Positions 1-64,000 of a stretch of 64,000 nucleotides of DNA are shown here, piece after piece. Both the position numbers and the translations under genes were made by a program. This DNA comes from a virus, in the IMG/VR virus record IMGVR_UViG_3300029049_000006. One strand, 5' to 3'. The notes under the pieces are model-generated. The model searched no databases. It saw only the letters and a list, made by a program, of their open reading frames with translations, and had not been told where the DNA came from. Positions within the stretch are counted from its first letter, which is position 1. The number at the start of each line of letters is the position of its first letter.

Positions 1-181
1 ACAGTGGTAAACCGTTTGATGCGGTTTAGCGTTCTGTCTCCGGAAACAGCCACCCGGACCGTAGTCCGCACGGCTTCCGGGGAGGAAAAAGAAGTCATTG
101 TCGCCAAGAGGCGGCGGCGTTTGGGCGGGGTACGTTCCCACTCCTGAAAAATCTCTCATTATTAACAATAAAAAATAAACC

Positions 182-667
182 ATGAGCCATACAACTAAAG
201 TCAAATCCGTAGTCATCCGGGATGTCCGGGCTATCCGTGCCGCTGTGCAGGAACTCCAACGCGCGGGGCGAAAAATCGTCTTGAAGGAAAATGCTGTTCC
301 CCGCATGTATTACAAAGACCAGTTCCAGAACAGCACCAAGCGTCAGACGGCGGAATACGTCATTGAGTGCCAGGGGATGTCCAACATTACCGGAAAACCG
401 TGTGATGTGGGCCTTGTCAAGCAGGATGATGGAACGTTTGTGCCGTATCTTGATACGTGGGGAAACTACGTCAAAGAGCATTGCGGAAACCCGAAACTTA
501 CTGCCAAAGATGGCCTTACGGAGTCGGATATTGCCATTGCGGCTTTCTCCCAGGCGTATTCCAAGCACGCGGCCATTTTCGCGGCAACTGACCAGGGCTA
601 CACCGTGCAGGACTGCTACCTTGATTCCGCGGGCAATGTGCAGTTGACCGTAGCCACCGGATTCTAA
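182..667 (+). CDS. hypothetical protein, DUF1257-like
   Basis: ATG ORF of 161 aa. N-terminus MSHTTKVKSVVIRD..AVQELQRAG resembles DUF1257 proteins (MSHFxxIKTxIxD..L..AL.DLG) as far as I recall that family. Followed by a small DUF2997-like partner. Confidence 0.45.
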   Translation: MSHTTKVKSVVIRDVRAIRAAVQELQRAGRKIVLKENAVPRMYYKDQFQNSTKRQTAEYVIECQGMSNITGKPCDVGLVKQDDGTFVPYLDTWGNYVKEHCGNPKLTAKDGLTESDIAIAAFSQAYSKHAAIFAATDQGYTVQDCYLDSAGNVQLTVATGF

Positions 668-675
668 GCCTGAAA

Positions 676-692
676 TTTGCAACGATTACAAA
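676..692. repeat. degenerate copy of intergenic palindrome (TTTGCAACGATTACAAA)
   Basis: Two mismatches to TTTGCAATSATTGCAAA. Intergenic. Confidence 0.5.
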
Positions 693-702
693 AATCAACA
701 AC

Positions 703-906
703 ATGGAAACAATTCACATTACGATTGACCCGGCAGGCCGCCCGACTCTGAAAGGGGAAGGATTCACCGGCACAAAATGCAACGACCGCATGAAAGCTAT
801 CGAGGATAAGCTTGGAGCCGGAAAAGGAGCCACGCGGACTGACCACCAGGAAATGTACGCGCCGGAAGACACGACCAGCACGGAGCAGCCCATTCATATG
901 TGGTAA
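703..906 (+). CDS. small protein, DUF2997-like
   Basis: 67 aa. METIHITIDPAGRPTLKGEGFTGTKCNDRMKAIEDKLG fits the DUF2997 pattern (MxxIxFRIxxDGRVxxEVxGxxGxxC....IExxLG) as recalled. This family usually pairs with DUF1257. Confidence 0.45.
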   Translation: METIHITIDPAGRPTLKGEGFTGTKCNDRMKAIEDKLGAGKGATRTDHQEMYAPEDTTSTEQPIHMW

Positions 907-929
907 AAAATCAGCCCCCCCTTATTATC

Positions 930-1250
930 ATGAGCCAGCAAATCACTATCTATCCGGACGGCGGTATGGAATCGCTCAGGGTATCTTCCGGAAACGGGCT
1001 TGACCTGCGGATGTTCGGAACCGTGGAAGCCCGGCGTGTATCTGACATTGTTTTTGACGATGCGGCGCAGAAGTGGAAAATTGACATACTTGGGCAAGGT
1101 CTATTGACCCTTTCCGAGTGGGCCAACGTGGCGAAGAAGCCTTTACCCTGCTTTGCACGTCTGGCGGCGGACGGCGTGATTTTACTGGCGGAATATGAAC
1201 AGGCGGTTGATGTCGAAGTGCAGTACTTTAACGCCCGGAGAGTCAAATGA
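930..1250 (+). CDS. hypothetical protein
   Basis: The track ORF starts with GTG at 900. The first in-frame ATG is 930 (MSQQITIYPDGG...). Sits in the + strand gene string. Confidence 0.4.
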   Translation: MSQQITIYPDGGMESLRVSSGNGLDLRMFGTVEARRVSDIVFDDAAQKWKIDILGQGLLTLSEWANVAKKPLPCFARLAADGVILLAEYEQAVDVEVQYFNARRVK

Positions 1251-1334
1251 CCGAAAAAATCCCCCTGCCAGCAATAATCGCCGGCAGGGGGACTGCAAGT
1301 TACTCTGAAAACACTATATCGTGCGCCGTGAATT

Positions 1335-2243
1335 GTGCCAAAATCTCATGTACAGTCAAGCGAAAATCAGGATTTTCACAAAATCTGGTGCTGGTTGTAC
1401 CGAACGGTCCGCCCCGCAGTGGAAGCCGAATCCGCCACATTGTTTCCCGTGCTGGAATTCGTGTTCGACCGGACGCTAGCCTGCGGAAAAACCTGGGAAG
1501 TCATCAGGCTTTTTCAGTTTTCGGAAAATCTGACGTTGCACCGGAACACCATTTCCCGGAATATCAAGCGGCTGGTTGCGCTGGGGATTATCCTTACACG
1601 GAACCCGAAACATGGCCGGGCAATATACGCTATCAATTTAAACTGGACTGACACCGATATGATGAAAACTCCGAAGCGGGGCCGGACGGAAGCCCCTGTC
1701 ATCCCTCTTTCCGAGATAGGCCGCATGGCGGCGGAAAAAGCGGCGGAAGCCAAAAAGAAAAAGCAACGCAAACTGTCGTTTGACGCGGTTTCCAGCCTGT
1801 GGGCTTCCACTGTCGTGGACCTGCTGGGAAGGGAGGCGTTTATTGCACCGACGAAAACAAACTACATGGCGCTGTTTTCTTACGCCAAACGGTTTACCTC
1901 CGAGGGTAAAACCTTCTCCGATTTTAAGGATTTTTTAACTTGGGCGATTGGGCGCTGGCAACTTATCATGCGAGATACTTTCCGCTGGACAAAAAACACC
2001 GCTCCGAAAGTGCCGTCCATTGGCTGGCTGGTAAAATTTTCCGCTCAATTCGAGGAAGCCTATCTGCTTTACCTCAATCCGGTCGCAGGAAAAAACCTTT
2101 CCGGCAATCCAGCCGTCAAACCGAAGAGCGCCCGACCCCGAACGGTCGAACCGAAAATGTCAAAACCTAAACCCCAGCCCCCGAAGCTTTTGAGGCCGTC
2201 AGGCGGTGGCGCTGGAATCGAAGAGCTTCCTGAATGGCGATAA
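1335..2243 (+). CDS. putative DNA-binding protein with helix-turn-helix (possible replication initiator or helicase loader partner)
   Basis: 302 aa. HTH-like segment TWEVIRLFQFSENLTLHRNTISRNIKRLVALGIIL. Basic C-terminus. Lies upstream of the DnaB-like helicase. Start is uncertain: GTG at 1335 and no early in-frame ATG. Confidence 0.35.
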   Translation: MPKSHVQSSENQDFHKIWCWLYRTVRPAVEAESATLFPVLEFVFDRTLACGKTWEVIRLFQFSENLTLHRNTISRNIKRLVALGIILTRNPKHGRAIYAINLNWTDTDMMKTPKRGRTEAPVIPLSEIGRMAAEKAAEAKKKKQRKLSFDAVSSLWASTVVDLLGREAFIAPTKTNYMALFSYAKRFTSEGKTFSDFKDFLTWAIGRWQLIMRDTFRWTKNTAPKVPSIGWLVKFSAQFEEAYLLYLNPVAGKNLSGNPAVKPKSARPRTVEPKMSKPKPQPPKLLRPSGGGAGIEELPEWR

Positions 2244-2285
2244 CCGTAACCCTAACCCTTTATCTCTCTTTTACTTTTTTCCGAC

Positions 2286-2849
2286 ATGAACAATGCGATT
2301 TCCTGTGATGAAGTGGCTGCCGCGTTGCAGCGCAATGGCATTCCGAGAATGTTCACCCGCCCCGGATATTCCGGGCTTTCCGACATTAAAGGCCGGCAGG
2401 CCGTTAATACGCGGATGCTGTTGGTTGACCGGGTGGCGGATTGTTCCCCCGCCGCCCCGCTGGTGCTGGAATTGTCCGGGGACGGAAAAACGTCAATAGA
2501 GGTGTTTTACGGGGCAATCCGGGTGTTGGTCCTCCGATATAGGTTTTCGGTATTGGTGACTAACCTGGCAGATCTGTTGCCCCGGATTGATTCCTGTTTC
2601 GATTTTTTGAAGAATACCCAGCACCATGTGCTTGCTCTGTCCTCAATGGTGGAGGATGACCGGACGGCGGGCTACCTTTCCCAGCAGGAGCTGTACCGGT
2701 GTGAGCGTTTTGTTCAGGAGTGGCTAATGGCCGGAAAGCATCTTGTTTTTACCGGGGCAAGGCCGCTGAAAGATTCGGAGATGTTCAGCCGGGGCTTTAT
2801 CAATTTTTTGACCAGCCAGGATAATTACATTTTTGTTCCGGAGGATTGA
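2286..2849 (+). CDS. hypothetical protein
   Basis: 187 aa ATG ORF between the HTH protein and the helicase. No recognisable motifs. Confidence 0.45.
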   Translation: MNNAISCDEVAAALQRNGIPRMFTRPGYSGLSDIKGRQAVNTRMLLVDRVADCSPAAPLVLELSGDGKTSIEVFYGAIRVLVLRYRFSVLVTNLADLLPRIDSCFDFLKNTQHHVLALSSMVEDDRTAGYLSQQELYRCERFVQEWLMAGKHLVFTGARPLKDSEMFSRGFINFLTSQDNYIFVPED

Positions 2850-2852
2850 CGT

Positions 2853-4124
2853 ATGGCCGTAGGCATTGATTTTTTGCGTGCTGTTTGCGCCGAACAGAAC
2901 GTGTCCCTGCTCCACCAGGTGGATGCTACCTACTTTCTTGATGACGAGCGCCCTTTTTATCAGTTTGTCCGCAACCACTACGACAACTACCACTCATTGC
3001 CGGATGCAAGGGCGCAGGCCATAGGGAGGTTTACCTTTAACACGCCGTTGGTTAATAATGGGCAATACTGGTTTGCCACCCTCGTCAACCGGACGAGGTA
3101 CAACGCTGTGCGGCGGTATTACTCTCAATTTCAGACGGCGATAAAGACTTACGATTGGGAGCAGCTTTTAGGCATCACTTCGGCCATACAATCGTCGGTG
3201 ATGGCCGTCGGAGCAAGTCAGGGATATACCAACATGCATCAGCAGGCCCAGGCGGTGTGGGAGGATTACCAGATTGCCAGACGGTCGTCCGACATGCGGG
3301 GAATACCTACCCCGTGGGCAACGCTGAACCAGGCAACCGGAGGCTGGGCAGGCGGCGATTTGGTGGTAATTGCCGGAAGGCCCGGTATGGGTAAATCCTG
3401 GTCGCTTCTCAAGTGCATGGAGGCGGCTTTCACCGCCGGGAAAAAATGCGGGTTTGTTTCAATGGAAATGTCTCCGATTCAAATTGCCCGCCGCTGGATA
3501 GGTCTTCGCGCCGGCATCAACCCTAATTTGATTCGGCAGGGGACCATGACTACATACTCCGAGCGCAGAATGCGGGATTTAATCGCCCGGATGGCGGATG
3601 AAGAAGCCCTTCATATCCTGTCCGGGGACATGTCAAAAACAACCGATAAAGTTGTGGGGATGATAGACCAGCTTCACCCGGACATCATGTTTGTTGATGC
3701 GGTGTACTTGCTTTCCCCTTCCGGAATGCGGCTTGGGTATGTAAAAAGGTGGGAGGCATTGACGGAAGTTATCCGGGAATTGAAACAGTGCGCTATTAAA
3801 AACGGGATTCCGATTGTGATTACCGTCCAGCTCAACCGCAACGTGAAAACAAACTCACGCCGGGAACTGGATTCCGGGGATATTTCCGGCTCTGATTCTA
3901 TCCCTCAAGATGCGTCCATTTTGCTTGGCCAACGACATGGGCCGGGGCCTTTCGGCTACCGCTACCGCTACTATGACTTTATGAAAAACCGTGACGGTGA
4001 AACCCCTGATTTTATGACGAATTTTGTTTTCGACCCGCCTAATTTTGACGAGGTTCCCATACCGGATGATGACGCTTCCGGGGAACCGGTAGAACCTGAT
4101 GCTTCCACCGGATATACTTATTGA
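2853..4124 (+). CDS. DnaB-like replicative DNA helicase (SF4)
   Basis: Walker A GRPGMGKSWSLL. DnaB H4-like VITVQLNRNVKTNSRRELDSGDISGSDSIPQDASILLGQRH. 423 aa. Confidence 0.8.
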   Translation: MAVGIDFLRAVCAEQNVSLLHQVDATYFLDDERPFYQFVRNHYDNYHSLPDARAQAIGRFTFNTPLVNNGQYWFATLVNRTRYNAVRRYYSQFQTAIKTYDWEQLLGITSAIQSSVMAVGASQGYTNMHQQAQAVWEDYQIARRSSDMRGIPTPWATLNQATGGWAGGDLVVIAGRPGMGKSWSLLKCMEAAFTAGKKCGFVSMEMSPIQIARRWIGLRAGINPNLIRQGTMTTYSERRMRDLIARMADEEALHILSGDMSKTTDKVVGMIDQLHPDIMFVDAVYLLSPSGMRLGYVKRWEALTEVIRELKQCAIKNGIPIVITVQLNRNVKTNSRRELDSGDISGSDSIPQDASILLGQRHGPGPFGYRYRYYDFMKNRDGETPDFMTNFVFDPPNFDEVPIPDDDASGEPVEPDASTGYTY

Positions 4125-4152
4125 TTTTAACCCTCCATTTTACGTTCCCGCG

Positions 4153-6981
4153 ATGAAAAAAACCAATACCGCTAATTTAAACCTGCTGCTTCAAAATGAC
4201 CGCAAAACGGTCAAGCCTCCAATTCTGGTGGTGTGCGAGCCTCCCGGAGAGCAGACTTTTTCGCAGGGTGGCGTCATGTCCCAATTTCACTTGAGCCGGT
4301 TTAACCGGATGTGCAATAATTGCGGCATTCCGCTTTCCATGCTGGAATTCATCACCCCATGCCCCCCAGTTCCGGAAGCCATTACCAAGCGGGAAAAAAA
4401 GGTGCTTGAATATTTGAGTCAGTACCGGAACGAATTCATCACGGCTTTAAACCGGCTGCTTCCCGGAAAGCGTCTTGTGGTGTTTTTGGGCAAAAATGCG
4501 TTGAGGCAGTTCGCCGGGAAAAACGTTTCAATTAAGGAACTGCGCGGCTCGTTTGAGCGCATCGACCCTAAGCTGATGGCCGTTCCGGCATCCCTGCGTA
4601 CCATAGCTATTTACGGCCCCGGACATTTCACCCGGTCACCGGAGGTGCTTCCGGTAGTGGAGGCGGATATGCGGCAGATTGGCAATCTCATCAAAAACAA
4701 CTGGGATTATTCATGCTTCCGCTCGTCTATTGAGAGCGGGGAGTACACCTGGTGCCGGGATTTATCGCCCCTGCTGGAAAACCCTCCGAAGTTTATCGGG
4801 CTTGACACGGAAACGCGGGGCCTGGATTACGCTATGGGGCGCAAAGCCATTTTGACCGTGCAGATAACAATTAAGGATGGAAAAAGCCTTGTCATTCCAT
4901 TGGACCCGGATTTTTACAATGACCGGGCGTTGCGCGATGAAACGGTCGATTACGGGGAGGATTTAACCGCTGATGAGGTGTCCGGAATTATTGAACAACT
5001 GAAACAGCTACTATCTAATTCGAGCATCAAGGTTTTCGGACACAATCTCAAGTTCGACTTGCACCACCTGAAAAACTACGGGATAGAGGTCGCAAACTGG
5101 TTCGCAGATACAATGCAACTTTCTTACGTTGTCGATGACAACATGCAAGAGCGAAACCTTGATGAATGCACCCGCCGCTGGGTTAAGCCGATGGCCGGAT
5201 ATGCTGACGAGTTTAACAAAAAGGTGGATAAAAGCCACATGGAGACCGTGCATCACCGGGAGTTTCTGCGTTACGCTGGCGGCGATACTGATGCCGTATT
5301 CCGGCTTTACCGGGAGCTGGTCATCTTGGCGAAGCAGGACCGGAGGAACTGGAATTGTTTTTTGCGGGTGCAAATGCCCGCCTTGCGGGCGTTTTTGAAG
5401 ATGGAGCACGTCGGTATGAATGTGGACCAGCAATCCCTGCGGTCTCTGGGTGATGAGCTGGACGTGATGGACGCTGAATTGGAGCAGGAGCTTTCCGAAA
5501 CGGTCAAGCGCGACATACCGGAGGCGGTGAAAGAATTGTTCGCGGAGGGAAAGCCGCTTGACTTTAACTCGTCCAAGTGTGTATCGCACTTGCTGTTCAG
5601 CCGCTCCGGGTATGGCCTCGTCCCAAAAGTGTTTACTCAGGGCAGTACCAAAGATGCGCCGGTTCCGTCCGTGTCCATAAAAACGCATCTTCCTTTCTTT
5701 TCCGACTCCTGTCCGTTCGTGGCCCGCTATATTGAGTACAAGCAGCTTCAAATGCTTCGGAACACTTACGTCGGTAAACCGCGCCAGAGCAAAGAAACGC
5801 CTATCCTCCGTCTGAAAAATGGAAACTATCCTGCGGTGTACAAAAAAGCCCTTGAAGAGATGGACGCTCAAATCATGGCTAAAGTCCCCGCATTTACCCG
5901 GATAAGGGACACAGGCGGGGAATGCCCTCCGAACGGTCGAACCGTACTGGCCCAGGCAACAATACCCAAAGGCGTTGTGACGCTATACCGGGGCGGGCAG
6001 GCCACAATCACCACCGAGCAGCCCCCGTCCGGATTCTGGCAAAACATCTGCGCTGACGGGTCAATCCACGCCACCTTCCGGCTGGACAAGACCGTCACCG
6101 GACGCTCGTCCTGCCAAAATCCGAATTTGCAGAACATTCCCAAGCGGGGCCGGTTGGCGAAAATGTTCCGCCGGGTATTCACCGCCAGGCCGGGGAAAGT
6201 CATCATCGAATGCGACCTTTCCCAGGCTGAGCTGCGTATCGCGGCCTGGATGGCCAATGAGCGGCATATGATTGAGCTTTATCGGAATGGCGTGGACATT
6301 CACGCGGCTACAGCCGCCAAGGCGGCACAAATGACGTTGGAGCAGTTTCAGGCCCTTCCGCATGACCAGTACAAAAAACTCCGGCAAAACGGGAAGCCCG
6401 TCAATTTTGGATTTTTGTACGGGATGGGTTGGGACAAATTCATGCGGTTCGCCCGAACGGATTACGGCGTGACGTTCACGCCGGAAGAGGCGCAGAATAT
6501 GCGGAAACACTTTTTTGAGGCGTACCCGGCGTTGCAGGTGTGGCATAAAAACATGCGGGCATTCGTCCGCAAACATGGGTATGTGCGTGCCCTCCACGGA
6601 AGCTTGCGGCGTCTTCCGGGGATTTACTCAACCGATGAGGCGGTCGTCGCTGAATGTGAGCGGCAGGCCATTAACTCCCCGGTTCAAAAATTCGCGTCGG
6701 ACATAGGGCTGATGGCCTTAGCTGAATTTTCCAAGCACGATACCCCGGATTATTACGGGATTTCTTTTATTCACGACGCAAACTACATTGAGGTCAACGC
6801 CGAGGCGGCGTATGAGGTCACTGGGTGGTTGAAGTGGCAAATGCAAAATATTCCGTTTTATGACTGGTTTGGCTTGGAACCTCCGCTTCCTATTATCGCC
6901 GATGCCGCAGTCGGTCCAAGTTTAGACAAGACGGAAGAGCAGGAAAATCAGGAAGTTATTGTGCCGCCGTGGGCAAAATAG
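4153..6981 (+). CDS. DNA polymerase, family A, with 3'-5' exonuclease domain and an extra N-terminal domain
   Basis: Exo I FIGLDTETRGLDY, Exo II VFGHNLKFDLHHL, Exo III YAGGDTDAVFRLY. Pol motif A DLSQAELRIAAW, motif B KPVNFGFLYGMG, motif C IHDANYIEV. The N-terminal ~230 aa (from ATG 4153) has weak UDG-superfamily-like features. The track ORF begins at 4099 inside the DnaB end. Confidence 0.9.
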   Translation: MKKTNTANLNLLLQNDRKTVKPPILVVCEPPGEQTFSQGGVMSQFHLSRFNRMCNNCGIPLSMLEFITPCPPVPEAITKREKKVLEYLSQYRNEFITALNRLLPGKRLVVFLGKNALRQFAGKNVSIKELRGSFERIDPKLMAVPASLRTIAIYGPGHFTRSPEVLPVVEADMRQIGNLIKNNWDYSCFRSSIESGEYTWCRDLSPLLENPPKFIGLDTETRGLDYAMGRKAILTVQITIKDGKSLVIPLDPDFYNDRALRDETVDYGEDLTADEVSGIIEQLKQLLSNSSIKVFGHNLKFDLHHLKNYGIEVANWFADTMQLSYVVDDNMQERNLDECTRRWVKPMAGYADEFNKKVDKSHMETVHHREFLRYAGGDTDAVFRLYRELVILAKQDRRNWNCFLRVQMPALRAFLKMEHVGMNVDQQSLRSLGDELDVMDAELEQELSETVKRDIPEAVKELFAEGKPLDFNSSKCVSHLLFSRSGYGLVPKVFTQGSTKDAPVPSVSIKTHLPFFSDSCPFVARYIEYKQLQMLRNTYVGKPRQSKETPILRLKNGNYPAVYKKALEEMDAQIMAKVPAFTRIRDTGGECPPNGRTVLAQATIPKGVVTLYRGGQATITTEQPPSGFWQNICADGSIHATFRLDKTVTGRSSCQNPNLQNIPKRGRLAKMFRRVFTARPGKVIIECDLSQAELRIAAWMANERHMIELYRNGVDIHAATAAKAAQMTLEQFQALPHDQYKKLRQNGKPVNFGFLYGMGWDKFMRFARTDYGVTFTPEEAQNMRKHFFEAYPALQVWHKNMRAFVRKHGYVRALHGSLRRLPGIYSTDEAVVAECERQAINSPVQKFASDIGLMALAEFSKHDTPDYYGISFIHDANYIEVNAEAAYEVTGWLKWQMQNIPFYDWFGLEPPLPIIADAAVGPSLDKTEEQENQEVIVPPWAK

Positions 6982-7002
6982 CTGGTATTCTCTTCCTGCG
7001 AA

Positions 7003-7019
7003 TTTGCAATGATTGCAAA
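7003..7019. repeat. intergenic palindrome TTTGCAATGATTGCAAA, copy 2
   Basis: Perfect 17-bp palindrome + T7. 22 nt after the polymerase stop. Confidence 0.9.
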
Positions 7020-7047
7020 TTTTTTTCGTGAATTGAATACTTTTATC

Positions 7048-7124
7048 TTGCAATTTTCATTTTTTAGTGTTATAACAAACCCATCAAAGGGCGAAAGCCC
7101 TGAATCAATAAAAACATCACCAAT
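7048..7124 (+). promoter_or_regulatory. sigma70-like promoter (-35 TTGCAA, 17-bp spacer, -10 TATAAC) + structured leader
   Basis: TTGCAA-N17-TATAAC. Leader CATCAAAGGGCGAAAGCCCTGAATC (GGGC/GCCC stem) followed by an A-rich tract to ATG 7125. Confidence 0.55.
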
Positions 7125-8393
7125 ATGAGCAAGACCGAAATTGATATTACCAAGCCGCTTAATCTGGCTGACCGCCAAGAACTCCGTTTTACCGGATACG
7201 CCACGCAGAACAATGACCCGAAGCTGTCTCCGGGAGATGTCATCTATTTTCTGAAACAGGCGCGGGACGATAAAAACATCCCTGTTTATGACGTTGCCAC
7301 TACCAAAAAGGGCAAGGTAGCCGTGGAAAGTCTTTACGCTGACGAATTTGAAGTTGTGGATGCGGATTCCACGCCGGAAGCCGCCCCGGTTGCGGCCCCT
7401 GCCAAAAAGAAAAAGACGGAATTCAAGAAGGTGGAGGAACCCGGCGAAGAGCAGCCCGCCCCCAAGGCTAAGAAGGCCAAAGCCGTCAAAGCGGAAGCCG
7501 CCCCTGCTAAGAAGACCAAGAAGGAAAAAGTGAAGGCCGAAGCCCCCGTGGAAGTGCAGGAGCCGCAGGAAGTCCAGGAACCTGCAGCTGAGGCTGAATC
7601 CGTTCCCGCCGTCCAGCCCGAAGCCGTCAAGGAAGTTGAAGACATCAAGCCCGCCTCCACTCCGGAATTGGGAATGGATGCCGTAACCCTTAACTTGATT
7701 CAGGAACACGGCGGGAATGCCTGTGCCGCCGCCCTTGCCATTGCCAAGGATTCTGAGGCTAAGCGATTCCTTCTTGGCGGCGTGCTGCTGTACATCCAAA
7801 AAACGAAAGTTTACGAGGAAGAAAAGGATTCTGCCGGAGTTCCCCGCTTCACCGGGCAAAAGGGCTTTGCCATGTTCTGCGAGCAGTATATCGGGCTTTC
7901 CTATTCTTCCGCAAAATTGTACCAGCGCATCTACGCTAATTTCACCAGCATGGGCCTCGGTGTTGAGGATTTTCGGAGAGTGGGCACGGCTAAGGCCCGT
8001 GAAATTGTGCAAATGATTGAGCTGGACTTTTCCAAGGCCGACGTTGAGGAGGCTATCCATATCGGCGAGACGAAAACGCACGAAGAACTGCACTCCCACG
8101 TAAGTTCAAAAATGCAGGATGCCGAAATTGAGGGGCATGGATTACGCGATAAGGTTAAATGCACGCTCTACAAATTTGAGGTGTTTGCTGACCAGGAAGA
8201 CATCATCAACGCCGCCATCCGGCTGGCAATGGACAATGGAGACATTAAGGACACCGACCAGAACGCCCTTGGGCGCGCGTTTGTTTCCATCTGTTCCGAC
8301 TATTTGCAGGCGTACAGCAAAGTGGCGCAGCCGGTGGTAGATGAAACCGAAGAATTTCAGGAATCTGTAGCCCAGGAATCCGTCAATGCTTGA
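7125..8393 (+). CDS. protein with lysine/alanine/proline-rich histone-H1-like linker
   Basis: 422 aa. Central low-complexity region AAPAKKKKTEFKK...PKAKKAKAVKAEAAPAKKTKKEKVKAEAP, reminiscent of H1 / AlgP KPAA repeats. Conserved N- and C-terminal domains of unknown function. Behind a promoter-leader module. Confidence 0.5.
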   Translation: MSKTEIDITKPLNLADRQELRFTGYATQNNDPKLSPGDVIYFLKQARDDKNIPVYDVATTKKGKVAVESLYADEFEVVDADSTPEAAPVAAPAKKKKTEFKKVEEPGEEQPAPKAKKAKAVKAEAAPAKKTKKEKVKAEAPVEVQEPQEVQEPAAEAESVPAVQPEAVKEVEDIKPASTPELGMDAVTLNLIQEHGGNACAAALAIAKDSEAKRFLLGGVLLYIQKTKVYEEEKDSAGVPRFTGQKGFAMFCEQYIGLSYSSAKLYQRIYANFTSMGLGVEDFRRVGTAKAREIVQMIELDFSKADVEEAIHIGETKTHEELHSHVSSKMQDAEIEGHGLRDKVKCTLYKFEVFADQEDIINAAIRLAMDNGDIKDTDQNALGRAFVSICSDYLQAYSKVAQPVVDETEEFQESVAQESVNA

Positions 8394-9102
8394 TATTTCC
8401 AAATTTCGGTCTGAACTGGCCCGTTTCTTTTCGGAGGACGGGCCAGGCTCCCAGCCTACCTTCCCTGATGCCTGCGAGGGCGACTTGTGCCTATGGACGG
8501 ACGGGTCAGCTCTTGGAGACGCAAGGCAACTGGGAACTGGCGGAGGTTCCGCTTTTGCAGTGACAATAGTAGCTGGAGGTGAGGAGCATTATGTAGCCTC
8601 CTATGCGGAGCGCTTGGAGCCGCAATCGGAATCCGACTGCGGGGTGACGGTAAACTACGCGGAAATTAAGGCTATCCACAACGGGCTTTCCTACCTCCAA
8701 AAATTGGACGGGGCCGAGGACAAGACCATCCATGTGTTTTCCGATTCCGCTTACGCCGTTTCCGTCCTGTCTAAATGGGTTCATCGCTGGGAACGGTCGG
8801 AGCGTACTTTGGAATCTGTGGCAAAATCCGGCTGGTTGTGCGCTGATGGGTGGCCCGTGGCTAATGCCCGCCTGATAAAAGATACGCACCGGCTGAGAGT
8901 GGAATTTTTCCGGGTTGTGTATCATAAGATCGCCGGGCATTCCGGGTATTTTTTCAACGAGCATGCCGACTGTTTGGCATCCATCGCCAGAAACGGTCAG
9001 CTTTCTGATGCGCTGGTTGCGGATTATAATTGGCGGGGCCAGCGGATAAAATCGGTGCGCTTCGATTACACAGCTGGAAAAGTGGTGCTGGAAGAGTATT
9101 AG
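8386..9102 (+). CDS. ribonuclease H (RNase HI-like)
   Basis: CLWTDGSALG...GGGSAFAV, TVNYAEIKAIHNGL, IHVFSDSAYAV, KIAGHSGYFFNEHADCLA. These match the RNase H DEDD arrangement. Confidence 0.7.
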   Translation: MLDISKFRSELARFFSEDGPGSQPTFPDACEGDLCLWTDGSALGDARQLGTGGGSAFAVTIVAGGEEHYVASYAERLEPQSESDCGVTVNYAEIKAIHNGLSYLQKLDGAEDKTIHVFSDSAYAVSVLSKWVHRWERSERTLESVAKSGWLCADGWPVANARLIKDTHRLRVEFFRVVYHKIAGHSGYFFNEHADCLASIARNGQLSDALVADYNWRGQRIKSVRFDYTAGKVVLEEY

Positions 9103-9111
9103 CGTTTTCAA

Positions 9112-9128
9112 TTTGCAATCATTGCAAA
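9112..9128. repeat. intergenic palindrome TTTGCAATCATTGCAAA, copy 3
   Basis: Perfect copy + T7 after the RNase H stop. Confidence 0.9.
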
Positions 9129-9157
9129 TTTTTTTCTCAAAAAAGATTCTTTTTCTC

Positions 9158-9248
9158 TTGCAATTCATCAAAAATAATGCTAAATTGTGTTCATCAAAGG
9201 GAGGAAAGCTCCTAAGAATAAAAAACCTAAATTAGAAAGACCAAAACA
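9158..9248 (+). promoter_or_regulatory. sigma70-like promoter + structured leader
   Basis: TTGCAATTCATCAAAAATAATGCTAAATT gives -35 / N17 / extended -10 TGCTAAATT. Leader hairpin AGGAGGAAAGCTCCT. Confidence 0.55.
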
Positions 9249-9578
9249 ATGATTATCTCCATGAACCCTTACGATAACTGGAAAATTGAAGTTAGCGAAT
9301 TTTCCCATCTCAATCTGGGCATCGAAGGTGATTCCACAACGCTTGAAGATGAATCCGATGTTGCCTGGCTTCAAAATAAAATAGAAGCCCGTCTGAATGT
9401 GCTGTGGGACCAGATTGACGCGAACCCCGGAGATAAAACTCTGGAAGGCGACATGGAAGAGTTGGAAGAAGCGCTGGAAGACCTTGCTGCCGCCCGCGAA
9501 GAGCAGGAAGCCTACGAAATTAGGGAAGCCGAAGAATTTTTCCAGGAACAGTGCATGGAACGCTGCTACGCTTATTGA
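9249..9578 (+). CDS. acidic hypothetical protein
   Basis: 109 aa, highly acidic (EELEEALEDLAAAREEQEAYEIREAEE). Directly downstream of a promoter-leader module. Confidence 0.5.
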   Translation: MIISMNPYDNWKIEVSEFSHLNLGIEGDSTTLEDESDVAWLQNKIEARLNVLWDQIDANPGDKTLEGDMEELEEALEDLAAAREEQEAYEIREAEEFFQEQCMERCYAY

Positions 9579-9618
9579 TTAAATCTTATTTAACCCATTA
9601 AAAAACCTACTAAAAAAA

Positions 9619-10068
9619 ATGAAAAAGAACACATACGTAAGAACACGCCGTCAGGAGCCGCTGAATTCCGAAGTGAAGCAGCCGACCCCCAAAGAATTGG
9701 AAGACATCGCTACGCTGGCCCGCCAGTTTTATCAGCAGAACAAGATTAAAAATGCTGCTTCGACCAAGGAGCGTTCCATACGGTCCCGGCTTCTCTCCTT
9801 GTGCGTGGAAGCCGGGGTGAAGTCCCAGGAAGTGGACTGCATTACCGAAGATGGAACCAAGCTCGTGCTGTCTGTCACCGTGGCCCCAGGACAGAAAAGC
9901 GTTATTGACCTGGACACGCTGAAACGGCTCATTCCCGCAGAACTGTACGAAAAATGCCTGTCCGCCACCCAGTCGAAAGTGGAGGAAGTGGCCGGAAAGA
10001 GCATTGCACTGGCCGCGAGGCGCGTAGTGTCCACGGAAATGAACGTGTCCGTGTCCACGAAAAAGTAA
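9619..10068 (+). CDS. hypothetical protein
   Basis: 149 aa ATG ORF. No motifs recognised. Confidence 0.45.
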   Translation: MKKNTYVRTRRQEPLNSEVKQPTPKELEDIATLARQFYQQNKIKNAASTKERSIRSRLLSLCVEAGVKSQEVDCITEDGTKLVLSVTVAPGQKSVIDLDTLKRLIPAELYEKCLSATQSKVEEVAGKSIALAARRVVSTEMNVSVSTKK

Positions 10069-10088
10069 CTTTGGTTGGGCGAAAGGGC

Positions 10089-11108
10089 ATGAAAGAATCA
10101 AGCATTCGGGAAATCCTGGCCGAACTGGGCATAGATGCGGCCCATCTGTCTCCCACCGGCTGGCTAATCTGTTCATGCCCTTTTGCCCAGGCCACGCATC
10201 AATACGGGACTGACCGCAGGCCGTCTTTCGGCGTCAAGGTGGATTTGGAATCCCCCTCAGCGTATAAATGTTTCACATGCCACGAGCACGGACTGTTCAC
10301 CGGGCTTCCCATCCGGCTGGGCACGCTGCTGGGCGACCCCGGCATGTATAAGCAGGTCCGCAATCGGGCCGTGTTTCTGGAATCCGCCACCCTCCCTGAC
10401 TTTGATGAGGGAGTGGCCGCCCAAACGGTCGAATCTTTGAGGGTACTTGACGTGGCAATGCTTGACATTTACCCGTCGCCAATGGATTCGGAGGCTCCAC
10501 GGAAATACCTGCTTGAGCGCGGCGTTTCAGAGCACGCCGCCCTCGTCATGGATTTACGGTTTGACCCAAAAGAAAACCGAATTCTTTTCCCGCTGTTTTC
10601 CAGAGACCGGGAACTGCTTGGATTTTCAGGCCGGTCTATCCTGTCCCCGCTTCCGGACGATACGCCAAAGATAAAGACCTACGCCGGAGTGAAAACCGAC
10701 CGCTGCCTGCTGGGCATTCATCTGATTCCGCATCAGCCGGACGGCAAACCCATATTTGTGGTTGAGGGCTTGTTTGCGTACGCACATTTAATCTCCATTG
10801 GCGCCCGCAGATTCTGCCACCCGGTGGCCACCCTCGGATGCCACCTTTCATTTCCGCAGCGGGATATGCTGGCAATGCTGGGGCGGCCTGTGTTTCTTTG
10901 CTACGACGGTGACGTTGCGGGCACAATAGGATTGTTCGGAAAATGGAACCGGCAGGCTAAAAAGTTTATGGGTGACGGGGCGGTGGACAGATTGAAAGAC
11001 CATGTGCCCACGTTTGTCTGCAAGTACCCGGTGGGGCGTTCCGACCCTGATGATTTGAGGTTGTCGGACGTAACGCAGATGCTCGACAAGTGGAACACGG
11101 GCTATTGA
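10089..11108 (+). CDS. DnaG-type DNA primase (CHC2 zinc finger + TOPRIM)
   Basis: From ATG 10089: CSCPFAQATHQYGTDRRPSFGV....YKCFTCHEHG matches the CHC2 zinc finger (CPFHxExTPSF...CFGCG). TOPRIM-like FVVEGLFAYAH and LCYDGDVAG. The track ORF starts earlier (9954) in overlap with the upstream gene. Confidence 0.7.
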   Translation: MKESSIREILAELGIDAAHLSPTGWLICSCPFAQATHQYGTDRRPSFGVKVDLESPSAYKCFTCHEHGLFTGLPIRLGTLLGDPGMYKQVRNRAVFLESATLPDFDEGVAAQTVESLRVLDVAMLDIYPSPMDSEAPRKYLLERGVSEHAALVMDLRFDPKENRILFPLFSRDRELLGFSGRSILSPLPDDTPKIKTYAGVKTDRCLLGIHLIPHQPDGKPIFVVEGLFAYAHLISIGARRFCHPVATLGCHLSFPQRDMLAMLGRPVFLCYDGDVAGTIGLFGKWNRQAKKFMGDGAVDRLKDHVPTFVCKYPVGRSDPDDLRLSDVTQMLDKWNTGY

Positions 11109-11172
11109 TAGCCACTTCTAGCCTTTTTCTTTTATAGGACGTTATAACTTTTAATTTTTTTACTCTTTTTTC

Positions 11173-11269
11173 TTGCAATAAAAAAATATCATGCTTAATA
11201 TTTCATTGTTCCCATCATGGAACATCAGTAAAAAAACAATACTCCCATTGGAGACATTAAAAAAATAAT
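11173..11269 (+). promoter_or_regulatory. sigma70-like promoter upstream of the SSB gene
   Basis: TTGCAA-N17-TGCTTAATAT. AT-rich leader. No palindrome and no leader hairpin. Confidence 0.45.
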
Positions 11270-12295
11270 ATGAATACAAACCAACCATCACAGAGCGCAA
11301 GGCGCGGTAAATCCGCATTGGAGCAGGCCGCAAAAAGTCAGCAGCAGCAATTCAGCCGGCAGCGCATGCCGTTCAGGTTTTTCCTCCCCAAAGGCGGCGA
11401 GGCTAAAATCGTCATTCTTGATTATGCTTTTGCCACCGACGACGGAACCGGAAACGGGCTTGTCATCAAGGAGCATAATTTGAAAAAGCCTGACGGGACG
11501 TTCGGGGATTTTCAGCCCTGCACTTCGGAGCGCGGGCATTGTGATATTTGCGAAACCTATAAGAAAGAATTCGCCCCGTATTACGCCGTAGTCATGTCCA
11601 TTATTGACTGGCGGCCGTACACCAACAAAAACGGGGAGACCGTCCAAGGCTCCAAAAAGTTGCTGGTCATTAAAATGTGGCAGCGCGACAAGTGGTACGA
11701 GCTTCAAGAAGTCGCGTTCGCGCAGAACGGCAAGCGCGGCATGCGGGGCATGACCCTCCGGATGAAACGGAGTATGGACGCGAAGAGCAGCAGCATTGGC
11801 GAGCCTGTGGCGTTTACTTCCCCCGCATCAATGGCCGGGCGCATGTGCGGATTCATGTCGGAGGAAGCTATGTTGATACGATTTGGCGGGCAGGATATTG
11901 TTGGACGCGACGGCAAGGTCTATCAGAAGGCCGGAGACGGCATCAAGCCGTTCAACTACGACGAGCTTTTCCCGGAACCGGAACCCATCAATGAATTTTC
12001 CAACTCCAATTCCCGGTCTTCCGGTGATGCGGATTTTGGTGACGATGAAGACTTCGGTCAGGATTTGCAGGACGGTAACAGCGCGTCCGGAGATTTCGAC
12101 CCGGAAGATTTCCGCCCCTCGGCAGACCAGGACGGCGGGGAAGATTACCTTAACGCCGACGCGGATTTTGCCGGTGATGAAGATTTTGAGCAGGAGCCTC
12201 CCGCCCGCACCAGAGGACGTCGCGTGCCTGACCCGGAAGAACCGGGGCAGCCGGGCCAAAGCCAGGATGATTTCGATGACGACATCCCCATGTAG
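11270..12295 (+). CDS. single-stranded DNA-binding protein, gp32-like, with acidic SSB-like C-terminal tail
   Basis: 341 aa. His/Cys cluster CTSERGHCDIC (Zn site as in T4 gp32). Long acidic C-terminal region ending DDFDDDIPM, nearly identical to the bacterial SSB tip DFDDDIPF. Confidence 0.55.
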   Translation: MNTNQPSQSARRGKSALEQAAKSQQQQFSRQRMPFRFFLPKGGEAKIVILDYAFATDDGTGNGLVIKEHNLKKPDGTFGDFQPCTSERGHCDICETYKKEFAPYYAVVMSIIDWRPYTNKNGETVQGSKKLLVIKMWQRDKWYELQEVAFAQNGKRGMRGMTLRMKRSMDAKSSSIGEPVAFTSPASMAGRMCGFMSEEAMLIRFGGQDIVGRDGKVYQKAGDGIKPFNYDELFPEPEPINEFSNSNSRSSGDADFGDDEDFGQDLQDGNSASGDFDPEDFRPSADQDGGEDYLNADADFAGDEDFEQEPPARTRGRRVPDPEEPGQPGQSQDDFDDDIPM

Positions 12296-12323
12296 TCGCA
12301 ACCATTAACCTTACCTGCCGGAA

Positions 12324-13748
12324 ATGGACGCTATTTTATCTCAACTTTGCTGGATTCCAAAAATGCGGTTAACGCCGACACAGGAAGCGGAATTGATTTC
12401 CGACCTGACTATTTACCCACGGCTTTCCGGGTTTTCGGATGATGCAGCTCTGAAAAAGATTCAAACGTTCATTTCCGGCAAAACTTATATCGGCGTGCCG
12501 TGCTTTTACGGGCGGCAGTGGTGCGAGAAGCACCGCATTGCCATTAAGGATGACACGTCTTCCGGGTTTAACATTTCCCGGTACATCCGCAGGTTGCCCG
12601 ACCCGCATCATCCGTCCGCTTCCCAGGGGCAGGAAGAATTCTTTTCTTCCCTTCTGGAAACGGTTAAATCCAACAATACCGTTTTGGCGGAAGCCCCCAC
12701 CGGAAGCGGAAAAACCGTGACGGCGTTGAATGCCATTGGTCGCCTGGGGCGTTCCGCGCTGATAGTCGTCCCGAACGGTCCGCTGATGGAACAATGGAAA
12801 AAAGAGGCTATCCGGCATCTTGGACTGACCGAGGATGAAGTCGGCGTAATTGGCGGGGGCAAATCCGTTTGGAAGGACAAGCCGGTGGTGGTGGCTATCA
12901 TCCACAATATCTGCATGGCCTCCATGCCGGATGCGTTTTACCGGGCGTTCGGAATTACGGTATGGGATGAAGCCCACGTTGTGGGTGCGGAATGGTTTAG
13001 CCTGTCCACGCAGCACCTGCGTTCAAAATACCGGATTGCCATTACCGCCACCCCAAACCGTTCTGATGGGTGCATGCGAATTGTTACGGACGCATTCGGC
13101 CCCGTTGCCGTAAGGCATAGTGGGAACGCGGTTCCGCTGATTTACGCCCCGTTGAGTTACAATCTCCCGGCTAAACTGCGGGCCTGGGCTGACCGTGCCC
13201 AGGGTAAAGAGCTGTCCAGGGTGCTAAAGGCGTTGACCGCTGACCTGCCGCGTAATATTAAAATCGGGAGGCTGGCGCTTGCCGGATATAAAAAAAACCG
13301 TAATATACTGCTGATTTCCGACCGCATTTCCCATTTGGAGGCCATGCAGGGCATTTTAGTTCATCTCGGCATTCCGTCCGAACACATAGGCATGTTTTCC
13401 GGGGCGGTAAAGGGCGACAAGGACGTATCCGGGAAAAAAAAGTTGACCAAAAAACAAAAACTGGATGATGTGGTCAAAAATCCTAAATACCGGGTGATTC
13501 TGGCGACTTATGCAATGATGAAACTCGGCATTGATATTCCCCGGCTTGACATGGGAATCGACATCAGCCCGAAGAGTGAGGCCGTGCAGACTGTGGGGCG
13601 TATCAGAAGGCCGTTCCCGAATAAGCCGACTCCGGTCTGGTTTACGGTTGTCGATTCCAGCCGGAAATTCCAGGCCCTGTACCGCAGCCGGGAACGGGAA
13701 CTGCTGTCGAAGGGCAGCGTAGAAATAAGACCGATTAAAACTTTATGA
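12324..13748 (+). CDS. SF2 DEAD/DEAH-box helicase (UvsW/RAD25-like)
   Basis: Walker A LAEAPTGSGKTV. DEAH box VWDEAHVV. Helicase C-terminal domain. 474 aa. Confidence 0.75.
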   Translation: MDAILSQLCWIPKMRLTPTQEAELISDLTIYPRLSGFSDDAALKKIQTFISGKTYIGVPCFYGRQWCEKHRIAIKDDTSSGFNISRYIRRLPDPHHPSASQGQEEFFSSLLETVKSNNTVLAEAPTGSGKTVTALNAIGRLGRSALIVVPNGPLMEQWKKEAIRHLGLTEDEVGVIGGGKSVWKDKPVVVAIIHNICMASMPDAFYRAFGITVWDEAHVVGAEWFSLSTQHLRSKYRIAITATPNRSDGCMRIVTDAFGPVAVRHSGNAVPLIYAPLSYNLPAKLRAWADRAQGKELSRVLKALTADLPRNIKIGRLALAGYKKNRNILLISDRISHLEAMQGILVHLGIPSEHIGMFSGAVKGDKDVSGKKKLTKKQKLDDVVKNPKYRVILATYAMMKLGIDIPRLDMGIDISPKSEAVQTVGRIRRPFPNKPTPVWFTVVDSSRKFQALYRSRERELLSKGSVEIRPIKTL

Positions 13749-14290
13749 CATTAAGTGACACTAACAAAACTGCTGTTGAGGCCGGAGCCGGGAATGATTC
13801 TGCCCGGATTCCTGGCCGCAAAAAAAAATACGAGACAAAGCGTGAAATGCAGATAGCGAAAAACCGCTACCACAAAACGCTGACCTACAAAGTCAAAAAC
13901 CGGGCGCGGTATCATGTGGATTCCGACTACCGGGAATCGGTACGATTGCAAAACCGGAAAGCAAATGAGCGGAAGAAACGCATCATGCTGGCGCAGGCAG
14001 TCGTCCGGGGAGGGAAGTACCTGCGTGCGGTGATGAATGAACCGCCCATTGTCGTTGCCGGAGAAGAGCTGATAACAAGAAAAAGATTTTTGGAGTTAAT
14101 CAGCCGGTCATATCCAACCCTGGTACGGTGGAGGGCACACAGAAAATTTACCGTGGAGGAAGTGCATATTTCCGTGGTCCGGAACGGTCGAGTTGTCCCC
14201 CGTCTGGAACAGATAGCCTACCGGAAAAAAGATTTAATCCAATTCATCGATGCCAACCGTGAATATGTCGGACTGACGAAAACGAGCTAA
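13745..14290 (+). CDS. basic hypothetical protein
   Basis: 181 aa, rich in R/K. Start overlaps the upstream stop (ATGA). Confidence 0.45.
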   Translation: MTLSDTNKTAVEAGAGNDSARIPGRKKKYETKREMQIAKNRYHKTLTYKVKNRARYHVDSDYRESVRLQNRKANERKKRIMLAQAVVRGGKYLRAVMNEPPIVVAGEELITRKRFLELISRSYPTLVRWRAHRKFTVEEVHISVVRNGRVVPRLEQIAYRKKDLIQFIDANREYVGLTKTS

Positions 14291-14301
14291 CTCTTTTCCT
14301 A

Positions 14302-14318
14302 TTTGCAATGATTGCAAA
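14302..14318. repeat. intergenic palindrome, copy 4
   Basis: Perfect copy + T7. Confidence 0.9.
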
Positions 14319-14352
14319 TTTTTTTCGCAAAAACCAGAAACAGAAATAAACC

Positions 14353-14730
14353 ATGAGTCAAGAAACATCCAATCGTTCCAGAGCGTTGCCCCCGCAGGGA
14401 GGTTCCGCTATCGTAGAAACCGCCGTCACGCAGAACCGCGTTCCGGTAACGGGCGGCGCGCATTCCATGCCGCTGAATCCGTTGTACAATGATAACCGCC
14501 CGTCAAATAACCCGGCGTATGTGGCCGTCGGCGCGTCCTTGACGCTTCCGGGGCGGCAAATGTATTCATCCGTGAAAATTATGGCCACAGTCACCCTTCC
14601 GGCTTTTCCGGACGATGAATCCATTCAGGCTGCGGCGCAGGCCGCCGGAAATATGGCGGAAACGTTTTTATACGAAGAAGCCGACCGTTTTAAAGACTTT
14701 CTTCCGGAAGAAGGGAGGGGGCGTTGCTGA
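14353..14730 (+). CDS. hypothetical protein
   Basis: 125 aa ATG ORF, 30 nt after palindrome copy 4. Confidence 0.4.
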   Translation: MSQETSNRSRALPPQGGSAIVETAVTQNRVPVTGGAHSMPLNPLYNDNRPSNNPAYVAVGASLTLPGRQMYSSVKIMATVTLPAFPDDESIQAAAQAAGNMAETFLYEEADRFKDFLPEEGRGRC

Positions 14731-15956
14731 TGGCCGGGGAATCGCCAAAACGGTCGAGGTCGCAAAAAGCATCCGCCCCGGCGGGGCTGGCCGAACTGCG
14801 TGCCGACCTCGTGAAAGGCGGGCGTGGGCGGGCTATGGACGGCAGCCGCATCGGCGTAGATGACTGGATGATTCCCACGGGAATCTTCCACTTGGATTAC
14901 GCTTTTTTGGGCGGCATCCAGGAAGGCCAGGTGACGATGTTCCTGGGGCTTCCGTCCGCGCATAAAACGACTATCGCCCTGAAAACCATTGCCGGGCTGC
15001 ACCGGAAATACCCGGATAAATGGGCGGTGCTTGTGGATGCGGAAGACAACTACGACCAGAAATATTCACAGGATTTGGGCATTGATACCGACCGCCTGGA
15101 AGTCATCAAACCCTTTGACGGGCCTACCGCCGTTGATGCGCTGGAAGCCGCATTGCGCGTCCCGGAAGTAGGGCTTGTCGTGCTGGATTCCATCCCTGCC
15201 TGTTCCGGGATGCAGGTGCTTACCAAATCGGCGGAAGATGCGAGCGTGTCGGAATTGGCGACAATCATGAGCCGGATGGCAAGTAAAATCACCTCGACGC
15301 TGGTGACGGAAAAAGAAAAAGGGCATCTGGTGTCCGTTATTCTTTTAAATCAGTTCCGTTCTAAAATCGGCGTCATGTTCGGGAATCCGCTGACCAGCCC
15401 CGGAGGTTATTTTATCAACCACCTGGCGACGAGAAAAATCGTGTTCCGGTCAAAGTCCATTCTTCAAAGCACCAGCCTGGATGAAAAAGCGGAAGGAGTG
15501 GCCCAGATTTCTTTCACGGTGGAAAAATCAAAGTTCGGCGGTCCTGTCCGGGCTGGGGAATTTTTCATGTCGCATCTTCCGCAGGGCTACCCGGTGATGA
15601 ACCCGTCGGCAACCAAGGAAAGCACCCGCATCTGCGTCAACCGCCCCTATTTACAGGGGGAGGTGATTGAAGAGCCGCAGGTAGTCCAGCTGGCCGTGAA
15701 ATACGGGCTGCTTTCCGGCGCGGGGGCCAACATGTCCTGTCCGCTTGTCTCCCAGGAAAAGATGTCCAAGACGCAATGGATGCTGTGGCTTAGGGACCAC
15801 CCGGAAGAATCGGCTGTGCTCAAGGCAAACCTTGTCGCTCTGTACCGGGCGTACTCCAACCGCCAAACGGTTCCGGTTGACGGGTATCTGCTCGGAGTCG
15901 GAAAAGATAGGATTCTGCCGGAGGAAAGCCTCCGGAAGATTATCGCCAACATGTGA
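14730..15956 (+). CDS. RecA/UvsX-family recombinase
   Basis: Walker A [9 protein letters not shown] (RecA GPESSGKTT). VVLDSIPAC (RecA IVVDSVAAL). [23 protein letters not shown] closely parallels RecA [23 protein letters not shown]. First ATG at 14730 (the track starts at TTG 14724). Confidence 0.8.
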   Translation: [408 protein letters not shown]

Positions 15957-15968
15957 GGTGGGGGGGGT

Positions 15969-16328
15969 ATGAAACAACCAAAACGTTTAGGGGTTTTGAC
16001 GCAGAGCCGGGCCTATAACCACGCCCCGGTACAGGAGCGGGAAGCCGCGAAAAGGCTTGGCGGGCGTACCACTCCGGCATCCGGCTCCCTCCGGGAAAAA
16101 GGTGATGTGCGTGTTTCCGGCATTCTTCGTTTGGAGTGTAAGGCGACTTCAAAAAAATCGTTTTCCGTCACCAGGGACATGGTGCGGAAAATCACGGAAG
16201 CCGGAGAACTTTCCGGGGAGCTGCCCGCCATTGAAATTGAGTTTCTTCCCTTGGCCGGGCAATTTCACGGGAGGGTTGCCGTTGTTCCGGCATACGTTCT
16301 GAATCAACTTGTTACCGGGGAAAAATAG
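15969..16328 (+). CDS. putative Holliday-junction resolvase, Hjc-like PD-(D/E)xK
   Basis: 119 aa. GSLREKGDV....LECKATSKKSFSVTRDMVRKITE....PAIEIEF resembles archaeal Hjc (GSSAERE..DI..LSIECKST...V....V.KL....PLIAIKF). Confidence 0.4.
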   Translation: MKQPKRLGVLTQSRAYNHAPVQEREAAKRLGGRTTPASGSLREKGDVRVSGILRLECKATSKKSFSVTRDMVRKITEAGELSGELPAIEIEFLPLAGQFHGRVAVVPAYVLNQLVTGEK

Positions 16329-16329
16329 C

Positions 16330-17286
16330 ATGGATAAGCAACAATTACTTCGCCGCCTTGGCTGGGAGCGTTCCCAGCCTCGGATAACCGTATCGGAAGC
16401 GGCGCATCCGACACAGGGGCCGTCGTCATCATTGGGGAGGGTTGACCTCCCCTCGGCGATTTCCGGAACGGTCGAACTTGAATCGCTGTCCGATATTTTG
16501 AACCGGGCCAGCAGGCAGCTTCACGAGTCTGAAAGGGTGCATGCGGATTGCCTGCACGTATCAAGTCTGATAGGCGATTATTTATGCCCCCGCCGGATTT
16601 GGCTTGCGAGGCATCACCACCTCACGGCTGTCAGCCGGGTCAGCCCCGCAATGAAAATTGTGTGGGACATGGGCCGGGCATGCGAAAAAACTGTCCGCGA
16701 TTTGCTGATTGCCGGAATGGGCCGGTCAAGAGTTCTTGGAAAGTGGTCATGTGCGTGCGGAAAAACGTCGCACGTCGGACAGGGTCAGGAAATTCATTGC
16801 AGTATCTGCGATACCGACTGCGCTATTTATGGCGAAGCTGACCTGTACTATTCGCCGCTAAAGATTTTCGGGCATTCCGATTTTATTTATCTGGACGAAA
16901 ACCGGAACGTCAATGTCGTGGAGATTAAATCCATCAATAAATCCGACTGGCTTGCATTATCGGAGCCGAAGCGTGACCACGTTGCCCAGGTCTCCATGTA
17001 TTACTTTATGCTGCGGGAGTCGATGGGGCAGGAGCGCATGTATCCGGGTGCGCAGATTATTTATGTGTGCAAGGATTACATTACGCGGCAAATGCCGTGG
17101 AAGTGCTACACCGTCCCGCAGGGAACCTGTGAAGCCGTATCCGAAGAGGTTTTACGCACGGCAACCGCAGTCCAGAGCGGATACGCTCCCGCCTGCCCGC
17201 CCCGGCTGATGTGCTGCACGTCGCCGGATTGCCTCACGTCCCGAAATTGTATTGCATGCGCCGTTTGTTTTATGCACAATGATTAA
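16330..17286 (+). CDS. PD-(D/E)xK nuclease with C-terminal Cys cluster (Cas4/RecB-like)
   Basis: ATG 16330. GHSDFIYLDE...VNVVEIKS gives a D..D/ExK core. C-terminal CPPRLMCCTSPDCLTSRNCIACAVC is a possible Fe-S or Zn site. Confidence 0.4.
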   Translation: MDKQQLLRRLGWERSQPRITVSEAAHPTQGPSSSLGRVDLPSAISGTVELESLSDILNRASRQLHESERVHADCLHVSSLIGDYLCPRRIWLARHHHLTAVSRVSPAMKIVWDMGRACEKTVRDLLIAGMGRSRVLGKWSCACGKTSHVGQGQEIHCSICDTDCAIYGEADLYYSPLKIFGHSDFIYLDENRNVNVVEIKSINKSDWLALSEPKRDHVAQVSMYYFMLRESMGQERMYPGAQIIYVCKDYITRQMPWKCYTVPQGTCEAVSEEVLRTATAVQSGYAPACPPRLMCCTSPDCLTSRNCIACAVCFMHND

Positions 17287-17310
17287 ACATTAAAGATAGA
17301 TAGACGATTT

Positions 17311-17538
17311 ATGTTTTCACAGCCAGTATCCCCCGCCGTAGTCCGTACTTGCCGGATGTACGGAGTTCCTGAGGCCCTTGCCCCGATATGCCGGAATTTG
17401 ACGAAGACGGGAATCAAAAAATTAGGAAGAGCGTATAAGGATTATACCGTCAAATGCGGAGCTGACCTGACCTGCGCTGATGCCAGCAACTGGGGCGGAA
17501 CCGTCATGCGAATCTTACGTGATTACCGGAAAAAATGA
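17311..17538 (+). CDS. small hypothetical protein
   Basis: 75 aa ATG ORF between the nuclease and RuvC. Confidence 0.35.
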   Translation: MFSQPVSPAVVRTCRMYGVPEALAPICRNLTKTGIKKLGRAYKDYTVKCGADLTCADASNWGGTVMRILRDYRKK

Positions 17539-18104
17539 ACATCCTCGGCATTGACCCGTCCCTGACTGCTACCGGGCTTTATTTGCGGGAAACCGGGCTT
17601 ATGGCCGCCCCGGAATCCACGCTGATTGCCCCAAAAAATTTGAGGGACATGGAGCGGCTGTGTTTTATCCGCGACTTCCTTCTCGGATTCATCAACAGAG
17701 ACCGGGCGTTTTCTCCTGAATTGGCAGTCATTGAAGGGTATGCAATGGGAGCGAAAACCCATACACATGACCTCGGCGAAGCCGGGGCTATGCTGAAAAC
17801 TGCGGTTTACGAGGCGGGAATTGACCTGCTGATAGTCCCGCCCGCCACGCTGAAAAAGTTCATCACGGGAAGCGGGAACAGCAAAAAACAGGTGATGATG
17901 GTGGAAGCGCTTTCCCGGTATCATGTCAAAATTACCGATGATAATATTTGTGATGCGTTCTGCCTGACACATTTTGGGGAAGCCTGGTACGCGGCTAATG
18001 CTTTTGGCCGTACAGCGGGAAAAATCGGCATCACAAAAAGCCAGTATGCCTGCCTGTCCGCCGCCCGGCTGGTTCCTGGCCGCAAACGGTCGTCTCGGAG
18101 ATAA
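17535..18104 (+). CDS. RuvC-like Holliday junction resolvase
   Basis: ILGIDPSLTATG. AVIEGYAMGAKTHTHDLGEAGAMLKTAV. KKQVMMVE. NICDAFCL. Follows the RuvC pattern (ILGIDPG..G, AxEx.F, QVQxMV, DAADAL). Confidence 0.8.
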   Translation: MNILGIDPSLTATGLYLRETGLMAAPESTLIAPKNLRDMERLCFIRDFLLGFINRDRAFSPELAVIEGYAMGAKTHTHDLGEAGAMLKTAVYEAGIDLLIVPPATLKKFITGSGNSKKQVMMVEALSRYHVKITDDNICDAFCLTHFGEAWYAANAFGRTAGKIGITKSQYACLSAARLVPGRKRSSRR

Positions 18105-18131
18105 CCGGCTGCCGGTTTTTCCTTTTTCCAA

Positions 18132-18148
18132 TTTGCAATCATTGCAAA
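18132..18148. repeat. intergenic palindrome, copy 5
   Basis: Perfect copy + T7 after the RuvC stop. Confidence 0.9.
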
Positions 18149-18176
18149 TTTTTTTCGCTGATTGTGTAATTTTATC

Positions 18177-18273
18177 TTGCAATTTCTAAAAAATAATGCT
18201 AAATTACATTCATCAAAGGGAGGGAATCCCTGAGAGAAAAAACCTAAAAACCTAAAAAACCTGTTAGACTAAA
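18177..18273 (+). promoter_or_regulatory. sigma70-like promoter + structured leader
   Basis: TTGCAATTTCTAAAAAATAATGCTAAATT. Leader CATCAAAGGGAGGGAATCCCTGAGAG, then an AACCTAAAAACCT tract. Confidence 0.6.
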
Positions 18274-18861
18274 ATGAATGCGATTGAAACCATGAGCCAG
18301 AAAGAGCTGAAAGAATATTACGCCGCTCTCACTTGCGGGGAAGGAACCAAGGCGGCTAAATGGACTATATCCGGTGCTTTTGAGATTGTAAAATTGTCTG
18401 ACGGAAAACTTTATAAAATAGAAAAGCACCAGCTGGAAACTTCCTTCTGCTTTGGCTACGACGTAACGGAAGAATCGGAACGCCGCGCGGATTCCCTGGC
18501 AGCGGACGCTAAAACTTATGAGGCGTTTTTGGCCGCCAATCTGGAAACCATAGCGCGGGACATTAACCGGCTGGAAAAGGCTATCGCCAATGGCAATACA
18601 CCGCAGTTCGACGGCACGAAAGCCTTCTACTCCTGCAACGCTTATGTCAACGGACCAGATACGGCGGTATGCGTATTTTTCATGAACTGGATGAACGATT
18701 TCCGGGGTATGGAAAACACACACCTTACTTCCGTGTCCGACCTTGAGCTGATTATTGCCGCCTTGAAGCGCAAGGCGGAAAACGTCCGGAAGCGTTGCCT
18801 TTCCTACTGGAAAAAATACGGGGCCAGCAAGCTTAATGTCTGGACGTATTACCGTGATTGA
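18274..18861 (+). CDS. hypothetical early protein
   Basis: 195 aa, behind a promoter-leader module. N-terminus MNAIETMSQ is similar to the 20062 gene. Confidence 0.5.
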   Translation: MNAIETMSQKELKEYYAALTCGEGTKAAKWTISGAFEIVKLSDGKLYKIEKHQLETSFCFGYDVTEESERRADSLAADAKTYEAFLAANLETIARDINRLEKAIANGNTPQFDGTKAFYSCNAYVNGPDTAVCVFFMNWMNDFRGMENTHLTSVSDLELIIAALKRKAENVRKRCLSYWKKYGASKLNVWTYYRD

Positions 18862-18864
18862 ACA

Positions 18865-18881
18865 TTTGCAACGATTGCAAA
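18865..18881. repeat. intergenic palindrome, copy 6 (TTTGCAACGATTGCAAA)
   Basis: One mismatch + T7. Confidence 0.85.
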
Positions 18882-18910
18882 TTTTTTTCTCAAAAAGATT
18901 CTTTTTTCTC

Positions 18911-19003
18911 TTGCAATTTCTAAAAAAGAATGATAAATTGAGTTCATCAAAGGGAGGGAAACCTCCCAAGAATAAAAAACCTAAAAACCTGAAAGACAAG
19001 ATT
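18911..19003 (+). promoter_or_regulatory. sigma70-like promoter + structured leader
   Basis: TTGCAA-N17-TGATAAATT. Hairpin GGGAGGGAAACCTCCC. Confidence 0.55.
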
Positions 19004-19216
19004 ATGAACAACAAAGAAACATTCTATCTGGTTGAAGTTTACCACCTCGGAACTGCTGTTGGCAGCCTTATTTCCCTTGACCATGTGCACCGTTGCAAGT
19101 CCCTGGAATCTGCGAAAGACTTTGGTTCCATCATGAAAGAAAAAAATGGGTGGTTTGAAGTAACGGAAATTACTTCCAAAGGCCGTTCCATTGTGTTTGA
19201 CTCCCGCAACAACTAA
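19004..19216 (+). CDS. small hypothetical protein
   Basis: First ATG at 19004 (MNNKETFYLVEV...) after a promoter-leader. The track ORF starts at 18836 inside the leader. Confidence 0.4.
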   Translation: MNNKETFYLVEVYHLGTAVGSLISLDHVHRCKSLESAKDFGSIMKEKNGWFEVTEITSKGRSIVFDSRNN

Positions 19217-19228
19217 CCCGTCAGGACG

Positions 19229-19417
19229 ATGAAAGTACAGGCTAAAGTTATTACCGAACAGGAGTGCAAATGGCACGGGGTTGCCCTTCAAGATATGGAA
19301 GTGGCGGAAATCCGGGTTGCTGCCTGGTTCCTTACTGAAAAGTCTTGTGGAATAAAAAACCGTCAATATGATTTTGAAGGGGTCAAGGCTAAAAAAAAGC
19401 GGCATCCTCGGAAGTAA
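19229..19417 (+). CDS. small hypothetical protein
   Basis: 62 aa ATG ORF. Confidence 0.3.
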   Translation: MKVQAKVITEQECKWHGVALQDMEVAEIRVAAWFLTEKSCGIKNRQYDFEGVKAKKKRHPRK

Positions 19418-19448
19418 CGCAAATGCTGGTTCTGGGAGTCGTTTTTTC

Positions 19449-19562
19449 ATGAAATCAAAAGCACAAGCCGCCATTGATATCCTTCTCAAAATGCGGAACA
19501 CGGAATGGGAAAATCGGTATAAAGAAAACGGCATTAAGTTTGAAACCTGCGTGAATATCTAA
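19449..19562 (+). CDS. small hypothetical protein
   Basis: 37 aa from ATG 19449 (MKSKAQAAIDILLK...). Ends just before a hairpin. Confidence 0.2.
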   Translation: MKSKAQAAIDILLKMRNTEWENRYKENGIKFETCVNI

Positions 19563-19656
19563 AATCCTCAAGCCCCTCTTTGGAGGGGCAAGACCCCTCC
19601 ACCGCAACCAGAAAAACTTTTCAGCAGTAAAAATTTTCGGTGGTACTAATTAGGTT

Positions 19657-19704
19657 CTGCCCCCTTTTCCGGCATTCCGTTGCTGGGAAGGGGGCAGTTT
19701 TTTT
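19657..19704 (+). terminator. rho-independent terminator
   Basis: CTGCCCCCTTT ... AAGGGGGCAG stem followed by TTTTTTT. Confidence 0.6.
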
Positions 19705-19913
19705 GCGTCAATTTGTAGTGGTATTTTTAATTTTAGCGCACAAATAACTATATATTGCGGCTATTTTCGTAAACGGTTGACTTTGAGAAAAATAAACTCT
19801 TGAACCGGTTTGGCGGCAAGTTAAGATGCCGGAGGTTAAACACTAGTTTGGCTGTCTTCTATCTTTTCGGCCCCTAATTCGGAGTGATGCCCGGATTAGG
19901 GGCCTTTTTTTTC
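19705..19913 (+). ncRNA. candidate small non-coding transcription unit (ORF-less, bounded by two intrinsic terminators)
   Basis: About 165 nt with no ORF over 30 codons between the terminators at 19657-19704 and 19869-19913. No tRNA cloverleaf seen. Confidence 0.25.
19869..19913 (+). terminator. rho-independent terminator
   Basis: GGCCCCTAAT ... ATTAGGGGCC stem followed by T9. Confidence 0.65.
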
Positions 19914-19918
19914 TTCAA

Positions 19919-19935
19919 TTTGCAACCATTGCAAA
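19919..19935. repeat. intergenic palindrome, copy 7 (TTTGCAACCATTGCAAA)
   Basis: One mismatch + T7. Immediately after a GC hairpin terminator. Confidence 0.85.
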
Positions 19936-19964
19936 TTTTTTTCTCAAAAAGATTCTTTTTTCTC

Positions 19965-20061
19965 TTGCAATTCAGAAAAAATAATGCTAAATTACATTCA
20001 TCAAAGGGAGGGAATCCCTAAGAGAAAAAACTTAAAAACCTAAAAAACCTGTTAGACTAAA
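19965..20061 (+). promoter_or_regulatory. sigma70-like promoter + structured leader
   Basis: About 110 nt virtually identical to 18177-18273. Confidence 0.6.
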
Positions 20062-20331
20062 ATGAATACCGTAACCGAAACTGAAATCAAGTTAGGCTCC
20101 AAAATTAAACCGACTTGGAAGCTTTCCAGGGTGCGTGCGATTGTCGGAAAGGAAACCGAAAAGGCAATCCGTATTGACCTCGATTATAGCAGCAGGTCTG
20201 AATATCATTGGCTTCCAAAAAGCCTTATTGCAGCTATCGAAGAAAAAGAGGACGGAACATGGGCCGGGGATTCTTACATTACTCTTCCCACCTGGTTTTG
20301 CATCGAAAATGGCTTTGTGACCGAACAATAA
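20062..20331 (+). CDS. hypothetical early protein
   Basis: 89 aa. Preceded by a promoter-leader identical to the one at 18177-18273. Confidence 0.5.
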   Translation: MNTVTETEIKLGSKIKPTWKLSRVRAIVGKETEKAIRIDLDYSSRSEYHWLPKSLIAAIEEKEDGTWAGDSYITLPTWFCIENGFVTEQ

Positions 20332-20338
20332 AACGCGT

Positions 20339-20533
20339 ATGAAATTCTTTCTGTCTTTCGTTTCCGAAGCAATGGGCGTTGCCGTGATTGGGTATATGGC
20401 CGTATGTGCTTACTGGCTTCTATTTTGCTATCTGGCAACCGACCAGGAGTTTAATTCAACCCTTTATCCTCCCCCGGCATATGTCCAGGCCGCTTTTAAC
20501 GCGGCGGATTCCCTTTACCACCTGATATTTTAA
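20339..20533 (+). CDS. small hydrophobic protein
   Basis: 64 aa with a central hydrophobic stretch AVIGYMAVCAYWLLFCYLA. Confidence 0.4.
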   Translation: MKFFLSFVSEAMGVAVIGYMAVCAYWLLFCYLATDQEFNSTLYPPPAYVQAAFNAADSLYHLIF

Positions 20534-20535
20534 TT

Positions 20536-21138
20536 ATGAAACCCGCTATGCAATCTCAAATGACTGATTTACTGCACGACGCTGACCGCCTTTCAGAAGA
20601 GGCATATCGTTCCCGGCTGCGCTATCTGGGCAGGCTGGTTGATTCGCCCCAGAATGCCCCCATAGTGCGGAAAGTGCGGAATATGGGCGCCAAACGCTGG
20701 AACAGCCTGATTCAGCTCGTGCATAACGTGTGCATTGCTTCCGACGAGCCTCTGGGGCTTCATGACCGGAACTGGCTGGAATCGGCATTAGGCTACACAG
20801 CGTTGCATGTGTTTATTTCCGCCGGAAACCGAAGGCTGATGTTTATCCAGATTATGCTGGACGAGCTGTTTTCCGGGCGGGAATTCGCGGGCTTTGACCG
20901 CATCATCGCCCTTGTGGCCAAAGAGGCCCCCATTGTATATAATGGTTCCGGGCTTTATTACCATATCCCCCCGGTAATCCGTCAGGAGCTGGAATTAAAC
21001 GCGGGAAGGGGAAGCGGCGCCAGCGTCCGGAAAAATCTGGAAGACAGCATCCGGCATTTGGACGGCATCAGCCGGAAATGCACGGGTGTTCCCGTCATCA
21101 CCCATATGCTTTACTATGGCCTCCGTTTGTTCTCCTGA
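20536..21138 (+). CDS. hypothetical protein
   Basis: 200 aa ATG ORF. Confidence 0.45.
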   Translation: MKPAMQSQMTDLLHDADRLSEEAYRSRLRYLGRLVDSPQNAPIVRKVRNMGAKRWNSLIQLVHNVCIASDEPLGLHDRNWLESALGYTALHVFISAGNRRLMFIQIMLDELFSGREFAGFDRIIALVAKEAPIVYNGSGLYYHIPPVIRQELELNAGRGSGASVRKNLEDSIRHLDGISRKCTGVPVITHMLYYGLRLFS

Positions 21139-21889
21139 TTCCCGGCCCGTTGAGGGCAGTCTGGTAAAACCGGGCTTTTACTCTGTGCTGGAAAAATTGC
21201 CGCTGGAATACATAGGCCCCTCCGAACGGTTTTTCCTGTGGTTGGAATTTGCTTTTTCCGTCATGTCCGGAACGCCCCTGAATTCTTCCGTTACCGAAAA
21301 AATGAGCGCGGGAAGGGAAGGTTATGAGGCTATCCAGCGCGGGTTTCTGGACTGCATCAGGCTTCTTGGGGACGACATGGAGCGGAAGCCCTATGAAGAC
21401 CTGCTGGGAGGTTACCATGAAATGTTGAACAGTCAGATGACCCGGACGGCAAACGGTCAATTTTATACCCCGATGCATGTCTGCCGTCTTATGGCTAAAA
21501 TCACCGTATCGGAACAGCTCGTGGAAAAACTGAAACTTGGGGAAGTGATAAAAATGAACGAGCCCGCCTGCGGCTCCGGGCGCACTATGCTTGCCGTAGC
21601 GGAAATACTTTCCGAACACCGCTCCAAGATGCGTGTGATTTGCACCGACATCGACATCCGGGCCTGCTGGATGTGTTTCATCAACTTGACTATGTGGGGC
21701 ATCCCGGCAACGGTCATCCACGGGGATACGCTGTCTGGGAAAGAGTGGGGGCGCTGGGTCAATATGTTTTGGTTGATTGGAGAGGCGGAAAGAAAACGCC
21801 AGCTCAAGGTCAAAAAAATTATAGACGCAGTGCAGAAGCTTTGCCCTGATGAACAAAATATTCCGGCATTTCCCCGGTGCAGAGACTAA
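21116..21889 (+). CDS. SAM-dependent N6-adenine DNA methyltransferase-like protein (HsdM-type motifs, catalytic NPPY not seen)
   Basis: GQFYTPMHV (motif X). MNEPACGSGRTML (motif I, cf. DPACGSG). HGDTL. No NPP[YF] motif found before the stop. First ATG 21116 (the track starts at GTG 21086). Confidence 0.4.
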   Translation: MASVCSPDSRPVEGSLVKPGFYSVLEKLPLEYIGPSERFFLWLEFAFSVMSGTPLNSSVTEKMSAGREGYEAIQRGFLDCIRLLGDDMERKPYEDLLGGYHEMLNSQMTRTANGQFYTPMHVCRLMAKITVSEQLVEKLKLGEVIKMNEPACGSGRTMLAVAEILSEHRSKMRVICTDIDIRACWMCFINLTMWGIPATVIHGDTLSGKEWGRWVNMFWLIGEAERKRQLKVKKIIDAVQKLCPDEQNIPAFPRCRD

Positions 21890-21896
21890 CAAAAAA

Positions 21897-22475
21897 ATGA
21901 AAGCTAAGAAAAGAGTATTTAACCCGGAAATGCGGGAAGAAATCCGCACGTTTATTACCGACATGATTAGCCGGGGGGCGGCCTATAATTCCATTGATTT
22001 TATCCTGGATTCCCTGGCCGACGATATTAAATCCCTCCGGGAATCCCCAGACTTGTCGCGGAAAGCGGAAACGGAAACCGCCATTGCCTGGTGTGAGGAA
22101 CTTTGCAAGCATATTGCGCGTTTGCGCGGAAAATATAACTCCGTAAAAAATCCGTATGACGAAGGTCTGGCGGCCTGCAACGTATTGGCTCAAATCAGGA
22201 TAGACTTGTTGGAACGGTCCACCTCGAAAGAATTTCACCGTAATAACAGCCCGGACGGGAAGACACCGCGGTCAAGCCCTAATATCAATTATGAGCTTTG
22301 CATCGCCATCACGTCCGCTGCGATAAATAATCTGTACCGTCAGATTGATGCGGCGGTGAATTTGCATAACATGAATATCCTCCTGGGCTTTTACGACGAC
22401 ATCCAGAATGACCGAATCACGCCCCATCTTACCGGATGGGGAGGAAGCCCCGCCGGGGAACCTGAAACCCGTTAA
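21897..22475 (+). CDS. hypothetical protein
   Basis: ATG 21897 (MKAKKRVFNPEM...). Track ORF 21849-22475. Confidence 0.4.
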   Translation: MKAKKRVFNPEMREEIRTFITDMISRGAAYNSIDFILDSLADDIKSLRESPDLSRKAETETAIAWCEELCKHIARLRGKYNSVKNPYDEGLAACNVLAQIRIDLLERSTSKEFHRNNSPDGKTPRSSPNINYELCIAITSAAINNLYRQIDAAVNLHNMNILLGFYDDIQNDRITPHLTGWGGSPAGEPETR

Positions 22476-22503
22476 GTTTACTTAAACGTCAAAAAAGAAA
22501 AAG

Positions 22504-23136
22504 ATGAATACAGCACCAAAAAAACATTCCTGGGTAAGCTGGTTTTACCCGTTTCCCGCCCATTGCGTTATTCTAAACCGGCTATTCTGCCGGCTTGCAA
22601 TAGCGAGTCTGGCGCTTCTGGTCGTCCTGCCTCTTTACTGGTTTTTCTTCCCGGACTTGTGGGAGGGCTGGGTGACGGAAGGGCAGACCATATATTGGAT
22701 GCTGATTGCCGTTATTTCTGCGGTGGAATGTTCCGACGTTTGGATTTCCCGGTTGAAAATATCCTTGTTCCGGAGGCATTGCTCCAAGAAAAAAATGCAC
22801 GATTTATACTTCCGGCAGCAGGTACGGCAGCTTATTATCCAGGAGCGGGGCGTAGTTTACTTTTCCGACTATTTAATTGACGGAGAATTTACGCGGAAGC
22901 ATTTTTTATTTTTATACTGGGAATTTAAATGGGGCCGCTTTCTGACTTTCCGGGAACCCTGGAAAGTGTATGTCGTGATGCACGAGGATAAGGATTGTGC
23001 GTCTATTTTTTCCCGCGATACCTCTTCGGATTTTCATTTGGAGCTTGCTAGACATTTGCCGAGCATTAAAATGGCCGACGCACACGTTTGTGGCCGCGCC
23101 ATTTCTATCGACTATGACCATCCCGCTGTTCCGTAA
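22504..23136 (+). CDS. putative membrane protein
   Basis: 210 aa. Two or three N-terminal hydrophobic segments (IASLALLVVLPLYWFFF, IYWMLIAVISAV). Confidence 0.45.
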   Translation: MNTAPKKHSWVSWFYPFPAHCVILNRLFCRLAIASLALLVVLPLYWFFFPDLWEGWVTEGQTIYWMLIAVISAVECSDVWISRLKISLFRRHCSKKKMHDLYFRQQVRQLIIQERGVVYFSDYLIDGEFTRKHFLFLYWEFKWGRFLTFREPWKVYVVMHEDKDCASIFSRDTSSDFHLELARHLPSIKMADAHVCGRAISIDYDHPAVP

Positions 23137-23581
23137 AAAAAAATATGTGCCGAATCCTGATTTAATTTTTCCCGATACGCAGGATGAATATCTGTTCAGA
23201 TTCCGGGAAGCCTCAATGGCTCACAAGGCTATCCATTTTGAGATAACCGGATATCCGGGGGATTCAAGGGCATTTTTGTACAAAGTCCACCACCTCGACG
23301 GTACTTGCATGGAGCACCGCTGCCCCAACAGGCGGGCAGTTAGCCGCCTGTCCGCTTATGACGATTTGTTCTCAATATACTGCAACCGGAAATTTTGGTT
23401 GTACGTCAAAGACTACGTTGACCCCAAGTGGTTCCGCTCCATGAGCACGATTTTATTTCTGGCCGCAAAAAAAGGGCATCGGATGCGCCGGGAAGATTTG
23501 ATTCATAAAGTGTTTTTGGAGGGCTACTGCTACGACCCGGATGTCGATTACGACGGGTTGACGGTGGCTTTATTTTCCTGA
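23114..23581 (+). CDS. hypothetical protein
   Basis: ATG 23114 (MTIPLFRKKKYVPNPD...) within track ORF 22997-23581. Confidence 0.4.
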   Translation: MTIPLFRKKKYVPNPDLIFPDTQDEYLFRFREASMAHKAIHFEITGYPGDSRAFLYKVHHLDGTCMEHRCPNRRAVSRLSAYDDLFSIYCNRKFWLYVKDYVDPKWFRSMSTILFLAAKKGHRMRREDLIHKVFLEGYCYDPDVDYDGLTVALFS

Positions 23582-23596
23582 TAGACTTCCCGGCAT

Positions 23597-24451
23597 ATGG
23601 CAACTGATAATGATGACGAGTTTTCCGGTTTTTTCGGGGACGATTCCGGCGGATTTTTCGATGAACCCCAGGAACCTTCCAGCGCCCCAGATACCCCGGA
23701 ATCACAGGAGGAAGCCCCGCCGGAGGAACCTGACGAAGACGAGGATGACGGGGAACTTAATGAGCTTGCCGGGACTGGCGCCGGAACGGTCGCACGCCTG
23801 AACCCGGAGATTCGACATCAGATTATGGCCCAGGCCAATTCCCGCGCCTGGACGCGCCATGAACGCCATGTTGTCATGCGCCGGGCCATGTCGGCGGGAA
23901 AGCTGGAAGAGATTATTGACTGGTACCCGCGTTCCGGACAGAGCATCCACATTTTATCTTGTGGGGAGGTAGATTTGTTTTCCTACTTGCATTTCATGCT
24001 CCGTCAACGCCCCTATGCCTACATTTTGCTTTCGACATTCAGCCTCGGCTACATGGAAATTCGCAACCTGCACGAGTATCTGGAAAAAGGAGTGATTGGC
24101 CGCCTGGATGTGTATGCCGGAAGCATTTTCCGCAACCGGACTATCCGGACGCGGGAATATGATGCGCTGGTTGCCCTGCACCAGAGATTTCCGCATTGTT
24201 TTTGCGGTCTGGCAAATGTCCACGCGAAAGTCATTGCCGGGATTGACCGGGACAATGGGGAAGGCGACTTTGTTGTAGAGGCCAGTGCTAATGCCAACCT
24301 GAATTTCCGCGTTGAGCAGGCTTGTCTGACGATGGACACCGATTTGGCGCTTTTTTACAAGGAGGCGTTTGACGGCGTGGATTGCCCGCAGGATGCCCAG
24401 TATTTTAAGGATGTGAGGCGGACTCCGTGGGTGGTTGACCGGAAAAGCTGA
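23597..24451 (+). CDS. hypothetical protein with acidic N-terminus and possible PLD-like HxK motif
   Basis: 284 aa. N-terminus is D/E-rich. HAKVIAGIDRDNGEGDFVVEASANAN loosely resembles the PLD HxK(x)4D(x)6GSxN nuclease motif. Confidence 0.4.
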   Translation: MATDNDDEFSGFFGDDSGGFFDEPQEPSSAPDTPESQEEAPPEEPDEDEDDGELNELAGTGAGTVARLNPEIRHQIMAQANSRAWTRHERHVVMRRAMSAGKLEEIIDWYPRSGQSIHILSCGEVDLFSYLHFMLRQRPYAYILLSTFSLGYMEIRNLHEYLEKGVIGRLDVYAGSIFRNRTIRTREYDALVALHQRFPHCFCGLANVHAKVIAGIDRDNGEGDFVVEASANANLNFRVEQACLTMDTDLALFYKEAFDGVDCPQDAQYFKDVRRTPWVVDRKS

Positions 24452-24468
24452 TTTGCAATCATTGCAAA
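24452..24468. repeat. intergenic palindrome, copy 8
   Basis: Perfect copy directly after a stop codon. Confidence 0.9.
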
Positions 24469-24496
24469 TTTTTCCCGGCAATCCTGATTTTTTCTC

Positions 24497-24586
24497 TTGC
24501 AATTTGTCAAAAAGAATGCTAACTTATATTCATCAAAGGGAGATAAAACCTTAAAAATAAAAAACCTAAAAACCTGTTAGAATAAG
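24497..24586 (+). promoter_or_regulatory. sigma70-like promoter + leader
   Basis: TTGCAA-N17-TGCTAACTT. Leader CATCAAAGGGAGATAAAACCTT. Confidence 0.5.
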
Positions 24587-24859
24587 ATGACCGGAATTAC
24601 ACTGCAAGACGGAGTTTCAGAAATCAATAAGTATTTTCAGAAGTATTGCCGCCCCAGTAAGGTGCGTAACGCTTCTCTTATTTCTCAGCATTCCGTAATG
24701 ATAAAGGCAGACCCCAGTGACATCAAAGACGATTCCAGCTGTGATAAGGCCCTCCGCCATTTGAAGCAGCTCGTGCAGGACATGACCTGCATGGAGGTGG
24801 AATCCGTGGATATTGACCGCTATTCCAGCGGGTACGAGTTCACTTTTACCTTGCGTTGA
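24587..24859 (+). CDS. small hypothetical early protein
   Basis: 90 aa, after a promoter-leader module. Confidence 0.45.
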   Translation: MTGITLQDGVSEINKYFQKYCRPSKVRNASLISQHSVMIKADPSDIKDDSSCDKALRHLKQLVQDMTCMEVESVDIDRYSSGYEFTFTLR

Positions 24860-24918
24860 TTTTTGCATTGCGGAGGGGGGAACAATCCCCCTCCGAGAAT
24901 AAAAATCTGACAGCAACT

Positions 24919-25140
24919 ATGGAGCCGCAGCGGGACAGGGACGGGTACTGGCGCAGTTTATCGGAATCTATCAATAAAATTGCGGAAGACTACCGGCTAT
25001 CCAGTGCCGAGCTTGCACAGAGCGCGATTGCTTTTCACCGCGCCGCGCAGCAGCTGCTGGAACTGCGGAAAAAGTCAAGCAATCCTCCCAAGTCTCCGGA
25101 AGTAATAGTACGCCGGGTTCCGCGTAAATTCCGCGGCTAA
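24919..25140 (+). CDS. small hypothetical protein
   Basis: ATG 24919. Preceded by a leader-type hairpin GGAGGGGGGAACAATCCCCCTCC. Confidence 0.35.
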   Translation: MEPQRDRDGYWRSLSESINKIAEDYRLSSAELAQSAIAFHRAAQQLLELRKKSSNPPKSPEVIVRRVPRKFRG

Positions 25141-25171
25141 ATGACAATTTTTTTTTAACAAAAATATACAT

Positions 25172-25504
25172 ATGGAAGACGAGCCGAAAATTGCATCACC
25201 AAGAAAAATTAAACCGGTGTTCCGGAAATGGGGATTTGACTACCGCCTAATCCGAAGGCAGGGGAATGTGGTCTTGTACGAGCAGAAATCCAAATACGGG
25301 AATATCATATCGTATGAGGTCATGCGCGTCCAAACGGTCAAGTCCCCCACGGAGTTTCATCAGGTCGGCGACGAGTACCTTCCCGGAACCAACTCCTGGG
25401 GAACTCTGGGCTGGACACTCGGCACGCTGAAAGATGCTGAAAAGCGTTTTGCCGAAATAGTGTACCGGTATGAGCCTTCCGAGGTAAAAATCTCAAGACG
25501 CTAG
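25172..25504 (+). CDS. hypothetical protein
   Basis: 110 aa ATG ORF. Confidence 0.45.
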   Translation: MEDEPKIASPRKIKPVFRKWGFDYRLIRRQGNVVLYEQKSKYGNIISYEVMRVQTVKSPTEFHQVGDEYLPGTNSWGTLGWTLGTLKDAEKRFAEIVYRYEPSEVKISRR

Positions 25505-25524
25505 CGCGGGCTGGCTACCGACTG

Positions 25525-25701
25525 ATGTTTCTGCAGTTTTTAGCTTCCGGGGCCGTGACAGTTCTAGGCGCTCAAATGTTGCTTTGCACCTTTTCCTGCA
25601 TCAGACACCGGATGCTGGTTGGAGCAATCCTTAACTGGCTGGCGGGCATTGCGCTGATTAAATGCGGGTATTATTTATTACTGGATATTTTCATGTAGTT
25701 A
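25525..25701 (+). CDS. small hydrophobic protein (about 58 aa)
   Basis: MFLQFLASGAVTVLGAQMLLCTF...AILNWLAGIALIKCGYYLLLDIFM gives two predicted TM segments. Below the ORF-track size cutoff. End coordinate approximate. Confidence 0.3.
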
Positions 25702-25727
25702 AAAAATTATTTTTTGTGTTTTTTATC

Positions 25728-25817
25728 TTGCAATTTCTGAAAAATAATACTAAAGTACATTCATCGGGGGGGAGAGAAAAACCCTGAGAATAAAAACCTG
25801 AAATATAATAAAACACG
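25728..25817 (+). promoter_or_regulatory. sigma70-like promoter + leader (no upstream palindrome)
   Basis: TTGCAATTTCTGAAAAATAATACTAAAGT. Leader CATCGGGGGGGAGAGAAAAACCCT. Confidence 0.5.
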
Positions 25818-26201
25818 ATGAGCAACAATTATTGTTTAAAAGCTTCCGGCAAGCAGATTGTCGAACTCGCGCGGTTAATGGATGTGCATTCCAGACGCAC
25901 CGGATTTGATGAGCCGATATTGTACCTGGGAGATGCCTGCCGCCTGGAACCCATTCCCTACTCCAAAGTGTATGCGACTTGCGACACGCCCCGGATATTT
26001 TCCGCATGTCTGGTGGATGAATCCAGCTCCCATGACCTGATGGAGCTGACTGACCTGTTTGGTGTGGTAGGCTTGTTCCCTCATCACCCCCGGCTGCTTC
26101 CGTCTTATTTCAGCACGCAAAAATTAAAGTTCTGCGGGGAATATGTCTCCGTATATTGCGCGTATATTTACGTTCCTGAACATCCTGATTTTTTGCAATG
26201 A
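25818..26201 (+). CDS. hypothetical early protein
   Basis: 127 aa after a promoter-leader. Its stop codon lies inside palindrome copy 9. Confidence 0.45.
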   Translation: MSNNYCLKASGKQIVELARLMDVHSRRTGFDEPILYLGDACRLEPIPYSKVYATCDTPRIFSACLVDESSSHDLMELTDLFGVVGLFPHHPRLLPSYFSTQKLKFCGEYVSVYCAYIYVPEHPDFLQ

Positions 26202-26208
26202 TTGCAAA
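26192..26208. repeat. intergenic palindrome, copy 9
   Basis: Perfect copy. Contains the TGA stop of the 25818-26201 gene. Confidence 0.9.
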
Positions 26209-26246
26209 TTCAAAAACTTTTTTATCAATTACAATAATTTAATTTT

Positions 26247-27314
26247 ATGAAGTTCTACACGAAAATCCCTAAGAATCCTTCCAACGTTTCCCACACCTCT
26301 TCCCTTACAGGCGAATATCAGGAATATCTTAAACACGGGTTTATTTACGATAAACTTCCAGCTTACAAACCAAAGCGAAAAACGATGTTCCAGGCGCTTT
26401 CTTCCATAGCAGGGCTGAAAGCTACCCGGAATCCGGGCTACTTTTCTCCGGTAGTGCATAACAATATCGCTTACGCTACAAACGGTTGTATTCTGGTCTG
26501 GATAGACTTGTCCCTGGTGGACGAGGCGGAAAGAATGGATGAAGGCATTCATTTTAATTCGACATTGTGGACAGGAGACCTGGACAAAACGGAAATGGTG
26601 GAAGCTTCCATTCGCCGGCTGGCGGAATCCAGCTGGGGCGAGTTTAAACAGCTGCTGGAAAAATCCGGGGAAGCCGATTACGTCACACGGCAATTCCGCA
26701 TTGAGCATATGCCGGTGCTGAAAAAAGCCGGGCAAAGTTTTTATTGTCTGGATGCGGGTACACAGGCAGTTTGGGCCGCAGTCAATATTCCGGTGTGCCC
26801 GATTGTCCACGTATCAAGTGCGTCCCTATACACGTGGATGGATGCCGTTTATTCCCTGATGCCGGAAAAACAGTTTCCCGCCATTACCGCGCACCTGTCC
26901 GTTCCGAAGGAATCCGGGCGGAAAAATAGCATCTATCTATCTGTGGAAGGGTTTGAATACAACCGGCTTGGCGCCTTCGTTTATGGTACTGACCATTTTC
27001 CGGAAAGGCTGACCTACCTATGGACTGACCCGGATGCGGACCCCAAAGCCGGAGGGCTGACTTTGCCGATACAAAAAGACCCGGAGAACGATGGCCCAAG
27101 ATGGAGTGAAGCGCGTCTTGTCCCTGTACATGACCCGACGGACCGTTCCATGATTATTTCCGTGCCGGGAAGAGTAAGTGATTGCGTCCAGGTAAAAGGA
27201 AACAATGGAGGCCCGGAACTGCATTTTTACTGTGATGAGCGTTCTATGCGCCGGTTTTATCAGTCTTTAGGGGAATACTTTAGCCGACGGGACGCGGGAA
27301 AAAGTGAATCATAA
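26247..27314 (+). CDS. hypothetical protein
   Basis: 355 aa ATG ORF. No motif recognised. Confidence 0.5.
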   Translation: MKFYTKIPKNPSNVSHTSSLTGEYQEYLKHGFIYDKLPAYKPKRKTMFQALSSIAGLKATRNPGYFSPVVHNNIAYATNGCILVWIDLSLVDEAERMDEGIHFNSTLWTGDLDKTEMVEASIRRLAESSWGEFKQLLEKSGEADYVTRQFRIEHMPVLKKAGQSFYCLDAGTQAVWAAVNIPVCPIVHVSSASLYTWMDAVYSLMPEKQFPAITAHLSVPKESGRKNSIYLSVEGFEYNRLGAFVYGTDHFPERLTYLWTDPDADPKAGGLTLPIQKDPENDGPRWSEARLVPVHDPTDRSMIISVPGRVSDCVQVKGNNGGPELHFYCDERSMRRFYQSLGEYFSRRDAGKSES

Positions 27315-27388
27315 ATAGCCGCAAGGGAACTCCGGGGAAATAATCTTCCCCGGAGCTTTTTTATTCCTCCCCCGATTTCCTTTTCCAA

Positions 27389-27405
27389 TTTGCAACGATT
27401 GCAAA
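27389..27405. repeat. intergenic palindrome, copy 10 (TTTGCAACGATTGCAAA)
   Basis: One mismatch + T7. Confidence 0.85.
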
Positions 27406-27433
27406 TTTTTTTCTCAAAAAAGATTTTTTTCTC

Positions 27434-27524
27434 TTGCAATTTCTAAAAAAGAATGATAAATTACATTCATCAAAGGGAGGGAATCCCTGAGAGAAAAAAA
27501 CAAAAAACCTAAATTACTGATACC
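27434..27524 (+). promoter_or_regulatory. sigma70-like promoter + structured leader
   Basis: Same consensus as 18177. Hairpin AGGGAGGGAATCCCT. Confidence 0.6.
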
Positions 27525-27785
27525 ATGAATGCTAAAACCAAAACCAAAACGACAATGTACAAATGGACTGCTTGCAACCCTTACAGCTACCTCAATGGAG
27601 TTGTAGAAGCCCGCACTTTGCTTGGAGCTGTCCGGGCGGGGCGTAAGTATGTGGAAGATGAACTTGGCGGCGAGGGAGAAATCCGCATCTGGGAAAGCAT
27701 TGACGGAGGCCGCACATGGAAGCTGGTGAGGACGGATGAGAAAGGCATCTTTTCCATGACTGGATGGGCAGTTCGGCACGAGTAA
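27525..27785 (+). CDS. small protein, YKWTA-family paralog 1
   Basis: 86 aa. MYKWTACNP...ESIDGGRTWKLVR parallels the 39001 gene (IYRWTAKTS...ASPDGGKTWYVSR). Both are behind promoter-leader modules. Confidence 0.5.
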   Translation: MNAKTKTKTTMYKWTACNPYSYLNGVVEARTLLGAVRAGRKYVEDELGGEGEIRIWESIDGGRTWKLVRTDEKGIFSMTGWAVRHE

Positions 27786-27864
27786 TCGTGCCTTTCCCCC
27801 CCCCTATTTTTAATTAACCAAGCAAAAAGATATACCAAACAAAAAAAACGAAAGGAACTGAAAC

Positions 27865-28014
27865 ATGTATAAAATGTGCCGTGATTGCAGTTGGAGAGAC
27901 CAGGAAGACGGCTGTTGCTGGAATTCGCGAAGCTTTCGATACCTTACCGAAGTGGACGAAGATGAGGAAATCTGCGGAGAATACGAACCGGATGAAGAAA
28001 CCCAGGACGCGTAA
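27865..28014 (+). CDS. small Cys-rich protein (49 aa)
   Basis: MYKMCRDCSWRDQEDGCCWNSRSF.... ATG 27865, stop overlaps the next start. Below the track cutoff. Confidence 0.3.
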   Translation: MYKMCRDCSWRDQEDGCCWNSRSFRYLTEVDEDEEICGEYEPDEETQDA

Positions 28015-28394
28015 TGGTAATGAAAACTCCTAAATGCTGGATGTGCGGACAAAAGCTGACCACAAACTGGGTACCTTCTGTGGTGGATTATCACACCGGA
28101 TGCTACCGCGTTGGATGCCGTCATTGCGGCTGGGCAACTTATCTTACAAGTGCAACGGAGGAACAGGCGATAGATTCCGCGAAAGAATTCATGGCGAAAA
28201 TTCCTCCCACCATGCGGGTGCGGGAAGGGGACACCGTCCTCATGCGGTTCGGGGAAGAGGCCAAAAGCGTAAAAATACGAGCCGTAACTAATACGACCTT
28301 ATTTGAAACCGATGAAGGAATCGTATCCCCGGACAGCATCGAAAAATGGCCCTGGGAACTTGAAGAAGAGGAAGGGGGAGAATGGGAAGAATAA
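28014..28394 (+). CDS. zinc-ribbon protein, WPWELE family paralog
   Basis: CWMCGQ...CRHCGW zinc ribbon. IPPTMRVREGD. WPWELEEEE C-terminus. Shared with the 40395 and 40736 genes. Confidence 0.5.
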   Translation: MVMKTPKCWMCGQKLTTNWVPSVVDYHTGCYRVGCRHCGWATYLTSATEEQAIDSAKEFMAKIPPTMRVREGDTVLMRFGEEAKSVKIRAVTNTTLFETDEGIVSPDSIEKWPWELEEEEGGEWEE

Positions 28395-28648
28395 TGAAAC
28401 GGAACCCTCACATCATCGTCCAGCAGGTTTGCCCCATGAAAAAAATTGACAATGGGAAATACGAAGTGCAGGCCGCGATTGTGCACCACAAAGGGATTAT
28501 CGCCCGATTTCGCATGGAGTACCCCACGAAACGGCATGCCCGGTGGGCGCAGCACCTTATTTGCACGACAAGGAATCATACCCGCAGGCGAGCATTTGGT
28601 GAATTAAAGGCTATCATTGACGGGAAGGTGGCACATAGTGCTGTTTGA
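28382..28648 (+). CDS. hypothetical protein
   Basis: 88 aa. Start uncertain (ATG 28382 or 28394). Confidence 0.35.
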   Translation: MGRIMKRNPHIIVQQVCPMKKIDNGKYEVQAAIVHHKGIIARFRMEYPTKRHARWAQHLICTTRNHTRRRAFGELKAIIDGKVAHSAV

Positions 28649-28689
28649 CCTTGCACAGCTTATAATTTTAAAACAGAGAAAAGAAGAAA

Positions 28690-29010
28690 ATGAAACTGAC
28701 GCCTGAACAGAAAGTATTTATCGAATACGGAAAAGCAAAGAAAGCTCTTGAGATAGCTAAAAAGCAATTAGCGAAAGAAATGCGCCGGTATTTATCCCGG
28801 CATCAGGCGCGGGATTATAATAATATTGATATTTTAATCCGGGATGTCTGGCGGAAGCGTGCCGCGTGCAGGGACTGGGTGGCAGTCCCTCTGGCGAATC
28901 GTAATTGTGAGAATTGCGCTAATAGCGTAGTTAATCCGATTCCGGAAGTTTGCAAGATTTGCATGATGACTAACTTTTCCGGCTGGGAACCTATAAAATG
29001 GAATAAATAA
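28690..29010 (+). CDS. TPEQ/Cys4 family paralog 1
   Basis: MKLTPEQKVFIEYGKA.... C-terminal RAACRDW...NRNCENC....PEVCKICM...W.P. Confidence 0.5.
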   Translation: MKLTPEQKVFIEYGKAKKALEIAKKQLAKEMRRYLSRHQARDYNNIDILIRDVWRKRAACRDWVAVPLANRNCENCANSVVNPIPEVCKICMMTNFSGWEPIKWNK

Positions 29011-29011
29011 A

Positions 29012-29362
29012 ATGACACCTGAGCAAGAAACATATAAAGAATATGGAAGGGCGCAAGAAGCCCTTCATCAGACAATCAAGGAGATAAAAAAAGAATCCTT
29101 TTTTACTTTTGGGAAGCCATATTGCAAGCTTACGAAGTTGGAAAGGGAGAGTATATCCCATGCTTTGGGTTTATGCGATAAAGTCCGCTATGTCCGCAAA
29201 ATGCGTACCGCATGCCGGACATGGGCATTCACGCCCATGAACAAACGCTATTGTGATGACTGTCGATATTACTGCACATCCGTCTCGGATGGCCCCTGCA
29301 GAGAATGTTGCCGGCGGCTGGAACCTGTAAATTGGGAACCTAGAAAGGAGAACAAAAACTAA
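29012..29362 (+). CDS. TPEQ/Cys4 family paralog 2
   Basis: MTPEQETYKEYGRAQ.... RTACRTW..NKRYCDDC...GPCRECC...NWEP. Confidence 0.5.
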   Translation: MTPEQETYKEYGRAQEALHQTIKEIKKESFFTFGKPYCKLTKLERESISHALGLCDKVRYVRKMRTACRTWAFTPMNKRYCDDCRYYCTSVSDGPCRECCRRLEPVNWEPRKENKN

Positions 29363-29733
29363 TGAAAATGACACCTGAACAAAGAGCCTTTTTTGAGTAT
29401 GGGAAAGTACAAGGAGTTGTCGAAGATACGGAAATCGAGATTAACCTTGCCTCCCCTAAAGGGGGTATGCCGCCTATAACGTTTAATAAGGAGTTTTCTT
29501 TAAAAGAGGGCAAAAAACTAGCCGAGAAAAAACAGGAGATATGTCTGGGCTGGGCAATTCCATACCGCAAAAGGCGGTGCGTAAACTGCCTGCACCGGAA
29601 AACGCGTTCATGTGACCCTCCATGTGATTTGTGCTTCCGTAATGTTAAAGGCGGCTTATTCGACTGTTCGGACAGGGAGGGTAAAGAAGAATATGGGGAT
29701 TTCTGGGAGCCGGAAACCGGGAAGGAAGAATAA
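29362..29733 (+). CDS. TPEQ/Cys4 family paralog 3
   Basis: MKMTPEQRAFFEYGKVQ.... RKRRCVNC...DPPCDLC...FWEP. Confidence 0.5.
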   Translation: MKMTPEQRAFFEYGKVQGVVEDTEIEINLASPKGGMPPITFNKEFSLKEGKKLAEKKQEICLGWAIPYRKRRCVNCLHRKTRSCDPPCDLCFRNVKGGLFDCSDREGKEEYGDFWEPETGKEE

Positions 29734-29734
29734 A

Positions 29735-29848
29735 ATGATTGATGCAATCTCCAATATGCTGGGCATGGCTCTCATATTTACCATAGCGTACTTGTCTTAT
29801 TTAATCGGCAGGCAGGACGCTGGCAAAAATGAAAAAAGAAAGAAATGA
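29735..29848 (+). CDS. small hydrophobic peptide (37 aa)
   Basis: MIDAISNMLGMALIFTIAYLSYLIGRQ.... ATG 29735 within track ORF 29612-29848. Confidence 0.25.
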   Translation: MIDAISNMLGMALIFTIAYLSYLIGRQDAGKNEKRKK

Positions 29849-30222
29849 AAAAGACTACTGAACAAACAGCCTTTTATTGGTACGGATTTTATAAAGCCTG
29901 CCTGAAATTAAAAATTAAAGAGGCCCGCAATTATGCTGAGTGTGAATACGGGAGGCAATACGGTGAGCTGGCATCAGCGGGGCGAGAAGAGTGCCTGGTA
30001 TATGCCGGGGTCAGGTCTTACATTATTCTGACCCGAAGAGCACGCCGCTCATGCCGGTTATTTGGCATACCCAGCGCTGAACGGTCATGTGTTAATTGTG
30101 CGTATGTCGATTTATTGCATTACCAGCCGCCATGTAATAATTGCCTTCGTTCCCCGTATGCCGTGCATGGAGAAACAACCGACGATGCCTGGAAGCCGAC
30201 TGGAAAATGGCAAATTCCATAA
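29845..30222 (+). CDS. TPEQ/Cys4 family paralog 4 (divergent)
   Basis: MKKTTEQTAFYWYGF.... RRSCRLF...ERSCVNC....PPCNNC...AWKP. Confidence 0.45.
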   Translation: MKKTTEQTAFYWYGFYKACLKLKIKEARNYAECEYGRQYGELASAGREECLVYAGVRSYIILTRRARRSCRLFGIPSAERSCVNCAYVDLLHYQPPCNNCLRSPYAVHGETTDDAWKPTGKWQIP

Positions 30223-30389
30223 CAAGCGGGCTTGATTTTTCAGCCTGTAAACTATAAGCTGGGGCCGTTTCCCCCGGCAGAAAAAGGGAAAGGGGAACAG
30301 GCGTTCTCTCTTTCCTTTTTTCAGGCTTGGAATCTGCGTTGGTATTGCCGCAAGCCGCAAGGGGGGATGGAAAGACAGATACCCCCGCC

Positions 30390-31082
30390 ATGCAGGAAGA
30401 AAAGCCCAATACACCCGCCAGACCCGCCCCGCACCGAGCCAGGAAAAGACACAGGCCCATTCCCGTGCCGGGTGATTTGCCGGCCCCTCCGTCCAACAGG
30501 ATTATCGGCCGTATTGTTTCTGACGACAGCGTCCGGCAAAAAGCCCTGGAAGTTCAGCGGGCGGCACAGGCGCAGAAAAAGAAGGAAGAACAGGAAGCTT
30601 TTTTAACTGCTTACAGGGATTCGTTCGCCCTGCCGCACATTGCCGCGAAAAAATGCCGGATTTCCGTTACCAAGCATAACCAGTGGTTCAGCACGGATAT
30701 GGACTACCGCCGCCGGGCGGAGGAAATCAAGGAATTCTGCGCTGAGCATTTGCAGGCGAAAATGTATAAGAGCGCCCTTGCCGGTGACGGCCAGATGCTC
30801 CGGTATCTGGACCAGCGCCGGATTGCCGCTGAGCAGAGCGCGGCATTGAAGATTGCCGTCGAACACTCCGGAACGGTCGGATGTTCATTCACGTCGGAAG
30901 AAGACATGAAGGAAAAGACCGGGTTCACTGTGCGTCGCATGGAACATACCCTGAAAATGCTTGCCGACTACGCCCCGGAAGCGCTGCGGCAGATTCTTGT
31001 CGCCCCGAACGAAATACCGGACAAGGCCCCGGACCTCAGAAAAATGGGGAGGAAGCCTTCGGAGAGGCGTAAATCCCTGTAA
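30390..31082 (+). CDS. putative terminase small subunit / DNA-binding protein
   Basis: Position immediately upstream of TerL. Basic N-terminus. HTH-like AAKKCRISVTKHNQWF. First ATG 30390 (the track starts at TTG 30327). Confidence 0.35.
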   Translation: MQEEKPNTPARPAPHRARKRHRPIPVPGDLPAPPSNRIIGRIVSDDSVRQKALEVQRAAQAQKKKEEQEAFLTAYRDSFALPHIAAKKCRISVTKHNQWFSTDMDYRRRAEEIKEFCAEHLQAKMYKSALAGDGQMLRYLDQRRIAAEQSAALKIAVEHSGTVGCSFTSEEDMKEKTGFTVRRMEHTLKMLADYAPEALRQILVAPNEIPDKAPDLRKMGRKPSERRKSL

Positions 31083-31145
31083 TGGCAGGGCGGGCGTAAG
31101 AGCCTCTTTTTTCCTGTTTTCCGTTTTTCATTTTTTCCTTTTTCC

Positions 31146-32636
31146 ATGCACCAGGACACCGACGCAGAAAATGCCGCCAGTCAGAGCCGGTTGAACGAAA
31201 CCGCCATGCTGATTCCCCGGCTGCTGTTAAAAGCCCGTACTGATTTTATTGCATTTTTGCTTGCCATTTCCGACGACGAATCCGGCTACATCCTGTCCCG
31301 AATGCACCTGTTTATTGCGGGCAAGCTCAATGATACCGTCACCCGGAAGGACGTGCCGAGGAATTACACTATTTCCGTACCACCCCAGCACGGGAAGTCC
31401 TCCCTGATTGTGCGGTATGTCGCGTGGCTGGTTGGGTCTTATCCCAGATTGTGCGTTGCCCTGACCGGCTTCTCCGCTGAATTGATGGGTCAGATGCTCC
31501 GGCAGGTCACATCCATTATGGATTTGCCCGTGTACCAGGTAATTTTTCCCGGAGTGAAAGTGAAGCCGAAGGATGACCGCTGGGACTATAAACGGTTCAC
31601 CAATGACGCTATTATTTATGCTAAGCCGGCAGGCTCCAAGCTGACCGGGAGGCGGGTGGACATCCTCATTATTGACGACCCCCATGCCGGACGTGCCGAA
31701 GCCGAATCCCCCACTATCCGCAACCGCGTTGTGCAGTGGGCAGTTGCAGACTGCTTTTCCCGCCTTTCGCCTCATTGGCGGGTGTTTGTCATTGGAACCC
31801 GGTGGCATCCGGAAGACCTCATTGGACATCTCACCGGGCGGGAATACAATAAACGGCTTGAAATGCTTGGCAATACCGCCATGAAATTTGAAGTCATCAA
31901 GATTCCCGCTATCTGCGAAGACCCGGCTACCGACCCCCTGGGGCGGAAGGCTGGGGAAGTAGCATTCCCGGAAGAGCGTGACTTGGAGTTTTTAACATCC
32001 ATCCGTGGGGCCATGACTACGACAGAATGGAAATCCCAGTATCAGCAGGAGCCGGTCACGTCCAAGGGCGGGCAGGTCAACGCGGACGATTTTAACCTCA
32101 TTTCCCCGGAGGAAGTGCCGTGGAGCGAGCTGACGGCCATAGGCTCCGGCTGGGACTTGGCCGCAACCGACAAAACGGCATCCGACTGGACCGTGGGCGC
32201 ATGCGGGGCGCGGACAAAGGATGGCCGCCTGTATATTTTCGACCAGTTCCGCAGGCAAATGCAGATTCCAAAACTGCTTCCGGCCATTGAAGCCCGCGCC
32301 CTGGCGTGGAAAGATATGTACGGGGCCAATCAGCTGGGCGTGGAAGGCGTGGGGGGCATGGTGGGGTATTATCAGCAGCTCCGGCAAATGCTCCTGGGAA
32401 AAATCAGCGTGCGGCTCAAAAATCCCCCGGTCAAAGGAGGGGGAAAACTGGTGCGGGCGCAAAACTGGCTGGCTCTGGTGGAGGCAAAAAAAGTGTATCT
32501 GGTACAGGCTCCCTGGGTGCGGTCGTTTCTGGAAGAGGTGGAAGTATTCCCGGACGGGGACCACGATGACCAGGTGGACAGCGTATCCATTCTTTACGAG
32601 CTTCTGTTTCTCTCCGCCCGCATTCTGGTCGGATAG
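31146..32636 (+). CDS. terminase large subunit
   Basis: Walker A VPPQHGKSSLIV. Walker B-like VDILIIDDPHAG. FVIGTRWHPEDL. Nuclease domain DLAATDKTASDWTV ... FPDGDHDDQVDSVS. Confidence 0.85.
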   Translation: MHQDTDAENAASQSRLNETAMLIPRLLLKARTDFIAFLLAISDDESGYILSRMHLFIAGKLNDTVTRKDVPRNYTISVPPQHGKSSLIVRYVAWLVGSYPRLCVALTGFSAELMGQMLRQVTSIMDLPVYQVIFPGVKVKPKDDRWDYKRFTNDAIIYAKPAGSKLTGRRVDILIIDDPHAGRAEAESPTIRNRVVQWAVADCFSRLSPHWRVFVIGTRWHPEDLIGHLTGREYNKRLEMLGNTAMKFEVIKIPAICEDPATDPLGRKAGEVAFPEERDLEFLTSIRGAMTTTEWKSQYQQEPVTSKGGQVNADDFNLISPEEVPWSELTAIGSGWDLAATDKTASDWTVGACGARTKDGRLYIFDQFRRQMQIPKLLPAIEARALAWKDMYGANQLGVEGVGGMVGYYQQLRQMLLGKISVRLKNPPVKGGGKLVRAQNWLALVEAKKVYLVQAPWVRSFLEEVEVFPDGDHDDQVDSVSILYELLFLSARILVG

Positions 32637-32649
32637 GCCGTCAATAAAA

Positions 32650-32666
32650 TTTGCAATGATTGCAAA
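32650..32666. repeat. intergenic palindrome, copy 11
   Basis: Perfect copy 14 nt after the TerL stop. Confidence 0.9.
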
Positions 32667-32988
32667 TTTCAGAGACCGCGCCCAAAAGCTTTTTTCCTTT
32701 ACTTTTCACTTTTCCGGCACAAACAATACCAGCCCATGAAGTTCCACAGCCTTTCCATGCTTTTTACGCTCCGTGGCCCTCCCCGCCCTGTTTTTCAGCT
32801 TGTCCCCCAGGCAATCCGCGAACGGTCGGATGCGCGAGGACGGGAACGCATCATTTCCCGCGTCTGAAATAAATGGCTTTCACCATCAGGCGCAATCTCC
32901 GCATTTCCTTTTTCTGTTGCCTTCGCCGGATTGCCCCCCCTCGTCAGGAAGGGAACGGCAAACCGTAACCATAAACAAAAAGATAGAA

Positions 32989-33864
32989 ATGACAGTTCAA
33001 ACCTTACCGGCAACCGTGCCGGACAGCGTTTCTGCGACCTTGCGCGTCGTCATGAAGCCCGTGGAATCAATTCACCCCTACGAAAATAACCCCCGCTACA
33101 ACGACAGCGCGGTTCCCTACGTCAAAAACTCAATTCAGGAGTTCGGCTTCAAGGTTCCGATTATCGTCGATGAAGCCGGAAGCATTGTCTGCGGTCACAC
33201 GAGGTACAAGGTGGCCCTGGAATTGGGCATGAGCCATGTGCCTTGCATTGTCGCTTCGGATTTGACCCCAAAGCAGATTCAGGCGTTCCGCCTTGTTGAT
33301 AACAAGGTGTCGGAGTTTTCAAGCTGGGATTTTTCCAAACTTGAAATTGAGATAGGGGAGCTGGATGCCGAATTTAATCTTGATGACTTCGGTTTTTTCT
33401 CCGATTCAGAGCGGGCGGGAAGCTCGCCGGCGGATGTGGGCAGTGCCGCAGAAATGCAGGATGATACTGCGAGGGATGACCGGAATATCTATACAGGACG
33501 CATCATTACTCCGGTTTATGAAATTACCGGGGATTGTCCAAAAACCGAAGAGCTGGTTGACCGCACCAGAGCGGAATCCCTGCTGGAAGAGATTGACCGG
33601 ACCCCAGGGCTTCCGGATGCCGTGCGTGACTTTTTGCGTATTGCCGCCATGCGGCACTATGTCCTGCATTTCGACAGGATAGCCGAGTTTTACGCCCATG
33701 CGGTCCCTCCTGTGCAGCGGCTCATGGAAAACTCCTGTCTGGTCATTATTGATTATGACCGCGCCATTGAACTTGGATATGTGCAAATGGCACGTGCCCT
33801 GGCCGATGAATATGACCGAGAATACCCGGAAGGGGAAGAACAGGAAGGAGGCAGCGAATCATGA
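32989..33864 (+). CDS. ParB N-terminal (ParB/Srx nuclease-like) domain protein, paralog A
   Basis: FGFKVPIIVDEAGSIVCGHTRYKVALELGMSHVPC is a ParB-NTD signature (GHxR). Acidic linker. Conserved C-terminal domain shared with 37018-37860 (TPVYEITGDCP...FLRIAAMRHYVLHFDRIAEFYAHA). ATG 32989, and the track ORF begins at 32773. Confidence 0.6.
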   Translation: MTVQTLPATVPDSVSATLRVVMKPVESIHPYENNPRYNDSAVPYVKNSIQEFGFKVPIIVDEAGSIVCGHTRYKVALELGMSHVPCIVASDLTPKQIQAFRLVDNKVSEFSSWDFSKLEIEIGELDAEFNLDDFGFFSDSERAGSSPADVGSAAEMQDDTARDDRNIYTGRIITPVYEITGDCPKTEELVDRTRAESLLEEIDRTPGLPDAVRDFLRIAAMRHYVLHFDRIAEFYAHAVPPVQRLMENSCLVIIDYDRAIELGYVQMARALADEYDREYPEGEEQEGGSES

Positions 33865-34796
33865 TGCGGCACTCTGATTTCTGCGTCCTGATTATTTCCC
33901 ATGGACGGGCCGGGAGGGTGAAAACCCTGAACGCGCTTGAGCGTTTTGGCTATAGCGGCCCCTGGTACATTATTATCGACAATGAGGATTCACAGGCCGG
34001 GGACTACCTTAATTGCTATGGGAGTGACCACGTTGTTGTTTTTGATAAACCCCTTGAGGCATCCAGGCTGGACATAGCGGATAATTTTACAGGCCGTCTT
34101 GGGCGCAAAAGTACCGTGTACGTACGCAATGCGAGCTTTGACATTGCCCGCCGCCTGGGATTCCGGTATTTCATGGTGCTGGACGACGATTACGACTATT
34201 TCCGTTTCGTATTGGACAGCAACCGCCGCTATACTTGCCGGCGCTGTACCTGTCTGGACACAATCCTTGACATCTGCCTCGATTACTTCACCCGTACACC
34301 GGCCCTTGCCACCATAGCGTGGCTTCAAGGCGGCGACCTGCTGGGAGGGGCCAACTCCAACAGCCTTTTCAGCCTCCGGCGAAAAGCCATGAACAGTTTT
34401 ATCTGTGACACGGAACGCCCCTTTTCCTTCATGGGCCGGTTTAATGAAGACGTGAACACCTACATCACTCACGGAAACCGGGGAGTGATCATGTTCTCAA
34501 TTACGGAATTGGCGCTTAACCAGGCCAGCACCCAGCAGACGACGGGAGGGATGACGGAAGCCTACCAGGAAAACGGAACCTACGTGAAATCGTTTTACAG
34601 TGTCATGCATATGCCGTCTGCGGTGAAAATCCGGACAATGGGCGAACATTACCGAAGAATCCACCATGCTATTACATGGAATAATTGTGTGCCGAAAATC
34701 ATCCGTCCGGAGTACCAGAAACCGGATATTGTGCGGGGTGACAGAAGAAAACGCGGCAGGAGCCGAAAAAAACTGCTTGCAATTCCGGCCCCTTAA
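33861..34796 (+). CDS. GT-A-fold glycosyltransferase-like protein (DxD), paralog A
   Basis: FCVLIISHGRAGRV (cf. GT2 N-terminal vsIIIPTYNR). DxD YFMVLDDDYDYF. Paralog of 37906-38769. Confidence 0.5.
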   Translation: MMRHSDFCVLIISHGRAGRVKTLNALERFGYSGPWYIIIDNEDSQAGDYLNCYGSDHVVVFDKPLEASRLDIADNFTGRLGRKSTVYVRNASFDIARRLGFRYFMVLDDDYDYFRFVLDSNRRYTCRRCTCLDTILDICLDYFTRTPALATIAWLQGGDLLGGANSNSLFSLRRKAMNSFICDTERPFSFMGRFNEDVNTYITHGNRGVIMFSITELALNQASTQQTTGGMTEAYQENGTYVKSFYSVMHMPSAVKIRTMGEHYRRIHHAITWNNCVPKIIRPEYQKPDIVRGDRRKRGRSRKKLLAIPAP

Positions 34797-34909
34797 TAGG
34801 ATATTGCGATTGTTACCCGCCCAACGGGAACCCGACAACAACCAATAATAGCTGCTATCCAGAAAAGACAAGCCCCCGGCCCCTTCCTGCATCCCACCCG
34901 CGTATCGGA

Positions 34910-35308
34910 TTGCCTGTCATGTGTACTGCAGGAAACCGGGGGCTTGTTTTCTTTCCCCCCTCAGGGTATAACGGCGGCGTTATGATTGCCTTGAATACTC
35001 CTATTGCCACCATACCGGGGCGCCGGTACTGCATCACCACAGTATCTTCCGTCCAGGTGATTGCCGTCATTGACGACGAAGAGTTTGATTTGCTGGGGGG
35101 CCTTCCCATTACTGGCCAGGCGCAATTTGTCGCCCCCACGGACCACATTGAGGTGCGTGACGCGTCAGCCCCGGAAGAAGGGGCGGCGGCCAGCGCATCG
35201 GAATCATCCCCAGAAACGTCAAGCGTCATGTTTGACGGCTCTGCAACGCCCCTTGCCGGAGACGCGGCTTCCGTGTCCGGGAGCATCGTCGAAATTGTAC
35301 GCAGTTGA
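34910..35308 (+). CDS. hypothetical protein
   Basis: Track ORF of 132 aa. Probable start is a later ATG (MIALNTPIATI...). Ser/Ala-rich. Confidence 0.3.
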   Translation: MPVMCTAGNRGLVFFPPSGYNGGVMIALNTPIATIPGRRYCITTVSSVQVIAVIDDEEFDLLGGLPITGQAQFVAPTDHIEVRDASAPEEGAAASASESSPETSSVMFDGSATPLAGDAASVSGSIVEIVRS

Positions 35309-35567
35309 CAAGCTATCCCGGATTTGGCAGGATGCTCCCTGCATGCGCGACGCGCTTCAAAGGCGTGGATTGAGGCGATAAGGGCATGCTTTCGCAGGGT
35401 GTATGTGTGGGAGACGTAATGAGCTCTCCCCTTCCCCTGCGGCAAACGGGAACAACAAAAAAGGGGATGCCCTTCCTTTTTTCCAGGATGGCCGCAGTTT
35501 TCCGCTGTGGGGAAAGAAGGAAGGGTATTTTTCCGCCTCCAATTTTTCTTTTTATTCTTTGTGCCTG

Positions 35568-36359
35568 ATGCAGATTCCTCCCCCCCCTGATAAATTCCGA
35601 ATGCACTGTATCATTCCCCTGAAAGCACGCTCTATGCGTTGCCCAGGAAAAAATTTCAGAACCTGCAACCCGTATCTTTCCGGGGGCCTGATTCCGCTGT
35701 GGGAAGTGTCGGCCAGGTACGTCAGGGGCGAGGGATGGGAACCAGTTATTTCCTGTGACAGTCCGGAATTGTTGCATGATATTTCCCGGCGCGGATATGA
35801 ACGCACTGTTTTATGGCATCCTGACCCGGAATCCCCATATATGCAGGGCCACATCAGTCAGGTTGCCGCGCAGATTAACGCCGGGGATTCCGACCTGCTT
35901 TGCGTAGTCCAGGCAACTTCCCCGGTAAGACGGCCCGGACTGCTTCGGGACATGCACACCTTGATGTCATCCGATACCAATATTCAGGTGGCTTTTACAG
36001 GGGAACGCCTGAAAATTTGCGGCATCCTGAATGGCTCTCTTTTTGGGCAGGATGAAAGCCAGTCCGCCCGGCACTGGTACGACCACTATGACGGGGCGCT
36101 TTTACTACTGCGCTATGATACTCTGAAACGCTGCCCCCCCCGAACAGTCGTGCATCCAGGGCTGCTGTCCGGCCCCAGTGATAAAGTGGCCGTGTTTTAC
36201 CAGACCCTGCCTTGGTCATTCCAAATCGACACGGAAGACGATTATTCCTTTTATCTGCAACTGCGGCGGCCTGATGCGGAAAAACAGTCAGCCTTCCGCA
36301 AACGGTCGAACCCGTACCGGGTATATACAAAAAGCGCAGCCCCTGATGAATTGGCATGA
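35568..36359 (+). CDS. CMP-sugar synthetase-like cytidylyltransferase (NeuA/KdsB/PseF CTP_transf_3 family)
   Basis: CIIPLKARSMRCPGKN (cf. IIPARGGSKGIPxKN). VQATSPVRRPG (cf. LQPTSPLR). A C9 homopolymer lies between ATG 35568 and the conserved core, so the start and frame there are uncertain. The track ORF starts at 35403. Confidence 0.55.
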   Translation: MQIPPPPDKFRMHCIIPLKARSMRCPGKNFRTCNPYLSGGLIPLWEVSARYVRGEGWEPVISCDSPELLHDISRRGYERTVLWHPDPESPYMQGHISQVAAQINAGDSDLLCVVQATSPVRRPGLLRDMHTLMSSDTNIQVAFTGERLKICGILNGSLFGQDESQSARHWYDHYDGALLLLRYDTLKRCPPRTVVHPGLLSGPSDKVAVFYQTLPWSFQIDTEDDYSFYLQLRRPDAEKQSAFRKRSNPYRVYTKSAAPDELA

Positions 36360-36955
36360 TTGTATTGGTAGGAAATGCCCAGGAATCCGAACACCGGCTT
36401 AAAGACTGCTCCGCTTTTATTGATTCCGGCAAGCCCCGGCTGGTGGTGAGGGTGTCGAAAATGTGCAACTATGATTCCGGAAAAACCGGAACGCGCTGTG
36501 ACTGGGTGTTCCTCAACCCTAATCCCATGTACTGGACCTTTCCGCCAGAGCGCCGCCATTGGAATGTGCTTGCCGGGGCCAGTAAAATCATCATCACCTA
36601 TCCCCCTCCCGGAAGCCTGAAAGAAGGGCCTTGCATTCCTCCGTACTGGCAAAAGGAAGAATACCGGTTTCTGCACCAGCACCCTTTTCTGGAATATTTG
36701 CCGGAGGCGGTGTTCCGGGAAGGGATGGACCGGCGGCTGACGACGTTCGGATTTGCCCTGTGGGTGCTTTCGCGGCGTTTCCCGCATGAGCAGATAGCCC
36801 TGCATGGGTGCATTACCTCGCAGAATGCGTGGCGCCGTGTCCGCTGGTGCCCCTGGCACAATGGCGTTGGCGAGTTTGCCCTGTATGCCAATCTGTCCCG
36901 GAACGGTCGGATTTTCAGGCTGGACGGCGGCGAATTATGCTTTAATGAGGATTGA
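36356..36955 (+). CDS. hypothetical protein
   Basis: 199 aa. Start overlaps the upstream stop (ATGA). N-terminus MIVLVGNAQ is Rossmann-like. Confidence 0.4.
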   Translation: MIVLVGNAQESEHRLKDCSAFIDSGKPRLVVRVSKMCNYDSGKTGTRCDWVFLNPNPMYWTFPPERRHWNVLAGASKIIITYPPPGSLKEGPCIPPYWQKEEYRFLHQHPFLEYLPEAVFREGMDRRLTTFGFALWVLSRRFPHEQIALHGCITSQNAWRRVRWCPWHNGVGEFALYANLSRNGRIFRLDGGELCFNED

Positions 36956-36979
36956 AACCATGCTAAGAATCCATGAGAA

Positions 36980-36996
36980 TTTGCAATCATTGCAAA
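36980..36996. repeat. intergenic palindrome, copy 12
   Basis: Perfect copy between the 36356 gene and ParB-like paralog B. Confidence 0.9.
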
Positions 36997-37017
36997 TTTC
37001 AAAAATCATTTTTACAC

Positions 37018-37860
37018 ATGGAAATTGTAGATATTGCCGTAAAAGACCTGGTTCCTTACGATAAAAATCCGCGCCGTAATGATGAAGCGGCCGTCAAGGT
37101 GGCGGAATCCATTAAACAGTTCGGCTTTAAGATTCCTCTTGTGGTTGACCGCAATAATGTTGTTGTCTGCGGACACACCCGTTTAAAGGCCGCAAAAAAG
37201 TTAAAGCTTAAAACTGTTCCTTGCATCCGGGCTGACGATTTGTCGGAAGACCAAATCAAGGCGTTCCGTCTGGTGGACAATCGGACGGCGGAAATCGCCG
37301 AATGGGATTTTGCCCTTTTAGAAGAGGAACTGGCGGACGTGCAGCTTGACATGACCGCCTTTGACTTCGGTGGGCTTTTGCCGGAAGAAGAGGGTGGGGG
37401 CGAAAACGGTCAGACCTCGGCGGGGGCCGGAAATGGAAGGGAGGAAGAAAGTGCATTACCGGATTCGCAAACTGCGGAAAATATGTACACGCAGCGCATC
37501 GTCACTCCGGTTTATGAAGTTACCGGGGATTGCCCGGAAGTGTCTTCTCTGGTGGACAAGGGCAAAGCGGAAGCGCTGCTGGAATCCATTGACCAAGCCC
37601 AGGAACTCCCGGATGATGTGCGGGAGTTTTTACGCATCGCCGCTGCCAGGCATTATGTTTTGCATTTTGACCGCATTGCCGAATACTACGCCCATGCCCC
37701 GGCCCATATTCAGCGGCTCATGGAAGATTCCTGTCTGGTCATCATTGATTTTAATAAAGCCATTGAGCAGGGATATATCCGCATGTCCGAACGGTTGGCC
37801 GCGCTGGCCAGCATAGACGAACAGGGCGCAACGGAAGAAGAAGACGAAGCGGGCGAATAA
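37018..37860 (+). CDS. ParB N-terminal (ParB/Srx nuclease-like) domain protein, paralog B
   Basis: FGFKIPLVVDRNNVVVCGHTRLKAAKKLKLKTVPC. Same C-terminal domain as paralog A. ATG 37018. The track ORF starts at 36973 and reads through palindrome copy 12. Confidence 0.6.
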   Translation: MEIVDIAVKDLVPYDKNPRRNDEAAVKVAESIKQFGFKIPLVVDRNNVVVCGHTRLKAAKKLKLKTVPCIRADDLSEDQIKAFRLVDNRTAEIAEWDFALLEEELADVQLDMTAFDFGGLLPEEEGGGENGQTSAGAGNGREEESALPDSQTAENMYTQRIVTPVYEVTGDCPEVSSLVDKGKAEALLESIDQAQELPDDVREFLRIAAARHYVLHFDRIAEYYAHAPAHIQRLMEDSCLVIIDFNKAIEQGYIRMSERLAALASIDEQGATEEEDEAGE

Positions 37861-37905
37861 CACAGGCCGCTTTGATTTTTTTACCGCAATAACTTTTCTT
37901 TTTTT

Positions 37906-38769
37906 ATGCTGACGCATTCCGATTTTTGTACGTTTATTTTGTCTCATGGGCGGCCAAATAACATCAGAACTCTGCACCCATTGTTAAACACCGGAAACTA
38001 CAGCGGCCCCTGGTACATCGTCATCGACAATGAGGACCCCACGGCGGAAACCTATTATCAGCTTTACGGCTCCAACCGGGTAATCATGTTTGACAAGGAG
38101 GCCGAAGCCCGCCGTCTGGATATTGCAGATAATTTCATCCACATGAGCCGCAAGACTATTACCTATGCTCGTAATGCCTGTTATGACATTGCCAGAAACT
38201 TAGGCTACACGTATTTTTGGCAACTGGATGACGATTATTGCCGGTTCCGGTACGTAACCGACCAGGCCGGAAAATACGTGTACCACAGCATCCGCCACAT
38301 GGACGAGGCGTTGAACGCGACGCTTGATTATTATAAAAGCGTTCCTTCCCTGACCCTGCTGTCCTGGATGCAGGGCGGGGATTTACTGGGCGGCGCCAAC
38401 AGCCAGTCTTTAACCGTGGTGAAGCGAAAAGCCATGAACAGCTTTATTTGCTCTACCGAGCGCCCCATAAAGTTCCGGGGCCGGATGAATGAGGACGTAA
38501 ACACCTATGTTTCCGAGGGCAACCGGGGAAAACTCATTATGATGGCGAATTGTGCCGGCATTTTACAGACCCCCACCCAGATTAACGACGGAGGAATCAC
38601 GGAACTTTACAGGTCTTGCGGCACTTACACCAAAGCAATGTACACTGTGATGCATATGCCCTCAGTAACTACAGTGGGCATGATGCACAGCACTTTTCCC
38701 CGGATTCACCACACGATAAATTGGAACAACTGCGTTCCGAAAATTATCCGGCAGGAGCTTAAAAAATAG
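37906..38769 (+). CDS. GT-A-fold glycosyltransferase-like protein (DxD), paralog B
   Basis: FCTFILSHGRPNNI. YFWQLDDDYCRF. Collinear with paralog A throughout. Confidence 0.5.
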   Translation: MLTHSDFCTFILSHGRPNNIRTLHPLLNTGNYSGPWYIVIDNEDPTAETYYQLYGSNRVIMFDKEAEARRLDIADNFIHMSRKTITYARNACYDIARNLGYTYFWQLDDDYCRFRYVTDQAGKYVYHSIRHMDEALNATLDYYKSVPSLTLLSWMQGGDLLGGANSQSLTVVKRKAMNSFICSTERPIKFRGRMNEDVNTYVSEGNRGKLIMMANCAGILQTPTQINDGGITELYRSCGTYTKAMYTVMHMPSVTTVGMMHSTFPRIHHTINWNNCVPKIIRQELKK

Positions 38770-38867
38770 AGCTTTTCCGGGAAGAAATACCCTTCACCTA
38801 TCGGCCCTGCTGGTCTAATATCCAGACAGGGCCGCAGTATATCTTTCTCTTTTCTCTCTTTTCTCAA

Positions 38868-38884
38868 TTTGCAACCATTGCAAA
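38868..38884. repeat. intergenic palindrome, copy 13 (TTTGCAACCATTGCAAA)
   Basis: One mismatch + T7. Confidence 0.85.
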
Positions 38885-38912
38885 TTTTTTTCTCAAAAAG
38901 ATTCTTTTTCTC

Positions 38913-39000
38913 TTGCAATTCAGTAAAAATAATGCTAACTTATATTCATCAAAGGGAGGGAATAACCCTCCTGCAACAAAAAACTGAAAGTTAAAACATA
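38913..39000 (+). promoter_or_regulatory. sigma70-like promoter + structured leader
   Basis: TTGCAATTCAGTAAAAATAATGCTAACTT. Hairpin GGGAGGGAATAACCCTCC. Confidence 0.55.
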
Positions 39001-39255
39001 ATGAAGACTGCAACCACCATTTACCGTTGGACCGCCAAAACCTCTTCCAGATGCCTTGGCCGCTATTATACCGCTAGCACCCTGCCTGAAGCCATTAAGG
39101 CGGGAAAAGAATTTGTGACCCGTGAGTTTCATGGCATAGGTTCCGTACTTATTGAAGCTTCCCCGGACGGAGGAAAAACCTGGTACGTTAGCCGCGAATG
39201 CAGACGCGACCGTGACACCCAGATGCTTTGGACAGCGGAAGTTTTTTATGTATAA
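39001..39255 (+). CDS. small protein, YKWTA-family paralog 2
   Basis: See the 27525 gene. Behind a promoter-leader module. Confidence 0.5.
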   Translation: MKTATTIYRWTAKTSSRCLGRYYTASTLPEAIKAGKEFVTREFHGIGSVLIEASPDGGKTWYVSRECRRDRDTQMLWTAEVFYV

Positions 39256-39340
39256 GCCATCCCCCCCGGCTGGAAATCATATCTGGCCGGGGAATAAGCC
39301 TGACTTCATTATTATTTACTTAAATCATAAAGAAAAAACC

Positions 39341-39631
39341 ATGAACAGAAACGTAACTAAAACCGTAACCCACCATATTCTTCCCTGTCTGGGCCTTCTG
39401 ATTGTTGAAGCCGTCTCCTGCGTGCTCGCCGTCTATGGCATTGTTACCCTGCTTGGATATGACGTGCCTTCCCTTTACTGGATATTGTCCGGGATTCTAA
39501 AAGCTGTTGCGCTGGTAATATTGCTTCTCATCAGCGTGGGAAGCCTGGTGGGTATTGTGGGTGTGGCAGTGCATCTCTTTTCCTCAAATTGCCGTTGCCA
39601 GGAAGAAGACAGTGGTGAAATTAACCGATAA
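39341..39631 (+). CDS. small membrane protein
   Basis: ATG 39341. Two hydrophobic helices (ILPCLGLLIVEAVSCVLAVYGIV, ILKAVALVILLLISVGSLVGIVGVAV). Confidence 0.4.
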   Translation: MNRNVTKTVTHHILPCLGLLIVEAVSCVLAVYGIVTLLGYDVPSLYWILSGILKAVALVILLLISVGSLVGIVGVAVHLFSSNCRCQEEDSGEINR

Positions 39632-39646
39632 TCCTCCAGACAAAAA

Positions 39647-40207
39647 ATGAAACTGACACTTGAGCAGAAAGCTTTTTATGAATATGGCCGGGCTGTGGAA
39701 TCCCTCAAGAGGACAATTTACGAAACCCGCGAAACTGCTATTCAGGAATTCAAAGACCCATACCGCCTGCTTTCGACATATGACCGGAAACAGCTGATTG
39801 ACGCAATGGGCCTTGCCTCGGAGATTTCTGCTGTCCGGCAGAAGCGTGCCGCGTGCAGGATGTGGAAGTTGCCAGCACAAAGACATTGCCAGAATTGTTG
39901 TTATTACGAAAAATCCGGCAATGATGCGCCCTGTGTCGATTGTACCTTGGGAGACATTAGTGATAATACTCGTCTTATCTGTAATTGGGCGCCAAGGCGC
40001 AAGTTCAAAAAAGGTGATATTGTACGTCGGATTGATACCGGAAAAATGCGGGTGCATGATGACCACATTCCATTCGGAAAACTTGTAACCGTACTGAAAG
40101 ATGAGACCGATGATAACTGTGGAAATATCTTAGTCGGAAATAGAGAAACTATACAGGCCGTAAAATTCTATGAAGTGAAACTTTTTTTAAAAAAAGCTAA
40201 CGATTGA
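39647..40207 (+). CDS. TPEQ/Cys4 family paralog 5 (with C-terminal extension)
   Basis: MKLTLEQKAFYEYGRA.... RAACRMW...QRHCQNC....APCVDC...NWAP. Confidence 0.5.
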   Translation: MKLTLEQKAFYEYGRAVESLKRTIYETRETAIQEFKDPYRLLSTYDRKQLIDAMGLASEISAVRQKRAACRMWKLPAQRHCQNCCYYEKSGNDAPCVDCTLGDISDNTRLICNWAPRRKFKKGDIVRRIDTGKMRVHDDHIPFGKLVTVLKDETDDNCGNILVGNRETIQAVKFYEVKLFLKKAND

Positions 40208-40213
40208 TTGACC

Positions 40214-40408
40214 ATGAAAAAAGAAGAACTTAAATGCTTTATATGTGGACAAGCATTAGAATTAGTTGATGACTCTGCGCAAATAGAGCATATGGGTTAC
40301 GACAGGCACAATGACCGCCCGTTTTTTAATGTCTGCCGTGAATGTCAACAACTTATCGACAAATGCCTTATAGAATTTGAGCAGAAATTTCCAGATGAAG
40401 ACGCTTAA
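40214..40408 (+). CDS. small zinc-ribbon protein
   Basis: MKKEELKCFICGQ....NVCRECQ. First ATG 40214 (the track starts at TTG 40208). Confidence 0.4.
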   Translation: MKKEELKCFICGQALELVDDSAQIEHMGYDRHNDRPFFNVCRECQQLIDKCLIEFEQKFPDEDA

Positions 40409-40739
40409 ATGTCCGTTGTGCGGGAGTTTGTTGAAACTGGATTTCAGTTGCAAATATATTTGCCCCAATTGCGAACTAGCTGCAAAAAGCGGAATCTCAA
40501 AAGAAGAGGCACTAAAACGTGCAGAAAAACTTATTTCTCAATTCCCACCTATCATGCGGGTATTTCCAGGAGATAAGTTAAAGTTTTTTAACCACCAAAT
40601 GCGCCAGAAAATCGCATCCATAGAAAAAGTTAATTTGAAGTCTGGCTGGATAAAAACAAACAAAGGATTTGCCCGCCCGGATGATGTGATTCTGTGGCCC
40701 TGGGAACTTGAACAAACAGAAGAAGGAAATAAACAATGA
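40395..40739 (+). CDS. zinc-ribbon protein, WPWELE family paralog
   Basis: MKTLKCPLCG...CPNC. FPPIMRVFPGDKL. WPWELEQTEE. Confidence 0.5.
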   Translation: MKTLKCPLCGSLLKLDFSCKYICPNCELAAKSGISKEEALKRAEKLISQFPPIMRVFPGDKLKFFNHQMRQKIASIEKVNLKSGWIKTNKGFARPDDVILWPWELEQTEEGNKQ

Positions 40740-41077
40740 AAACACCTAGATGTCCATTATGCGGAGAAGAATTAGCGCCGTCTGTACAAAGCTACGGATT
40801 TGAATACGTTTGCTGGAAGTGCAAATGGCAAACCGCTTCACTCTGCTCCACCGAGCAAGGAGCGAAAAAAGCAGCTCAAAAACTAATCTCCAAGTTCCCT
40901 CCCATCATGAGGGTTCATCCTGGCGATAAGCTTCATGACAAGTGGTGCGGACTGGTCACGGTTGAATCCGTTGATAAGGAAGACTGTGTAATCACAGTAC
41001 GAACTGTCAAGGGGAATGTATCCCGTACTTATTGCGAGGATGTTAATGAATGGCCTTGGGAAATCGAACAAGAATAA
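40736..41077 (+). CDS. zinc-ribbon protein, WPWELE family paralog
   Basis: MKTPRCPLCG...CWKCKW. FPPIMRVHPGDKL. WPWEIEQE. Confidence 0.5.
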   Translation: MKTPRCPLCGEELAPSVQSYGFEYVCWKCKWQTASLCSTEQGAKKAAQKLISKFPPIMRVHPGDKLHDKWCGLVTVESVDKEDCVITVRTVKGNVSRTYCEDVNEWPWEIEQE

Positions 41078-41080
41078 ATT

Positions 41081-41374
41081 ATGAACATAAATGAATTGTT
41101 AGAAGATAAGGATAACGGGCTTGTTCCGCTAGACGGACGCAGCTACGATATAGCTGCATATGCCGGACAATTACGGCAGGCCCGGAATCTTTTACTGGGT
41201 TCCCTGCCCGCTGAAACAGTGGCTTGCATGTCGGATAATGACGTACTTCAAACTTTGATTGACTGCAAGAATCTCGTTCCAGTTGCCGCCTCCTATAAAG
41301 ACGGCATAGACGATGAAGTCATCTTTCTGATTCCGGCGGAAATATTGAAGAGGTGCAGGGTTCTGCAACGCTGA
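41081..41374 (+). CDS. hypothetical protein
   Basis: 97 aa ATG ORF. Confidence 0.4.
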   Translation: MNINELLEDKDNGLVPLDGRSYDIAAYAGQLRQARNLLLGSLPAETVACMSDNDVLQTLIDCKNLVPVAASYKDGIDDEVIFLIPAEILKRCRVLQR

Positions 41375-41433
41375 ATGATTTTCCGGCAAACCACGCTATG
41401 AACGGAAAAACATAAGAAAAAAGGAATCATGCA

Positions 41434-41841
41434 ATGACCGATATTCTTCTATCTGTCAAAAAGCCGTTCTCCAACCTCATTTTATCGGAGGAAAAGAAAT
41501 GGGAGCTGCGGAAAACCGAACCCCGCGCCATGAAAAACGGCCCCATAACGCTCTGGCTTTATGAATCCGGGAAGGATGGGGCGCATGCCATTATTGGAAA
41601 ATGCCAGACAAAGTATGCGCTGCCCATGCTCCAACAACTGGACAACTGGCAACGCCTGTGGATGATGCGGGAAGCCTGCATCACGGAAGAATACCTGTCT
41701 TCCTACATCCCCTGCCGCGCCTGGAACCTCACCAGCCCCGTGCGGCTTCCCTACGCCGTACCGCTCTCTGAAATCGGCCTGGTCCGCCCTCCGCAGTCCT
41801 GGCAATACCTCACCGAAGAACAAGCCGCGCTTTTACGATGA
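41434..41841 (+). CDS. ASCH/PUA-like domain protein
   Basis: MTDILLSVKKPFSNLILSEEKKWELRK...ITLWLYES...AIIGKCQT fits the ASCH pattern (LLSIKPxYA..IL.G.K..E.RR....G..I..Y.S). Confidence 0.45.
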   Translation: MTDILLSVKKPFSNLILSEEKKWELRKTEPRAMKNGPITLWLYESGKDGAHAIIGKCQTKYALPMLQQLDNWQRLWMMREACITEEYLSSYIPCRAWNLTSPVRLPYAVPLSEIGLVRPPQSWQYLTEEQAALLR

Positions 41842-42209
41842 AAAACCCTATAAAATATCTACAGCACATGATTACCGGCATACAGACTGCCGCCCCCCCC
41901 TCCGCTACCTCTACTACCGCCGCCGAAGAAACCCCGGAAAGGCAGACGTACAGGAATCTCCGGCAGGCATGGAGATATTACTACCGCACTCACAAGGTGG
42001 ATTTGGCCATCCTTTACCAGTTAACCGGCCTGCGCGACCGGCTGGACCCGGACAAAGACCCGGAACAGTACGCCCATGCGGTAAAGGCGGTGGAAACCAT
42101 CAATGGTGTCCTGGCTCAAAACCGAATTATCCAGACACGCATTTCCGCCCTGATGACCGATTGCCGGAAAAAGTATGAGAAAAACAGAACGCCCCATCAT
42201 GAGCAGTAA
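41838..42209 (+). CDS. hypothetical protein
   Basis: 123 aa ATG ORF. Confidence 0.4.
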   Translation: MKNPIKYLQHMITGIQTAAPPSATSTTAAEETPERQTYRNLRQAWRYYYRTHKVDLAILYQLTGLRDRLDPDKDPEQYAHAVKAVETINGVLAQNRIIQTRISALMTDCRKKYEKNRTPHHEQ

Positions 42210-42999
42210 TCTTGAAATGCCGCCCCAGGAACTTTATGTTGACTGGCCGGAACAGCCCTGGCCCCGCCTGTCAGGGCAGCTTGACCGGAAGCAGCTCCGC
42301 CGCGAGCTGCTGGACGCGCTGAAACATCTTTCAAACAAGGCGAAACTCCGTATTGGTCCGTCCGGGACCACCAGCAAGAAAGTACATTATGCCTGCGAAC
42401 CCAGATATACCCGCCTGATAGCTTCTGACTGTGTGGCGCTGGCCGTCATTACCCGGAAACGGTTGGAAGCTGACAAGCCGGCAGGTTATTGCGGGCATAT
42501 TGCACCCAAATCGGGAAGAATCTACCCCGACAAGCCGAACTACTTCACGCAGTTCTGGAAACGGTCGATGCCCGGCAGCCCGGAATGCACCATTGCCATC
42601 AACTACGATACGTGCATTGCCAGCCTCGAACGGTTTGCCTTTTTCGCCAATATGGCTGATTCCGACCAAAACTGCTGCGCGGAAAATTGCTATTTTGGCG
42701 TAACAAACCACCGTGGAAACTTTATTGCCGTCCATCCGTACTATATCGGCAATTTTCTCCGGCTGGTGGAAATCCTGCACCGCCATCTTGGCGGCCGATT
42801 GAAAATGACCCTGCGCGTTCCCGCCGCACAGAGCGGCCCTCTGCGGTTTTCCTTCCTGGCGGGCAAGAATGCGGGCGATTGCTATATTCTGGACTACGCC
42901 GTAATGCCATTCTGGCATAAGCATCCCCTCAAAGGCTTCCGCCGCGTGGCGCTGAACTGCTTTCAGATAGGCAATTGGGCGGGGAAGAATAAGCCCTGA
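42199..42999 (+). CDS. hypothetical protein
   Basis: ATG 42199 (MSSNLEMPPQELYV...) within track ORF 42175-42999. Confidence 0.45.
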   Translation: MSSNLEMPPQELYVDWPEQPWPRLSGQLDRKQLRRELLDALKHLSNKAKLRIGPSGTTSKKVHYACEPRYTRLIASDCVALAVITRKRLEADKPAGYCGHIAPKSGRIYPDKPNYFTQFWKRSMPGSPECTIAINYDTCIASLERFAFFANMADSDQNCCAENCYFGVTNHRGNFIAVHPYYIGNFLRLVEILHRHLGGRLKMTLRVPAAQSGPLRFSFLAGKNAGDCYILDYAVMPFWHKHPLKGFRRVALNCFQIGNWAGKNKP

Positions 43000-43003
43000 A
43001 AAA

Positions 43004-43020
43004 TTTGCAATGATTGCAAA
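43004..43020. repeat. intergenic palindrome, copy 14
   Basis: Perfect copy upstream of the tail fibre gene. Confidence 0.9.
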
Positions 43021-43111
43021 TTTTGAAAAAGCGCGCGGGATGCCATATGTGCGGGGTTCCGTGCGCTTTGCGGTTTGACAGCCTGCGCCCTTTGAAACAA
43101 AGTGTGCCTAT

Positions 43112-45517
43112 ATGATTCAAGCCGCCCATTTTGACATCAAGAGCGTTACCGGACTCCGGCAGGCGCTGGTACTGTCCGCAGAGTACGAAAATGAGCCTTT
43201 CCCTCTTGAGGGCTATACCCTCCACGGCAGTATCGGGACGTACCCAAGAATGGATTTGAAATGTTCCGTGGACGAAAACGGTCGCGCCCGGATTGAATGG
43301 GATTCCGTGCCTCCGGGGAACTGGAAATATGATGTGTTTCTTATTAGCGCTAGCAACGATGAAAACCCCCTCATGGAAGGGACTTTCACCGCCCTTCCAA
43401 GAATCACCCCCGTTCTGGACGATGAATCCGTCAATGATGAGGTTGGCGGGGTTCTGCACCTGCCTTCCGGGAACGAGGGAACTATCACCTTGGAGGTTGA
43501 CGGCGGATTCGTCTCAAAAGAATATGCGGCCATTGCCAAGGATGCGGCGGAGAAGGCCCAACAGGCTCTGGAAGACATCAAGCAGGCATTGCAGGGCGTA
43601 GTCACGTCGATTGGCGGGGCATCCGGAGACATCCTTCTGGATTCCGGTCTGAAAATCACCGGCGACCGGGAAAAAGGCAATGTTTCCCTGTCCCTGGACG
43701 ACAAAACGGTCGTATTGACCGCGGGCAGCCAGACGATTGACGGCGTGAAAACCTTTTCATCCCCTCCCGTCATTGCGTCCGCCCCCGCTTCCAACAATGA
43801 GGCGGCAAACAAGAAGTATGTCGATGACATGGCGAGCAAGGCCACCGGCACTACCATTAACGGCGTTTCCGGGAACATCACGCTGGACCTTCCCATGCAG
43901 CTGGACCCTGGTACCAAGTCCATGTCTGTAGATTTGAGCGGCTACGCCTCTTTGCAGACGGATAACGTTTTTGAGGGCGGCAATACGTTTATGGCCGGAA
44001 TCAAGGGCCATGTCGACAGTGTAACCGGCACTGATATCCTGTACGCAACCAACGTCCCCGGCGACAGCAGCAGCGGGCATCCGGTATTGACCATTGAGCA
44101 TATCGGTTCCAGCAACGTGAGGATTTCCTCCGGAACGCACTTGATGTTGAAAGCCAGGGGCGGCAATATTTATGCGGAATCCAGCTTCACCGCGAACAAC
44201 AGCGTCAATGTTTACGGCTCCGCCCTGTTCAATTCCGGCGTAACTGCCAGCCAGTCGCTCACCGTGGGCGGCCATGCCCAGTTCAATGATACCGTGCGCG
44301 TGGAAACCGGGAAAATCGACCCCGGCAATTTCGGCCATACCTGGACATTCGGCTCACTGATTGATTCCCCCACGACTGACGACAACAACAATCACCGGCT
44401 ATGCTGCAAATCCACTTCCGACAACGGGGCCTACATCATCTACCATGAGCGGGTGATCAACGGCGCATGGATGAAAGATAAGATTATTCCCGCCTGCCAG
44501 TTCGATTTTTCCTGGCACAACGACGCCTCCCTTGTCGTCAAGGACCCCACTAAGGCGGAACAGGCCGCCAACAAAAATTATGTGGATTCGCAGTTTAATT
44601 GCCTGTCCCTGTCCTACATGACTCTGGACACCCCGCAAACGGTCAAAGCCGAAAAAACCTTTACCGGCAACGTCAATATCAACACCAACGGAAACAACGG
44701 CACGCTGACCCTGAAAACCAGCGGGGGCGTGGGGTATCTGGTAATGGACACCGGAGAATTCTCCATTTCTGTCGATTATCTCACTCTGGGGGGCCAAACT
44801 TTCGTTCAAACGCTGAATGTGGCGGAATCCTCCCTGTTCACCGGGTCCGTAACCGTGAGCCAATACCTGAAAACAAGCTCGCTGGACGCTGAAAACGTGG
44901 AAGCGAGTACGATAAATCTGGTGGATAGTGATGACCTGTCCTGCATTGACCTGATGCCGTTTTACGGCTCTCCAGATGAAGCAAGCCTAATCTTCCATCC
45001 CGCCCAGACCGGCCCCGGCACAACGGATTACGATATACAGCTTTATTTCACCTACGGTTCCAGCGGCGGCTTCGCGGACTGGCTGGCCGGACCATCTATA
45101 CAGATGATGCGGTTCCATCCGGCAATCGGGTTTTACAATGCGGTATCTTACAGCAATCCGGTAGTGTTTCTCGGTTCAGCTACATTCAGCGCCCTGTTGA
45201 AAGCGCAGCAGGCTGAAATAGACCAGCTGAAAATCAACAGCCCGTTGTATAAGGAGGGGTTTTTAGCCTGGCAGGATGCCGGGGGCCTCTCCATGACCCG
45301 CCCCAGCATTACGGAATCCCTATACGATGCCGACAACCCCAAAGCCATGTTGAACCGGGAAGACAACGACCAGCGCTATTTGCAGGTAAAATCCCTTACG
45401 GCGGCGGAATACGCAGCCCTCGGTTCCTACAGTCTGACAACCCTGTACCGGATTACGGATGCAGACCCCGCCGCGGTATATCTGGGGGACCTGAAATTAT
45501 CCGTGGCCGCCGACTGA
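43112..45517 (+). CDS. tail fiber protein
   Basis: 801 aa. Recurring phage tail-fibre motif xxAANKKYVDD (EAANKKYVDDMASKATG, AEQAANKNYVDSQF). Gly/Ser/Thr-rich, beta-rich composition. Confidence 0.7.
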   Translation: MIQAAHFDIKSVTGLRQALVLSAEYENEPFPLEGYTLHGSIGTYPRMDLKCSVDENGRARIEWDSVPPGNWKYDVFLISASNDENPLMEGTFTALPRITPVLDDESVNDEVGGVLHLPSGNEGTITLEVDGGFVSKEYAAIAKDAAEKAQQALEDIKQALQGVVTSIGGASGDILLDSGLKITGDREKGNVSLSLDDKTVVLTAGSQTIDGVKTFSSPPVIASAPASNNEAANKKYVDDMASKATGTTINGVSGNITLDLPMQLDPGTKSMSVDLSGYASLQTDNVFEGGNTFMAGIKGHVDSVTGTDILYATNVPGDSSSGHPVLTIEHIGSSNVRISSGTHLMLKARGGNIYAESSFTANNSVNVYGSALFNSGVTASQSLTVGGHAQFNDTVRVETGKIDPGNFGHTWTFGSLIDSPTTDDNNNHRLCCKSTSDNGAYIIYHERVINGAWMKDKIIPACQFDFSWHNDASLVVKDPTKAEQAANKNYVDSQFNCLSLSYMTLDTPQTVKAEKTFTGNVNINTNGNNGTLTLKTSGGVGYLVMDTGEFSISVDYLTLGGQTFVQTLNVAESSLFTGSVTVSQYLKTSSLDAENVEASTINLVDSDDLSCIDLMPFYGSPDEASLIFHPAQTGPGTTDYDIQLYFTYGSSGGFADWLAGPSIQMMRFHPAIGFYNAVSYSNPVVFLGSATFSALLKAQQAEIDQLKINSPLYKEGFLAWQDAGGLSMTRPSITESLYDADNPKAMLNREDNDQRYLQVKSLTAAEYAALGSYSLTTLYRITDADPAAVYLGDLKLSVAAD

Positions 45518-45553
45518 TTTACTTTACAGCAATCCCCCTCCGCCTATAATTGC

Positions 45554-46123
45554 ATGCCTATGAAAGACAACATCCTAGTGTTATGCCACAGCAACATGCA
45601 CCGCAGCCCGTTCGTTGCGGAATTCATCCGGAACTCCCCCTATGGAGACAGCTATGAAGTCCGCGACGCGGGACTGCACGTTGACAAGGAGCAGCGCGTG
45701 CCCAAATCCCTTCAGCGGGCCTTCCAGACCGTCTCCCAGGGGAGCCTGAAAAGCCACAAGTCGCGCCCGGTGGGAATCAGCGATATTCTGTGGGCGGATA
45801 AAATAATCATCATGGAGCCGGAGAACAAAAACGACCTCCTGCAAATGCTCGGAAGCCTGCACCTCTCCGACAAGCCCCGGTACGACCAGATTGTCTCCAA
45901 AATAATCTCCCTGGCCCAAATCGGCGGGAAGACAGCCGTGGACGACCCTCACCACTACTCCCCCGGAACGATCGAATACGGAAAAGTAGTATTAAACCTC
46001 GCCTGCCTGACAGCCGTCCTTCTGGAAACGTGGGAAGCCCAGCGTTCATTGAGCGGAGGGGAAAAATCCAAAGACCGGAAACCGGACGACGCGGAATCCG
46101 CAGCAGGCCCATTCGGAGCTTGA
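45554..46123 (+). CDS. low-molecular-weight protein tyrosine phosphatase (LMW-PTP/ArsC-like)
   Basis: P-loop ILVLCHSNMHRSPFVAEF gives CX5R(S) (cf. LCLGNICRSPMAE). DPYY-like loop AVDDPHHYSPG. Confidence 0.6.
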   Translation: MPMKDNILVLCHSNMHRSPFVAEFIRNSPYGDSYEVRDAGLHVDKEQRVPKSLQRAFQTVSQGSLKSHKSRPVGISDILWADKIIIMEPENKNDLLQMLGSLHLSDKPRYDQIVSKIISLAQIGGKTAVDDPHHYSPGTIEYGKVVLNLACLTAVLLETWEAQRSLSGGEKSKDRKPDDAESAAGPFGA

Positions 46124-46561
46124 CCCCTGCCCCCCCCGCATACAATACCGCACAGCATGCACTTCATCATGATATATGCTTTCGGCGCAGGACAATGAAA
46201 GCCTCCGGTGGAGGCTGATTCAGATGAATGTAATCGTCGTCTGGTTCTATCTCCTGCGGCTCCGGGATTCCGGAAGCTGGAACAAACACCTGCAGCAGAA
46301 GCTGGACGACACGGAACTCGTCTTTTTAATCATCAAATGGTACATGTGGTACACGCCTGTCCTGTTCCCCGCCTGATTGCGGGCGGTGAGATGAGATAAA
46401 ATGATGAGACGCGCGGAAAAAACGTGTAAAACGTGTAAAACATGTATATGTGCAGTGTATGTATGCAGGGGGGGGACATATCGCGCGCAGGCGCGGATGC
46501 GTAAAGGCATGCGGCCCTACCCCCCCCTATGGAAGTAAATAAATAAAGAAAAAAATCGGAA

Positions 46562-47317
46562 ATGCACGCCTATTTGCTCTACACACCGGGGGAAATGCTG
46601 GAAGGCGAAGACGAACTTACCGCACTGGGCTACCATGTCCATCCTTTTCTGGGCAATAATGATACGTCCGGCCTCCGGAACAAAGTCAAACACATTCCCA
46701 GCCTGGGGCATTCCGCGTCTTATTTATCAGACGGACTGGGCTACAACTGGTGCGGCCACGTCCATGCGCTCCGCGCCAACTTTGCAACCATGCTGGAAAC
46801 TTATATGGATGCGGACGACCTCACTATATATGGGGAGTCGGACTGCGTGCCCGCATCTTATCCCCCTGTGTCCGCCGACGATATTTCCTGCGTTTGCCGG
46901 GAAGCGGTTTCCCGGCATCCTGAAATCGGCATTATCCGCCTGTACCGCCGCGCCACAACATTTAACGAGCCTACCTGGCGGAACCATGCGCCCCTTGAGA
47001 TTGTCCCGTTGAAAAAGGCGGCCAGAATCTCCAACATCCCTTTTACGAAATATTACTGTCAAACCCACGCCCTGATTATCCGCAGCCACGTCCGCCAAAC
47101 GGTCATCGACGCCATGCGGGATTACTATTTGCCCATTGACGTGCTCATATCTTATTTGTCCCAGATTGGGACCGTCCCCATGTGGCACACCAGCATCAAT
47201 CTAATGCTTCAACGCCCCCACAGTACGGGAAAGAGGCTGGCGGACTGGCAGCGCAAACATTTTGTTCCGGCAGCGGACTATTGGCGTGACAGGCCCGGAC
47301 TGACTGGAAAAAGGTAG
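46562..47317 (+). CDS. hypothetical protein
   Basis: 251 aa ATG ORF. Follows a repeat-rich non-coding region. Confidence 0.45.
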   Translation: MHAYLLYTPGEMLEGEDELTALGYHVHPFLGNNDTSGLRNKVKHIPSLGHSASYLSDGLGYNWCGHVHALRANFATMLETYMDADDLTIYGESDCVPASYPPVSADDISCVCREAVSRHPEIGIIRLYRRATTFNEPTWRNHAPLEIVPLKKAARISNIPFTKYYCQTHALIIRSHVRQTVIDAMRDYYLPIDVLISYLSQIGTVPMWHTSINLMLQRPHSTGKRLADWQRKHFVPAADYWRDRPGLTGKR

Positions 47318-47326
47318 GTGCACAAA

Positions 47327-47343
47327 TTTGCAATGATTGCAAA
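47327..47343. repeat. intergenic palindrome, copy 15
   Basis: Perfect copy. Confidence 0.9.
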
Positions 47344-47363
47344 TTTTCCTTTTCCTCTCTTTT

Positions 47364-47633
47364 TTACTCTTCCCGCCTGTCCCGGTTGCCGGAATCCCCC
47401 AGTAGCGCGTTCCTCATCTGCTGGGTTTTCAAAAACTCTTTCCAGTAGTGCTCATACGGCCTGTTCGGCTGCGATCGGATAATTTCTCTGCAAATCCGCG
47501 CATTTTTCAGCAGGCTTTCCATGCCGGAAATCATTGTGGTGTCTGGATGCTCTTCTGTCATATCTGCGGGAGATTTTAATAAAAAAAGTTCCTTTAAGAG
47601 AGATTTTTTCTCACTTTTTTCTTGCAATTCCAA
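47364..47633 (-). CDS. hypothetical small protein (minus strand)
   Basis: 89 aa ORF in a gap between + genes. Overlaps the promoter-leader of the 47723 gene. Could be spurious. Confidence 0.2.
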   Translation of the reverse strand: MELQEKSEKKSLLKELFLLKSPADMTEEHPDTTMISGMESLLKNARICREIIRSQPNRPYEHYWKEFLKTQQMRNALLGDSGNRDRREE

Positions 47634-47722
47634 TCATTGAATGATAAATTGACTTTGTTGACGGGAGGTAAGGGACCAACCGAAAGCACAAAACAAAAAA
47701 CCGAATTAGAAAGACCAAAACA
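47622..47722 (+). promoter_or_regulatory. sigma70-like promoter + leader
   Basis: TTGCAATTCCAATCATTGAATGATAAATT. Leader GACGGGAGGTAAGGGACC, then ...AGAAAGACCAAAACAATG, the same ending as the 9249 leader. Confidence 0.5.
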
Positions 47723-47980
47723 ATGAACGCCGATAAGACCTACAACGTAAGAGAAATCTTCACCCTGAATTACTACGAAATCGTCGTCGCCGGAGAAGCG
47801 GTGAAAAATTATGATGAAGAGGGAAGGACCTACAACTTTTATTGCCCGGTGCGGGAAGCCCACGGCACGAGACATGGATTTGTCAGCGGCAATGTCTCCG
47901 AAGAGGATAAAGATTTTGATGATGTGAGAACCATCCTCGAAAAAGCGGAAGAATACAACTTGGTTGTAGGTTGGGACTAA
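47723..47980 (+). CDS. small acidic early protein
   Basis: 85 aa after a promoter-leader. Confidence 0.45.
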   Translation: MNADKTYNVREIFTLNYYEIVVAGEAVKNYDEEGRTYNFYCPVREAHGTRHGFVSGNVSEEDKDFDDVRTILEKAEEYNLVVGWD

Positions 47981-48034
47981 AACAGCAAACGCCATTACGC
48001 TGAATAAATCAAAAACTGGAAAGGACAAAAGACA

Positions 48035-48358
48035 ATGAGCGCAGACAAAATCATCATCACGGAAGACGGCGAAGAAATCAACCTGAAGCATCTTGAACGC
48101 GAGTTCGGCAGCTATCAATTTGAGGGCAAGACCTACTATGCCACGCGTCAAATGGAGTTTACCAACCGCGAGTTCCTGGGATGTTTCGAGGAAGCGGAAG
48201 AAGGAGAAGAATATGTCTCCGAATACTCTGCTCCCGGATATGACGAAAACGGAAACCCCGTGGAAATCTTCATGATGTTCACGGAAATAAAAGGCGAAGA
48301 GGTGGACCCGGAAAACCTTAACTGGAGCCAGGACGCCGACCGCGTTGAAGTCCGCTAA
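48035..48358 (+). CDS. acidic hypothetical protein
   Basis: 107 aa, rich in E/D. Confidence 0.45.
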   Translation: MSADKIIITEDGEEINLKHLEREFGSYQFEGKTYYATRQMEFTNREFLGCFEEAEEGEEYVSEYSAPGYDENGNPVEIFMMFTEIKGEEVDPENLNWSQDADRVEVR

Positions 48359-48387
48359 TTATTTTACATCACAAAAACTACTCCGAT

Positions 48388-48963
48388 ATGAACATTCTCA
48401 TTTCCGTCGAAACCTTTGAATCCATCGCCGCTTCCGTTCTGGAAGCCATACGCCCCATTACGGAATGGAGCTACCAGGGAACGCCCCAGTATTACGCTGA
48501 TGACATTTCCTTTTTCGCCTATGATTCCAGATTGGACGATGCCGAGCTTTCCACCGAGGCGGATTCCCTCGCCATCTACTTTGATACGGCAGGCGTGAAG
48601 GAATCTGTTGTTGACCGGATTTACAGCGCTATTGTTGACGAGTTTTCCCGCCGTGGAATCCGTCTAACCCGTTCCGGGGATATTGACGGCGGCAGTCAGG
48701 GACTGTTGTACGATGTCAGCCTCATGGCCGCCCGGAAAGTGCCGAAAACGGTCGGGGAGTTTGTCAGCTGGGTGCAGGCGGATTATCGCCTTCCCGATAA
48801 GCCCGCCGCCGTGAAAAAGGCGGCTGAACTGATGAAAGTAAAAGAAATAACCGTATGGGAATGGATGAAAGGAGCGCGGCAGGTATCTCCCTCCATGCTC
48901 CTGCTTATGGAGTTTATCGCTTCGGTCTATGCCCCGGTGAAGCGTCCCGGTATTTCCGACTGA
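48388..48963 (+). CDS. hypothetical protein
   Basis: 191 aa. Followed by a GC hairpin terminator. Confidence 0.45.
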   Translation: MNILISVETFESIAASVLEAIRPITEWSYQGTPQYYADDISFFAYDSRLDDAELSTEADSLAIYFDTAGVKESVVDRIYSAIVDEFSRRGIRLTRSGDIDGGSQGLLYDVSLMAARKVPKTVGEFVSWVQADYRLPDKPAAVKKAAELMKVKEITVWEWMKGARQVSPSMLLLMEFIASVYAPVKRPGISD

Positions 48964-48976
48964 AACGGAAATAATT

Positions 48977-49020
48977 CAGCCGCCCTCATATCGGGGGCGG
49001 CTGATTAAAGCCTTTTTTTT
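48977..49020. terminator. GC-rich hairpin, possible bidirectional terminator
   Basis: CAGCCGCCC ... GGGCGGCTG stem. T8 on the + strand 9 nt downstream. A/T-rich on the minus side. Sits between convergent genes (48388-48963 on + and 49023-49325 on -). Confidence 0.4.
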
Positions 49021-49022
49021 GC

Positions 49023-49325
49023 TTATCTGGATGCTGCCGCCGCGCCGATGCCCATCAGGACAACGGCAATAAAGTAGATAAGGGCAATGCCGATGTTGAT
49101 GATAAATATTGCCATTATCATGTTGGATATTTTACTGCACACCCGTATCAGCTGGTCAAGTCTGCTGACAAGAAGATAGGTGTCCTGCGGTTGTAGTCTG
49201 ATGTTAGGTTCCATGTCGTTTATGAGTGGGGGGGGTTGAACTGTGGGTTGTCTGTCCGGCAAACGGTTCGCCGGGGTAGCTCTATGTGCTGGCCGGCGGC
49301 GTTGTTTGTCAACCATATTCCACAT
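49023..49325 (-). CDS. putative membrane protein (minus strand)
   Basis: 100 aa. C-terminal TM IMAIFIINIGIALIYFIAVVLMGIGAAAA. Its 3' end abuts the hairpin at 48977-49003. Sits in a gap between + genes. Confidence 0.35.
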   Translation of the reverse strand: MWNMVDKQRRRPAHRATPANRLPDRQPTVQPPPLINDMEPNIRLQPQDTYLLVSRLDQLIRVCSKISNMIMAIFIINIGIALIYFIAVVLMGIGAAAASR

Positions 49326-49387
49326 TTCTTCCCCCGTATCGGCATGTTTTTTCTTTCTTTTCCGCCCGGAAGCCCTATGTTGGCGGC

Positions 49388-49795
49388 ATGATTAGTCTTC
49401 TCGGCATTTTTGATGCTCCGCCGGATTGGAGCAAGGGCACTATTTATTGTATCGGGCAAAAATCCGATAGTTGGAGCAAGCCCGATTCCTACCGCCTTTC
49501 CGACATCCCGGAACAGCACCGGGAAACGCTCGCGTCTATTGTCAAAGGATTCACTATGTTGAGCGACGAGTGGTACTGCACGCAGTTCTGGGCTGCGTTT
49601 TCCTACCGCATGGAAACAGTGGAATCGGAATCCGGGGAACAGGAATCAACGCGCGTTCCCGGCATTGCCATCCGCATGGAGTGCCGGCATAAGGACACAG
49701 GGGCCTTGAGATTGCTGACCCCTAAAGACAATCCGGCCCTGTGGCTCACCGACAGCGCGTCAATGGCATTGTACTCTGCCCTGTGCGACGATTGA
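49388..49795 (+). CDS. hypothetical protein
   Basis: ATG 49388 (MISLLGIFDAPPDW...). Track ORF from 49286. Confidence 0.4.
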   Translation: MISLLGIFDAPPDWSKGTIYCIGQKSDSWSKPDSYRLSDIPEQHRETLASIVKGFTMLSDEWYCTQFWAAFSYRMETVESESGEQESTRVPGIAIRMECRHKDTGALRLLTPKDNPALWLTDSASMALYSALCDD

Positions 49796-49812
49796 TTACG
49801 TCTTTCTGCGAA

Positions 49813-49829
49813 TTTGCAATCATTGCAAA
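49813..49829. repeat. intergenic palindrome, copy 16
   Basis: Perfect copy + T7. Upstream of the sulfation cassette. Confidence 0.9.
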
Positions 49830-49879
49830 TTTTTTTCGCACTCTCATGAGTGCGTGGATTGAAACTGCAACACCAGCCT

Positions 49880-50545
49880 ATGAGCGTTTTTACCTATCCG
49901 GTCGAGGGCCTTCGCCGCGTGCTGATTCCGCAGAAATGCGGCTGGACGCTAGCCTGGGATTCCCTCCCCCGCTGGAACGGTCGGGTGGTGATTGACTCCA
50001 ATGACTACCCCGCGAAAAATCTGGACTGCATGTTTGTCAGGGAGCCGGTGGCCCGGTTCATGTCCGCTTTCCGGAACAAGATAGAGTTCGGGCCGCAGTC
50101 CTACCCCAAAAACGCCAACGGTCAGTTCAACGTCTGGTCCGGCATCCAATGGGTTGCCTGTGTGTGCGGCATCCCCCCGGACCTGGTGCAGAAGCAGGTT
50201 ACTGTGTCCCTGATGCTGGACGTGTTGGAGGACATCATCAAAAAAAAACCGAGGGCGGCGCAATACAACCACGCCGTACTTGACCCGCACTGGTCCCCGC
50301 AGGTCTATCATGTGGCCCCCGGCCATATTCCGGAACTGCTCATTGACCCCCGGAACGATTTTTCCGTCCTGGACAGATTAAAAATTGACTACTCTACGCA
50401 CAATCACAATAATACCAGCCGTTATGGAGGCTACCAGCCTACACCGGAAGAGGTCGCACGCATCAAGGCCCTGTATGCCGAGGATGTAGCACTTTACGCC
50501 AGATACCAGCATGATTACGCCCTTCGCCAGTTACCCGCCCAGTGA
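49880..50545 (+). CDS. sulfotransferase-family protein
   Basis: 5'-PSB-like CMFVREPVARFMSAFRNKI (cf. FVFVRNPWDRLVSAY). C-terminal YGGYQPTPEEVARIKALYAEDVALY resembles the Stf0 / Sulfotransfer_3 tail. ATG 49880 (the track starts at GTG 49850). Confidence 0.55.
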   Translation: MSVFTYPVEGLRRVLIPQKCGWTLAWDSLPRWNGRVVIDSNDYPAKNLDCMFVREPVARFMSAFRNKIEFGPQSYPKNANGQFNVWSGIQWVACVCGIPPDLVQKQVTVSLMLDVLEDIIKKKPRAAQYNHAVLDPHWSPQVYHVAPGHIPELLIDPRNDFSVLDRLKIDYSTHNHNNTSRYGGYQPTPEEVARIKALYAEDVALYARYQHDYALRQLPAQ

Positions 50546-51362
50546 CGCCCCGGAGTTCATCAAATACTCCCACCACCTGATTGACCTCGCCTTGAGAAAA
50601 GCCCGGCGTCCGGCCATCCTCTGTTCCTACGGCAAGGATTCCGGCGTTGTCCTGCATTTGCTCTCCCAGCACGTCGATTTATCCCGCATCGACGTTATTT
50701 ACATTGATTCCACTTTTGAATTCCCGGCGTTTTACAAGCACATTGCCAGGATGAAGGCTTTTTTCGGCATCCGGCACGGCGGCCCTCATGACGTGCGCTG
50801 CCAGAATAACCAGGCCATCCGTTCCGGCATGTCCTACGACAACACCCCGGTGCTCAAGTTGACGCAGACCCTGAAAACCGACGTATTGGTGCAGGTGCTG
50901 AAAGAGCGGAATATTGACTTTCTGTTCACCGGCATCCGGCGCGACGAAGAGGGTTCTCGCGCCAAGGAACGTTATTTTTCCTACCGGGAAGCCGACGGCA
51001 CGTTTGACCCGGTAAGCAACCGCCCCGGATTCTACCCGTTGGATGGGCTGGATGTGCAGTCCCCCGGTTCCGGGCACTATCGCGTCAATATCCTTCTGAG
51101 CTGGTCGGAGCGGGACGTATGGGAGTACACGGAAAAGCACCTGCTTCCTGTCTGCCCGCTGTACCTTGCCAAAAACGGGAAACGCTACCGCTCCCTTGGA
51201 GACGAGCCGGTGACTACTCCGGTGGATTCCGACGCTGACAGTATCGACAAAATCATTAAGGAGCTGTACCATACCAGCGTGCCGGAACGGGCATGCCGGA
51301 AATCACAGGATAATTCCGCGCCGTATGCAATGGAGATGCTGCGGCGCAAGGGATTCTGCTAA
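50511..51362 (+). CDS. cysD: sulfate adenylyltransferase subunit 2-like (CysD/NodP, PAPS-reductase superfamily PP-loop)
   Basis: PP-loop ILCSYGKDSGVVLHLL. LFTGIRRDEEGSRAKERYFSYRE matches the CysD signature GxRRDEEKSRAKERIFSFRD. LSWSERDVWEYTEKHLLPVCPLYL (cf. NWTELDIWQYI..E.IP.VPLYF). Confidence 0.75.
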   Translation: MITPFASYPPSDAPEFIKYSHHLIDLALRKARRPAILCSYGKDSGVVLHLLSQHVDLSRIDVIYIDSTFEFPAFYKHIARMKAFFGIRHGGPHDVRCQNNQAIRSGMSYDNTPVLKLTQTLKTDVLVQVLKERNIDFLFTGIRRDEEGSRAKERYFSYREADGTFDPVSNRPGFYPLDGLDVQSPGSGHYRVNILLSWSERDVWEYTEKHLLPVCPLYLAKNGKRYRSLGDEPVTTPVDSDADSIDKIIKELYHTSVPERACRKSQDNSAPYAMEMLRRKGFC

Positions 51363-51392
51363 CAGTTCCATTTTTTCCTTTCCGCTCTTGCC

Positions 51393-52115
51393 ATGATACC
51401 GGATGACCCGTTCACCCAGCCGGAAAAAAAACCTGAAAAGCCGGGAGGCATCACGCAAATCTGGATAGGCGGAGAAGATAATATACCGCAGGAAATGCGG
51501 GAATGGATGTCCGGGGTGCGGGCCTACTGTAACCGGTTCGACCTTCCGTACCGCTGCTTGAACGGGAGGCAATGCAAGGCCCTGCTGGATGAGTTCGGCA
51601 TCCCGTTCAACCCTACCGGGGGCATCATGAGCCTGACCGACATGGCGCGGGTGTGCGCCCTGAAAAAATGGGGCGGCTGGTATCTGGACACAGACGTAAA
51701 AATCCAGCGTCCGGCAGCCTTCCATGATTACTCGGTTTCCGTCTGCGAACAGGAGCCTTCTACTGTTTTTTACAATGCCATCACCTACGGCTGGATGTAC
51801 AATCACGGAGTGCTTTACGCTTCCGGGGACGATTCCTGTTTGTTTCTGGATGTCATGCTGGATGCGTGCCGGGAGACGTACAGGACAGTCCATGCTTCCG
51901 ATTCCGGGTGGGGGCTGGAAAGCACCGTTCAAAATATAGTGCATCATGACCGCCAATGGGTAGGCTGGCATCGAGGACTGCCAAAGGGCGTTTGCGATTG
52001 CGGCAATCCGTCCAGCATGATTAACCATGTGCTTTATGGGACCTGGTACAATAGCGCACACATGACTCCCGGCATCAAGGACGCGGAAACTTATTCAAGG
52101 GTTTCCGATTTGTAG
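51393..52115 (+). CDS. glycosyltransferase, GT32-like (Gly_transf_sug, DxD)
   Basis: ITQIWIGGEDNIPQE. KKWGGWYLDTDVK. Matches the conserved QIWIG / GGxYxDxD blocks. Confidence 0.55.
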   Translation: MIPDDPFTQPEKKPEKPGGITQIWIGGEDNIPQEMREWMSGVRAYCNRFDLPYRCLNGRQCKALLDEFGIPFNPTGGIMSLTDMARVCALKKWGGWYLDTDVKIQRPAAFHDYSVSVCEQEPSTVFYNAITYGWMYNHGVLYASGDDSCLFLDVMLDACRETYRTVHASDSGWGLESTVQNIVHHDRQWVGWHRGLPKGVCDCGNPSSMINHVLYGTWYNSAHMTPGIKDAETYSRVSDL

Positions 52116-52164
52116 CCCGGAATAATTTTTGCAAAAAAGAAAAAACAATGGTAATACGTAGCGC

Positions 52165-53016
52165 ATGCCACGTGAAAAAATCATCATTGCCGTGTGCGGA
52201 ATCCCTGACACGGGAAAAAGCACCTTTATCGCCAACGCCGCAAAACACCTGAACGGAATGGAGGTCCAACCGGATGCCCTGTGCGTAGAACAGCAGACCG
52301 GGAAAACCATTGCAACCTCATTCATCACCACCTGGGGCGAAGAGTGGCAGCGGGACGGAAAAACCTGCGATTTGGTCTTTGTGGACTGCCCCGGCCATGT
52401 GCAGTTCCTTCCGGAGATTGTCGCGGGCTTGTCTGCGGCCCATGCCTACATTGTCATCCATGACGCTTCCCGCATTGAGGCGAGCCAGGCATATGCCCGG
52501 ATGCTGGAAGATGTCGCAGGCGTGCTTAGCGTGCCTCGGCTCGCCACCCTCTACAGCCATTGCGACAGCACCGGGGAATACTGCTACAACGTAGGTGTTG
52601 ACAACCGGCTTCCGGGAACTGCCGAAAGGGTTATCCGGCGTGCCCTGGCGGGCGGCAAAGATAAGCTGGTCCATCCCACGGCATCCTGGCTTGGCTACAT
52701 CCGGCAGGAGCCGTTCGATACGCCTGATGCCCGGCACAGGGTGTCCGTCATCTGGCTTCCCTGCGCTTCCCGGCTCACTCCGGTTTCCCTTCTCCGGGCG
52801 GAGCTTCCCGACCGAACGGTCGAACTCGGAGAGGCTGGCTCCGTTCTAGACCCCATCCCCAGGGAAAGCGACTTCCAGACCGCCCCATTGATACGGCACA
52901 TTTACCTGCAATTCCCTGTCCGGTATCTGGACCCCGTGCGCTTCCTGATTTGCGACTCGGAGCTGGGAACGGTCGGAGTCGGAACAGTAACCCCGTGGGA
53001 AACCCAAATGTTATGA
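52165..53016 (+). CDS. EF-Tu-like GTPase, CysN/NodQ-like (GTPase domain only)
   Basis: G1 AVCGIPDTGKSTFI (cf. GHVDHGKST). G3 DCPGHVQF. No clear NKxD. 283 aa, shorter than CysN. Confidence 0.45.
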   Translation: MPREKIIIAVCGIPDTGKSTFIANAAKHLNGMEVQPDALCVEQQTGKTIATSFITTWGEEWQRDGKTCDLVFVDCPGHVQFLPEIVAGLSAAHAYIVIHDASRIEASQAYARMLEDVAGVLSVPRLATLYSHCDSTGEYCYNVGVDNRLPGTAERVIRRALAGGKDKLVHPTASWLGYIRQEPFDTPDARHRVSVIWLPCASRLTPVSLLRAELPDRTVELGEAGSVLDPIPRESDFQTAPLIRHIYLQFPVRYLDPVRFLICDSELGTVGVGTVTPWETQML

Positions 53017-53234
53017 GCAACGTAGCCATCCCCTACCGGCCCCACGACTGCCCCGTCTGCGGAAAGAACCTTTGCTACAGCGCCGGAAAGGACGGCTGCT
53101 ATTATTCCTGCCCGGAATGCAGGTATTCCGTCCAGTCCGGTGCGACCCTGCAAGAAGCACAAAGGCATCTTTTCATTTTTACGGCGGCAGTCCTCAAAAA
53201 TCAGAACACGCAACACGACACCATCATCCAATGA
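53013..53234 (+). CDS. small zinc-ribbon protein
   Basis: CPVCGKNLCYSAGKDGCYYSCPEC. ATG 53013 overlapping the upstream stop. Confidence 0.35.
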   Translation: MSNVAIPYRPHDCPVCGKNLCYSAGKDGCYYSCPECRYSVQSGATLQEAQRHLFIFTAAVLKNQNTQHDTIIQ

Positions 53235-53734
53235 TTATTCTTCTCACCGGCGAAAGCGGCGTAGGAAAAACGTCTGTGGCAAAAACCCTGATGAACCGGC
53301 ATCCAGGCATCCTTCTCGACGGCGATGACATGCGGGACGGATTGAACAGCGACCTCGGATTTTCCGACCGGGACATCATGGAGAACATGCGCCGGGCGGC
53401 GCACATAGCCGTACTGCTGCATGACCAGCTTCCGGAAGACCGGCGCACGGTTTACATCACCTGCATTGCCCCGCTGCTGGCCGGAAGGAATCTGGTGCAT
53501 GAGCTGTGCGGTTCCCGGTTGTGGGAGATCCGCATCCAGTATGATTACCGGGCCTCCGACGACGTAAAAGGATTGTACAAGGCGGGAACCCCCATGCGGG
53601 CCTACGAAGAGTACCCCAGCGAAACGTTGCTGCTCCCCCGCCGGATAAACCGCGTATATCGGTACTACAACGATACCGTGTGCGCTCTGGCCGCCAAAAT
53701 AGAAAAGCTGTGGCCCACAGACAAAACCGCTTGA
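53231..53734 (+). CDS. cysC: adenylylsulfate (APS) kinase
   Basis: P-loop LTGESGVGKTSVA. LDGDDMRDGLNSDLGFSDRDIMENMRRAAHIAVLL matches CysC [34 protein letters not shown] (cf. FISP). Confidence 0.8.
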   Translation: MIILLTGESGVGKTSVAKTLMNRHPGILLDGDDMRDGLNSDLGFSDRDIMENMRRAAHIAVLLHDQLPEDRRTVYITCIAPLLAGRNLVHELCGSRLWEIRIQYDYRASDDVKGLYKAGTPMRAYEEYPSETLLLPRRINRVYRYYNDTVCALAAKIEKLWPTDKTA

Positions 53735-53869
53735 CAAAGGCGTATCCGTCCCTGTACATTACCCCTGTTTTGGAGCATTCCTGACAGGATGTTTCTAGGT
53801 TTCTCCCTCCCCTTGGCGCTCTAAGGGGAGGGAGTTTTTTTGCGCTGATGTCCGTATCTTCCGCCCCAA

Positions 53870-53886
53870 TTTGCAATGATTGCAAA
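53870..53886. repeat. intergenic palindrome, copy 17
   Basis: Perfect copy + T7. Downstream of the sulfation cassette and preceded by the GC hairpin GGGGAGGGAG... Confidence 0.9.
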
Positions 53887-53914
53887 TTTTTTTCGGCAAT
53901 CCTGATTTTTTATC

Positions 53915-54011
53915 TTGCAATTTTTAAAAAGAAAGGTATGATGAAGGCATCAAAGGGAGGAAAAAGCGAATCTCCCTTTTAAAGAAAAAACTGAAACATA
54001 CCTGCACTACA
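53915..54011 (+). promoter_or_regulatory. sigma70-like promoter + structured leader
   Basis: TTGCAA-N17-GGTATGATG (weaker -10). Hairpin AAGGGAG...CTCCCTT. Confidence 0.45.
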
Positions 54012-54182
54012 ATGGAAAAAAGCAATAAAAAGTATCAAGTAAAAAACGTTGCGGATTCTTACGCCATTATGGACGCGTCCCAAAAGGTACTGGTCGTATT
54101 TTCCTCTGCCGCTCTGGGCAAGGATAAAGCCAAGGTTCTGGCGAAATCATACTGCGACATGCTGAACACTCTCCTGGATTAG
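54012..54182 (+). CDS. small hypothetical early protein (56 aa)
   Basis: MEKSNKKYQVKNVAD.... Directly after a promoter-leader. Below the track cutoff. Confidence 0.3.
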   Translation: MEKSNKKYQVKNVADSYAIMDASQKVLVVFSSAALGKDKAKVLAKSYCDMLNTLLD

Positions 54183-54249
54183 TAACGTGATTGCCTGCGG
54201 AGGCGCAGTAATAGGCGCCTCCGCTCTTCTCCACTCCCCCCCCTAAAAA

Positions 54250-54891
54250 ATGAAACGTAAGCTTGGTCCGGTAGCGTTCATACTGGAAACGACACGCGCC
54301 TATCAACGGGTGAGAAACACCATTTCCAGCCTATGTCTTGAGGGTACGCCCGTTTACCATAAGCGCAGTAAAAAAGGCTATTGCGTCCTTGCGGGTATTC
54401 CGCGGATAGGAGGAACATTCGACTTGCACCTGTACCGGTATGACACCGAGAAAAAAGGGGAAGAAGTTAAAAGTCTCTACAATATAACCCCGGAGCAATT
54501 TGACCTCTACGGCTACCAGTACGTGGAATTGACCTCTGCAAAATCTCCAACAATAAGTTTTTCCAAGCTGCCTGTCCCCGGAAGGGAAGTGGACCCAGAA
54601 GGAAGGAGTAGATTTGCCTGCACCCGGCTTAAAGAATGGTCCAACCCGTGGTCAGAGTTCAAATGCTACCCCCAGGAAATCTGCTGGATGTATCTGGACG
54701 AGAGCAAAGACCCGGACGATGATACGGAGGTAAGTGTAGGCTATCCGTGGAACGCTACTTCCAGGCATCCTCGTTACCCGTTCCAGAGGATGAAATGGTC
54801 CACTTTTGTCATACAGTACCGTATATTTTATGAATTTCACGGCCTCATAGACGGCCCGCATCCAACCTGTGAATACCCTGTAAACGAATGA
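54250..54891 (+). CDS. hypothetical protein
   Basis: 213 aa ATG ORF. Confidence 0.45.
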   Translation: MKRKLGPVAFILETTRAYQRVRNTISSLCLEGTPVYHKRSKKGYCVLAGIPRIGGTFDLHLYRYDTEKKGEEVKSLYNITPEQFDLYGYQYVELTSAKSPTISFSKLPVPGREVDPEGRSRFACTRLKEWSNPWSEFKCYPQEICWMYLDESKDPDDDTEVSVGYPWNATSRHPRYPFQRMKWSTFVIQYRIFYEFHGLIDGPHPTCEYPVNE

Positions 54892-56033
54892 AGACAACCA
54901 CTGCAACGAAAGACTGCCTGACAATGGCAGCCAATAAACTGACGCAATCCACCACTCCGACACTATCAGCTAAAGAGGCGAAAGCGCTGGCTAAGGCGGG
55001 AGTCGTCCCGGAATTAAAATGGGGCGGCGATTCGTTCATGTATTTCCCCGGCATCGATATTGACCCGGTAAACCTCCTGATGCCGCTGACCGCCGTGAAC
55101 CCGGTGACGGCTCCCGGAGTGGAACCCAGGTACTGGCTGATGGGTGTGACAGTACACGGAGGCTACGCTATGGCCACCGACGCTTCCTCTGCCGCCGCCA
55201 TTTTCACCGGGACCGACATTGCGGAGGGGATATACTACAATTCCGAACGGTCGCGCTACCTTGACGCCTGCCCTCTGAGCGTTCATTCCACTGGCGAAAG
55301 CGGCGTTCAAATCCATGCCATGCTGAAAACACACCTGGATAACTCCGCAAGAGCTAAAAAAATCGTACACCGGCTTTCCATGCGTCATCTGGCCCAAATG
55401 AAACAGCTGGCAACCTACAGCTACCGGGAGGAATCGGAACCGGAAAAAGTGAAGTTCCCCCTTGTGGGCATCCTCGACAGATATTACGATTCCCGGAGGC
55501 TGGCCGCCATAGCCGACATTATTGCGTACAGCATTCCCGCTTACTGCCTTAATTCCGGAAAATACCGCATTTTCATGACCGCCGCCGATTCCACGGCCAA
55601 CATTCCGCTGACATTCAAAGTGTGGGACGACACCCCGGAAGAAAAGCCCAAGCTCCTGTGTGTGGCGGCCGTCATGCCGCTGCTGGAATCCGGCAGGAAA
55701 AAAGGGGCGGCAGACCACATCGCATGGACGTTCCGAGAAAACCCGGAAGAAGCGGCAAATGCCGTGGACCTGCCGGAACGGGGCATGGGAACGCCTGTTG
55801 CGTACCCGGTCCCGAACGGAAACGGCGCAATCTGCGTACAGATTCCGGAAGAGGCCTTCCTGCATGCGGCTCCGGGCCAGTCGTGCACAATGGTGTATAT
55901 GACCAGACCGCAGGCGCAGCTTGCCCTGGCTGCCCTGTCTGCCGCCTTGCAGGATAAGCCCGCCATTGTCAACGGGAAGGAAAACGGGGACAATCCGGCC
56001 CCGCCAGCCCGTACACGAGTATCTCGCCGATAA
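54888..56033 (+). CDS. hypothetical protein
   Basis: 381 aa ATG ORF. Confidence 0.45.
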   Translation: MKTTTATKDCLTMAANKLTQSTTPTLSAKEAKALAKAGVVPELKWGGDSFMYFPGIDIDPVNLLMPLTAVNPVTAPGVEPRYWLMGVTVHGGYAMATDASSAAAIFTGTDIAEGIYYNSERSRYLDACPLSVHSTGESGVQIHAMLKTHLDNSARAKKIVHRLSMRHLAQMKQLATYSYREESEPEKVKFPLVGILDRYYDSRRLAAIADIIAYSIPAYCLNSGKYRIFMTAADSTANIPLTFKVWDDTPEEKPKLLCVAAVMPLLESGRKKGAADHIAWTFRENPEEAANAVDLPERGMGTPVAYPVPNGNGAICVQIPEEAFLHAAPGQSCTMVYMTRPQAQLALAALSAALQDKPAIVNGKENGDNPAPPARTRVSRR

Positions 56034-56066
56034 TTAACCGTACCCGAATAAAAAACCTTTTTGAAA

Positions 56067-56083
56067 TTTGCAATCATTGCAAA
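56067..56083. repeat. intergenic palindrome, copy 18
   Basis: Perfect copy. Confidence 0.9.
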
Positions 56084-56124
56084 TTTCGGAACCAACAACA
56101 CCAACCATAACAATCCATACTAAC

Positions 56125-56520
56125 ATGATTACAAAAGACACCTGCCGGACGCTGGAAAGCCTGCTGGAAGCATTGCCTTCCTCCAAGGACCGCCGCCGGG
56201 CCAATGTGTGGTACCAATCCGCCCTGTCCGCCGCAGCCACCATCCACCGGGAATGCCCTTATCTGGCCGTACAGATATCCATCGAGGATAAAAGGCCCGT
56301 GTGCCACATCAACGTGCTTAGCCTGAAACCCATGAACGAGGGATTGACCAGAGACACCAAAACCGTAACGGAAACGGTCGGCTATCTGCAGATTGACCTG
56401 ACTTGCCGCTTCCAGGTGACGGACCGGGGGTTGGACGATGACGAAGACCCGGAAGACCAGTACAACCAGGCCGAAGAACTGCTTGATTTTACCACCGACA
56501 TCATTAACACGTATGCCTAA
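56125..56520 (+). CDS. hypothetical protein
   Basis: ATG 56125 (MITKDTCRTLESLLE...). The track ORF starts at TTG 56068 inside palindrome copy 18. Confidence 0.4.
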   Translation: MITKDTCRTLESLLEALPSSKDRRRANVWYQSALSAAATIHRECPYLAVQISIEDKRPVCHINVLSLKPMNEGLTRDTKTVTETVGYLQIDLTCRFQVTDRGLDDDEDPEDQYNQAEELLDFTTDIINTYA

Positions 56521-57079
56521 AAATCACTACAAACCGGGTACAGCGGTACTAGTCCGGGGAATTGTCGTAGGAGAATATAACCCCGATGATGGTAATGCTT
56601 CCGTTTCCGTAAGGCTTAATACCCATATGGATTATGGGCGTAATATACTGTTTTCCCCGGATAAGCTGGAAAAGGTTAAACCTGCTTCCAACAGGAGATT
56701 CCGGAAAGGGGACAAGGTACGCCTTATTTACAGAGGCCGAGAGGCCCCGGAAGGGTTGCGGTATGATAAAATCTACACTGTGACGGAGAATGAAACCGCA
56801 TATGGCCTGTGCCGCCTTACTGATGGCGTTGCAAATTATTCCTGCCTGGAATTAGTTGAAGCAGCCGAAGAATCCTACGACATTCCTTTCCACGAGGCGG
56901 TGCGCCTGATGGGTGAAGGAAAAATACTGGAACGGATACGCAATGGTAATACTCTTCAATACCGGCTGGTTGACGGGAATATCCAATATTCAAATGCCGA
57001 CATAGAGGGAACCCCAGAATGGAGGTCCATAATATTTTGGGGGGAGGACATCAACGCAAAATGGAGAATTGTCAAATAA
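56513..57079 (+). CDS. hypothetical protein
   Basis: ATG 56513 (MPKNHYKPGTAVLV...) overlapping the upstream stop. Track ORF from 56438. Confidence 0.4.
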   Translation: MPKNHYKPGTAVLVRGIVVGEYNPDDGNASVSVRLNTHMDYGRNILFSPDKLEKVKPASNRRFRKGDKVRLIYRGREAPEGLRYDKIYTVTENETAYGLCRLTDGVANYSCLELVEAAEESYDIPFHEAVRLMGEGKILERIRNGNTLQYRLVDGNIQYSNADIEGTPEWRSIIFWGEDINAKWRIVK

Positions 57080-57123
57080 CCCTGAATACAATGGACAAAG
57101 AAAATTGCAAACTGGAAACAAAG

Positions 57124-57441
57124 ATGCCTGCCACTGATTCAACCCCGGAACGCCCCACACGGTATTTGCGCCCTGTCGGGGACAAAGTGCTTGTCAGGCT
57201 GAAAGAGCGCGAATCCCGCATAGGCTCTATCATTATTCCCGATTCCGCCCAAAAGGAAAACTGCTGGGGGGAAATCGTGGCTCTGGGTACTGCCGTTGAC
57301 GCGGATATCTGCCATCTGGACCTGCACGACGTTGTTTATATCAGCCCCGCGCAGGGCACTTATCTTGTTTCCGGACAAAAGGACTTGATTCTTATCGAGG
57401 CCGGGCGCATTATGGCCAAGCTGCTTCCTGACGAGGATTAA
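57124..57441 (+). CDS. GroES-like co-chaperonin (Cpn10)
   Basis: LRPVGDKVLVRLKERESRIGSIIIPDSAQKENCWGEIVALG....DLHDVVYISPAQGTYL...DLILIEAGRIMA parallels GroES (LKPLGDRVLV...GGIVLPDSAKEKP..GEVVAVG). ATG 57124. Confidence 0.65.
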   Translation: MPATDSTPERPTRYLRPVGDKVLVRLKERESRIGSIIIPDSAQKENCWGEIVALGTAVDADICHLDLHDVVYISPAQGTYLVSGQKDLILIEAGRIMAKLLPDED

Positions 57442-57545
57442 AAAGCGGGTCTCAAGAAGAACAACAATAGGCCGCCCGTGGTTAAGTCTGTTTGACTAGT
57501 CACGGGCGGTCTTTTATATTGGAGGCCGCATATAACCTCCGCAAC

Positions 57546-58562
57546 ATGACCAATACCGCCAGCGCCCCCAAGATTGCCGCCCTGATGTCGTCCTACAAGC
57601 GCCCGAACGACCTTGTGAAACAGATTCTGGCCCTGCTCCACCAGACCTACGACTGCCATATTTTCGTTGCCGTGAAGGGCCTGTCCGAACGGGACATAGA
57701 CACCTGCATCCGCCCGCTTTTCGCCAAAGAGATTGAGGCCGGAAAGCTCCATCTGGCGTACTATTCTAACAAGAGCCAGTTCAACAACATTCTTGACTGC
57801 TACCGGGGCTTTGACATCGAGCAGTTTGACTTGTATTGCAAAATTGACGACGACGACATCTATTTTCCGACTTACCTTGAGGACGTAGCCAAGGCCGCCG
57901 CCAGCACCAGAAAGACGAACGGGGACTACTGCGGTTCCTGGTTTTCCGGGGGCCAGTGCCTGATTGCCCAAAAGTCGAACCAGAACGGAGTATTCTTTGA
58001 CCGGGTTCCGGCAAACAATTTCAACATGTTTGGAAATACCCTCTGCATGTCGCGGGAGGATATGCGGCAACTTTACGCTATTGAGGCTGACCCGTCCCTG
58101 CTCACCCCGGAACGCTACCCGTTCATGAATTCGTGGCATGTGGTGCTGGCCGGATTTGTCGAAGACGCGCTGATTCACCGCATCATCCAGGCTAACGGGG
58201 GCGTCAACCGCTATGACGTGCTGGCGGCAGGCAATCCGGATTCCTCCGTGCGTCCGCAACTCATCACTACCGGCTACGGTTCGAGCGTCACCAGAGGCGG
58301 CTTGTACCAAAACGAGTTCTATCAGAAAAACGCCCGCCTCGGACAGTTGGAACAGGAATGGACCGTGTGCCTGTATCATCCGGACTGGGGCGGCAGGAAC
58401 TACAGGACATTCCGCCTGTTCAACGGCAGGGCCACCGATTTGCACAACATTGACCATGCCGGCTACAAGGAATTTGACGGCAATACGCTGGTGCTTAAAT
58501 GGGACAAATGGGGCACGGAAACTTTCGTCAAAAACTCCGAAGGCGTTTACTGCTTGAAATAG
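57546..58562 (+). CDS. GT-A-fold glycosyltransferase-like protein (GT2-like)
   Basis: IAALMSSYKRPNDLVKQILALLHQT (cf. GT2 vsviiPtyNrpe.L...L.Sl..Qt). DxD CKIDDDDIYF. ATG 57546 in track ORF 57492-58562. Confidence 0.5.
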   Translation: MTNTASAPKIAALMSSYKRPNDLVKQILALLHQTYDCHIFVAVKGLSERDIDTCIRPLFAKEIEAGKLHLAYYSNKSQFNNILDCYRGFDIEQFDLYCKIDDDDIYFPTYLEDVAKAAASTRKTNGDYCGSWFSGGQCLIAQKSNQNGVFFDRVPANNFNMFGNTLCMSREDMRQLYAIEADPSLLTPERYPFMNSWHVVLAGFVEDALIHRIIQANGGVNRYDVLAAGNPDSSVRPQLITTGYGSSVTRGGLYQNEFYQKNARLGQLEQEWTVCLYHPDWGGRNYRTFRLFNGRATDLHNIDHAGYKEFDGNTLVLKWDKWGTETFVKNSEGVYCLK

Positions 58563-58643
58563 AATGGAGATGCAAACCATTGTTTTTCTTGTCCGGCCTG
58601 TCTCCGGCGGTATAGTCAAGCGTAAGAACAGCTTTATTTTTTC

Positions 58644-60032
58644 ATGAGATTTCTTCCCTCTCTTTTCAGGCGGAAAGGCCACGAACAGCGGTTGTCCGTA
58701 GCATGGAACAGTCTGGATTCCCGCCAACGGTCGGTCCTCATGGAACTCGCGTCCTATCTCGGCAACGGCATTGACGGGGACCGGACAAACCTCCGGTATA
58801 TCGACCTGGTGAACCATGTCCGGGTGGACCCCCTGGACAGCTATGAAAAGTACATCAAAACAGGGACCGGCCAGGTATGGGCTACGTTTGTAGCCTGCAA
58901 TCTGGTGGCTAATGTTTTGGTGTCAACTACGTTCCAGGTTGTCAAATCCGGCTCCGATACGCCCCTTGACAGCACGCGCCACCCGCTGGCAAAGCTAATC
59001 GCGCAGCCGAATGAGTGGGACTCGTGGGAGGATTTAATCTATCAGTGGGTATTCCACATCAAACTGACCGGCAACGCGTACTGGCTGAAAAACCAAGTCA
59101 ACGGGTACGGGCAGCCCCTGGAACTGATTCCCCTGCTTCCGCAGTACGTCAAAATCATCCCTGACCAGACTTCCAGAATCAAGGAATACCAATACCAGGT
59201 CAATGGCCTGTGCATTACATACGCTCCGGAAGAAATTATCCATTTCCGGAGGCCCCACCCCAATTCCTTCATCCTTGGTCTGGGAGATATTGAGCCGTCA
59301 AAGTCATTGTATGAATCCTTTATTACCGGGGACGAGCTTCAAAAGCGGGTGTACTCCAATGGGGCCGTCATCAGCGGCGTATTGAGCAATGATTCCGATT
59401 TGCTCTCACAGGAGGAATTTGACCATGCCGTGGAGAGCTTCCGCTCCAAATACGAGGGGAAGAAAAACGCGGGAAAAACGGCGTTCCTTTCCGGCAAATG
59501 GAGCTATACCCGGCTCGGAATGACCAACAGCGAGCTTCAAAGCCTTGAGCGGGATAAGACCAGCGTTGAGCAGATATTCATCAATCACGGGGTTCCCCTT
59601 TCCGTTGCGGGCATTAAGGACGCCGCCAACTACGCCACATCCAAACAGGACGCTATCGCGTTCCGGAAACAGGCATGCCTTCCGCTGGCCGATATTCTTG
59701 TAGGCAAATTGAACTCGGAAAAAGGGCTGACACCCGCCTACCGGGATAAAACCCTGAAAATCGACTATAACATGTCTGGCCTCGTGGACATTGAGCAGAT
59801 GGTGAAGGAAAACCAGCCGTTGCTGGAATCCGGGGCGCTTACCCCGAACGAACTCCGGGAAAAGTGCGGCCTGTCCAGAGTTGACGACCCTTATCTTGAC
59901 CAGTATTTCATCAAATCGAATCTGGTTCCTATGGAACTGTCCGGGATGGGTATGGGAGAGTCGCTGGAAGAAAGCGCCCGAACGGTCGTGACCGGATTCA
60001 CCAAATCTCGTTGCGGCGGCCACCCGCATTGA
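58644..60032 (+). CDS. portal protein
   Basis: 462 aa. Position between the chaperonin and head-morphogenesis genes. Composition and size typical of HK97/SPP1-type portals. Motif-level support is weak. Confidence 0.55.
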   Translation: MRFLPSLFRRKGHEQRLSVAWNSLDSRQRSVLMELASYLGNGIDGDRTNLRYIDLVNHVRVDPLDSYEKYIKTGTGQVWATFVACNLVANVLVSTTFQVVKSGSDTPLDSTRHPLAKLIAQPNEWDSWEDLIYQWVFHIKLTGNAYWLKNQVNGYGQPLELIPLLPQYVKIIPDQTSRIKEYQYQVNGLCITYAPEEIIHFRRPHPNSFILGLGDIEPSKSLYESFITGDELQKRVYSNGAVISGVLSNDSDLLSQEEFDHAVESFRSKYEGKKNAGKTAFLSGKWSYTRLGMTNSELQSLERDKTSVEQIFINHGVPLSVAGIKDAANYATSKQDAIAFRKQACLPLADILVGKLNSEKGLTPAYRDKTLKIDYNMSGLVDIEQMVKENQPLLESGALTPNELREKCGLSRVDDPYLDQYFIKSNLVPMELSGMGMGESLEESARTVVTGFTKSRCGGHPH

Positions 60033-60049
60033 ACGCGCGTCGTGAACTT

Positions 60050-60694
60050 ATGGATTGGGAAACGACAATAAAAACCCTGCGGATGGCCGTGGACTGCATT
60101 GGCCCCACCATCACCGCCCTTGGGGCCATTGCCCTTTTTTTCAAGCGGGTGCGGAAGTACCTTTATCTGGTATTCATTCACAAGCCGGAAATGGACAGGA
60201 GGCTTTACGATAAAGTAGCCGAAATCCTGAATCGGATAGGAAAGATTGAATCCGAACTCCGTCTCAATGACGACTCCACCGTCAAGGATGCCGTTGCCCG
60301 GCTGGAAGCCTACAGGCGTTATTCCGCGACCAACTCCATGTCCCTGATTTTCGAGCTGGATAAAACCGGGAACATTGTGCTGGTCACGGACGCTTTATGC
60401 CAGCTGGTGGAAACGGTCAGGGCCGAAGACCTGAAAGGGCAGAACTGGCGGCAATTCGTCTATATCGAAGACGAACCCAGAGTGACGGCCAACCTGTGCA
60501 CCGCTGTGAAAACAGGCTCGTCCACCCGGACGAAAGTCCGCGTCATCAACAGCAACAACATATCCAGAGGCGACTGGTATGTCCGGCTTAATGCCGTTAC
60601 CCGGCCTGACAACTCCGTCATCATGTATATCGGGCTTTTGTACCCGGCTGACGAACTGGCCACCAGCATCTACACGGAAAACAACTGGAAATAG
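60050..60694 (+). CDS. hypothetical protein with N-terminal TM segment
   Basis: ATG 60050. TITALGAIALFF hydrophobic helix. Confidence 0.4.
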   Translation: MDWETTIKTLRMAVDCIGPTITALGAIALFFKRVRKYLYLVFIHKPEMDRRLYDKVAEILNRIGKIESELRLNDDSTVKDAVARLEAYRRYSATNSMSLIFELDKTGNIVLVTDALCQLVETVRAEDLKGQNWRQFVYIEDEPRVTANLCTAVKTGSSTRTKVRVINSNNISRGDWYVRLNAVTRPDNSVIMYIGLLYPADELATSIYTENNWK

Positions 60695-60717
60695 CGTTTT
60701 TTCCGTGGTATTGAAAA

Positions 60718-60734
60718 TTTGCAATCATTGCAAA
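60718..60734. repeat. intergenic palindrome, copy 19
   Basis: Perfect copy upstream of the Mu-F-like gene. Confidence 0.9.
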
Positions 60735-60744
60735 AATACCCGCC

Positions 60745-62985
60745 ATGCCGCCCATACGCACCGCAACGTTCAGAAAAGCTTCCCCGGCCCTGCTTTTTAA
60801 ATCCTACCGGCAATCCAAGGTTCCGGAAGGCGGCTGGACGCAGGAAAGCTTTTACACGGAAAACGGCGTTCGGCTGGTGCAGGACTGGGTGAAAATGAAC
60901 CGCTCTGCGACGACAAAAAACGCGAGAATGCTTGCCCGGACGCTGAAAGCCCTGATTGAAAAAATACTCTACGAGATTGCCGACCGCATGGAAGGCATTG
61001 CGGAGTTGTCCGAAAAGAAGCACCCGCACACGTACCAGCGAAAAACTACCGTGTTATCCGGAGTATGGGGCAACATCATCAATGAAGTCCTGCACGATTT
61101 TTCCGGGGACGTGCAAGAGGCCGTCCAGCCCTACATGCAAAGCACGGCTGATGACGTTGTGGACAAGGGGCGGCAACTGCTTGGGTCAACTGTGAACAGG
61201 ACGGACACCACAACAATTAACAATTCCGTGCGTCAGGCCGCCAGGGAGATAACCAGCGTGCCGAACACCATCCGGGACCGGATTAACCGCATCATCCAGC
61301 GTGAGCATGACAAGGGGTCCTCGGTGTTCGACACGATTGCCGCCGTGCGCCGACAAACCCCCTCATTGGCCGCTGGCCGCATTGCCACAATCGTCCGCAC
61401 CGAACTTGGACGGGCTGCGGACATTGCCAATATTCAGGCGGCTATGGAAGGGACCTGCACGCACATGTCGGTTATCGGGTGTGAAACCATTGAACGCACC
61501 TACACCTACCGGGGCCTGCCGACGTGCAATATCCAAAACGTTCCCATCAACGAATGCATGAACGTCCGGTTCCATCCGAACCATACCGGGTGCTGGGTTC
61601 CTTCGGCATTCAGACAGTCGGACGGTTCAACCCCGGAACTGGACCCCCGCAGCAATTCCGGCCACGGGACTTTTGAGGAACAGCGGGAAAACCCGGAAGG
61701 GAACAGCGCCCCGTTCCTGAATCCAAGACCGGCCCCCGGCCCGGAAATGGAAAACCCGGTAACATTGGCTCCCACGCCGGAACCGCCCCCGGCCCCTATA
61801 GACATTCTTCCCCAGGGGTCATTGTCGCCAGTGCTGCCGACCACTCCGGAAAACTGCGGTGCGCCGGTTATCGGAAGGCCGCTTCCGTCTGGGAAGCCGC
61901 CTAAAAATGTGCTTGATTTTGACACGCTTCCGGCGACCTACCAGGACACAGAAGAAGTGCGCAATGCCGTCAGGGTGATTCGCAATCACGCCAGTTCCGC
62001 GACAAGGTTTAACGCGAATGATGAGGACATTTACAACTTTTTCCGAACGGTCGGAGTTCTCCCGGATGCTATGGAATCCCTCTTGTTGCAGGACATCCCC
62101 ATCAATCTGGCGGACACCACCGAACTGGTCATCCGCGCAGGACGCACCTTTGACTGCATTGGAAGCGTAGGCGGAAAGCAGTCATTTTTGTACCGGCGCA
62201 CCATATGCGTGGATGAACAGGGCAAATTGTACATCCACCACAACAGCTTTGAATTGTGGGCGCAATATCAGGGGAACGGGTACGCGAGAAAACTGCTGCA
62301 AAACCAGATTAACTTTTACGACGCTATCGGGGCCGAATATATCACACTGGCGGCCAACATTGACGTTGGAGCCTACGCGTGGGCCAGATACGGATTTTAC
62401 CTGACTGGCAGCGGCGCGGAAATGCTGACAAGGCAGCTGAAACGGAACTGGAACAGGATAATCACCAAAGACCTTGCCCCGGCCAACCCGTCAGACCGGG
62501 AAGCGTTCGATGCGTCGGTAGTCCGGCTGGAACGGATTGTAAACAAAGACCCGATGGATTCCAAAGACCTTTGGGCCATTGCGTCCGAACAGGTCAAAGT
62601 GCGTACCCCCGGAGGCCAGGAACGGAAACTGGGCTATCATGTGCTGACCGGAACCTTCTACGATGCCCAGCTGGATTTGAACAATCCGGAACAGTACGCG
62701 CGGCTGGTGTCGTACATCAGCCACAATCCTACGATTACCAAGGGGCGGGAGCTGTACTCCCTTGTTGACGGGCATCAGCAGGATGCCATGCTTCATGCGG
62801 AGTTCCTTTCCAGCGTATGGGGGAATTTCCGTGCCGACTTTGCCGGGGTGGAACAGGCCATACGTTCCGGATGCCCGGAAGACGAGGCGTTGTGGCTTTA
62901 TGCGTCCCCGGAATCCGTGGCGCTCATGGCCCCGCAACTGCCGCAGGAATTGTACACCCGCTATCTGGCCCTTCTAAACCGATGA
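60745..62985 (+). CDS. Mu-F/SPP1-gp7-like head morphogenesis protein with C-terminal GNAT-like domain
   Basis: AAGRIATIVRTELGRAADIANIQA matches the Mu-F motif (RAxxIARTExxRA). C-terminal QGNGYARKLL (GNAT motif A Q/RxxGxG/A) and NIDVGAYAWARYGF (motif B). Confidence 0.55.
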   Translation: MPPIRTATFRKASPALLFKSYRQSKVPEGGWTQESFYTENGVRLVQDWVKMNRSATTKNARMLARTLKALIEKILYEIADRMEGIAELSEKKHPHTYQRKTTVLSGVWGNIINEVLHDFSGDVQEAVQPYMQSTADDVVDKGRQLLGSTVNRTDTTTINNSVRQAAREITSVPNTIRDRINRIIQREHDKGSSVFDTIAAVRRQTPSLAAGRIATIVRTELGRAADIANIQAAMEGTCTHMSVIGCETIERTYTYRGLPTCNIQNVPINECMNVRFHPNHTGCWVPSAFRQSDGSTPELDPRSNSGHGTFEEQRENPEGNSAPFLNPRPAPGPEMENPVTLAPTPEPPPAPIDILPQGSLSPVLPTTPENCGAPVIGRPLPSGKPPKNVLDFDTLPATYQDTEEVRNAVRVIRNHASSATRFNANDEDIYNFFRTVGVLPDAMESLLLQDIPINLADTTELVIRAGRTFDCIGSVGGKQSFLYRRTICVDEQGKLYIHHNSFELWAQYQGNGYARKLLQNQINFYDAIGAEYITLAANIDVGAYAWARYGFYLTGSGAEMLTRQLKRNWNRIITKDLAPANPSDREAFDASVVRLERIVNKDPMDSKDLWAIASEQVKVRTPGGQERKLGYHVLTGTFYDAQLDLNNPEQYARLVSYISHNPTITKGRELYSLVDGHQQDAMLHAEFLSSVWGNFRADFAGVEQAIRSGCPEDEALWLYASPESVALMAPQLPQELYTRYLALLNR

Positions 62986-63698
62986 ACTTTGTCTGGCTCA
63001 ACAACCAATTCGGCAACCAGATATGGCAGATTGCCGTGGCGACGTTTTTTTTTGGAAGGGGGAACTTTGCCGCGATAACCTCCTATGCCGTGCCGCTGAA
63101 AGGAATTGGCTTCCACGCATTTCTGCACGTGCCCTGTTTTCCGTTCAACCGGGAGACAAGCGCCCTCGCCCCGCAAACGGTTTACGTCAAAAGAGGGGTT
63201 CCCATTCCTCGCGGCACAAACTCCATCAGTGACGGGCAGTTGCAGGACGTAGCCTATTTGCGTAATCTGGATGCCCGCCAGTTATTGACGTTTGACGGCA
63301 TTGACAACGATTTCCGCATTGTCCATGTCCGGGGCGGCGATTTTTTTACCAGCAAGCCGCACAGGCCCTACGTCAAAAACCGGGACTGGTATCTTAAAGC
63401 CATTGACGCTGTGCCCGATATGCGGAAGCACCGGGACAAAACAGTATTGCTTACAAACGACAAAAAATACGCGGGGAAAATCCTTCCCGAATTTCCCATA
63501 CTGGACGTGCCGCCCTTGACTGCGTTCCGGCTGATGATGGGCTGTCGCTCTCTGGTTATATCCGCGTCATCCTTTGGCTGGTGGGCCGGGTATCTGAATC
63601 CGTCAGCGCAGATTGCCGCTCCTTCCCGGTGGTGCGGCGCCGGAGAGGATTCGGCGAAATATTACGGGCATAGCCGCTTGATGTTCATACCTGATTAA
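62982..63698 (+). CDS. glycosyltransferase, GT11 (alpha-1,2-fucosyltransferase)-like
   Basis: N-terminal LNNQFGNQIWQIAVA (cf. GGLGNQMFQYA). C-terminal SSFGWWAGYLNP (cf. STFSWWAAYL). ATG 62982 overlaps the upstream stop. Confidence 0.5.
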   Translation: MNFVWLNNQFGNQIWQIAVATFFFGRGNFAAITSYAVPLKGIGFHAFLHVPCFPFNRETSALAPQTVYVKRGVPIPRGTNSISDGQLQDVAYLRNLDARQLLTFDGIDNDFRIVHVRGGDFFTSKPHRPYVKNRDWYLKAIDAVPDMRKHRDKTVLLTNDKKYAGKILPEFPILDVPPLTAFRLMMGCRSLVISASSFGWWAGYLNPSAQIAAPSRWCGAGEDSAKYYGHSRLMFIPD

Positions 63699-63715
63699 CC
63701 CGGCAGACCGGCAAA

Positions 63716-63732
63716 TTTGCAATGATTGCAAA
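63716..63732. repeat. intergenic palindrome, copy 20
   Basis: Perfect copy after the GT11-like gene. Confidence 0.9.
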
Positions 63733-63910
63733 TTCATTTGTATGGACCGAAAATGATTATATAAACTTTTTCCTTATTTTCGTTTTTCGTCATTTGCCCT
63801 ATGGTCAAATAGTTCCTTCCCGCGAGGGTCGGGAACCCTGAAAACTTCCTGTGGTTTTCAGGAGCATCACAATTAAGCAGGACAAAAACCAAATAGAAAG
63901 ACAGCACAAA

Positions 63911-64000
63911 AATGTACGGCACCAGCCCTATGTTTACCATGCCCGTGTCCTCCGTGGATTCCGGGCGCAGCAATGATAACTACGGAAATTGGAACAATCC
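63911..64000 (+). CDS. hypothetical protein (5' fragment, runs off window)
   Basis: ATG near 63911 (MYGTSPMFTMPVSS...). Preceded by leader hairpins. Confidence 0.25.

Follow-up and report, generated by a model that had tools for sequence, protein, structure and literature searches.

A divergent LMW-PTP-type phosphatase gene in a dispensable accessory cassette of a common human gut phage

Phosphatases of the Wzb, Etp and AmsI type belong to the LMW-PTPs, and their cognate kinases are BY-kinases such as Wzc. A second cysteine in the P-loop, which is typical of the LMW-PTP family but not universal within it, acts as a redox-protective disulfide partner. A hydrophobic residue at P-loop position +4 is a trait of tyrosine phosphatases, while a threonine at this position is a trait of arginine phosphatases such as YwlE, in which T11 confers specificity for phosphoarginine. 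The gene described here is carried by a phage of about 89 kb that is common in the human gut, and was studied in a 64,000-nt stretch of its DNA (IMG/VR record IMGVR_UViG_3300029049_000006), hereafter called the window. The locus is laid out as follows.

43112..45517, + strand: fibre-like ORF of 801 aa (BppL_N, 3e-8; PHROG 26758 tail fibre, 9.5e-8)
45523..45550, + strand: sigma-70-like promoter candidate, TTTACA-16 nt-TATAAT, ending 9 nt before the ATG at 45560
45554..46123, + strand: LMW-PTP-superfamily phosphatase gene, 189 aa from the ATG at 45554, more likely 187 aa from the ATG at 45560
45584..45607, + strand: P-loop, C11-H12-S13-N14-M15-H16-R17-S18, with C11, N14, R17 and S18 invariant in alignments A2, A3 and A7
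45944..45958, + strand: D-loop, D131-P132-H133-H134-Y135, with D131-P132 invariant or nearly so
46046..46120, + strand: C-terminal tail, residues ~165-189, ending AAGPFG[AS], of low confidence
46176..46376, + strand: Trp-rich ORF of 66 aa that travels with the phosphatase gene

The initial annotation had proposed an LMW-PTP or Wzb-like enzyme, and not an arsenate reductase, from a VLCHSNMHRSP P-loop and a DPYY-like loop. The 189-aa ORF on the + strand holds the first motif exactly, the second corresponds to D131-P132-H133-H134-Y135, and the family assignment is borne out by profile, catalytic residues and fold. Pfam LMWPc (PF01451) matched residues 7-133 with 29.0 bits (E=1.4e-6), above its gathering cut-off of 23.2 bits. 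When the family profile (alignment A3) was compared with PDB chains, Wzb and LMW-PTP chains matched over their full length at 1e-20 to 4e-23, the best being Wzb of Vibrio vulnificus (3.7e-23) and of E. coli (1.2e-22). In the P-loop, the Cys is the nucleophile, the Asn is structural, and the Arg and Ser bind phosphate. D131, the predicted general-acid Asp of the D-loop, is conserved in at least 90% of the sequences in alignment A3, where P132 is invariant, and alignment A2 shows H68, the conserved structural His (bovine H72), to be invariant along with D131-P132. The full canonical catalytic set (C11, N14, R17, S18, H68, D131 and P132) is kept across distant homologues, Wzb among them, and judged by these residues the protein is a divergent but catalytically complete LMW-PTP-type enzyme.

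An AF2 model built on a deep alignment of 60 diverse homologues reached a pLDDT of 93.5 and a pTM of 0.85; a first model from a shallow 11-sequence alignment (pLDDT 50) was discarded. Strand beta1 spans residues 5-11 and helix alpha1 begins at residue 17, with the P-loop directly after beta1, and the predicted structure has the LMW-PTP fold, with a Rossmann-like, four-stranded parallel beta-sheet. Comparison with Wzb and Ptp structures agreed with this, the best PDB matches in Foldseek being LMW-PTP, Wzb and YwlE (TM 0.78-0.86), and the top 40 consisting of LMW-PTP, Wzb, YwlE and YfkJ (target-normalised TM 0.71-0.86). A PADLOC match to GajA (17.6 bits, E=2.4e-4, 57 residues) was weak and was judged to be spurious Rossmann-like similarity. 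Against a lineage with 81% identity the dN/dS ratio was 0.14, demonstrating that purifying selection acts on the gene. Because the Pfam score lies above the cut-off, the catalytic residues are invariant, dN/dS is low and the predicted fold matches, the P-loop and D-loop motifs are not due to chance.

Both ArsC and YwlE have the fold and the P-loop in common with this protein, and each was weighed as an identity. The idea of a thioredoxin-coupled arsenate reductase, ArsC chains being present in the match lists, is effectively refuted: the only cysteines are C11 and the unconserved C151 (Tyr, Glu or Thr in relatives), and ArsC is excluded because the relay cysteines, for which Cys82 and Cys89 of pI258 ArsC served as reference, are absent. 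In addition, ArsC chains matched only the N-terminal half of the profile (positions 2-80) at 1e-8 or worse, compared to 1e-20 to 1e-23 for Wzb and LMW-PTP, and the first ArsC match in Foldseek came at rank 42. A YwlE-type protein arginine phosphatase is very improbable. YwlE is among the top fold matches (4pic, 4.5e-10; 4kk3) and the profile matches (4.7e-20), but its specificity-conferring Thr at +4 is replaced by the hydrophobic M15, and, as a weaker inference, the SD-poor genes and the Gram-negative-phage-like DNA polymerase do not suggest a host with an McsB-type arginine kinase.

Compared to Wzb, the phosphatase shares the fold and the catalytic residues (P-loop Cys, Asn, Arg and Ser; the conserved His; the DP general acid) at only 17-21% identity; it is encoded by a phage, and neither a BY-kinase nor Wza lies next to its gene. 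The Wzb-type P-loop C[VL]GNICRS contrasts with CHSNMHRS, which has no Gly at +2, His at +1 where Leu, Val or Thr is usual, and H16 at +5 in place of the second Cys of CxGNxCRS; in the nearest 141 relatives this last position is mostly Y, N or H. The D-loop, DPHHY, is two residues longer than that of Wzb, the alpha4-beta4 loop, where Wzc docks in Wzb, carries a 6-11 residue insertion, and an extra 25-residue C-terminal tail is present. Two of the five key Wzc-docking side chains of E. coli Wzb (D77, R98, K100, H106 and W107; PMC9245664) are kept, the D77/K100 pair appearing as D82 and K116; the W107 position is I123, also hydrophobic, while R98 (V114/S115) and H106 (Q122) are not kept. The tail is probably disordered, with a pLDDT of about 63-65 over residues 170-189 of the model. 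Its residues A183, A184, G185, P186, F187 and G188 are invariant within the phosphatase clade, and it is missing from the relatives P0030 and P0032. On the combined signature of a CHSNMHRS P-loop and a DPHHY D-loop, we recognize a distinct LMW-PTP lineage that is new here.

Outside the phage clade, the closest proteins form a bacterial "CYGNIYRSP" LMWPc group, with E values of about 1e-9 and, across the first 90 residues, 34-41% identity. Like the phosphatase, these proteins have RSPFVAE[YF]LR following the P-loop, and their +1 residue is aromatic or His; the second Cys is often lost here as well. Unlike it, they have a short DPY D-loop and are extended by 35-45 residues at the N-terminus or fused to an ATP-grasp domain; some are fused or adjacent to ATPgrasp_Ter. 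These closest non-phage relatives are encoded in exosortase/PEP-CTERM exopolysaccharide loci, with flippase, GT4, deacetylase and exosortase genes around them. A search of 185,579 species genomes for a prophage copy found none, only bacterial cousins with 23-48% identity (best segment), and neither the locus nor the protein matched any of 50,697 phage records (INPHARED) by megablast or tblastn. The DNA polymerase and portal of this phage are only 26-43% identical to those of cultured phages, too little for a host to be assigned from them. For 146 contigs, nr already lists an identical protein under the name "Protein-tyrosine-phosphatase [Caudoviricetes sp.]"; this is a real gene, and public databases already name its family correctly. 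The NCBIfam profile search returned no match for the protein, and the BFVD viral structure search no significant one.

The true start is probably the ATG at 45560, because the ATG at 45554 is unconserved, being AGG in the diverged relatives L001, L002, L004 and L059, and because MKDNILV is the N-terminus of most homologues. Upstream lies the promoter candidate, which agrees with 11/12 positions of a sigma-70 consensus that may not suit a Bacteroidota-like host. In the diverged L001/L002/L004 lineage the spacer and the flanks differ, yet both hexamers and their 16-nt distance are unchanged; across the region, promoter-like sites are not more frequent than expected (5 found, compared to 6.4 in shuffled sequence). 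We infer that the site acts as a promoter, in which case the phosphatase mRNA would be nearly leaderless; no Shine-Dalgarno motif was found upstream of the gene.

Gene calling picked up the 66-aa ORF on hundreds of contigs, and it matched no family. A homologue of equal length (BLASTP E=2e-7, 31% identity) lies 3' of the phosphatase gene in an otherwise unrelated phage, L006, where a hairpin with a T-run behind it, which we read as terminator-like, directly precedes the pair. In the window itself, hairpins at 46200-46216 and 46304-46323 were rejected as terminators, both being inside the 66-aa ORF. Natural variants with a truncated or chimeric phosphatase (L066, L068, P0021 and P0029) demonstrate that the phosphatase belongs to a dispensable accessory cassette. 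The ParB fusions of P0021 and P0029 were rejected as real domain architectures, since they resemble deletion or assembly chimeras. These broken copies might suggest a decaying passenger gene that has no current function in the phage. We consider this exceedingly improbable, as the intact copy predominates (8/10 places in one comparison and 10/10 in another), dN/dS is low, and the catalytic residues and promoter hexamers are all conserved. The conserved promoter-like site, the companion ORF and the variant truncations are new observations.

Examination of the neighborhood placed the gene outside the main tail module, within the variable region that separates terminase from portal; the portal/capsid module lies some 15 kb further downstream. 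The gene had been described as directly following the tail fibre gene. The position holds, with the 801-aa ORF ending 36 nt upstream, but the fibre label rests on one short collar motif. This ORF is missing from variants L066 and L068. Adjacency does not imply co-function, because the phosphatase gene has its own promoter-like site and is truncated or chimeric in variants. Neither the 251-aa downstream ORF nor other neighbours matched a family in Pfam, PHROG or PADLOC, the 251-aa ORF also lacked a PDB sequence match, and no tRNA gene was found within the window. The claim of a glycosyltransferase-rich genome was correct: profile matches within the window include two TAGT genes, which form two ParB_N-TAGT pairs, a DXD-type GT and a GT11, and two GT25 genes lie just outside it. 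A module 4 kb downstream of the phosphatase gene encodes a sulfotransferase, a CysD-like protein, a GT, a GTPase and an APS kinase.

With a probability of roughly one in two, we propose that the protein is an active LMW-PTP-type phosphomonoesterase, carried in an accessory cassette, that dephosphorylates a host phosphoprotein. It would be soluble and cytoplasmic; R17 and the backbone of the P-loop would hold the phosphate for attack by C11, with D131 as general acid/base. The promoter-like site, the phosphatase gene and the 66-aa ORF together form a self-contained, dispensable, "moron-like" cassette. The likeliest job of the enzyme would be to dephosphorylate a protein of the infected cell. 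The leading but unproven target is a BY-kinase-type phosphotyrosine protein controlling polysaccharide export, and it is plausible that the phosphatase controls host capsule or EPS in this way. M15, the hydrophobic residue at P-loop +4, is consistent with a tyrosine phosphatase, and the exopolysaccharide loci of the bacterial relatives, together with the many GTs and the PAPS/sulfotransferase module of the phage, are circumstantial pointers toward capsule. Of the Wzc-docking positions, D82, K116 and the hydrophobic I123 speak for this reading, and the lost R98 and H106 equivalents and the alpha4-beta4 insertion speak against it. Also against it, searches for a BY-kinase, Wza or other kinase partner (Pfam, NCBIfam and PHROGs on window ORFs, and Pfam on the flanks; ~84 of ~89 kb) found none. 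Were the enzyme to act on a host BY-kinase or phosphoprotein, a very common gut phage would be rewiring bacterial tyrosine-phosphorylation signalling. Since capsule export is under BY-kinase control, this could also alter phage adsorption, superinfection and how the bacterium deals with its own host.

Among the phage relatives examined, a family of LMWPc proteins with the motifs CHGN[IV]NRS...IPDPAF was located inside pyrimidine-hypermodification operons in 5/5 sampled contexts (L007, L008, L060, L061 and L062). Its neighbours encode an amino-acid:DNA transferase (AADT), an FAD oxidoreductase, Amidoligase_2, 5-hmdU DNA kinase, ThyS or TET/JBP; translation of the family genes is coupled to that of Amidoligase_2, with AADT and either 5-hmdU DNA kinase or TET on the flanks. 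We note, as a by-product, that these LMWPc proteins make up a broad phage family and are a fixed part of DNA-hypermodification operons; a literature search on phage LMW-PTPs in hypermodification clusters found no paper. The family members are about 140-160 aa in length; like the phosphatase, they are phage-encoded and have the MDxGN motif, His at P-loop +1, no second Cys, and a long D-loop (DPAFMxxG[ST] in that family), two residues over that of Wzb. Identity to the phosphatase is 25-31%, and the best PHROG match of the phosphatase is PHROG 12429 (1.6e-8), which is CHGN[IV]NRS-like and of unknown function. Placement of the phosphatase inside this family was rejected, since the family HMM scored 70-78 bits, compared to 80-95 bits for the bacterial EPS-locus group, with Wzb about the same.

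These resemblances bear on the possible, though unlikely, alternative that the phosphatase hydrolyses a non-protein phosphoester tied to the glycan, sulfation or DNA-modification chemistry of the phage, and is a biosynthetic helper and not a signalling enzyme. The substrate could then be PAP, which PAPS-dependent sulfotransfer leaves as a by-product, or else a sugar phosphate or DNA that bears a phosphorylated base or glycan. Besides the operon setting of the hypermodification family and the P-loop and D-loop traits held in common with it, the ParB_N-TAGT pairs and the downstream sulfotransferase/APS kinase module are consistent with this alternative. The pocket positions are also unusually His-rich (H12, H16, H133 and H134), rather than aromatic or aliphatic, and could suit a non-protein anionic substrate. 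A supporting precedent is LMW-PTP L13R/I16K (PDB 6y2v), in which basic residues engineered at the equivalent positions reportedly shift specificity toward anionic non-protein substrates (PMC7316235). However, Pfam found no AADT, amidoligase, HMUDK, ThyS or TET in about 84 of ~89 kb, the HMM scores do not put the phosphatase clade in the hypermodification family, neither the TAGT genes nor the sulfation genes lie next to the phosphatase gene, and truncated variants circulate. The phage L006 likewise had no match to the sulfotransferase, CysD-like and TAGT proteins of the window in the 15.8 kb of it that was compared.

A more specific form, which we consider improbable, is that the phosphatase gene and its 66-aa companion make up a mobile cassette of two genes and act on a non-protein substrate, an anionic intermediate or by-product of the unusual glycan and sulfation chemistry of the phage. 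Examples would be PAP from the phage-encoded PAPS/sulfotransferase pathway, or DNA with a phosphate on one of its glycans or bases. If so, the "C[HY]xN" branch of the LMW-PTP fold, including the hypermodification-operon members, would be a previously unrecognised class of nucleic-acid/glycan-modification phosphatases. The by-products of this analysis may perhaps be worth more than the phosphatase itself, namely the LMWPc family of the hypermodification operons and the PAPS-synthesis, sulfotransferase and glycosyltransferase module of this phage, which is complete-looking.

The initial annotation had placed the gene for an LMW-PTP (a protein tyrosine phosphatase of low molecular weight) directly after the tail fibre gene, and our analysis bore out the reading frame and its two signature loops:

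45554..46123, plus strand: phosphatase ORF, 189 aa, product beginning MPMKDNILVLCHSNMHRSPFVAEF
45584-45607, plus strand: P-loop CHSNMHRS, within the phosphatase ORF
45944-45958, plus strand: D-loop DPHHY, within the phosphatase ORF

Because the first ATG (45554) reads AGG in diverged relatives and most homologues begin with MKDNILV, the true start is probably the ATG at 45560; residues are nevertheless counted here from 45554. The product matched Pfam LMWPc (PF01451) across residues 7-133 with 29.0 bits (E=1.4e-6; gathering cut-off, 23.2 bits), and its top PHROG match (1.6e-8) was family 12429, whose function is unknown. As a single sequence it matched PDB chains weakly (Thermus LMW-PTP, 0.063; the arginine phosphatase YwlE, 0.14), indicating a divergent LMW-PTP member. 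When 1.84 billion representatives were searched exhaustively with phmmer, only 12 matches fell below 1e-10, every one of them within the same clade, and the nearest proteins beyond the close clade were P0030 (54% identity) and P0032 (46%). Positions L8, C11, N14, R17, S18, G40, H68, I84, M87, N91, D131 and P132 were invariant in the alignment of distant homologues, among them the catalytic and structural residues that are canonical for LMW-PTPs. Aligned with Wzb of E. coli and Vibrio, the phosphatase keeps C, N, R, S, D82, K116 and D131-P132. With 11 close sequences as input, AF2 gave a poor model (pLDDT 50), and one built from a 60-sequence alignment reached a pLDDT of 93.5 and a pTM of 0.85. 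The first Foldseek matches in the PDB were LMW-PTPs, Wzb, AmsI, YfkJ and YwlE (E 1e-10 to 1e-8; target TM 0.78-0.86).

Arsenate reductase (ArsC), which has the same fold, was the alternative that the initial annotation had named. The family profile matched Wzb chains over their full length (3.7e-23 and 1.2e-22) and ArsC over the N-terminal half only (1e-8 or worse), and pI258 ArsC ranked 42 at best in the Foldseek search of the PDB. The phosphatase contains two cysteines, of which C151 is not conserved, so that the ArsC relay is absent. An ArsC identity was rejected on the missing relay, the half-length profile match and the Foldseek rank, and with the catalytic Cys and Arg both present the original LMW-PTP assignment holds. 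Every defining feature of the superfamily that is open to in silico testing was present except the optional second Cys, and the protein did not fit the tested features of ArsC, YwlE-type arginine phosphatases or the hypermodification-operon family described below. As far as sequence and model can tell, membership of the LMW-PTP superfamily stands, and the Wzb functional class is unproven.

Among the 141 best matches, the P-loop was overwhelmingly C-[YH]-G-N (~54 CYGN and ~54 CH[GA]N, with the second Cys often missing), and the canonical C[LT]GNxCRS occurred in ~6, indicating a non-canonical LMW-PTP branch in which two groups are recognisable. The bacterial 'CYGNIYRSPFVAEYL' group includes Thiodiazotropha, Rhodanobacteraceae, Steroidobacter and other environmental bacteria. 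In Ca. Thiodiazotropha endolucinida, the LMWPc gene lies in an exopolysaccharide (EPS) locus, among genes for a Wzx-like flippase, a GT4, a polysaccharide deacetylase (DUF3473), two α/β hydrolases and the exosortase EpsH, and in Steroidobacter it adjoins an ATPgrasp_Ter protein, the two being fused in some proteins. Bacterial relatives with the P-loop CYGNIYRS (L021 1516-9463; L056 7776-9652; P0061, P0069) were seen in exosortase (EpsH)/PEP-CTERM-type EPS loci. The phage group comprises proteins of 140-160 aa with the motifs CHGN[IV]NRS...MDxGN...IPDPAF, and all five sampled contexts were pyrimidine-hypermodification operons:

L007, 8001-8441: phage-group LMWPc
L008, 8001-8423: phage-group LMWPc
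L060, 5427-5906: phage-group LMWPc
L061, 6001-6432: phage-group LMWPc
L062, 6001-6423: phage-group LMWPc

One arrangement runs AADT, FAD oxidoreductase, Amidoligase_2, LMWPc, P-loop 5-hmdU DNA kinase, HMUDK_hel, ThyS and HD phosphohydrolase, and the other TET/JBP, GATase, Amidoligase_2, LMWPc, AADT and P-loop kinase. The LMWPc gene often overlaps the Amidoligase_2 stop, and an amino-acid:DNA transferase and a 5-hmdU DNA kinase or TET/JBP flank it; no account of a phosphatase step in such pathways turned up in the literature searched. Pairing of LMWPc with an amide ligase recurs, with ATP-grasp in bacteria and Amidoligase_2 in phages. When one HMM was built per group, the phosphatase clade scored 80-95 bits against the bacterial EPS group and 70-78 bits against the phage group, and Wzb scored about equally against both, indicating that the clade is a lineage of its own, nested in neither. 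Placement inside the phage hypermodification group was rejected on these scores. The clade shares the RSPFVAE motif with the bacterial group, and a His at P-loop +1 and a two-residue-longer D-loop with the phage group.

The surrounding genome is arranged as follows:

1-16 kb: replication genes (Rep_O-like, DnaB, PolA, RNase H, helicase, RecA)
31146-32636: large terminase
32773-34796 and 36973-38769: two tandem pairs of ParB_N and TET-associated glycosyltransferase (TAGT) genes
46176-46376: Trp-rich 66-aa ORF, after the phosphatase gene
49850-50545: Sulfotransfer_2 sulfotransferase
50511-51362: CysD-like PAPS_reduct protein
51393-52115: DXD-type glycosyltransferase
52165-53016: EF-Tu-like GTPase, which may be a truncated CysN
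between this GTPase and the APS kinase: ~70-aa ORF
53072-53734: APS kinase
58644-60032: portal
62817-63698: GT11, after the portal, overlapping the end of a 746-aa ORF
just upstream of the window (L084, 1-1957): two GT25 genes

A ParB_N-domain gene precedes TAGT in each pair, and no TET/JBP, ThyS or DNA C5-methyltransferase was detected in the genome version carrying both pairs; a DNA_methylase replaces one pair in the variant genomes L002 and L003, and nothing does in L004. After the pairs come a run of small ORFs, a fibre-like ORF of 801 aa, the phosphatase gene, the 66-aa ORF and an unknown ORF of 251 aa. The compact sulfation module (49850-53734) is conserved in L001-L004 and L083, and its gene content suggests that the phage may synthesise PAPS for itself and use it to sulfate a glycan, candidate targets being a surface glycan, the virion or a DNA glycan. 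Downstream of the window come the prohead protease, capsid and connector genes. The terminase-to-portal gap of ~26 kb consists of accessory genes (ParB/TAGT pairs, small ORFs, fibre-like protein, phosphatase, sulfation module), with Cpn10 in the same region of relatives; the phosphatase therefore sits in an accessory region, outside the main tail module. Pfam searches of ~84 of the ~89 kb found no BY-kinase, Wza, TET, ThyS, HMUDK, AADT or amidoligase.

Hundreds of contigs conserve the 66-aa ORF, which matched no known family. In phage L006, a homologue of the same length (10528-10728; BLASTP 2e-7; 31% identity) directly follows the phosphatase homologue; L006 otherwise resembles the window phage only in a short motif of the fibre collar and a single marginal match of 46 residues (E 8e-4). 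The L006 pair is located upstream of the tape measure, in a stretch of structural genes, and is preceded by a hairpin and T-run that read as terminator-like; no 66-aa ORF was found after the P0030 homologue on its short contig, L005. In the window, a promoter-like site (TTTACA-16-TATAAT; 11/12 consensus positions) ends 9 nt before the ATG at 45560, and its hexamers and spacing are invariant in the diverged lineage, in which the spacer sequence differs. Natural variants of the same phage have recombination breakpoints inside the phosphatase gene. In L066 (912-1448) other sequence stands in place of the N-terminal half and its P-loop; in L068 (1065-1448) only residues ~70-189 remain; both have other ORFs in place of the 801-aa fibre-like gene. 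P0021 and P0029 are junction products of the same kind, with a ParB-like N-terminus joined to the phosphatase. The region is a mosaic hot spot, and intact copies predominate (8/10 and 10/10 sampled places). Together, the L006 pair, the promoter-like site, the variants and the predominance of intact copies argue that the phosphatase and 66-aa ORF form an accessory cassette that is mobile and non-essential and is maintained by selection, a pattern that would be typical of host-directed 'moron' genes.

Judging from sequence and model, the P-loop would cradle the substrate phosphate, with C11 as nucleophile beside R17, S18 and N14, and D131 on a mobile loop would be the general acid in the standard two-step LMW-PTP mechanism with a cysteinyl-phosphate intermediate. 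A hydrophobic residue at P-loop +4 marks tyrosine phosphatases, and Thr marks YwlE; since this residue is M15, the substrate would be a phosphoprotein, probably carrying phosphotyrosine. A BY-kinase target is suggested by the best profile matches, which are Wzb, by the EPS loci of bacterial relatives, by the phage's glycan toolkit, and by conserved equivalents of Wzb D77 and K100 (PMC9245664). The suggestion is weakened by loss of the Wzb R98 and H106 equivalents, by an insertion in the docking loop, and by the lack of any phage-encoded kinase partner in the ~84 kb searched. The pocket is also unusually rich in His (H12, H16, H133, H134), so that the substrate may instead be anionic and not a protein, such as PAP from the sulfation pathway nearby, a sugar phosphate or a modified base in DNA. 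The action on host surface polysaccharide first proposed, a capsule role, is a reasonable hypothesis.

The exact phosphatase sequence occurs on 146 contigs, and most contigs carrying the gene were assembled from human gut metagenomes at 84-90 kb, which makes the window phage a common gut phage with a genome of ~89 kb. In nr, DAU37329.1 and DAY52478.1 have the identical sequence and already carry the annotation 'MAG TPA: Protein-tyrosine-phosphatase [Caudoviricetes sp.]'; UVX82760.1, nearly identical, goes under 'Low molecular weight phosphotyrosine protein phosphatase [Bacteriophage sp.]'. No paper on phage LMW-PTPs of this type turned up in the literature searched, and we regard the protein as new and uncharacterised within a known family. 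The window has a GC content of 51.7% and no tRNA genes. Even a weak Shine-Dalgarno-like motif precedes only 11/51 genes, most starts being preceded by A/T-rich sequence, which weakly hints at a Shine-Dalgarno-poor host lineage such as Bacteroidota; the phage polymerase shares 31-43% identity with the polymerases of siphophages that infect Proteobacteria. The phosphatase dN/dS was 0.14 against the 81%-identical L001 lineage. In four Logan-assembly variants, differences from the window protein were nearly all explained by A>G or T>C substitutions (P0010, 18/19; P0012, 27/29; P0014, 38/42; P0016, 45/49), whereas P0013, a case of real divergence, had a mixed spectrum. The pattern has the look of a systematic artefact of sequencing, base-calling or editing rather than of evolution, possibly linked to modified adenine, because the window encodes an N6_Mtase domain at 21086-21889.

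Follow-up and report, generated by a model that had tools for sequence, protein, structure and literature searches.

A Six-Gene Phage Operon Predicted to Supply PAPS to a Sulfotransferase, with a Minimal GTPase as a Putative Stand-In for CysN

Organization and Conservation of the Cassette

Analysis of the 64,000-nucleotide stretch of viral DNA in IMG/VR record IMGVR_UViG_3300029049_000006 (hereinafter, the window) revealed six co-directional genes on the + strand at positions 49880–53734, encoding, in order, a sulfotransferase, a CysD-type protein, a glycosyltransferase-like protein, a small GTPase, a zinc-ribbon peptide, and an APS kinase. All six ORFs were found where the initial annotation had placed them, independent gene calling on 10 related contigs produced the identical six genes (221, 283, 240, 283, 73, and 167 aa), and every sequence motif quoted earlier for their products was located. 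The genes constitute one unit extending from a palindrome on the promoter side to a strong terminator. Copy 16 of the palindrome (TTTGCAATCATTGCAAA followed by a T-run; 49813–49829) is located about 50 nt 5′ of the first gene and is a candidate phage promoter or operator element, and copy 17 (53870–53886) is located where the next transcription unit begins; both thus flank the cassette, as had been proposed. In the window, the palindrome TTTGCAAT[C/G]ATTGCAAA was found in 20 copies versus 0.05 expected. In the intrinsic terminator ending the operon (53803–53844, + strand), the structure with a 14-bp stem and nine G-C pairs spans 53803–53834 and is followed by a T-run. The presence of a tail-fibre-like gene on the 5′ side and a portal gene on the 3′ side agrees with the earlier placement of the cassette between these two genes in a tailed phage.

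Overlapping stops and starts, previously described for the whole set, were found at three of the five junctions, namely, a 35 nt overlap between the sulfotransferase and CysD genes and ATGA overlaps at the GTPase/zinc-ribbon and zinc-ribbon/APS kinase junctions, but not around the glycosyltransferase gene, which has gaps of 30 and 49 nt on its two sides. The six-gene set was found in all 10 of the distinct genomic contexts of the phage that were examined, and all six genes are under purifying selection (dN/dS 0.01–0.33). The phage carrying the cassette is common in the human gut. The cassette proteins are all soluble; the window contained one multi-TM ORF and no membrane glycan-export or transfer genes, and therefore an envelope target, if any, must be reached via host machinery.

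Predicted Enzymes of Sulfate Activation

The second gene (50511–51362, + strand; 283 aa, dN/dS 0.01–0.13) encodes a CysD-type sulfate adenylyltransferase small subunit with the PP-loop SYGKDS and the motif GIRRDEEGSRAKERYFSYR. The match to the Pfam PAPS_reduct family had an E-value of 6.3e-30, and the top NCBIfam model was CysD PRK05253 (1.7e-50, 172 bits), compared with 2e-19 and 70 bits for PAPS reductase. The best solved structure was P. syringae CysD (1zun_A, 6.7e-29), with a full-length alignment taking in the CysD-specific RRDEExSRAKER and C-terminal motifs, whereas PAPS reductases scored 3.9e-9 or weaker. The assignment to CysD made in the initial annotation is consequently upheld, and a CysH/DndC-like PAPS reductase was rejected. 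It should be noted that the scores of both CysD and the APS kinase were under the NCBIfam curated cutoffs.

The fourth gene (52165–53016, + strand; 283 aa, dN/dS 0.06–0.33) encodes a minimal GTPase of the translational type, the putative stand-in for CysN. It carries G1 (GIPDTGKST), G2 (Thr48), and G3 (DCPGH), and matched the Pfam GTP_EFTU family at 3.8e-12 over residues 6–103 only. In place of NKxD, the protein has SHCD, of which S131 and H132 are invariant across the family and Asp is present in about half of the members. The C-terminal domain is predicted to be beta-rich, the structure model being moderately confident (pLDDT 61.5). Thus, the description of an EF-Tu-type GTPase devoid of an obvious NKxD is borne out, whereas its CysN-like character is not specific, since by sequence alone CysN was no nearer than LepA or EF-Tu. 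Compared with P. syringae CysN (PDB 1ZUN), the phage GTPase is about 150 residues shorter, and it scored higher against LepA and EF-Tu; the phage CysD is only about 30–40% identical to its counterpart in that CysD–CysN heterodimer.

The fifth gene (53013–53234, + strand; dN/dS 0.04–0.31) encodes a 73 aa peptide for which weak zinc-ribbon Pfam matches were obtained, in line with its earlier description. The peptide is kept in relatives, and its gene is translationally coupled by the ATGA overlaps to that of the GTPase on the 5′ side and to that of the APS kinase on the 3′ side; it is possibly an adaptor. The last gene (53231–53734, + strand; 167 aa, dN/dS 0.03–0.09) encodes APS kinase (CysC) with the P-loop GESGVGKTS, LDGDDMRDGLNSDLGFS, and KGLY, an identity already recognized and confirmed here by a Pfam APS_kinase match (6.6e-19) and by top PDB matches to the kinase domain of M. 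tuberculosis CysN/CysC (1.3e-12) and to human PAPSS. Its start is at 53231 (MIILLTGESGVGKT) and not at the TTG at 53072.

Sulfotransferase, Glycosyltransferases, and Sugar-Activating Genes

The first gene (49880–50545, + strand) encodes a 221 aa protein with the Sulfotransfer_2 fold (Pfam 6.5e-7, 30.2 bits vs. a cutoff of 22) and an invariant His137. The sulfotransferase fold, named beforehand as one of three points on which the annotation could be refuted, was supported, with carbohydrate O-sulfotransferases as the nearest folds, and none of the three points spoke against the annotation; however, the motif FVREPVARFMSAFRNK, previously taken for the 5′-PSB, is the 3′-phosphate-binding (3′-PB) motif, and the 5′-PSB is IPQKCGWT at residues 16–23. 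The family is tiny and divergent, with 16 matches among 1.84 billion representatives. Relative to the heparan-sulfate O-sulfotransferases HS6ST, HS2ST, and HS3ST, to which it is 11–17% identical, the phage enzyme is stripped-down and soluble.

The third gene (51393–52115, + strand; 240 aa, dN/dS 0.12–0.32) encodes a probable GT-A/DXD glycosyltransferase (GT32/Gly_transf_sug/Caps_synth-like). The QIWIGG and YLDTD motifs noted earlier are present, although the GT32 class is borderline, as the Gly_transf_sug match (1.4e-4, 22.9 bits) is just below the cutoff of 23. The PDB search gave no significant match (E was about 1 for TcdA, aligned at the DXD region), and the automatic annotation of NCBI reads "Capsular polysaccharide synthesis protein". 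The gene was seen in this phage lineage only. Two further genes on the + strand are possibly associated with the cassette. One (35601–36359) encodes a NeuA/KdsB-type cytidylyltransferase resembling CMP-sugar-acid synthetases, whose family profile matched PpNeuA (1.8e-10) and CMP-Kdo synthetases (3.5e-6) in the PDB. The other (62982–63698), directly 3′ of a head-morphogenesis gene, encodes a GT11 fucosyltransferase-family protein (Pfam 3.3e-10, 40.1 bits vs. a cutoff of 23.9) that matched by BLAST the GT11 encoded within the cassette of an independent virus (L014).

Related Cassettes in Other Lineages

At least three further viral lineages (28–37% GC) carry a sulfotransferase, a CysD, a mini-GTPase, and an APS kinase together. 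The order was sulfotransferase–CysD–GTPase–APS kinase in L004, L184, and L188, sulfotransferase–APS kinase–GTPase::CysD in L185, and GT2–sulfotransferase–GTPase::CysD–GT11–APS kinase in L014. In the last two lineages, the G domain alone is fused to CysD, which shows that the GTPase and CysD are direct functional partners. The sulfotransferase gene was always directly 5′ of, or adjoining, CysD. The bacterial relatives L001, L183, and L187 follow the same rule and have genes of envelope type (GT6, PAP2/LGT, and secreted proteins) as neighbours. In the neighbor-joining tree, CysDs paired with a mini-GTPase formed their own clade (100 of 100 bootstraps), apart from those paired with full-length CysN, including P. 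syringae CysD; within the clade of the phage, the partner was a mini-GTPase in every case. In two viral lineages, the cassette contains or adjoins glycosyltransferase genes, and glycosyltransferase or sugar-activating genes lie within it or adjoin it in the window, L014, L184, and L001.

These arrangements bear on two readings of the enzymes. The genes could be an ordinary auxiliary metabolic set that raises assimilatory sulfate reduction, and with it cysteine supply, during infection; viral cysD, cysN, and cysC are usually annotated in this manner, human-associated viruses having the largest share of cysD (bioRxiv 10.1101/2021.01.05.425418; PMC10914622). However, no CysH (PAPS/APS reductase) or sulfite reductase was found in any cassette examined or among the scanned ORFs of the window, a PAPS-consuming sulfotransferase is invariably linked, glycosyltransferase genes are embedded, and the CysD clade is specific to the sulfotransferase-linked arrangement, which makes this reading very improbable. 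Activation of another anion or substrate by the CysD-like/GTPase pair, or action on nucleic acid as in other PP-loop enzymes, is hardly credible: the CysD scores under the curated cutoffs, the atypical partner GTPase, and other phage proteins of the PAPS_reduct fold with DNA-related roles (e.g., ParB + PAPS_reduct/DUF3440 in L188) are consistent with it, whereas the full-length CysD alignment described above argues against it, as does gene linkage, which joins the pair to a PAPS-type sulfotransferase in every lineage and to a bona fide APS kinase in the four viral ones.

Putative Function and Target of Sulfation

Direct support exists for the assignment of four enzymes to a family or fold, for the organization as an operon, for conservation and purifying selection, and for the repeated linkage of the sulfotransferase, CysD, mini-GTPase, and APS kinase; all catalytic activities, the nucleotide used by the GTPase, the role of the zinc-ribbon peptide, and the acceptor are inferred. 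Judging from the sequences, the cassette very probably produces PAPS as the donor for sulfotransfer. CysD would convert sulfate to APS by adenylylation, with the mini-GTPase providing the NTP-hydrolysis drive, as CysN does in bacteria, and the APS kinase would convert APS to PAPS; the zinc-ribbon peptide may tether the GTPase to the kinase, in a manner comparable to the CysN–CysC fusion. The Sulfotransfer_2 enzyme would then transfer sulfate to a hydroxyl on a sugar acceptor, which the GT32-like enzyme, and probably also the phage GT11 and NeuA/KdsB-like enzymes, would help assemble. Transcribed as one late-region operon, the six genes would allow the infected cell to sulfate the target whatever the sulfur metabolism of the host.

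The acceptor is probably a glycan. A non-glycan acceptor (a small metabolite, lipid, peptide, or tyrosine side chain), with the GT32-like gene as a passenger, appears rather improbable, although the acceptor is not readable from sequence, the sulfotransferase family is so small and divergent, the L004-type and L185 cassettes have no glycosyltransferase gene, and many small molecules are sulfated by gut bacteria (PMC13449962). Against it, the best fold and profile matches of the enzyme were Sulfotransfer_2-type carbohydrate O-sulfotransferases, not cytosolic SULTs or TPST, and glycosyltransferase or sugar-activating genes accompany the cassettes listed above.

Among glycans, we favour as the target a non-DNA glycoconjugate of cytoplasmic origin, either a glycan of a virion structural protein or a precursor of a host envelope polysaccharide; we give this target about an even chance, and the same balance applies to the entire explanation, in which a late-region operon would feed PAPS to the sulfation of such a target. 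DNA is a possible target as well, since the phage, which encodes a NeuA/KdsB-like enzyme along with two ParB-TAGT modules, probably makes sugar-decorated DNA. In that case, ParB-TAGT would glycosylate hydroxymethyl-pyrimidines, the NeuA/KdsB-like enzyme would supply a CMP-activated sugar acid, secondary glycosyltransferases would extend the chain, and the sulfotransferase would sulfate it, yielding a sulfated hypermodification that blocks host nucleases. Each of the two TAGT genes in the window (1e-27 and 4.7e-31) follows a ParB_N gene, and the NeuA/KdsB-type gene and p199 are located between the two modules; outside this phage, the TAGT pattern search matched a single unrelated contig. Homologues of the NeuA/KdsB-type gene adjoin the sulfotransferase gene in L004, L012, L184, and L188 and are close to it in L001, and by this homology the DNA-glycosylation genes are tied to the cassette, which keeps DNA a live alternative. 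L188 also has, within 8 kb of its cassette, genes for a phosphomevalonate-kinase-family P-loop kinase, ParB_N + PAPS_reduct/DUF3440, and SNF2. The solubility of the cassette proteins and the absence of membrane glycan machinery from the window are consistent with a DNA target; phage DNA glycans involving cytidylyltransferases and secondary glycosyltransferases are on record (bioRxiv 10.1101/2023.12.21.572611), and PMC10829341 refers to Iyer et al. 2013 on phage nucleotide glycosylation and sulfation systems. Nevertheless, DNA is an unlikely target, as the cassette forms a transcription unit of its own past the tail-fibre gene, at a distance of 11 kb from the TAGT locus, and searches of the window revealed neither TET/5mYOX nor a hydroxymethylase. 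In the bacterial relatives, sulfotransferase–CysD–GTPase occurs amid housekeeping and envelope genes and not with DNA-modification genes; GT11, GT6, GT2, and GT32 are enzyme families typical of polysaccharides, and the GT32-like protein has an acidic pI of 5.4, whereas the DNA glycosyltransferases (TAGT) are basic (pI 8.7–9.3).

Comparison with Known Systems

In rhizobial NodP/NodQ/NodH and mycobacterial CysDNC with Stf0, PAPS is produced for a dedicated carbohydrate sulfotransferase and not for cysteine synthesis. NodQ and CysN are full-length proteins (about 430–630 aa) that have NKxD as well as domains II/III and usually form a fusion with the kinase, whereas the phage-type GTPase has 234–283 aa and SHxD or consists of the G domain alone as a CysD fusion; the phage-type kinase is separate, with the zinc-ribbon peptide between it and the GTPase, and the virus-encoded sulfotransferase is a very small Sulfotransfer_2 member. 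The pathway logic, in which a CysD-type ATP sulfurylase, a GTPase, and an APS kinase provide PAPS for a sulfotransferase, is common to these systems (PMC4373884) and the phage.

The initial annotation knew of no described virus with a complete PAPS pathway coupled to a sulfotransferase, a remark that has to be qualified: giant viruses have predicted sulfate adenylyltransferase/APS kinase and sulfotransferase genes inside a virion-fibril glycosylation cluster (PMC10117803), and this logic has a precedent among viruses. In the Megavirinae clusters (Moumouvirus australiensis Ma457 SAT/APS kinase and Ma461 sulfotransferase; Cotonvirus ORF724/725), PAPS synthesis and sulfotransfer are likewise encoded amid glycosyltransferases, and sulfation of a viral glycan is predicted. 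As described there, however, the hosts are eukaryotes, capsid fibrils are the proposed target, and one bifunctional sulfate adenylyltransferase/APS kinase (624–655 aa) takes the place of the CysD and GTPase pair (PMC10117803). The catalogued viral cysC, cysD, cysN, cysNC (bioRxiv 10.1101/2021.01.05.425418), and cysH genes share enzyme families with the cassette, cysD being enriched in human-associated viruses (PMC10914622; bioRxiv 10.1101/2021.01.05.425418), but these reports treat the genes singly, as assimilatory boosters, without a linked sulfotransferase or mini-GTPase, whereas the phage cassette has no reductive branch and its sulfotransferase is always present. With the phage DNA-glycosylation pathways (5mYOX/TET, ParB, TAGT, and secondary glycosyltransferases), the genome shares ParB-TAGT modules and a cytidylyltransferase of the sugar-acid-on-DNA kind; unlike in these pathways, no dioxygenase was found in the window and the cassette lies outside that locus, and the papers on phage DNA glycosylation that were consulted mention neither sulfate nor a sulfation step.

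If the proposed reading is correct, the role of CysN in phage sulfate activation would be filled by a very small GTPase, and if the target is a glycan of the virion or envelope, sulfation would change the charge and recognition of the virion or cell surface.

Organization of the Cassette and Its Regulatory Elements

The window belongs to a tailed phage encoding DnaB, PolA, a primase, a helicase and a UvsX-like recombinase, with TerL at 31146–32636, a tail-fibre-like gene at 43112–45517 and the portal gene at 58644–60032. Between the tail fibre and the portal lie six plus-strand genes (49880–53734), whose products of 221, 283, 240, 283, 73 and 167 aa recur as an identical set in the gene calls on 10 related contigs. 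The sulfotransferase (ST) gene (49880–50545) overlaps the CysD gene (50511–51362) by 35 nt, ATGA overlaps join the GTPase gene (52165–53016) to the zinc-ribbon gene (53013–53234) and the latter to the APS kinase gene (53231–53734), and short gaps are present on either side of the glycosyltransferase (GT) gene (51393–52115). Relative to strain variants, dN/dS was 0.01–0.33 across all six genes. The ORFs, the operon layout and the presence of the same six products on the ten related contigs confirm the six-gene cassette reported in the initial annotation.

A 17-bp perfect palindrome, TTTGCAAT[C/G]ATTGCAAA, was found in 20 copies from 676 to 63716 (e.g., 7003, 14302, 32650, 43004, 49813, 53870 and 60718), compared with 0.05 expected. 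Most copies have AA on the 5' side and TTTTTTTC on the 3' side, nearly all lie between plus-strand gene blocks, and the element looks like the phage's own promoter/operator or a regulator binding site. Since copies 16 (49813) and 17 (53870) flank the cassette and a strong intrinsic terminator (53803–53834) is located 3' of its last stop codon, the six genes form one transcription unit. Three palindrome copies also lie within or beside a low-GC island (18001–20000; 43% vs. about 52% overall), and ORFs of 219 and 256 aa, for which no family matches were found, occupy the minus strand at 17523–19014 in an otherwise plus-strand genome.

Predicted Sulfate-Activating Enzymes and Sulfotransferase

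In the CysD protein, the PP-loop SYGKDS is located at residues 39–44 (S39, G41, K42, D43 and S44 invariant in a 14-sequence alignment), and both the GxRRDEExSRAKER motif and the C-terminal tail of CysD, RSLG...ER..R..D...ME..R..G[FY], are present. Residues 20–282, tail included, align to Pseudomonas syringae CysD (1zun_A, 6.7e-29), the best solved relative, with PAPS reductase structures at 3.9e-9 or weaker. Among NCBIfam models, the CysD models PRK05253 and TIGR02039 gave 172 bits (cutoff 195) and 137 bits (cutoff 396.6), far above the PAPS/APS reductase models (70 bits or less). Together with the CysD-specific C-terminus and the absence of the CysH redox motif ECG[LI]H on sequence inspection, these scores bear out the earlier assignment of the protein to the CysD type. 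A CysH/DndC-type identity was ruled out by the same difference in NCBIfam scores and by the full alignment to 1zun_A. Because the scores fall below the NCBI curated cutoffs, the protein represents a divergent subfamily; annotated CysDs are 37–43% identical to it. It is proposed to form APS from ATP and sulfate with the help of its partner GTPase. The GenBank copy of the gene, DAY52498.1, was automatically named "phosphoadenosine-phosphosulfate reductase", a name that is misleading given the CysD-specific evidence.

The partner, a 283-aa GTPase (hereafter mini-GTPase), has a translational-GTPase G domain with intact G1, G2 and G3. The guanine-specificity motif NKxD (G4) is replaced by S-H-[SC]-x in the family (SHCD in the window), and the three-domain CysN architecture (about 400 aa or more, with beta-barrels II and III) was not matched; a single beta-rich C-terminal region was predicted at residues 188–275 (pLDDT about 75–88), in a model built from a shallower alignment with an overall pLDDT of only 61.5. 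In NCBIfam, LepA (1.1e-5) scored better than CysN (0.011), and the family profile retrieved LepA and EF-Tu first from PDB, with CysN outside the top 60. The family HMM nevertheless matched canonical CysN/CysNC proteins adjoining CysD at 1e-17 to 1e-11. The GTPase gene adjoins CysD in the window, in the viral contigs L004, L184 and L188 and in the bacterial relatives L001, L183 and L187, and it is fused to CysD in the viral contigs L014 and L185 and in the proteins P0023, P0056 and P0075. Thus, the CysN-like reading of this gene stands as regards G1–G3 and the partnership with CysD, but not as regards NKxD, the three domains or sequence affinity to CysN; the protein probably works like CysN, yet strictly speaking is not a member of that family.

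The 73-aa zinc-ribbon peptide is conserved, and its translation is coupled to that of both neighbouring genes. The identification of the last gene as an APS kinase was upheld by a Pfam match above threshold (PF01583, 68.9 bits vs. cutoff 21.1, 6.6e-19) and by the P-loop, LDGD, DLGFS..R..N.RR and KGLY motifs, all of which align with the best PDB matches, the Mycobacterium tuberculosis CysC domain (1.3e-12) and human PAPSS. The score was below the NCBIfam equivalog cutoff (68.5 vs. 138.7), and the C-terminal third is divergent.

The ST protein matched Pfam Sulfotransfer_2 (30.2 bits vs. cutoff 22) in a region confined to the 3'-PB motif, and this domain was matched by 8 of 9 aligned family members (best 2.5e-24). 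Its PAPS-binding motifs are PQKCGWT (5'-PSB, PKxGxT) and VREPVARFMS (3'-PB, RxPxxRxxS), so that the string initially described as 5'-PSB-like is in fact the 3'-PB. In the family alignment, K19, R54, P56 and S62 are invariant, and the family retains PKCGWT (5'-PSB), VRxPVxRFxS (3'-PB) and an invariant His137. The AlphaFold model (pLDDT 84, pTM 0.85) has the sulfotransferase fold that had been expected for this protein, and the nearest folds are carbohydrate O-sulfotransferases. Word-indexed homology searches with the ST and the GTPase returned only near-identical proteins; relatives were obtained from gene neighbourhoods and from an exhaustive HMMER search, in which only 16 ST relatives were found among 1.84 billion representatives.

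Distribution and Related Loci in Viruses and Bacteria

All GenBank entries for the window phage are third-party-annotated metagenome assemblies ("Caudoviricetes sp."). Its TerL was found on 503 contigs, its CysD cluster contains 581 sequences, and the cassette was intact in 10 of 10 distinct genomic contexts of the phage. The contig identifiers of the IMG/VR copies (7000000xxx series) presumably denote Human Microbiome Project samples, and the ENA copies look, by label, like human gut studies. Compared with L006, a strain of this phage, dS was 0.54–1.06 in the CysD, GT, GTPase and zinc-ribbon genes (50511–53234), that is, 6–50 times higher than in the adjacent genes of the 213- and 381-aa proteins (0.02–0.09), which suggests that cassette alleles were exchanged between strains by recombination.

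A search of GenBank phages (INPHARED) gave neither DNA matches to the cassette nor protein relatives of the ST or GT; for CysD and APS kinase, the only matches were distant or contaminant. The logic of the cassette recurs, however, in unrelated viruses. The order ST–CysD–GTPase–APS kinase was found in the large phages L004, L184, L188 and L011/12 (30–33% GC), the order ST–APS kinase–GTPase::CysD in L185 (28% GC, fusion at 10001–11332) and the order GT2–ST–GTPase::CysD–GT11–APS kinase in L014 (36.5% GC, fusion at 5419–6771). The fusions, found on low-GC viral contigs, are single chains of about 440–450 aa with an N-terminal G domain, and no description of this architecture was found. Because they join the G domain alone to CysD, they are strong evidence for a functional partnership of the two proteins and for the sufficiency of the G domain. 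In L188, a 100-kb low-GC phage, the stretch at 14492–19785, a few kb from the cassette, carries PF04275 phosphomevalonate-kinase-family, dUTPase, SNF2 and BACON-domain genes as well as ParB_N and PAPS_reduct/DUF3440 (IbrA/IbrB-like) genes, a set that suggests another DNA-modification system.

In bacteria, ST-like–CysD–mini-GTPase loci were found in L001 (9186–11562), L183 (923–3392) and L187 (6906–9386), with 54–62% GC. They are chromosomal, lie among housekeeping and envelope genes beside a BatA/VWA/DUF58 operon, and have no adjacent APS kinase. The CysDs of this lineage are the closest to that of the phage (56–59% identity), and this uncultured lineage is a candidate donor or host. In the NJ tree, CysDs associated with mini-GTPases formed a clade (100/100) apart from those paired with full-length CysN, and within it the window CysD grouped with those of the bacterial loci (99/100). 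Among GTDB species representatives, no CysD exceeded about 43% identity to the window protein, a scan of JGI metagenomes added only two short contigs to the clade, and the L001 and L183 proteins were singletons. A 67-residue segment (34% identity, E-value 4e-8) is common to the product of window 57492–58562 (338/356 aa), which is encoded directly upstream of the portal, and to the N-terminus of a GT6-family protein near the bacterial locus (L001 2246–3262). The 251-aa (46562–47317) and 338-aa (57548–58562) proteins had no informative matches.

Putative Pathway and Acceptor of the Sulfate Group

In the proposed pathway, sulfate would be converted to APS by CysD, driven by the mini-GTPase, APS would be phosphorylated to PAPS by the kinase, and the sulfotransferase would pass the sulfate group from PAPS to an acceptor. 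This logic is the same as that of NodPQ/NodH and mycobacterial CysDNC/Stf0. A plain assimilatory role as auxiliary metabolic genes was rejected, because no reductase accompanies the cassette in any of the examined loci and a PAPS-consuming ST is always linked to it.

Four observations speak for a glycan as the acceptor. The nearest folds of the ST are carbohydrate O-sulfotransferases, glycosyltransferases are embedded in the cassettes of two independent viruses (the window phage and L014), a NeuA/KdsB-type cytidylyltransferase is located beside the ST gene in the phages of low GC and close to it in L001, and in the window a GT11 gene (alpha-1,2-fucosyltransferase family, 62982–63698) directly follows the gene of the 746-aa head-morphogenesis protein. 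Because GT11 overlaps the stop of that gene, a glycosyltransferase lies inside the structural module. From the nearest folds of the ST and the linked glycosyltransferase genes, we infer a carbohydrate acceptor; a non-glycan acceptor is considered improbable. A homologue of the window GT11 is encoded within the sulfation cassette of L014, a virus unrelated to this phage.

The 240-aa GT32-like protein encoded in the cassette contains QIWIGG and the DXD motif YLDTD. Its Gly_transf_sug score was just under the cutoff (22.9 vs. 23 bits, residues 80–108 only), its Caps_synth match was 0.079, and no significant match was obtained in PDB, NCBIfam, PHROGs or GenBank phage searches. The GT32 call of the initial annotation is borderline, with the motifs present and the profile score at the edge of the cutoff, and the protein is probably a DXD glycosyltransferase. 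In GenBank, the gene (DAY52503.1) bears the automatic name "Capsular polysaccharide synthesis protein".

An LMWPc/ArsC-like phosphotyrosine-phosphatase (45554–46123; Pfam LMWPc, 1.4e-6), directly after the tail-fibre gene, has an intact CX5R(S) loop (CHSNMHRS) and DP motif and might target host tyrosine kinases that regulate the capsule. Weak PAS-domain matches (PAS_3, 2.9e-4, below cutoff), unusual in a structural module, were obtained for the 227-aa protein (60011–60694) encoded between the genes for the portal and head morphogenesis.

The glycan could also be attached to DNA. The window contains a DNA-hypermodification-like locus (32773–38769) with two paralogous pairs of ParB_N and TET-associated DNA glycosyltransferase (TAGT) genes (48% and 54% identity between the pairs), between which lie a NeuA/KdsB-type cytidylyltransferase (35601–36359) and a gene for a 199-aa protein (36356–36955). 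These genes make DNA glycosylation, a process known from other phages, probable for this phage as well, and it is conceivable that the PAPS of the cassette serves to sulfate the sugars placed there. Systems of phage nucleotide "glycosylation and sulfation" are reportedly treated by Iyer et al. 2013 (NAR 41:7635), as that work is cited in another paper. However, the cassette forms an operon of its own at a distance of 11 kb from the TAGT locus, and no TET/5mYOX dioxygenase, hydroxymethylase or C5-methyltransferase was detected in the window with Pfam. Moreover, the bacterial relatives are set among envelope and housekeeping genes, GT11, GT6, GT2 and GT32 are polysaccharide-type enzymes, and the GT32-like protein is acidic, whereas the TAGTs are basic. 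The pattern search for TAGT linkage in other cassette viruses reached only the window phage and one other contig. Sulfation of DNA-linked sugars is regarded as unlikely, and a non-DNA glycoconjugate of the virion or envelope is given about an even chance of being the target; against an envelope target stands the result that no membrane glycan machinery was found in the window.

Novelty and Biological Significance

The cassette is real, and its initial interpretation is supported. The accompanying remark that no virus of this kind had been described does not hold for giant viruses: Moumouvirus australiensis and Cotonvirus carry predicted SAT/APS-kinase and sulfotransferase genes in fibril-glycosylation clusters that follow the same logic (PMC10117803). 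For phages, targeted literature searches found no description of a sulfotransferase/PAPS cassette; in viromics papers, cysC, cysD and cysN are treated as assimilation auxiliary genes, and sulfotransferases are unmentioned. What is new is the occurrence in phages of PAPS synthesis coupled to a sulfotransferase, a separate clade of CysD proteins whose partner is a minimal GTPase lacking NKxD, fused forms included, and the obligatory link of this CysD to a sulfotransferase.

Viral cysC/cysD genes annotated as sulfur-assimilation genes need rereading, as at least one clade is tied to an ST without the reductive branch, and the phage cassette proteins appear in GenBank only under automatic names, one of them (PAPS reductase) misleading. 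The minimal GTPase that accompanies CysD, reduced to the G domain in the fusions, offers a compact system for studying how NTP hydrolysis drives unfavourable APS synthesis and is a potentially useful small PAPS-regeneration module. The cassette also leaves room for a sulfated DNA modification; if DNA-linked sugars were sulfated, this would be the first example of a DNA base modification carrying sulfate, and many viral cysC/cysD genes would be DNA- or glycan-decorating rather than assimilatory. Should the pathway operate in the proposed way, a phage very common in the human gut, with TerL on more than 500 contigs, would supply its own sulfate activation to sulfate a glycan. By this reading, glycans that are sulfated, possibly fucosylated and mucin-like may decorate phage particles, infected cells or phage DNA in the gut, with potential effects on adsorption, mucus binding, immune recognition or nuclease resistance.

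Follow-up and report, generated by a model that had tools for sequence, protein, structure and literature searches.

Glycosyltransferase genes scattered among the structural genes of a human-gut phage mirror a single Akkermansia operon and may serve to glycosylate a virion protein

Introduction

Glycosyltransferases (GTs) that act in the cytoplasm on dedicated protein acceptors are exemplified by those of the Gram-positive serine-rich-repeat adhesins, on which GtfA/B and accessory GTs build an O-glycan stepwise. GT-A enzymes include well-known toxins whose substrates are host proteins, and the GT11, GT25 and GT32 families and CMP-sugar synthetases are classic families of LOS, LPS and capsule synthesis. 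Mycobacteriophages encode, within the structural region, GTs that act on capsid and tail-tube proteins (Freeman et al., 2023, as summarised in PMC11600133), and in Moumouvirus (M. australiensis) SAT/APS-kinase and sulfotransferase genes lie inside the fibril-glycosylation cluster (PMC10117803). Phage DNA is also a target of sugar hypermodification, for which multi-sugar products are known (bioRxiv 10.1101/2023.12.21.572611; PMC13229309; PMC13326640); the placement of ParB and TAGT genes beside a terminase gene is a context of the DNA-modification type (PMC13229309; bioRxiv 10.1101/2023.12.21.572611).

The DNA analysed here (the window) is 64,000 nucleotides of IMG/VR record IMGVR_UViG_3300029049_000006, which belongs to a common ~88 kb human-gut tailed phage. 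Two of its genes, encoding a GT-A-fold enzyme and a GT11-family enzyme, together with five other window genes, are a scattered copy of one glycan-assembly toolkit. The new observation is that this dispersed toolkit mirrors a single Akkermansia operon and, in part, loci of jumbo phages; the papers searched contained no description of an Akkermansia GT operon associated with a poly-Ser RHS protein.

Results

Six GT-like genes lie within the window (a TAGT pair, a GT25-like and a GT32-like gene, the GT-A gene at 57546-58562 and the GT11 gene at 62982-63698), which agrees with the earlier note's count of at least six, and two GT25 genes just outside it bring the total to eight. The phage also encodes a CMP-sugar (sialic-acid-type) synthetase, a PAPS pathway with a sulfotransferase, and an LMW-PTP. 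These genes are spread over more than 40 kb, and with eight GTs plus sugar activation and sulfation the description of a dispersed and unusually large investment holds. All toolkit genes fall within the structural/late half of the genome, and the claimed interleaving with portal and head genes is borne out by the order GroES, GT-A, portal, 214-aa ORF, MuF-like protein, GT11, S78 protease, capsid. GroES (Cpn10; Pfam 2.8e-12) lies upstream of the GT-A gene, the portal gene (58644..60032, +) matches Pfam at 8.6e-53, and the 746-aa MuF-like protein (60745..62985, +; phrog_2468, 1.1e-10) has a head-morphogenesis N-terminus, a Pro/Thr/Ser-rich linker at aa ~338-367 and then a C-terminal domain of no assigned family. 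The six window GTs probably do not form one pathway, because the TAGT pair has a DNA-modification-type context.

The GT-A gene (57546..58562, +) encodes 338 aa and the GT11 gene (62982..63698, +) 238 aa, as independent gene callers found on six 80-90 kb contigs. The GT-A sequence itself has no Pfam or PHROG match; PF00535 (GT2) matches 6 of 20 homologues (best 8.3e-7), and the best PDB match of the family profile is SpsA (E=0.003). A DXD motif is present, and the family alignment shows K-I-DDDD, SYKRP and ED without variation. The AF2 model (pLDDT 76) comprises a catalytic domain and a ~70-aa C-terminal beta domain; its top PDB matches in Foldseek are GT-A structures only (GfsA, GalNAc-Ts, K4CP, SpsA, TarP; E ~1e-5), and its named top matches in BFVD are mostly viral glycosyltransferases. 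The label GT2-like thus stands as to fold, motifs and GT2 homologues and lacks a direct HMM family assignment. An identical protein is found on 152 contigs, and comparison with most sister contigs gives 13 synonymous changes to 1 non-synonymous (portal, 18:0), a pattern that indicates purifying selection comparable to that on the portal gene; GC and GC3 match core genes. Non-coding spacers flank the gene on both sides in a moron-like layout, with a terminator-like hairpin and T-run between GroES and the GT-A gene (57470..57515, +) that is weak evidence, since such sites are no more numerous in the region than expected by chance. The gene encodes an intact, conserved, soluble glycosyltransferase with a GT-A/GT2-like fold.

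The GT11 gene, with its start codon overlapping the MuF-like stop codon, is alpha-1,2-fucosyltransferase-like, as proposed earlier: it matches Glyco_transf_11 (PF01531) at 5.9e-10 and 39.3 bits (cutoff 23.9 bits) over profile positions 163-269 of 298, matches PHROG 2644 'glycosyltransferase' at 2.6e-13, and carries both signature motifs, HVRGGD and SSFGWWAGYL. The earlier note had staked both GT genes on a family assignment, and a GT family was found for this one directly. It encodes an intact, conserved, soluble GT11-family enzyme that is more variable among strains than the GT-A protein; it is not essential, because some strains have a version shortened to 164-177 aa.

A 251-aa protein (46562..47317, +) is assigned a GT25-like GT-A fold from tblastn, AF2 (pLDDT 79, pTM 0.79) and Foldseek, in which Mimivirus R655 is the top match and COLGALT1, LH3 and a bacterial beta-1,4-GalT also match; COLGALT1 and LH3 are protein-glycosylating GT25 enzymes. 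Its homologue in Akkermansia and jumbo phages is the N-terminal domain of two-domain GTs (tblastn 1e-17 to 1e-23), to whose C-terminal half the 57546-58562 protein corresponds; a two-domain gene is therefore split in this phage, its halves 10 kb apart. The 240-aa product of 51393..52115 (+), which lies between the CysD-like and CysN-like genes, is GT32-like by motifs, as the earlier note had it: its Gly_transf_sug match (1.4e-4, 22.9 bits) is just below the 23.0 cutoff, and I(T/H)QIW (IHQIW in the phage) and GGWYLDTD (GGxYxDxD) are conserved with distant homologues.

The sugar-activation, sulfation and phosphatase genes named earlier were likewise found. The 318-aa product of 35403..36359 (+) has no Pfam match of its own; it matches a jumbo-phage CTP_transf_3 protein (blastp 6e-17), and its family profile matches CMP-Neu5Ac synthetases (1qwj, 1.4e-13; 1eyr, 3e-12) and, more weakly, KdsB, as expected of a CMP-nonulosonate/Kdo-type cytidylyltransferase-like protein. 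The adjacent 199-aa ORF (36356..36955, +) is homologous to the part of the fused Akkermansia and jumbo-phage proteins that comes after their cytidylyltransferase domain. Two small ORFs of 132 aa (34910..35308, +) and 169 aa (49286..49795, +) have homologues just upstream of one Akkermansia operon (L045; tblastn 2e-5 and 9e-8). A sulfotransferase (49850..50545, +) matches Sulfotransfer_2 over a short stretch only (7.6e-7, 29.9 bits; cutoff 22); it is followed by a PAPS_reduct-family protein (50511..51362, +; 6.3e-30), which its neighbouring genes suggest is sulfate adenylyltransferase subunit 2 (CysD-like), by an EF-Tu-type GTPase domain (52165..53016, +; GTP_EFTU 3.8e-12), CysN-like by context, and by an APS kinase (CysC-like; 53072..53734, +; 6.6e-19). 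The LMWPc gene (45554..46123, +; 1.4e-6) directly follows a tail-fibre-like gene (43112-45517). Hydropathy gave no TM-like segment in any toolkit enzyme.

The genes scattered in the phage, namely GT-A, GT11, GT25-like, the CMP-synthetase pair and the two small ORFs, have counterparts in one Akkermansia operon, in which homologues of GT11, the fused N-domain plus GT-A, and CMP-synthetase plus its partner segment are adjacent; in a jumbo phage (L009/L010) GT11, CMP-synthetase and the two-domain GT lie within 9 kb. The 57546-58562 and 62982-63698 genes are thus members of a scattered toolkit, not isolated morons. The operon has further domains (GT4, GT31/GT32, GT10, pyruvyl-transferase), and its GT4, the likely priming enzyme, has no phage homologue. 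In at least six loci it has a Ser-rich neighbour: an RHS-repeat protein of ~2000 aa follows it in L007, L026, L034, L039 and L045, and in L029 a contig-truncated poly-Ser ORF does. The proteins of L026, L029, L034 and L039 have poly-Ser runs of 40-92 residues, those of L007 and L045 shorter or interrupted Ser-rich tracts. No poly-Ser protein was found in the DNA examined around four fused-gene operons (L022, L030, L032, L036) or the jumbo phages. If, as is possible, the Akkermansia loci are orthologues of one another, they represent only one or two independent associations.

In the phage, the tail protein encoded after the tape measure has three poly-Ser tracts (e.g., 26 Ser, Gly, 5 Ser), for which a mixture of Ser codons is used, and shares nothing in sequence with the RHS proteins beyond poly-Ser. 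Its gene, ~20 kb from the GT-A and GT11 genes, is followed immediately by the two GT25 genes (PF01755) just upstream of the window.

The pair of genes first described as GT-A paralogs does encode GTs, though of the TET-associated TAGT family (PF20691), each paired with a ParB-like gene. The two cassettes (32773..34796, +, ParB_N 3.2e-6 and TAGT 1e-27; 36973..38769, +, 4e-7 and 4.7e-31) are paralogues (ParB 48%, TAGT 54% identical), and the former is directly 3' of the large terminase gene. The cassette recurs in 27 of 32 distant viral loci, as well as in phi jlb1 and HHTV-2. No toolkit gene accompanies it in 32 other viral loci, and none of the Akkermansia and jumbo-phage toolkit loci examined has TAGT, so among these the two co-occur only in this phage. 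The cassettes are probably a separate, DNA-directed module. Lying between them is the CMP-synthetase pair (35403-36955), a position that leaves room for a link to DNA, a point against virion glycosylation.

Discussion

We favour cytoplasmic O-glycosylation of a virion protein, probably with a fucosylated and sulfated glycan, at a probability of roughly 0.45. A virion-protein acceptor is preferred because toolkit homologues adjoin poly-Ser proteins in Akkermansia; the tail poly-Ser gene with its GT25 neighbours, the placement of the toolkit in the late half and the lack of TM segments in its enzymes point the same way. Late in infection, the enzymes would build an O-linked oligosaccharide in the cytoplasm on a phage structural protein, with the three poly-Ser tracts of the tail protein as the prime acceptor candidate and the MuF-like protein as a possible secondary one. 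The GT32-like enzyme, the two outside GT25 enzymes and the sulfotransferase with its own PAPS supply (CysD/N-like, APS kinase) may work with the toolkit. The product would probably contain fucose and hexose, and possibly a CMP-activated acidic-sugar cap and sulfate, these donor sugars being deduced from family names only; the ParB-TAGT cassettes by the terminase would form a separate module, probably acting on DNA. Speculatively, such a coat would alter the encounter of the virion tail with mucus, the host surface or antibodies. The poly-Ser tracts could also be mere flexible linkers typical of the host lineage.

It is unlikely that the sugars are instead destined for DNA, with TAGT adding the first one to a modified base and the GT-A, GT11, GT25-like and GT32-like enzymes lengthening the chain to a possibly sulfated oligosaccharide that protects the genome against host nucleases. 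Precedent exists: among the TAGT enzymes is the T6-type one, by which DNA receives its second glucose (PMC13390438); 5hmC can carry mono- to tri-saccharides made by phage GTs (bioRxiv 10.1101/2023.12.21.572611); and GTs, ParB and terminases accompany 5mYOX pathways, a ParB being the activator of a DNA dioxygenase (PMC13229309). The two strong PF20691 genes, each with a ParB-like gene, beside the terminase fit this precedent, and the toolkit CMP-synthetase pair between them makes a DNA link possible. However, outside ~9 kb of structural region downstream of the capsid gene and one stretch of ~1-2 kb, neither the scanned ORFs of the window nor precomputed Pfam matches of the flanks included a TET/JBP, a thymidylate-synthase homologue or a C5-methyltransferase; toolkit and TAGT occur together in no other locus examined; and the neighbours of the toolkit in Akkermansia are poly-Ser proteins, not DNA enzymes.

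Remodelling of the host envelope, the other purpose raised by the earlier note, also appears improbable. Lipid-linked or LPS-core intermediates would be hijacked and Akkermansia surface glycans altered during infection, for receptor masking, phage exclusion or a change in the output of capsule, whose regulation the LMW phosphatase would affect. The LMWPc gene, the polysaccharide pyruvyl transferase in the homologous Akkermansia operon and the LOS/LPS/capsule character of the phage GT11, GT25, GT32-like and CMP-synthetase families are in keeping with it, but Pfam scans and hydropathy revealed no flippase, polymerase, GtrA/B-type or multi-pass membrane protein, and adjacency to poly-Ser indicates a protein acceptor. 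Late surface change would moreover be of little benefit, because the genome looks virulent (own PolA, DnaB and RecA; no integrase or lysogeny module seen). Doubtful, too, is another cytoplasmic target, whether a small molecule, a non-structural phage protein or a host protein (e.g., a translation or defence factor that is thereby inactivated), the poly-Ser association then being coincidental. In jumbo phages the toolkit does have RNA-polymerase and nucleotide-metabolism genes in its vicinity and no poly-Ser protein, and host proteins are the substrates of GT-A toxins; yet a multi-enzyme kit with activation and sulfation far exceeds a single inactivating modification, and the genes sit in structural modules.

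Comparison with Known Systems

The phage resembles DNA sugar-hypermodification systems (T-even glucosylation; 5mYOX/ThyS and GT clusters; bioRxiv 10.1101/2023.12.21.572611; PMC13229309; PMC13326640) in its TAGT GTs with ParB-like partners by the terminase, but no enzyme making a hydroxyl-bearing base is detectable in it, and the GT-A and GT11 genes are outside the TAGT family and never accompany it elsewhere. With serine-rich-repeat adhesin systems it shares a Ser-rich protein gene beside several dedicated cytoplasmic GTs; it lacks the GtfA/GtfB pair and the accessory Sec system, its tracts are homopolymeric Ser and not SRR repeats, and lineage and enzyme families differ. In mycobacteriophages (Che8/Corndog type; Freeman et al., 2023, as cited in PMC11600133), cytoplasmic GTs encoded among or beside structural genes act on capsid or tail proteins, whereas this phage has eight GTs of other families (GT11, GT25, GT32-like, unassigned GT-A, TAGT), supplements them with a CMP-sugar synthetase, a sulfotransferase and a complete PAPS pathway, has its genes scattered over more than 40 kb and a poly-Ser tail protein as acceptor candidate, and its glycosylation is a prediction. 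The fibril clusters of Megavirinae (PMC10117803) similarly combine sugar activation, several GTs and predicted sulfation for a virion-surface glycan, and the GT25-like protein has its top structural match in Mimivirus R655; the giant viruses of eukaryotes, however, have a single compact cluster, whereas the phage is an 88 kb tailed virus with dispersed genes.

The Akkermansia operon differs in being one unit, often fused into multi-domain proteins of 750-1076 aa, in having GT4, GT10, GT31, pyruvyl-transferase and methyltransferase domains absent from the phage, and in having no sulfation genes and an RHS toxin-type protein as acceptor candidate. It nevertheless holds direct homologues (~25-35% identity) of the phage GT-A, GT25-like domain, GT11, CMP-synthetase and partner segment, has the C-terminal beta domain of ~70 aa in common with the phage, and adjoins a poly-Ser protein gene.

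Glycosyltransferase Complement of the Window

At least six glycosyltransferases are encoded in the window, as the earlier note had counted: two TET-associated glycosyltransferases (TAGT, PF20691), a GT32-like, a GT25-like, a GT-A and a GT11 enzyme. The genes previously described as two GT-A paralogs are the TAGT genes 33861–34796 and 37906–38769 (1e-27 and 4.7e-31). The gene described as GT32 (51393–52115) is borderline by Pfam, with IHQIW and GGxYxDxD motifs that are common to its few homologues: a search of 1.84 billion representatives gave only seven distant proteins, 31–36% identical in alignments of about 90 residues. For the sixth gene, 46562–47317, the structural model (pLDDT 79, pTM 0.79) resembles GT25-type GT-A enzymes, including COLGALT1, LH3, Mimivirus R655 and a bacterial β-1,4-GalT; a sequence search of its N-domain family against the PDB gave no match. 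Two more GT25 genes (PF01755) lie just upstream of the window.

The CMP-sugar synthetase gene 35403–36359 has no Pfam match of its own; its family profile matches CMP-Neu5Ac synthetases at 1e-13 and, less strongly, KdsB. Sulfation genes are represented by Sulfotransfer_2, a PAPS_reduct-family protein, an EF-Tu-type GTPase and APS kinase, which by family and adjacency probably correspond to CysD/CysN/CysC and a carbohydrate sulfotransferase. Lineages of A. muciniphila differ in whether they carry sulfate adenylyltransferase genes (PMC8920140), and a private supply of PAPS makes sense if the host often has none. Glycan-related genes occupy 9.6 kb of the window, and about 13% of the phage genome is given to eight glycosyltransferases, sugar activation and the private sulfate-activation pathway. 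Recent transfer of the glycosyltransferase genes was rejected, as their GC and GC3 match those of core genes. An LMW phosphatase-family gene (45554–46123) directly follows the tail-fibre-like gene and precedes the GT25-like gene; its candidate roles include action on a capsule-regulating kinase, an arsenate-reductase-like activity, or another function.

The GT-A and GT11 Genes

The AF2 model of the 338-aa GT-A protein (57546–58562; pLDDT 76) has only GT-A glycosyltransferases as its top Foldseek matches in the PDB (prob 1.0, E about 1e-5), and its named top matches in BFVD are mostly viral glycosyltransferases. The DXD motif reads K-I-D-D-D-D, with D101–D103 invariant over 20 homologues; SYKRP, K-x-DDD and ED are invariant in the family. 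These homologues are two-domain proteins of 500–560 aa, and the best PDB match of the family profile is SpsA. Because the protein itself matches no Pfam or PHROG family and only 6 of the 20 homologues match GT2 (PF00535), it should be labelled "GT-A fold, GT2-like, family unassigned"; the GT2-like description proposed previously holds for fold, DXD motif and homologues but not for a direct profile match to the GT2 family. The gene is under purifying selection (13 synonymous changes, 1 non-synonymous) and is flanked by non-coding spacers, with a terminator-like hairpin after GroES. Its C-terminal module (58353–58562, aa 270–338) is a beta-rich unit of ~70 aa. The same module is present on a number of distinct enzymes in the Akkermansia operons described below (L036:10032-12941 and others), twice in tandem on one of them, and may serve them in common for docking or for binding the acceptor.

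The GT11-like assignment of 62982–63698 is upheld by Pfam, by a PHROG glycosyltransferase family and by motifs. The match to PF01531 passes the curated threshold (39.3 bits, E = 5.9e-10; cutoff 23.9) and spans only profile positions 163–269 of 298; an Akkermansia homologue scores 66.6 bits. The translation contains HVRGGDF and SSFGWWAGYL, counted here as instances of the two GT11 signatures, HxRRGDY and (S/T)FSWW(A/G)xxL. CAZy GT11/PF01531 is a family of α-1,2-fucosyltransferases; the predicted donor and product of 62982–63698 would be GDP-fucose and an α-1,2 linkage. At 238 aa the protein compares with ~280–300 aa for the family, and no profile covers its first ~105 residues. The ATG of the gene and the stop codon of the preceding MuF-like gene overlap. 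GT11 is more labile than GT-A: sister strains carry in-frame indels, and some strains have a GT11 gene of only 164–177 aa (L097:10001-10495 in a related phage contig, and P0024, P0027, P0028) together with a MuF-like gene shortened to 665 aa; in L097, GT-A keeps its 338 aa. Homologue searches with the GT11 gene recovered only close relatives (≥75% identity).

Genome Context and Relatives

Every substantial ORF of the window lies on the + strand. A replication block at 1–17 kb (Pfam: RepO-like, DnaB, PolA, RNase H, helicase, RecA, RuvC) is followed by the large terminase (31146–32636), a tail-fibre-like gene (43112–45517) and, from 57 kb, a head block of GroES, portal and MuF-like head-morphogenesis protein identified by Pfam and PHROG; an S78 protease and the capsid gene come next in sister contigs. 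The GroES (Cpn10) homologue, 57019–57441, is phage-encoded, and the GT-A and portal genes come directly after it. Between portal and MuF, a small ORF (60011–60694) has weak PAS-domain matches (2.9e-4, below cutoff) and one hydrophobic segment, which is unusual in a head module. The stretch 18000–30000 consists of small unannotated ORFs with lower GC (0.43–0.50, vs. 0.52–0.56 elsewhere) and contains an N6 adenine methyltransferase gene (21086–21889; PF02384, 3.4e-11); the 28–30 kb segment has marked GC and AT skew. Unannotated ORFs of the window include 7125–8393, 11270–12295, 26247–27314 and 39152–42999. No tRNAs were found in the window.

The phage is common in human-gut-type assemblies: an identical 338-aa GT-A protein is encoded on 152 contigs, the longest of them 90.6 kb, and gene order is the same across six contigs of 80–90 kb. 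Strains differ in some core genes: one contig encodes PolA in two parts of 553 and 373 aa (L015:12819-15646), and the length of an AAA protein is 557 aa in one contig but 832 aa elsewhere (L014-L016:5594-8093). No cultured relative was detected among 50,697 phage records by blastn of 57000–64000 or tblastn of GT-A; the portal is at most 27.5% identical to that of any cultured phage, and a literature search for an Akkermansia phage of this type returned nothing specific.

Counterparts of the Dispersed Genes Form an Operon in Akkermansia

When one genome per species was scanned, full-length homologues of GT-A (30–35% identity) were found almost exclusively in Akkermansia, a distribution that points to Akkermansia as the probable host. 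In these loci, genes that are scattered in the phage have their counterparts next to one another within a single operon: GT11, a gene in which the GT25-like and GT-A domains are joined, and a fusion of the CMP-synthetase with a homologue of 36356–36955. One operon (L045) additionally contains counterparts of the small ORFs 34910–35308 and 49286–49795. Further operon domains include GT4, GT31/GT32, a GT10 fucosyltransferase (as GT10-CMP-synthetase), a pyruvyl-transferase and a methyltransferase. A serine recombinase often lies upstream, which suggests that the operon is mobile cargo. A jumbo phage carries part of the same set (GT11, CTP_transf_3 and a two-domain glycosyltransferase) within 9 kb. 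The two-domain enzyme is fused in both the Akkermansia and the jumbo phage loci; it has therefore been split by the phage into two genes 10 kb apart. By this comparison of gene content, the dispersed phage genes are one kit. No specific description of an operon that joins glycosyltransferases to poly-Ser RHS proteins of the kind described next was found in the literature searched.

A Candidate Protein Acceptor

In at least six of the Akkermansia-type loci a large Ser-rich protein immediately follows the operon (L026:11917-18264, L034:5874-11762, L039:8969-15355, L045:12039-17951, L029:9915-12386 and L007:11735-17731). The ~2000-aa proteins of L007 and L026 match the Pfam RHS-repeat profile, and those of L034, L039 and L045 cluster with that of L026; in L029 a contig-truncated poly-Ser ORF occupies the same position. 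Uninterrupted runs of 40–92 Ser residues occur in L026, L029, L034 and L039, and the Ser-rich tracts of L007 and L045 are shorter or interrupted.

The phage has a tail protein (L096:8711-10762, about 8 kb upstream of position 1 of the window) with three poly-Ser tracts between globular segments; its gene comes after those for the tape measure and a 284-aa protein. Strains differ in the length of this tail protein (683, 801, and 824 aa); one tract consists of 26 Ser, Gly and 5 Ser, with mixed Ser codons. Directly after it come the two GT25 genes (L096:11234-13418), then lipoprotein-like and lysozyme-like genes. Beyond poly-Ser it has no homology to the RHS proteins, and no collagen-like repeats were found. 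The 746-aa MuF-like protein encoded next to GT11 (60745–62985) has a MuF-like N-terminus, a Pro/Thr/Ser-rich linker and a ~350-aa C-terminal domain, a layout that resembles MuF proteins with cargo domains. That C-terminal domain contains, by eye, an acetyltransferase-like motif (YQGNGYARKLL) and has no sequence match in the PDB.

The kit genes all lie in the late/structural half of the genome, and the order GroES, GT-A, portal, then MuF, GT11 places glycosyltransferase genes amid structural genes, as in phage virion-glycosylation systems. No TM-like segment was seen in any glyco-enzyme.

TAGT Cassettes

Each TAGT gene follows a ParB_N gene with which its coding region overlaps or nearly abuts, forming two cassettes (32773–34796 and 36973–38769, + strand). 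The cassettes are paralogous (48 and 54% identity), and the CMP-synthetase pair lies between them. Such ParB_N-TAGT cassettes are widespread beside the terminases of unrelated phages, including an archaeal virus (L017, L018, L062-L093): they were found in 27 of 32 distant IMG/VR loci and adjoin the terminase gene of Lactobacillus phage phi jlb1 and that of Haloarcula virus HHTV-2; E. coli siphophages are among the further phages with TAGT homologues. In T6-like phages the substrates of TAGT-family enzymes are sugars carried on DNA (PMC13390438), and phage DNA dioxygenases are activated by ParB-like proteins (PMC13229309), so a natural guess, by analogy, is that the cassettes would target DNA. 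The features of a DNA-type glycosyltransferase (TAGT, or the α/β-GT type) were found in 33861–34796 and 37906–38769 and not in GT-A or GT11. This putatively DNA-directed sub-module was not foreseen in the earlier note.

An enzyme that would prepare an acceptor base was sought by Pfam on about 70 window ORFs and PHROGs on 20, and in the precomputed annotation of the flanks, save ~9 kb of structural region beyond the capsid gene and a gap of ~1–2 kb. In the parts scanned, Pfam gave no match to 5mYOX/TET-JBP (PF12851), a ThyS-type hydroxymethylase/hydroxylase or a C5-methyltransferase, and neither PHROGs nor phmmer searches of the PDB with three large unannotated ORFs (>340 aa) and one TAGT returned a dioxygenase, ThyS homologue or C5-methyltransferase; the only methylase was the N6 adenine type at 21086–21889. 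A very divergent enzyme may still be encoded. Clustered neighbours of the 32 distant TAGT genes comprised ParB, terminase, and proteins judged by eye to be DUF1376-, exonuclease-, phosphatase- and SAM-methyltransferase-like, with no candidate dioxygenase family among them. None of the 32 TAGT loci contained kit genes, and none of the Akkermansia-type or jumbo-phage kit loci contained TAGT.

Discussion

The earlier note had offered virion glycosylation or remodelling of the host surface as purposes for these genes. The poly-Ser tracts adjacent to glycosyltransferase genes in phage and bacterium, the Pro/Thr/Ser-rich linker of the MuF-like protein, the late/structural position of the kit and the lack of membrane segments favour cytoplasmic O-glycosylation of a virion protein, with the poly-Ser tracts as candidate acceptor. 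Remodelling of the host surface fares poorly: Pfam searches of the window found no flippase, polymerase or Gtr-type seroconversion cassette (no GtrA, GtrB, Gtr(type) or Wzx/Wzy-like protein). The earlier proposal is partly supported, with virion glycosylation as its best reading. If the TAGT cassettes do act on DNA, the kit might extend a DNA glycan; this is unlikely, as an acceptor-base enzyme was not detectable in the scanned parts and cassette and kit never travel together outside this phage. Because of these same two observations, kit and cassettes are treated here, on gene content, as two systems. ParB-TAGT cassettes are widespread, and at none of the loci compared are these "TET-associated" transferases accompanied by a recognisable TET/JBP, ThyS or C5-methyltransferase gene.

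With virion O-glycosylation as the favoured reading, the phage, as far as its genes can be read, brings together eight glycosyltransferases, an activating enzyme of nonulosonate type and a complete route to sulfation within one genome of 88 kb, tied to a poly-Ser-linked Akkermansia operon. A more specific picture, which we regard as a long shot, is that the poly-Ser tracts of the tail would be coated with a mucin-like O-glycan that bears fucose, galactose and sulfate and ends in an acidic nonulosonate cap, made by the kit shared with Akkermansia and the phage's own PAPS. The virion would then mimic host mucin and could settle in the mucus layer and evade antibodies; alternatively, Akkermansia, its probable host, could take it for "food" and capture it with its mucin-foraging machinery, a Trojan-horse adsorption. 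Such a coat would also mean that the RHS proteins of Akkermansia are substrates of a poly-Ser O-glycosylation system not described before. To our knowledge, a few actinobacteriophages are the only phages for which glycosylation of proteins by phage-encoded enzymes has been demonstrated, and virus-encoded sulfated glycans have so far been only predicted, in giant viruses. If the product is on the virion, it bears on the persistence of gut phages in mucus, on immune evasion and on the finding of mucin-degrading hosts; a second lead is the putative, undescribed poly-serine glycosylation operon itself, in a bacterium of medical interest.

Giant-virus fibril clusters include SAT/APS kinase and sulfotransferase genes (PMC10117803). 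Mycobacteriophages provide the precedent for glycosylation of virion proteins (Freeman et al., 2023, as cited in PMC11600133); the system proposed here would likewise be one of virion-protein glycosylation.
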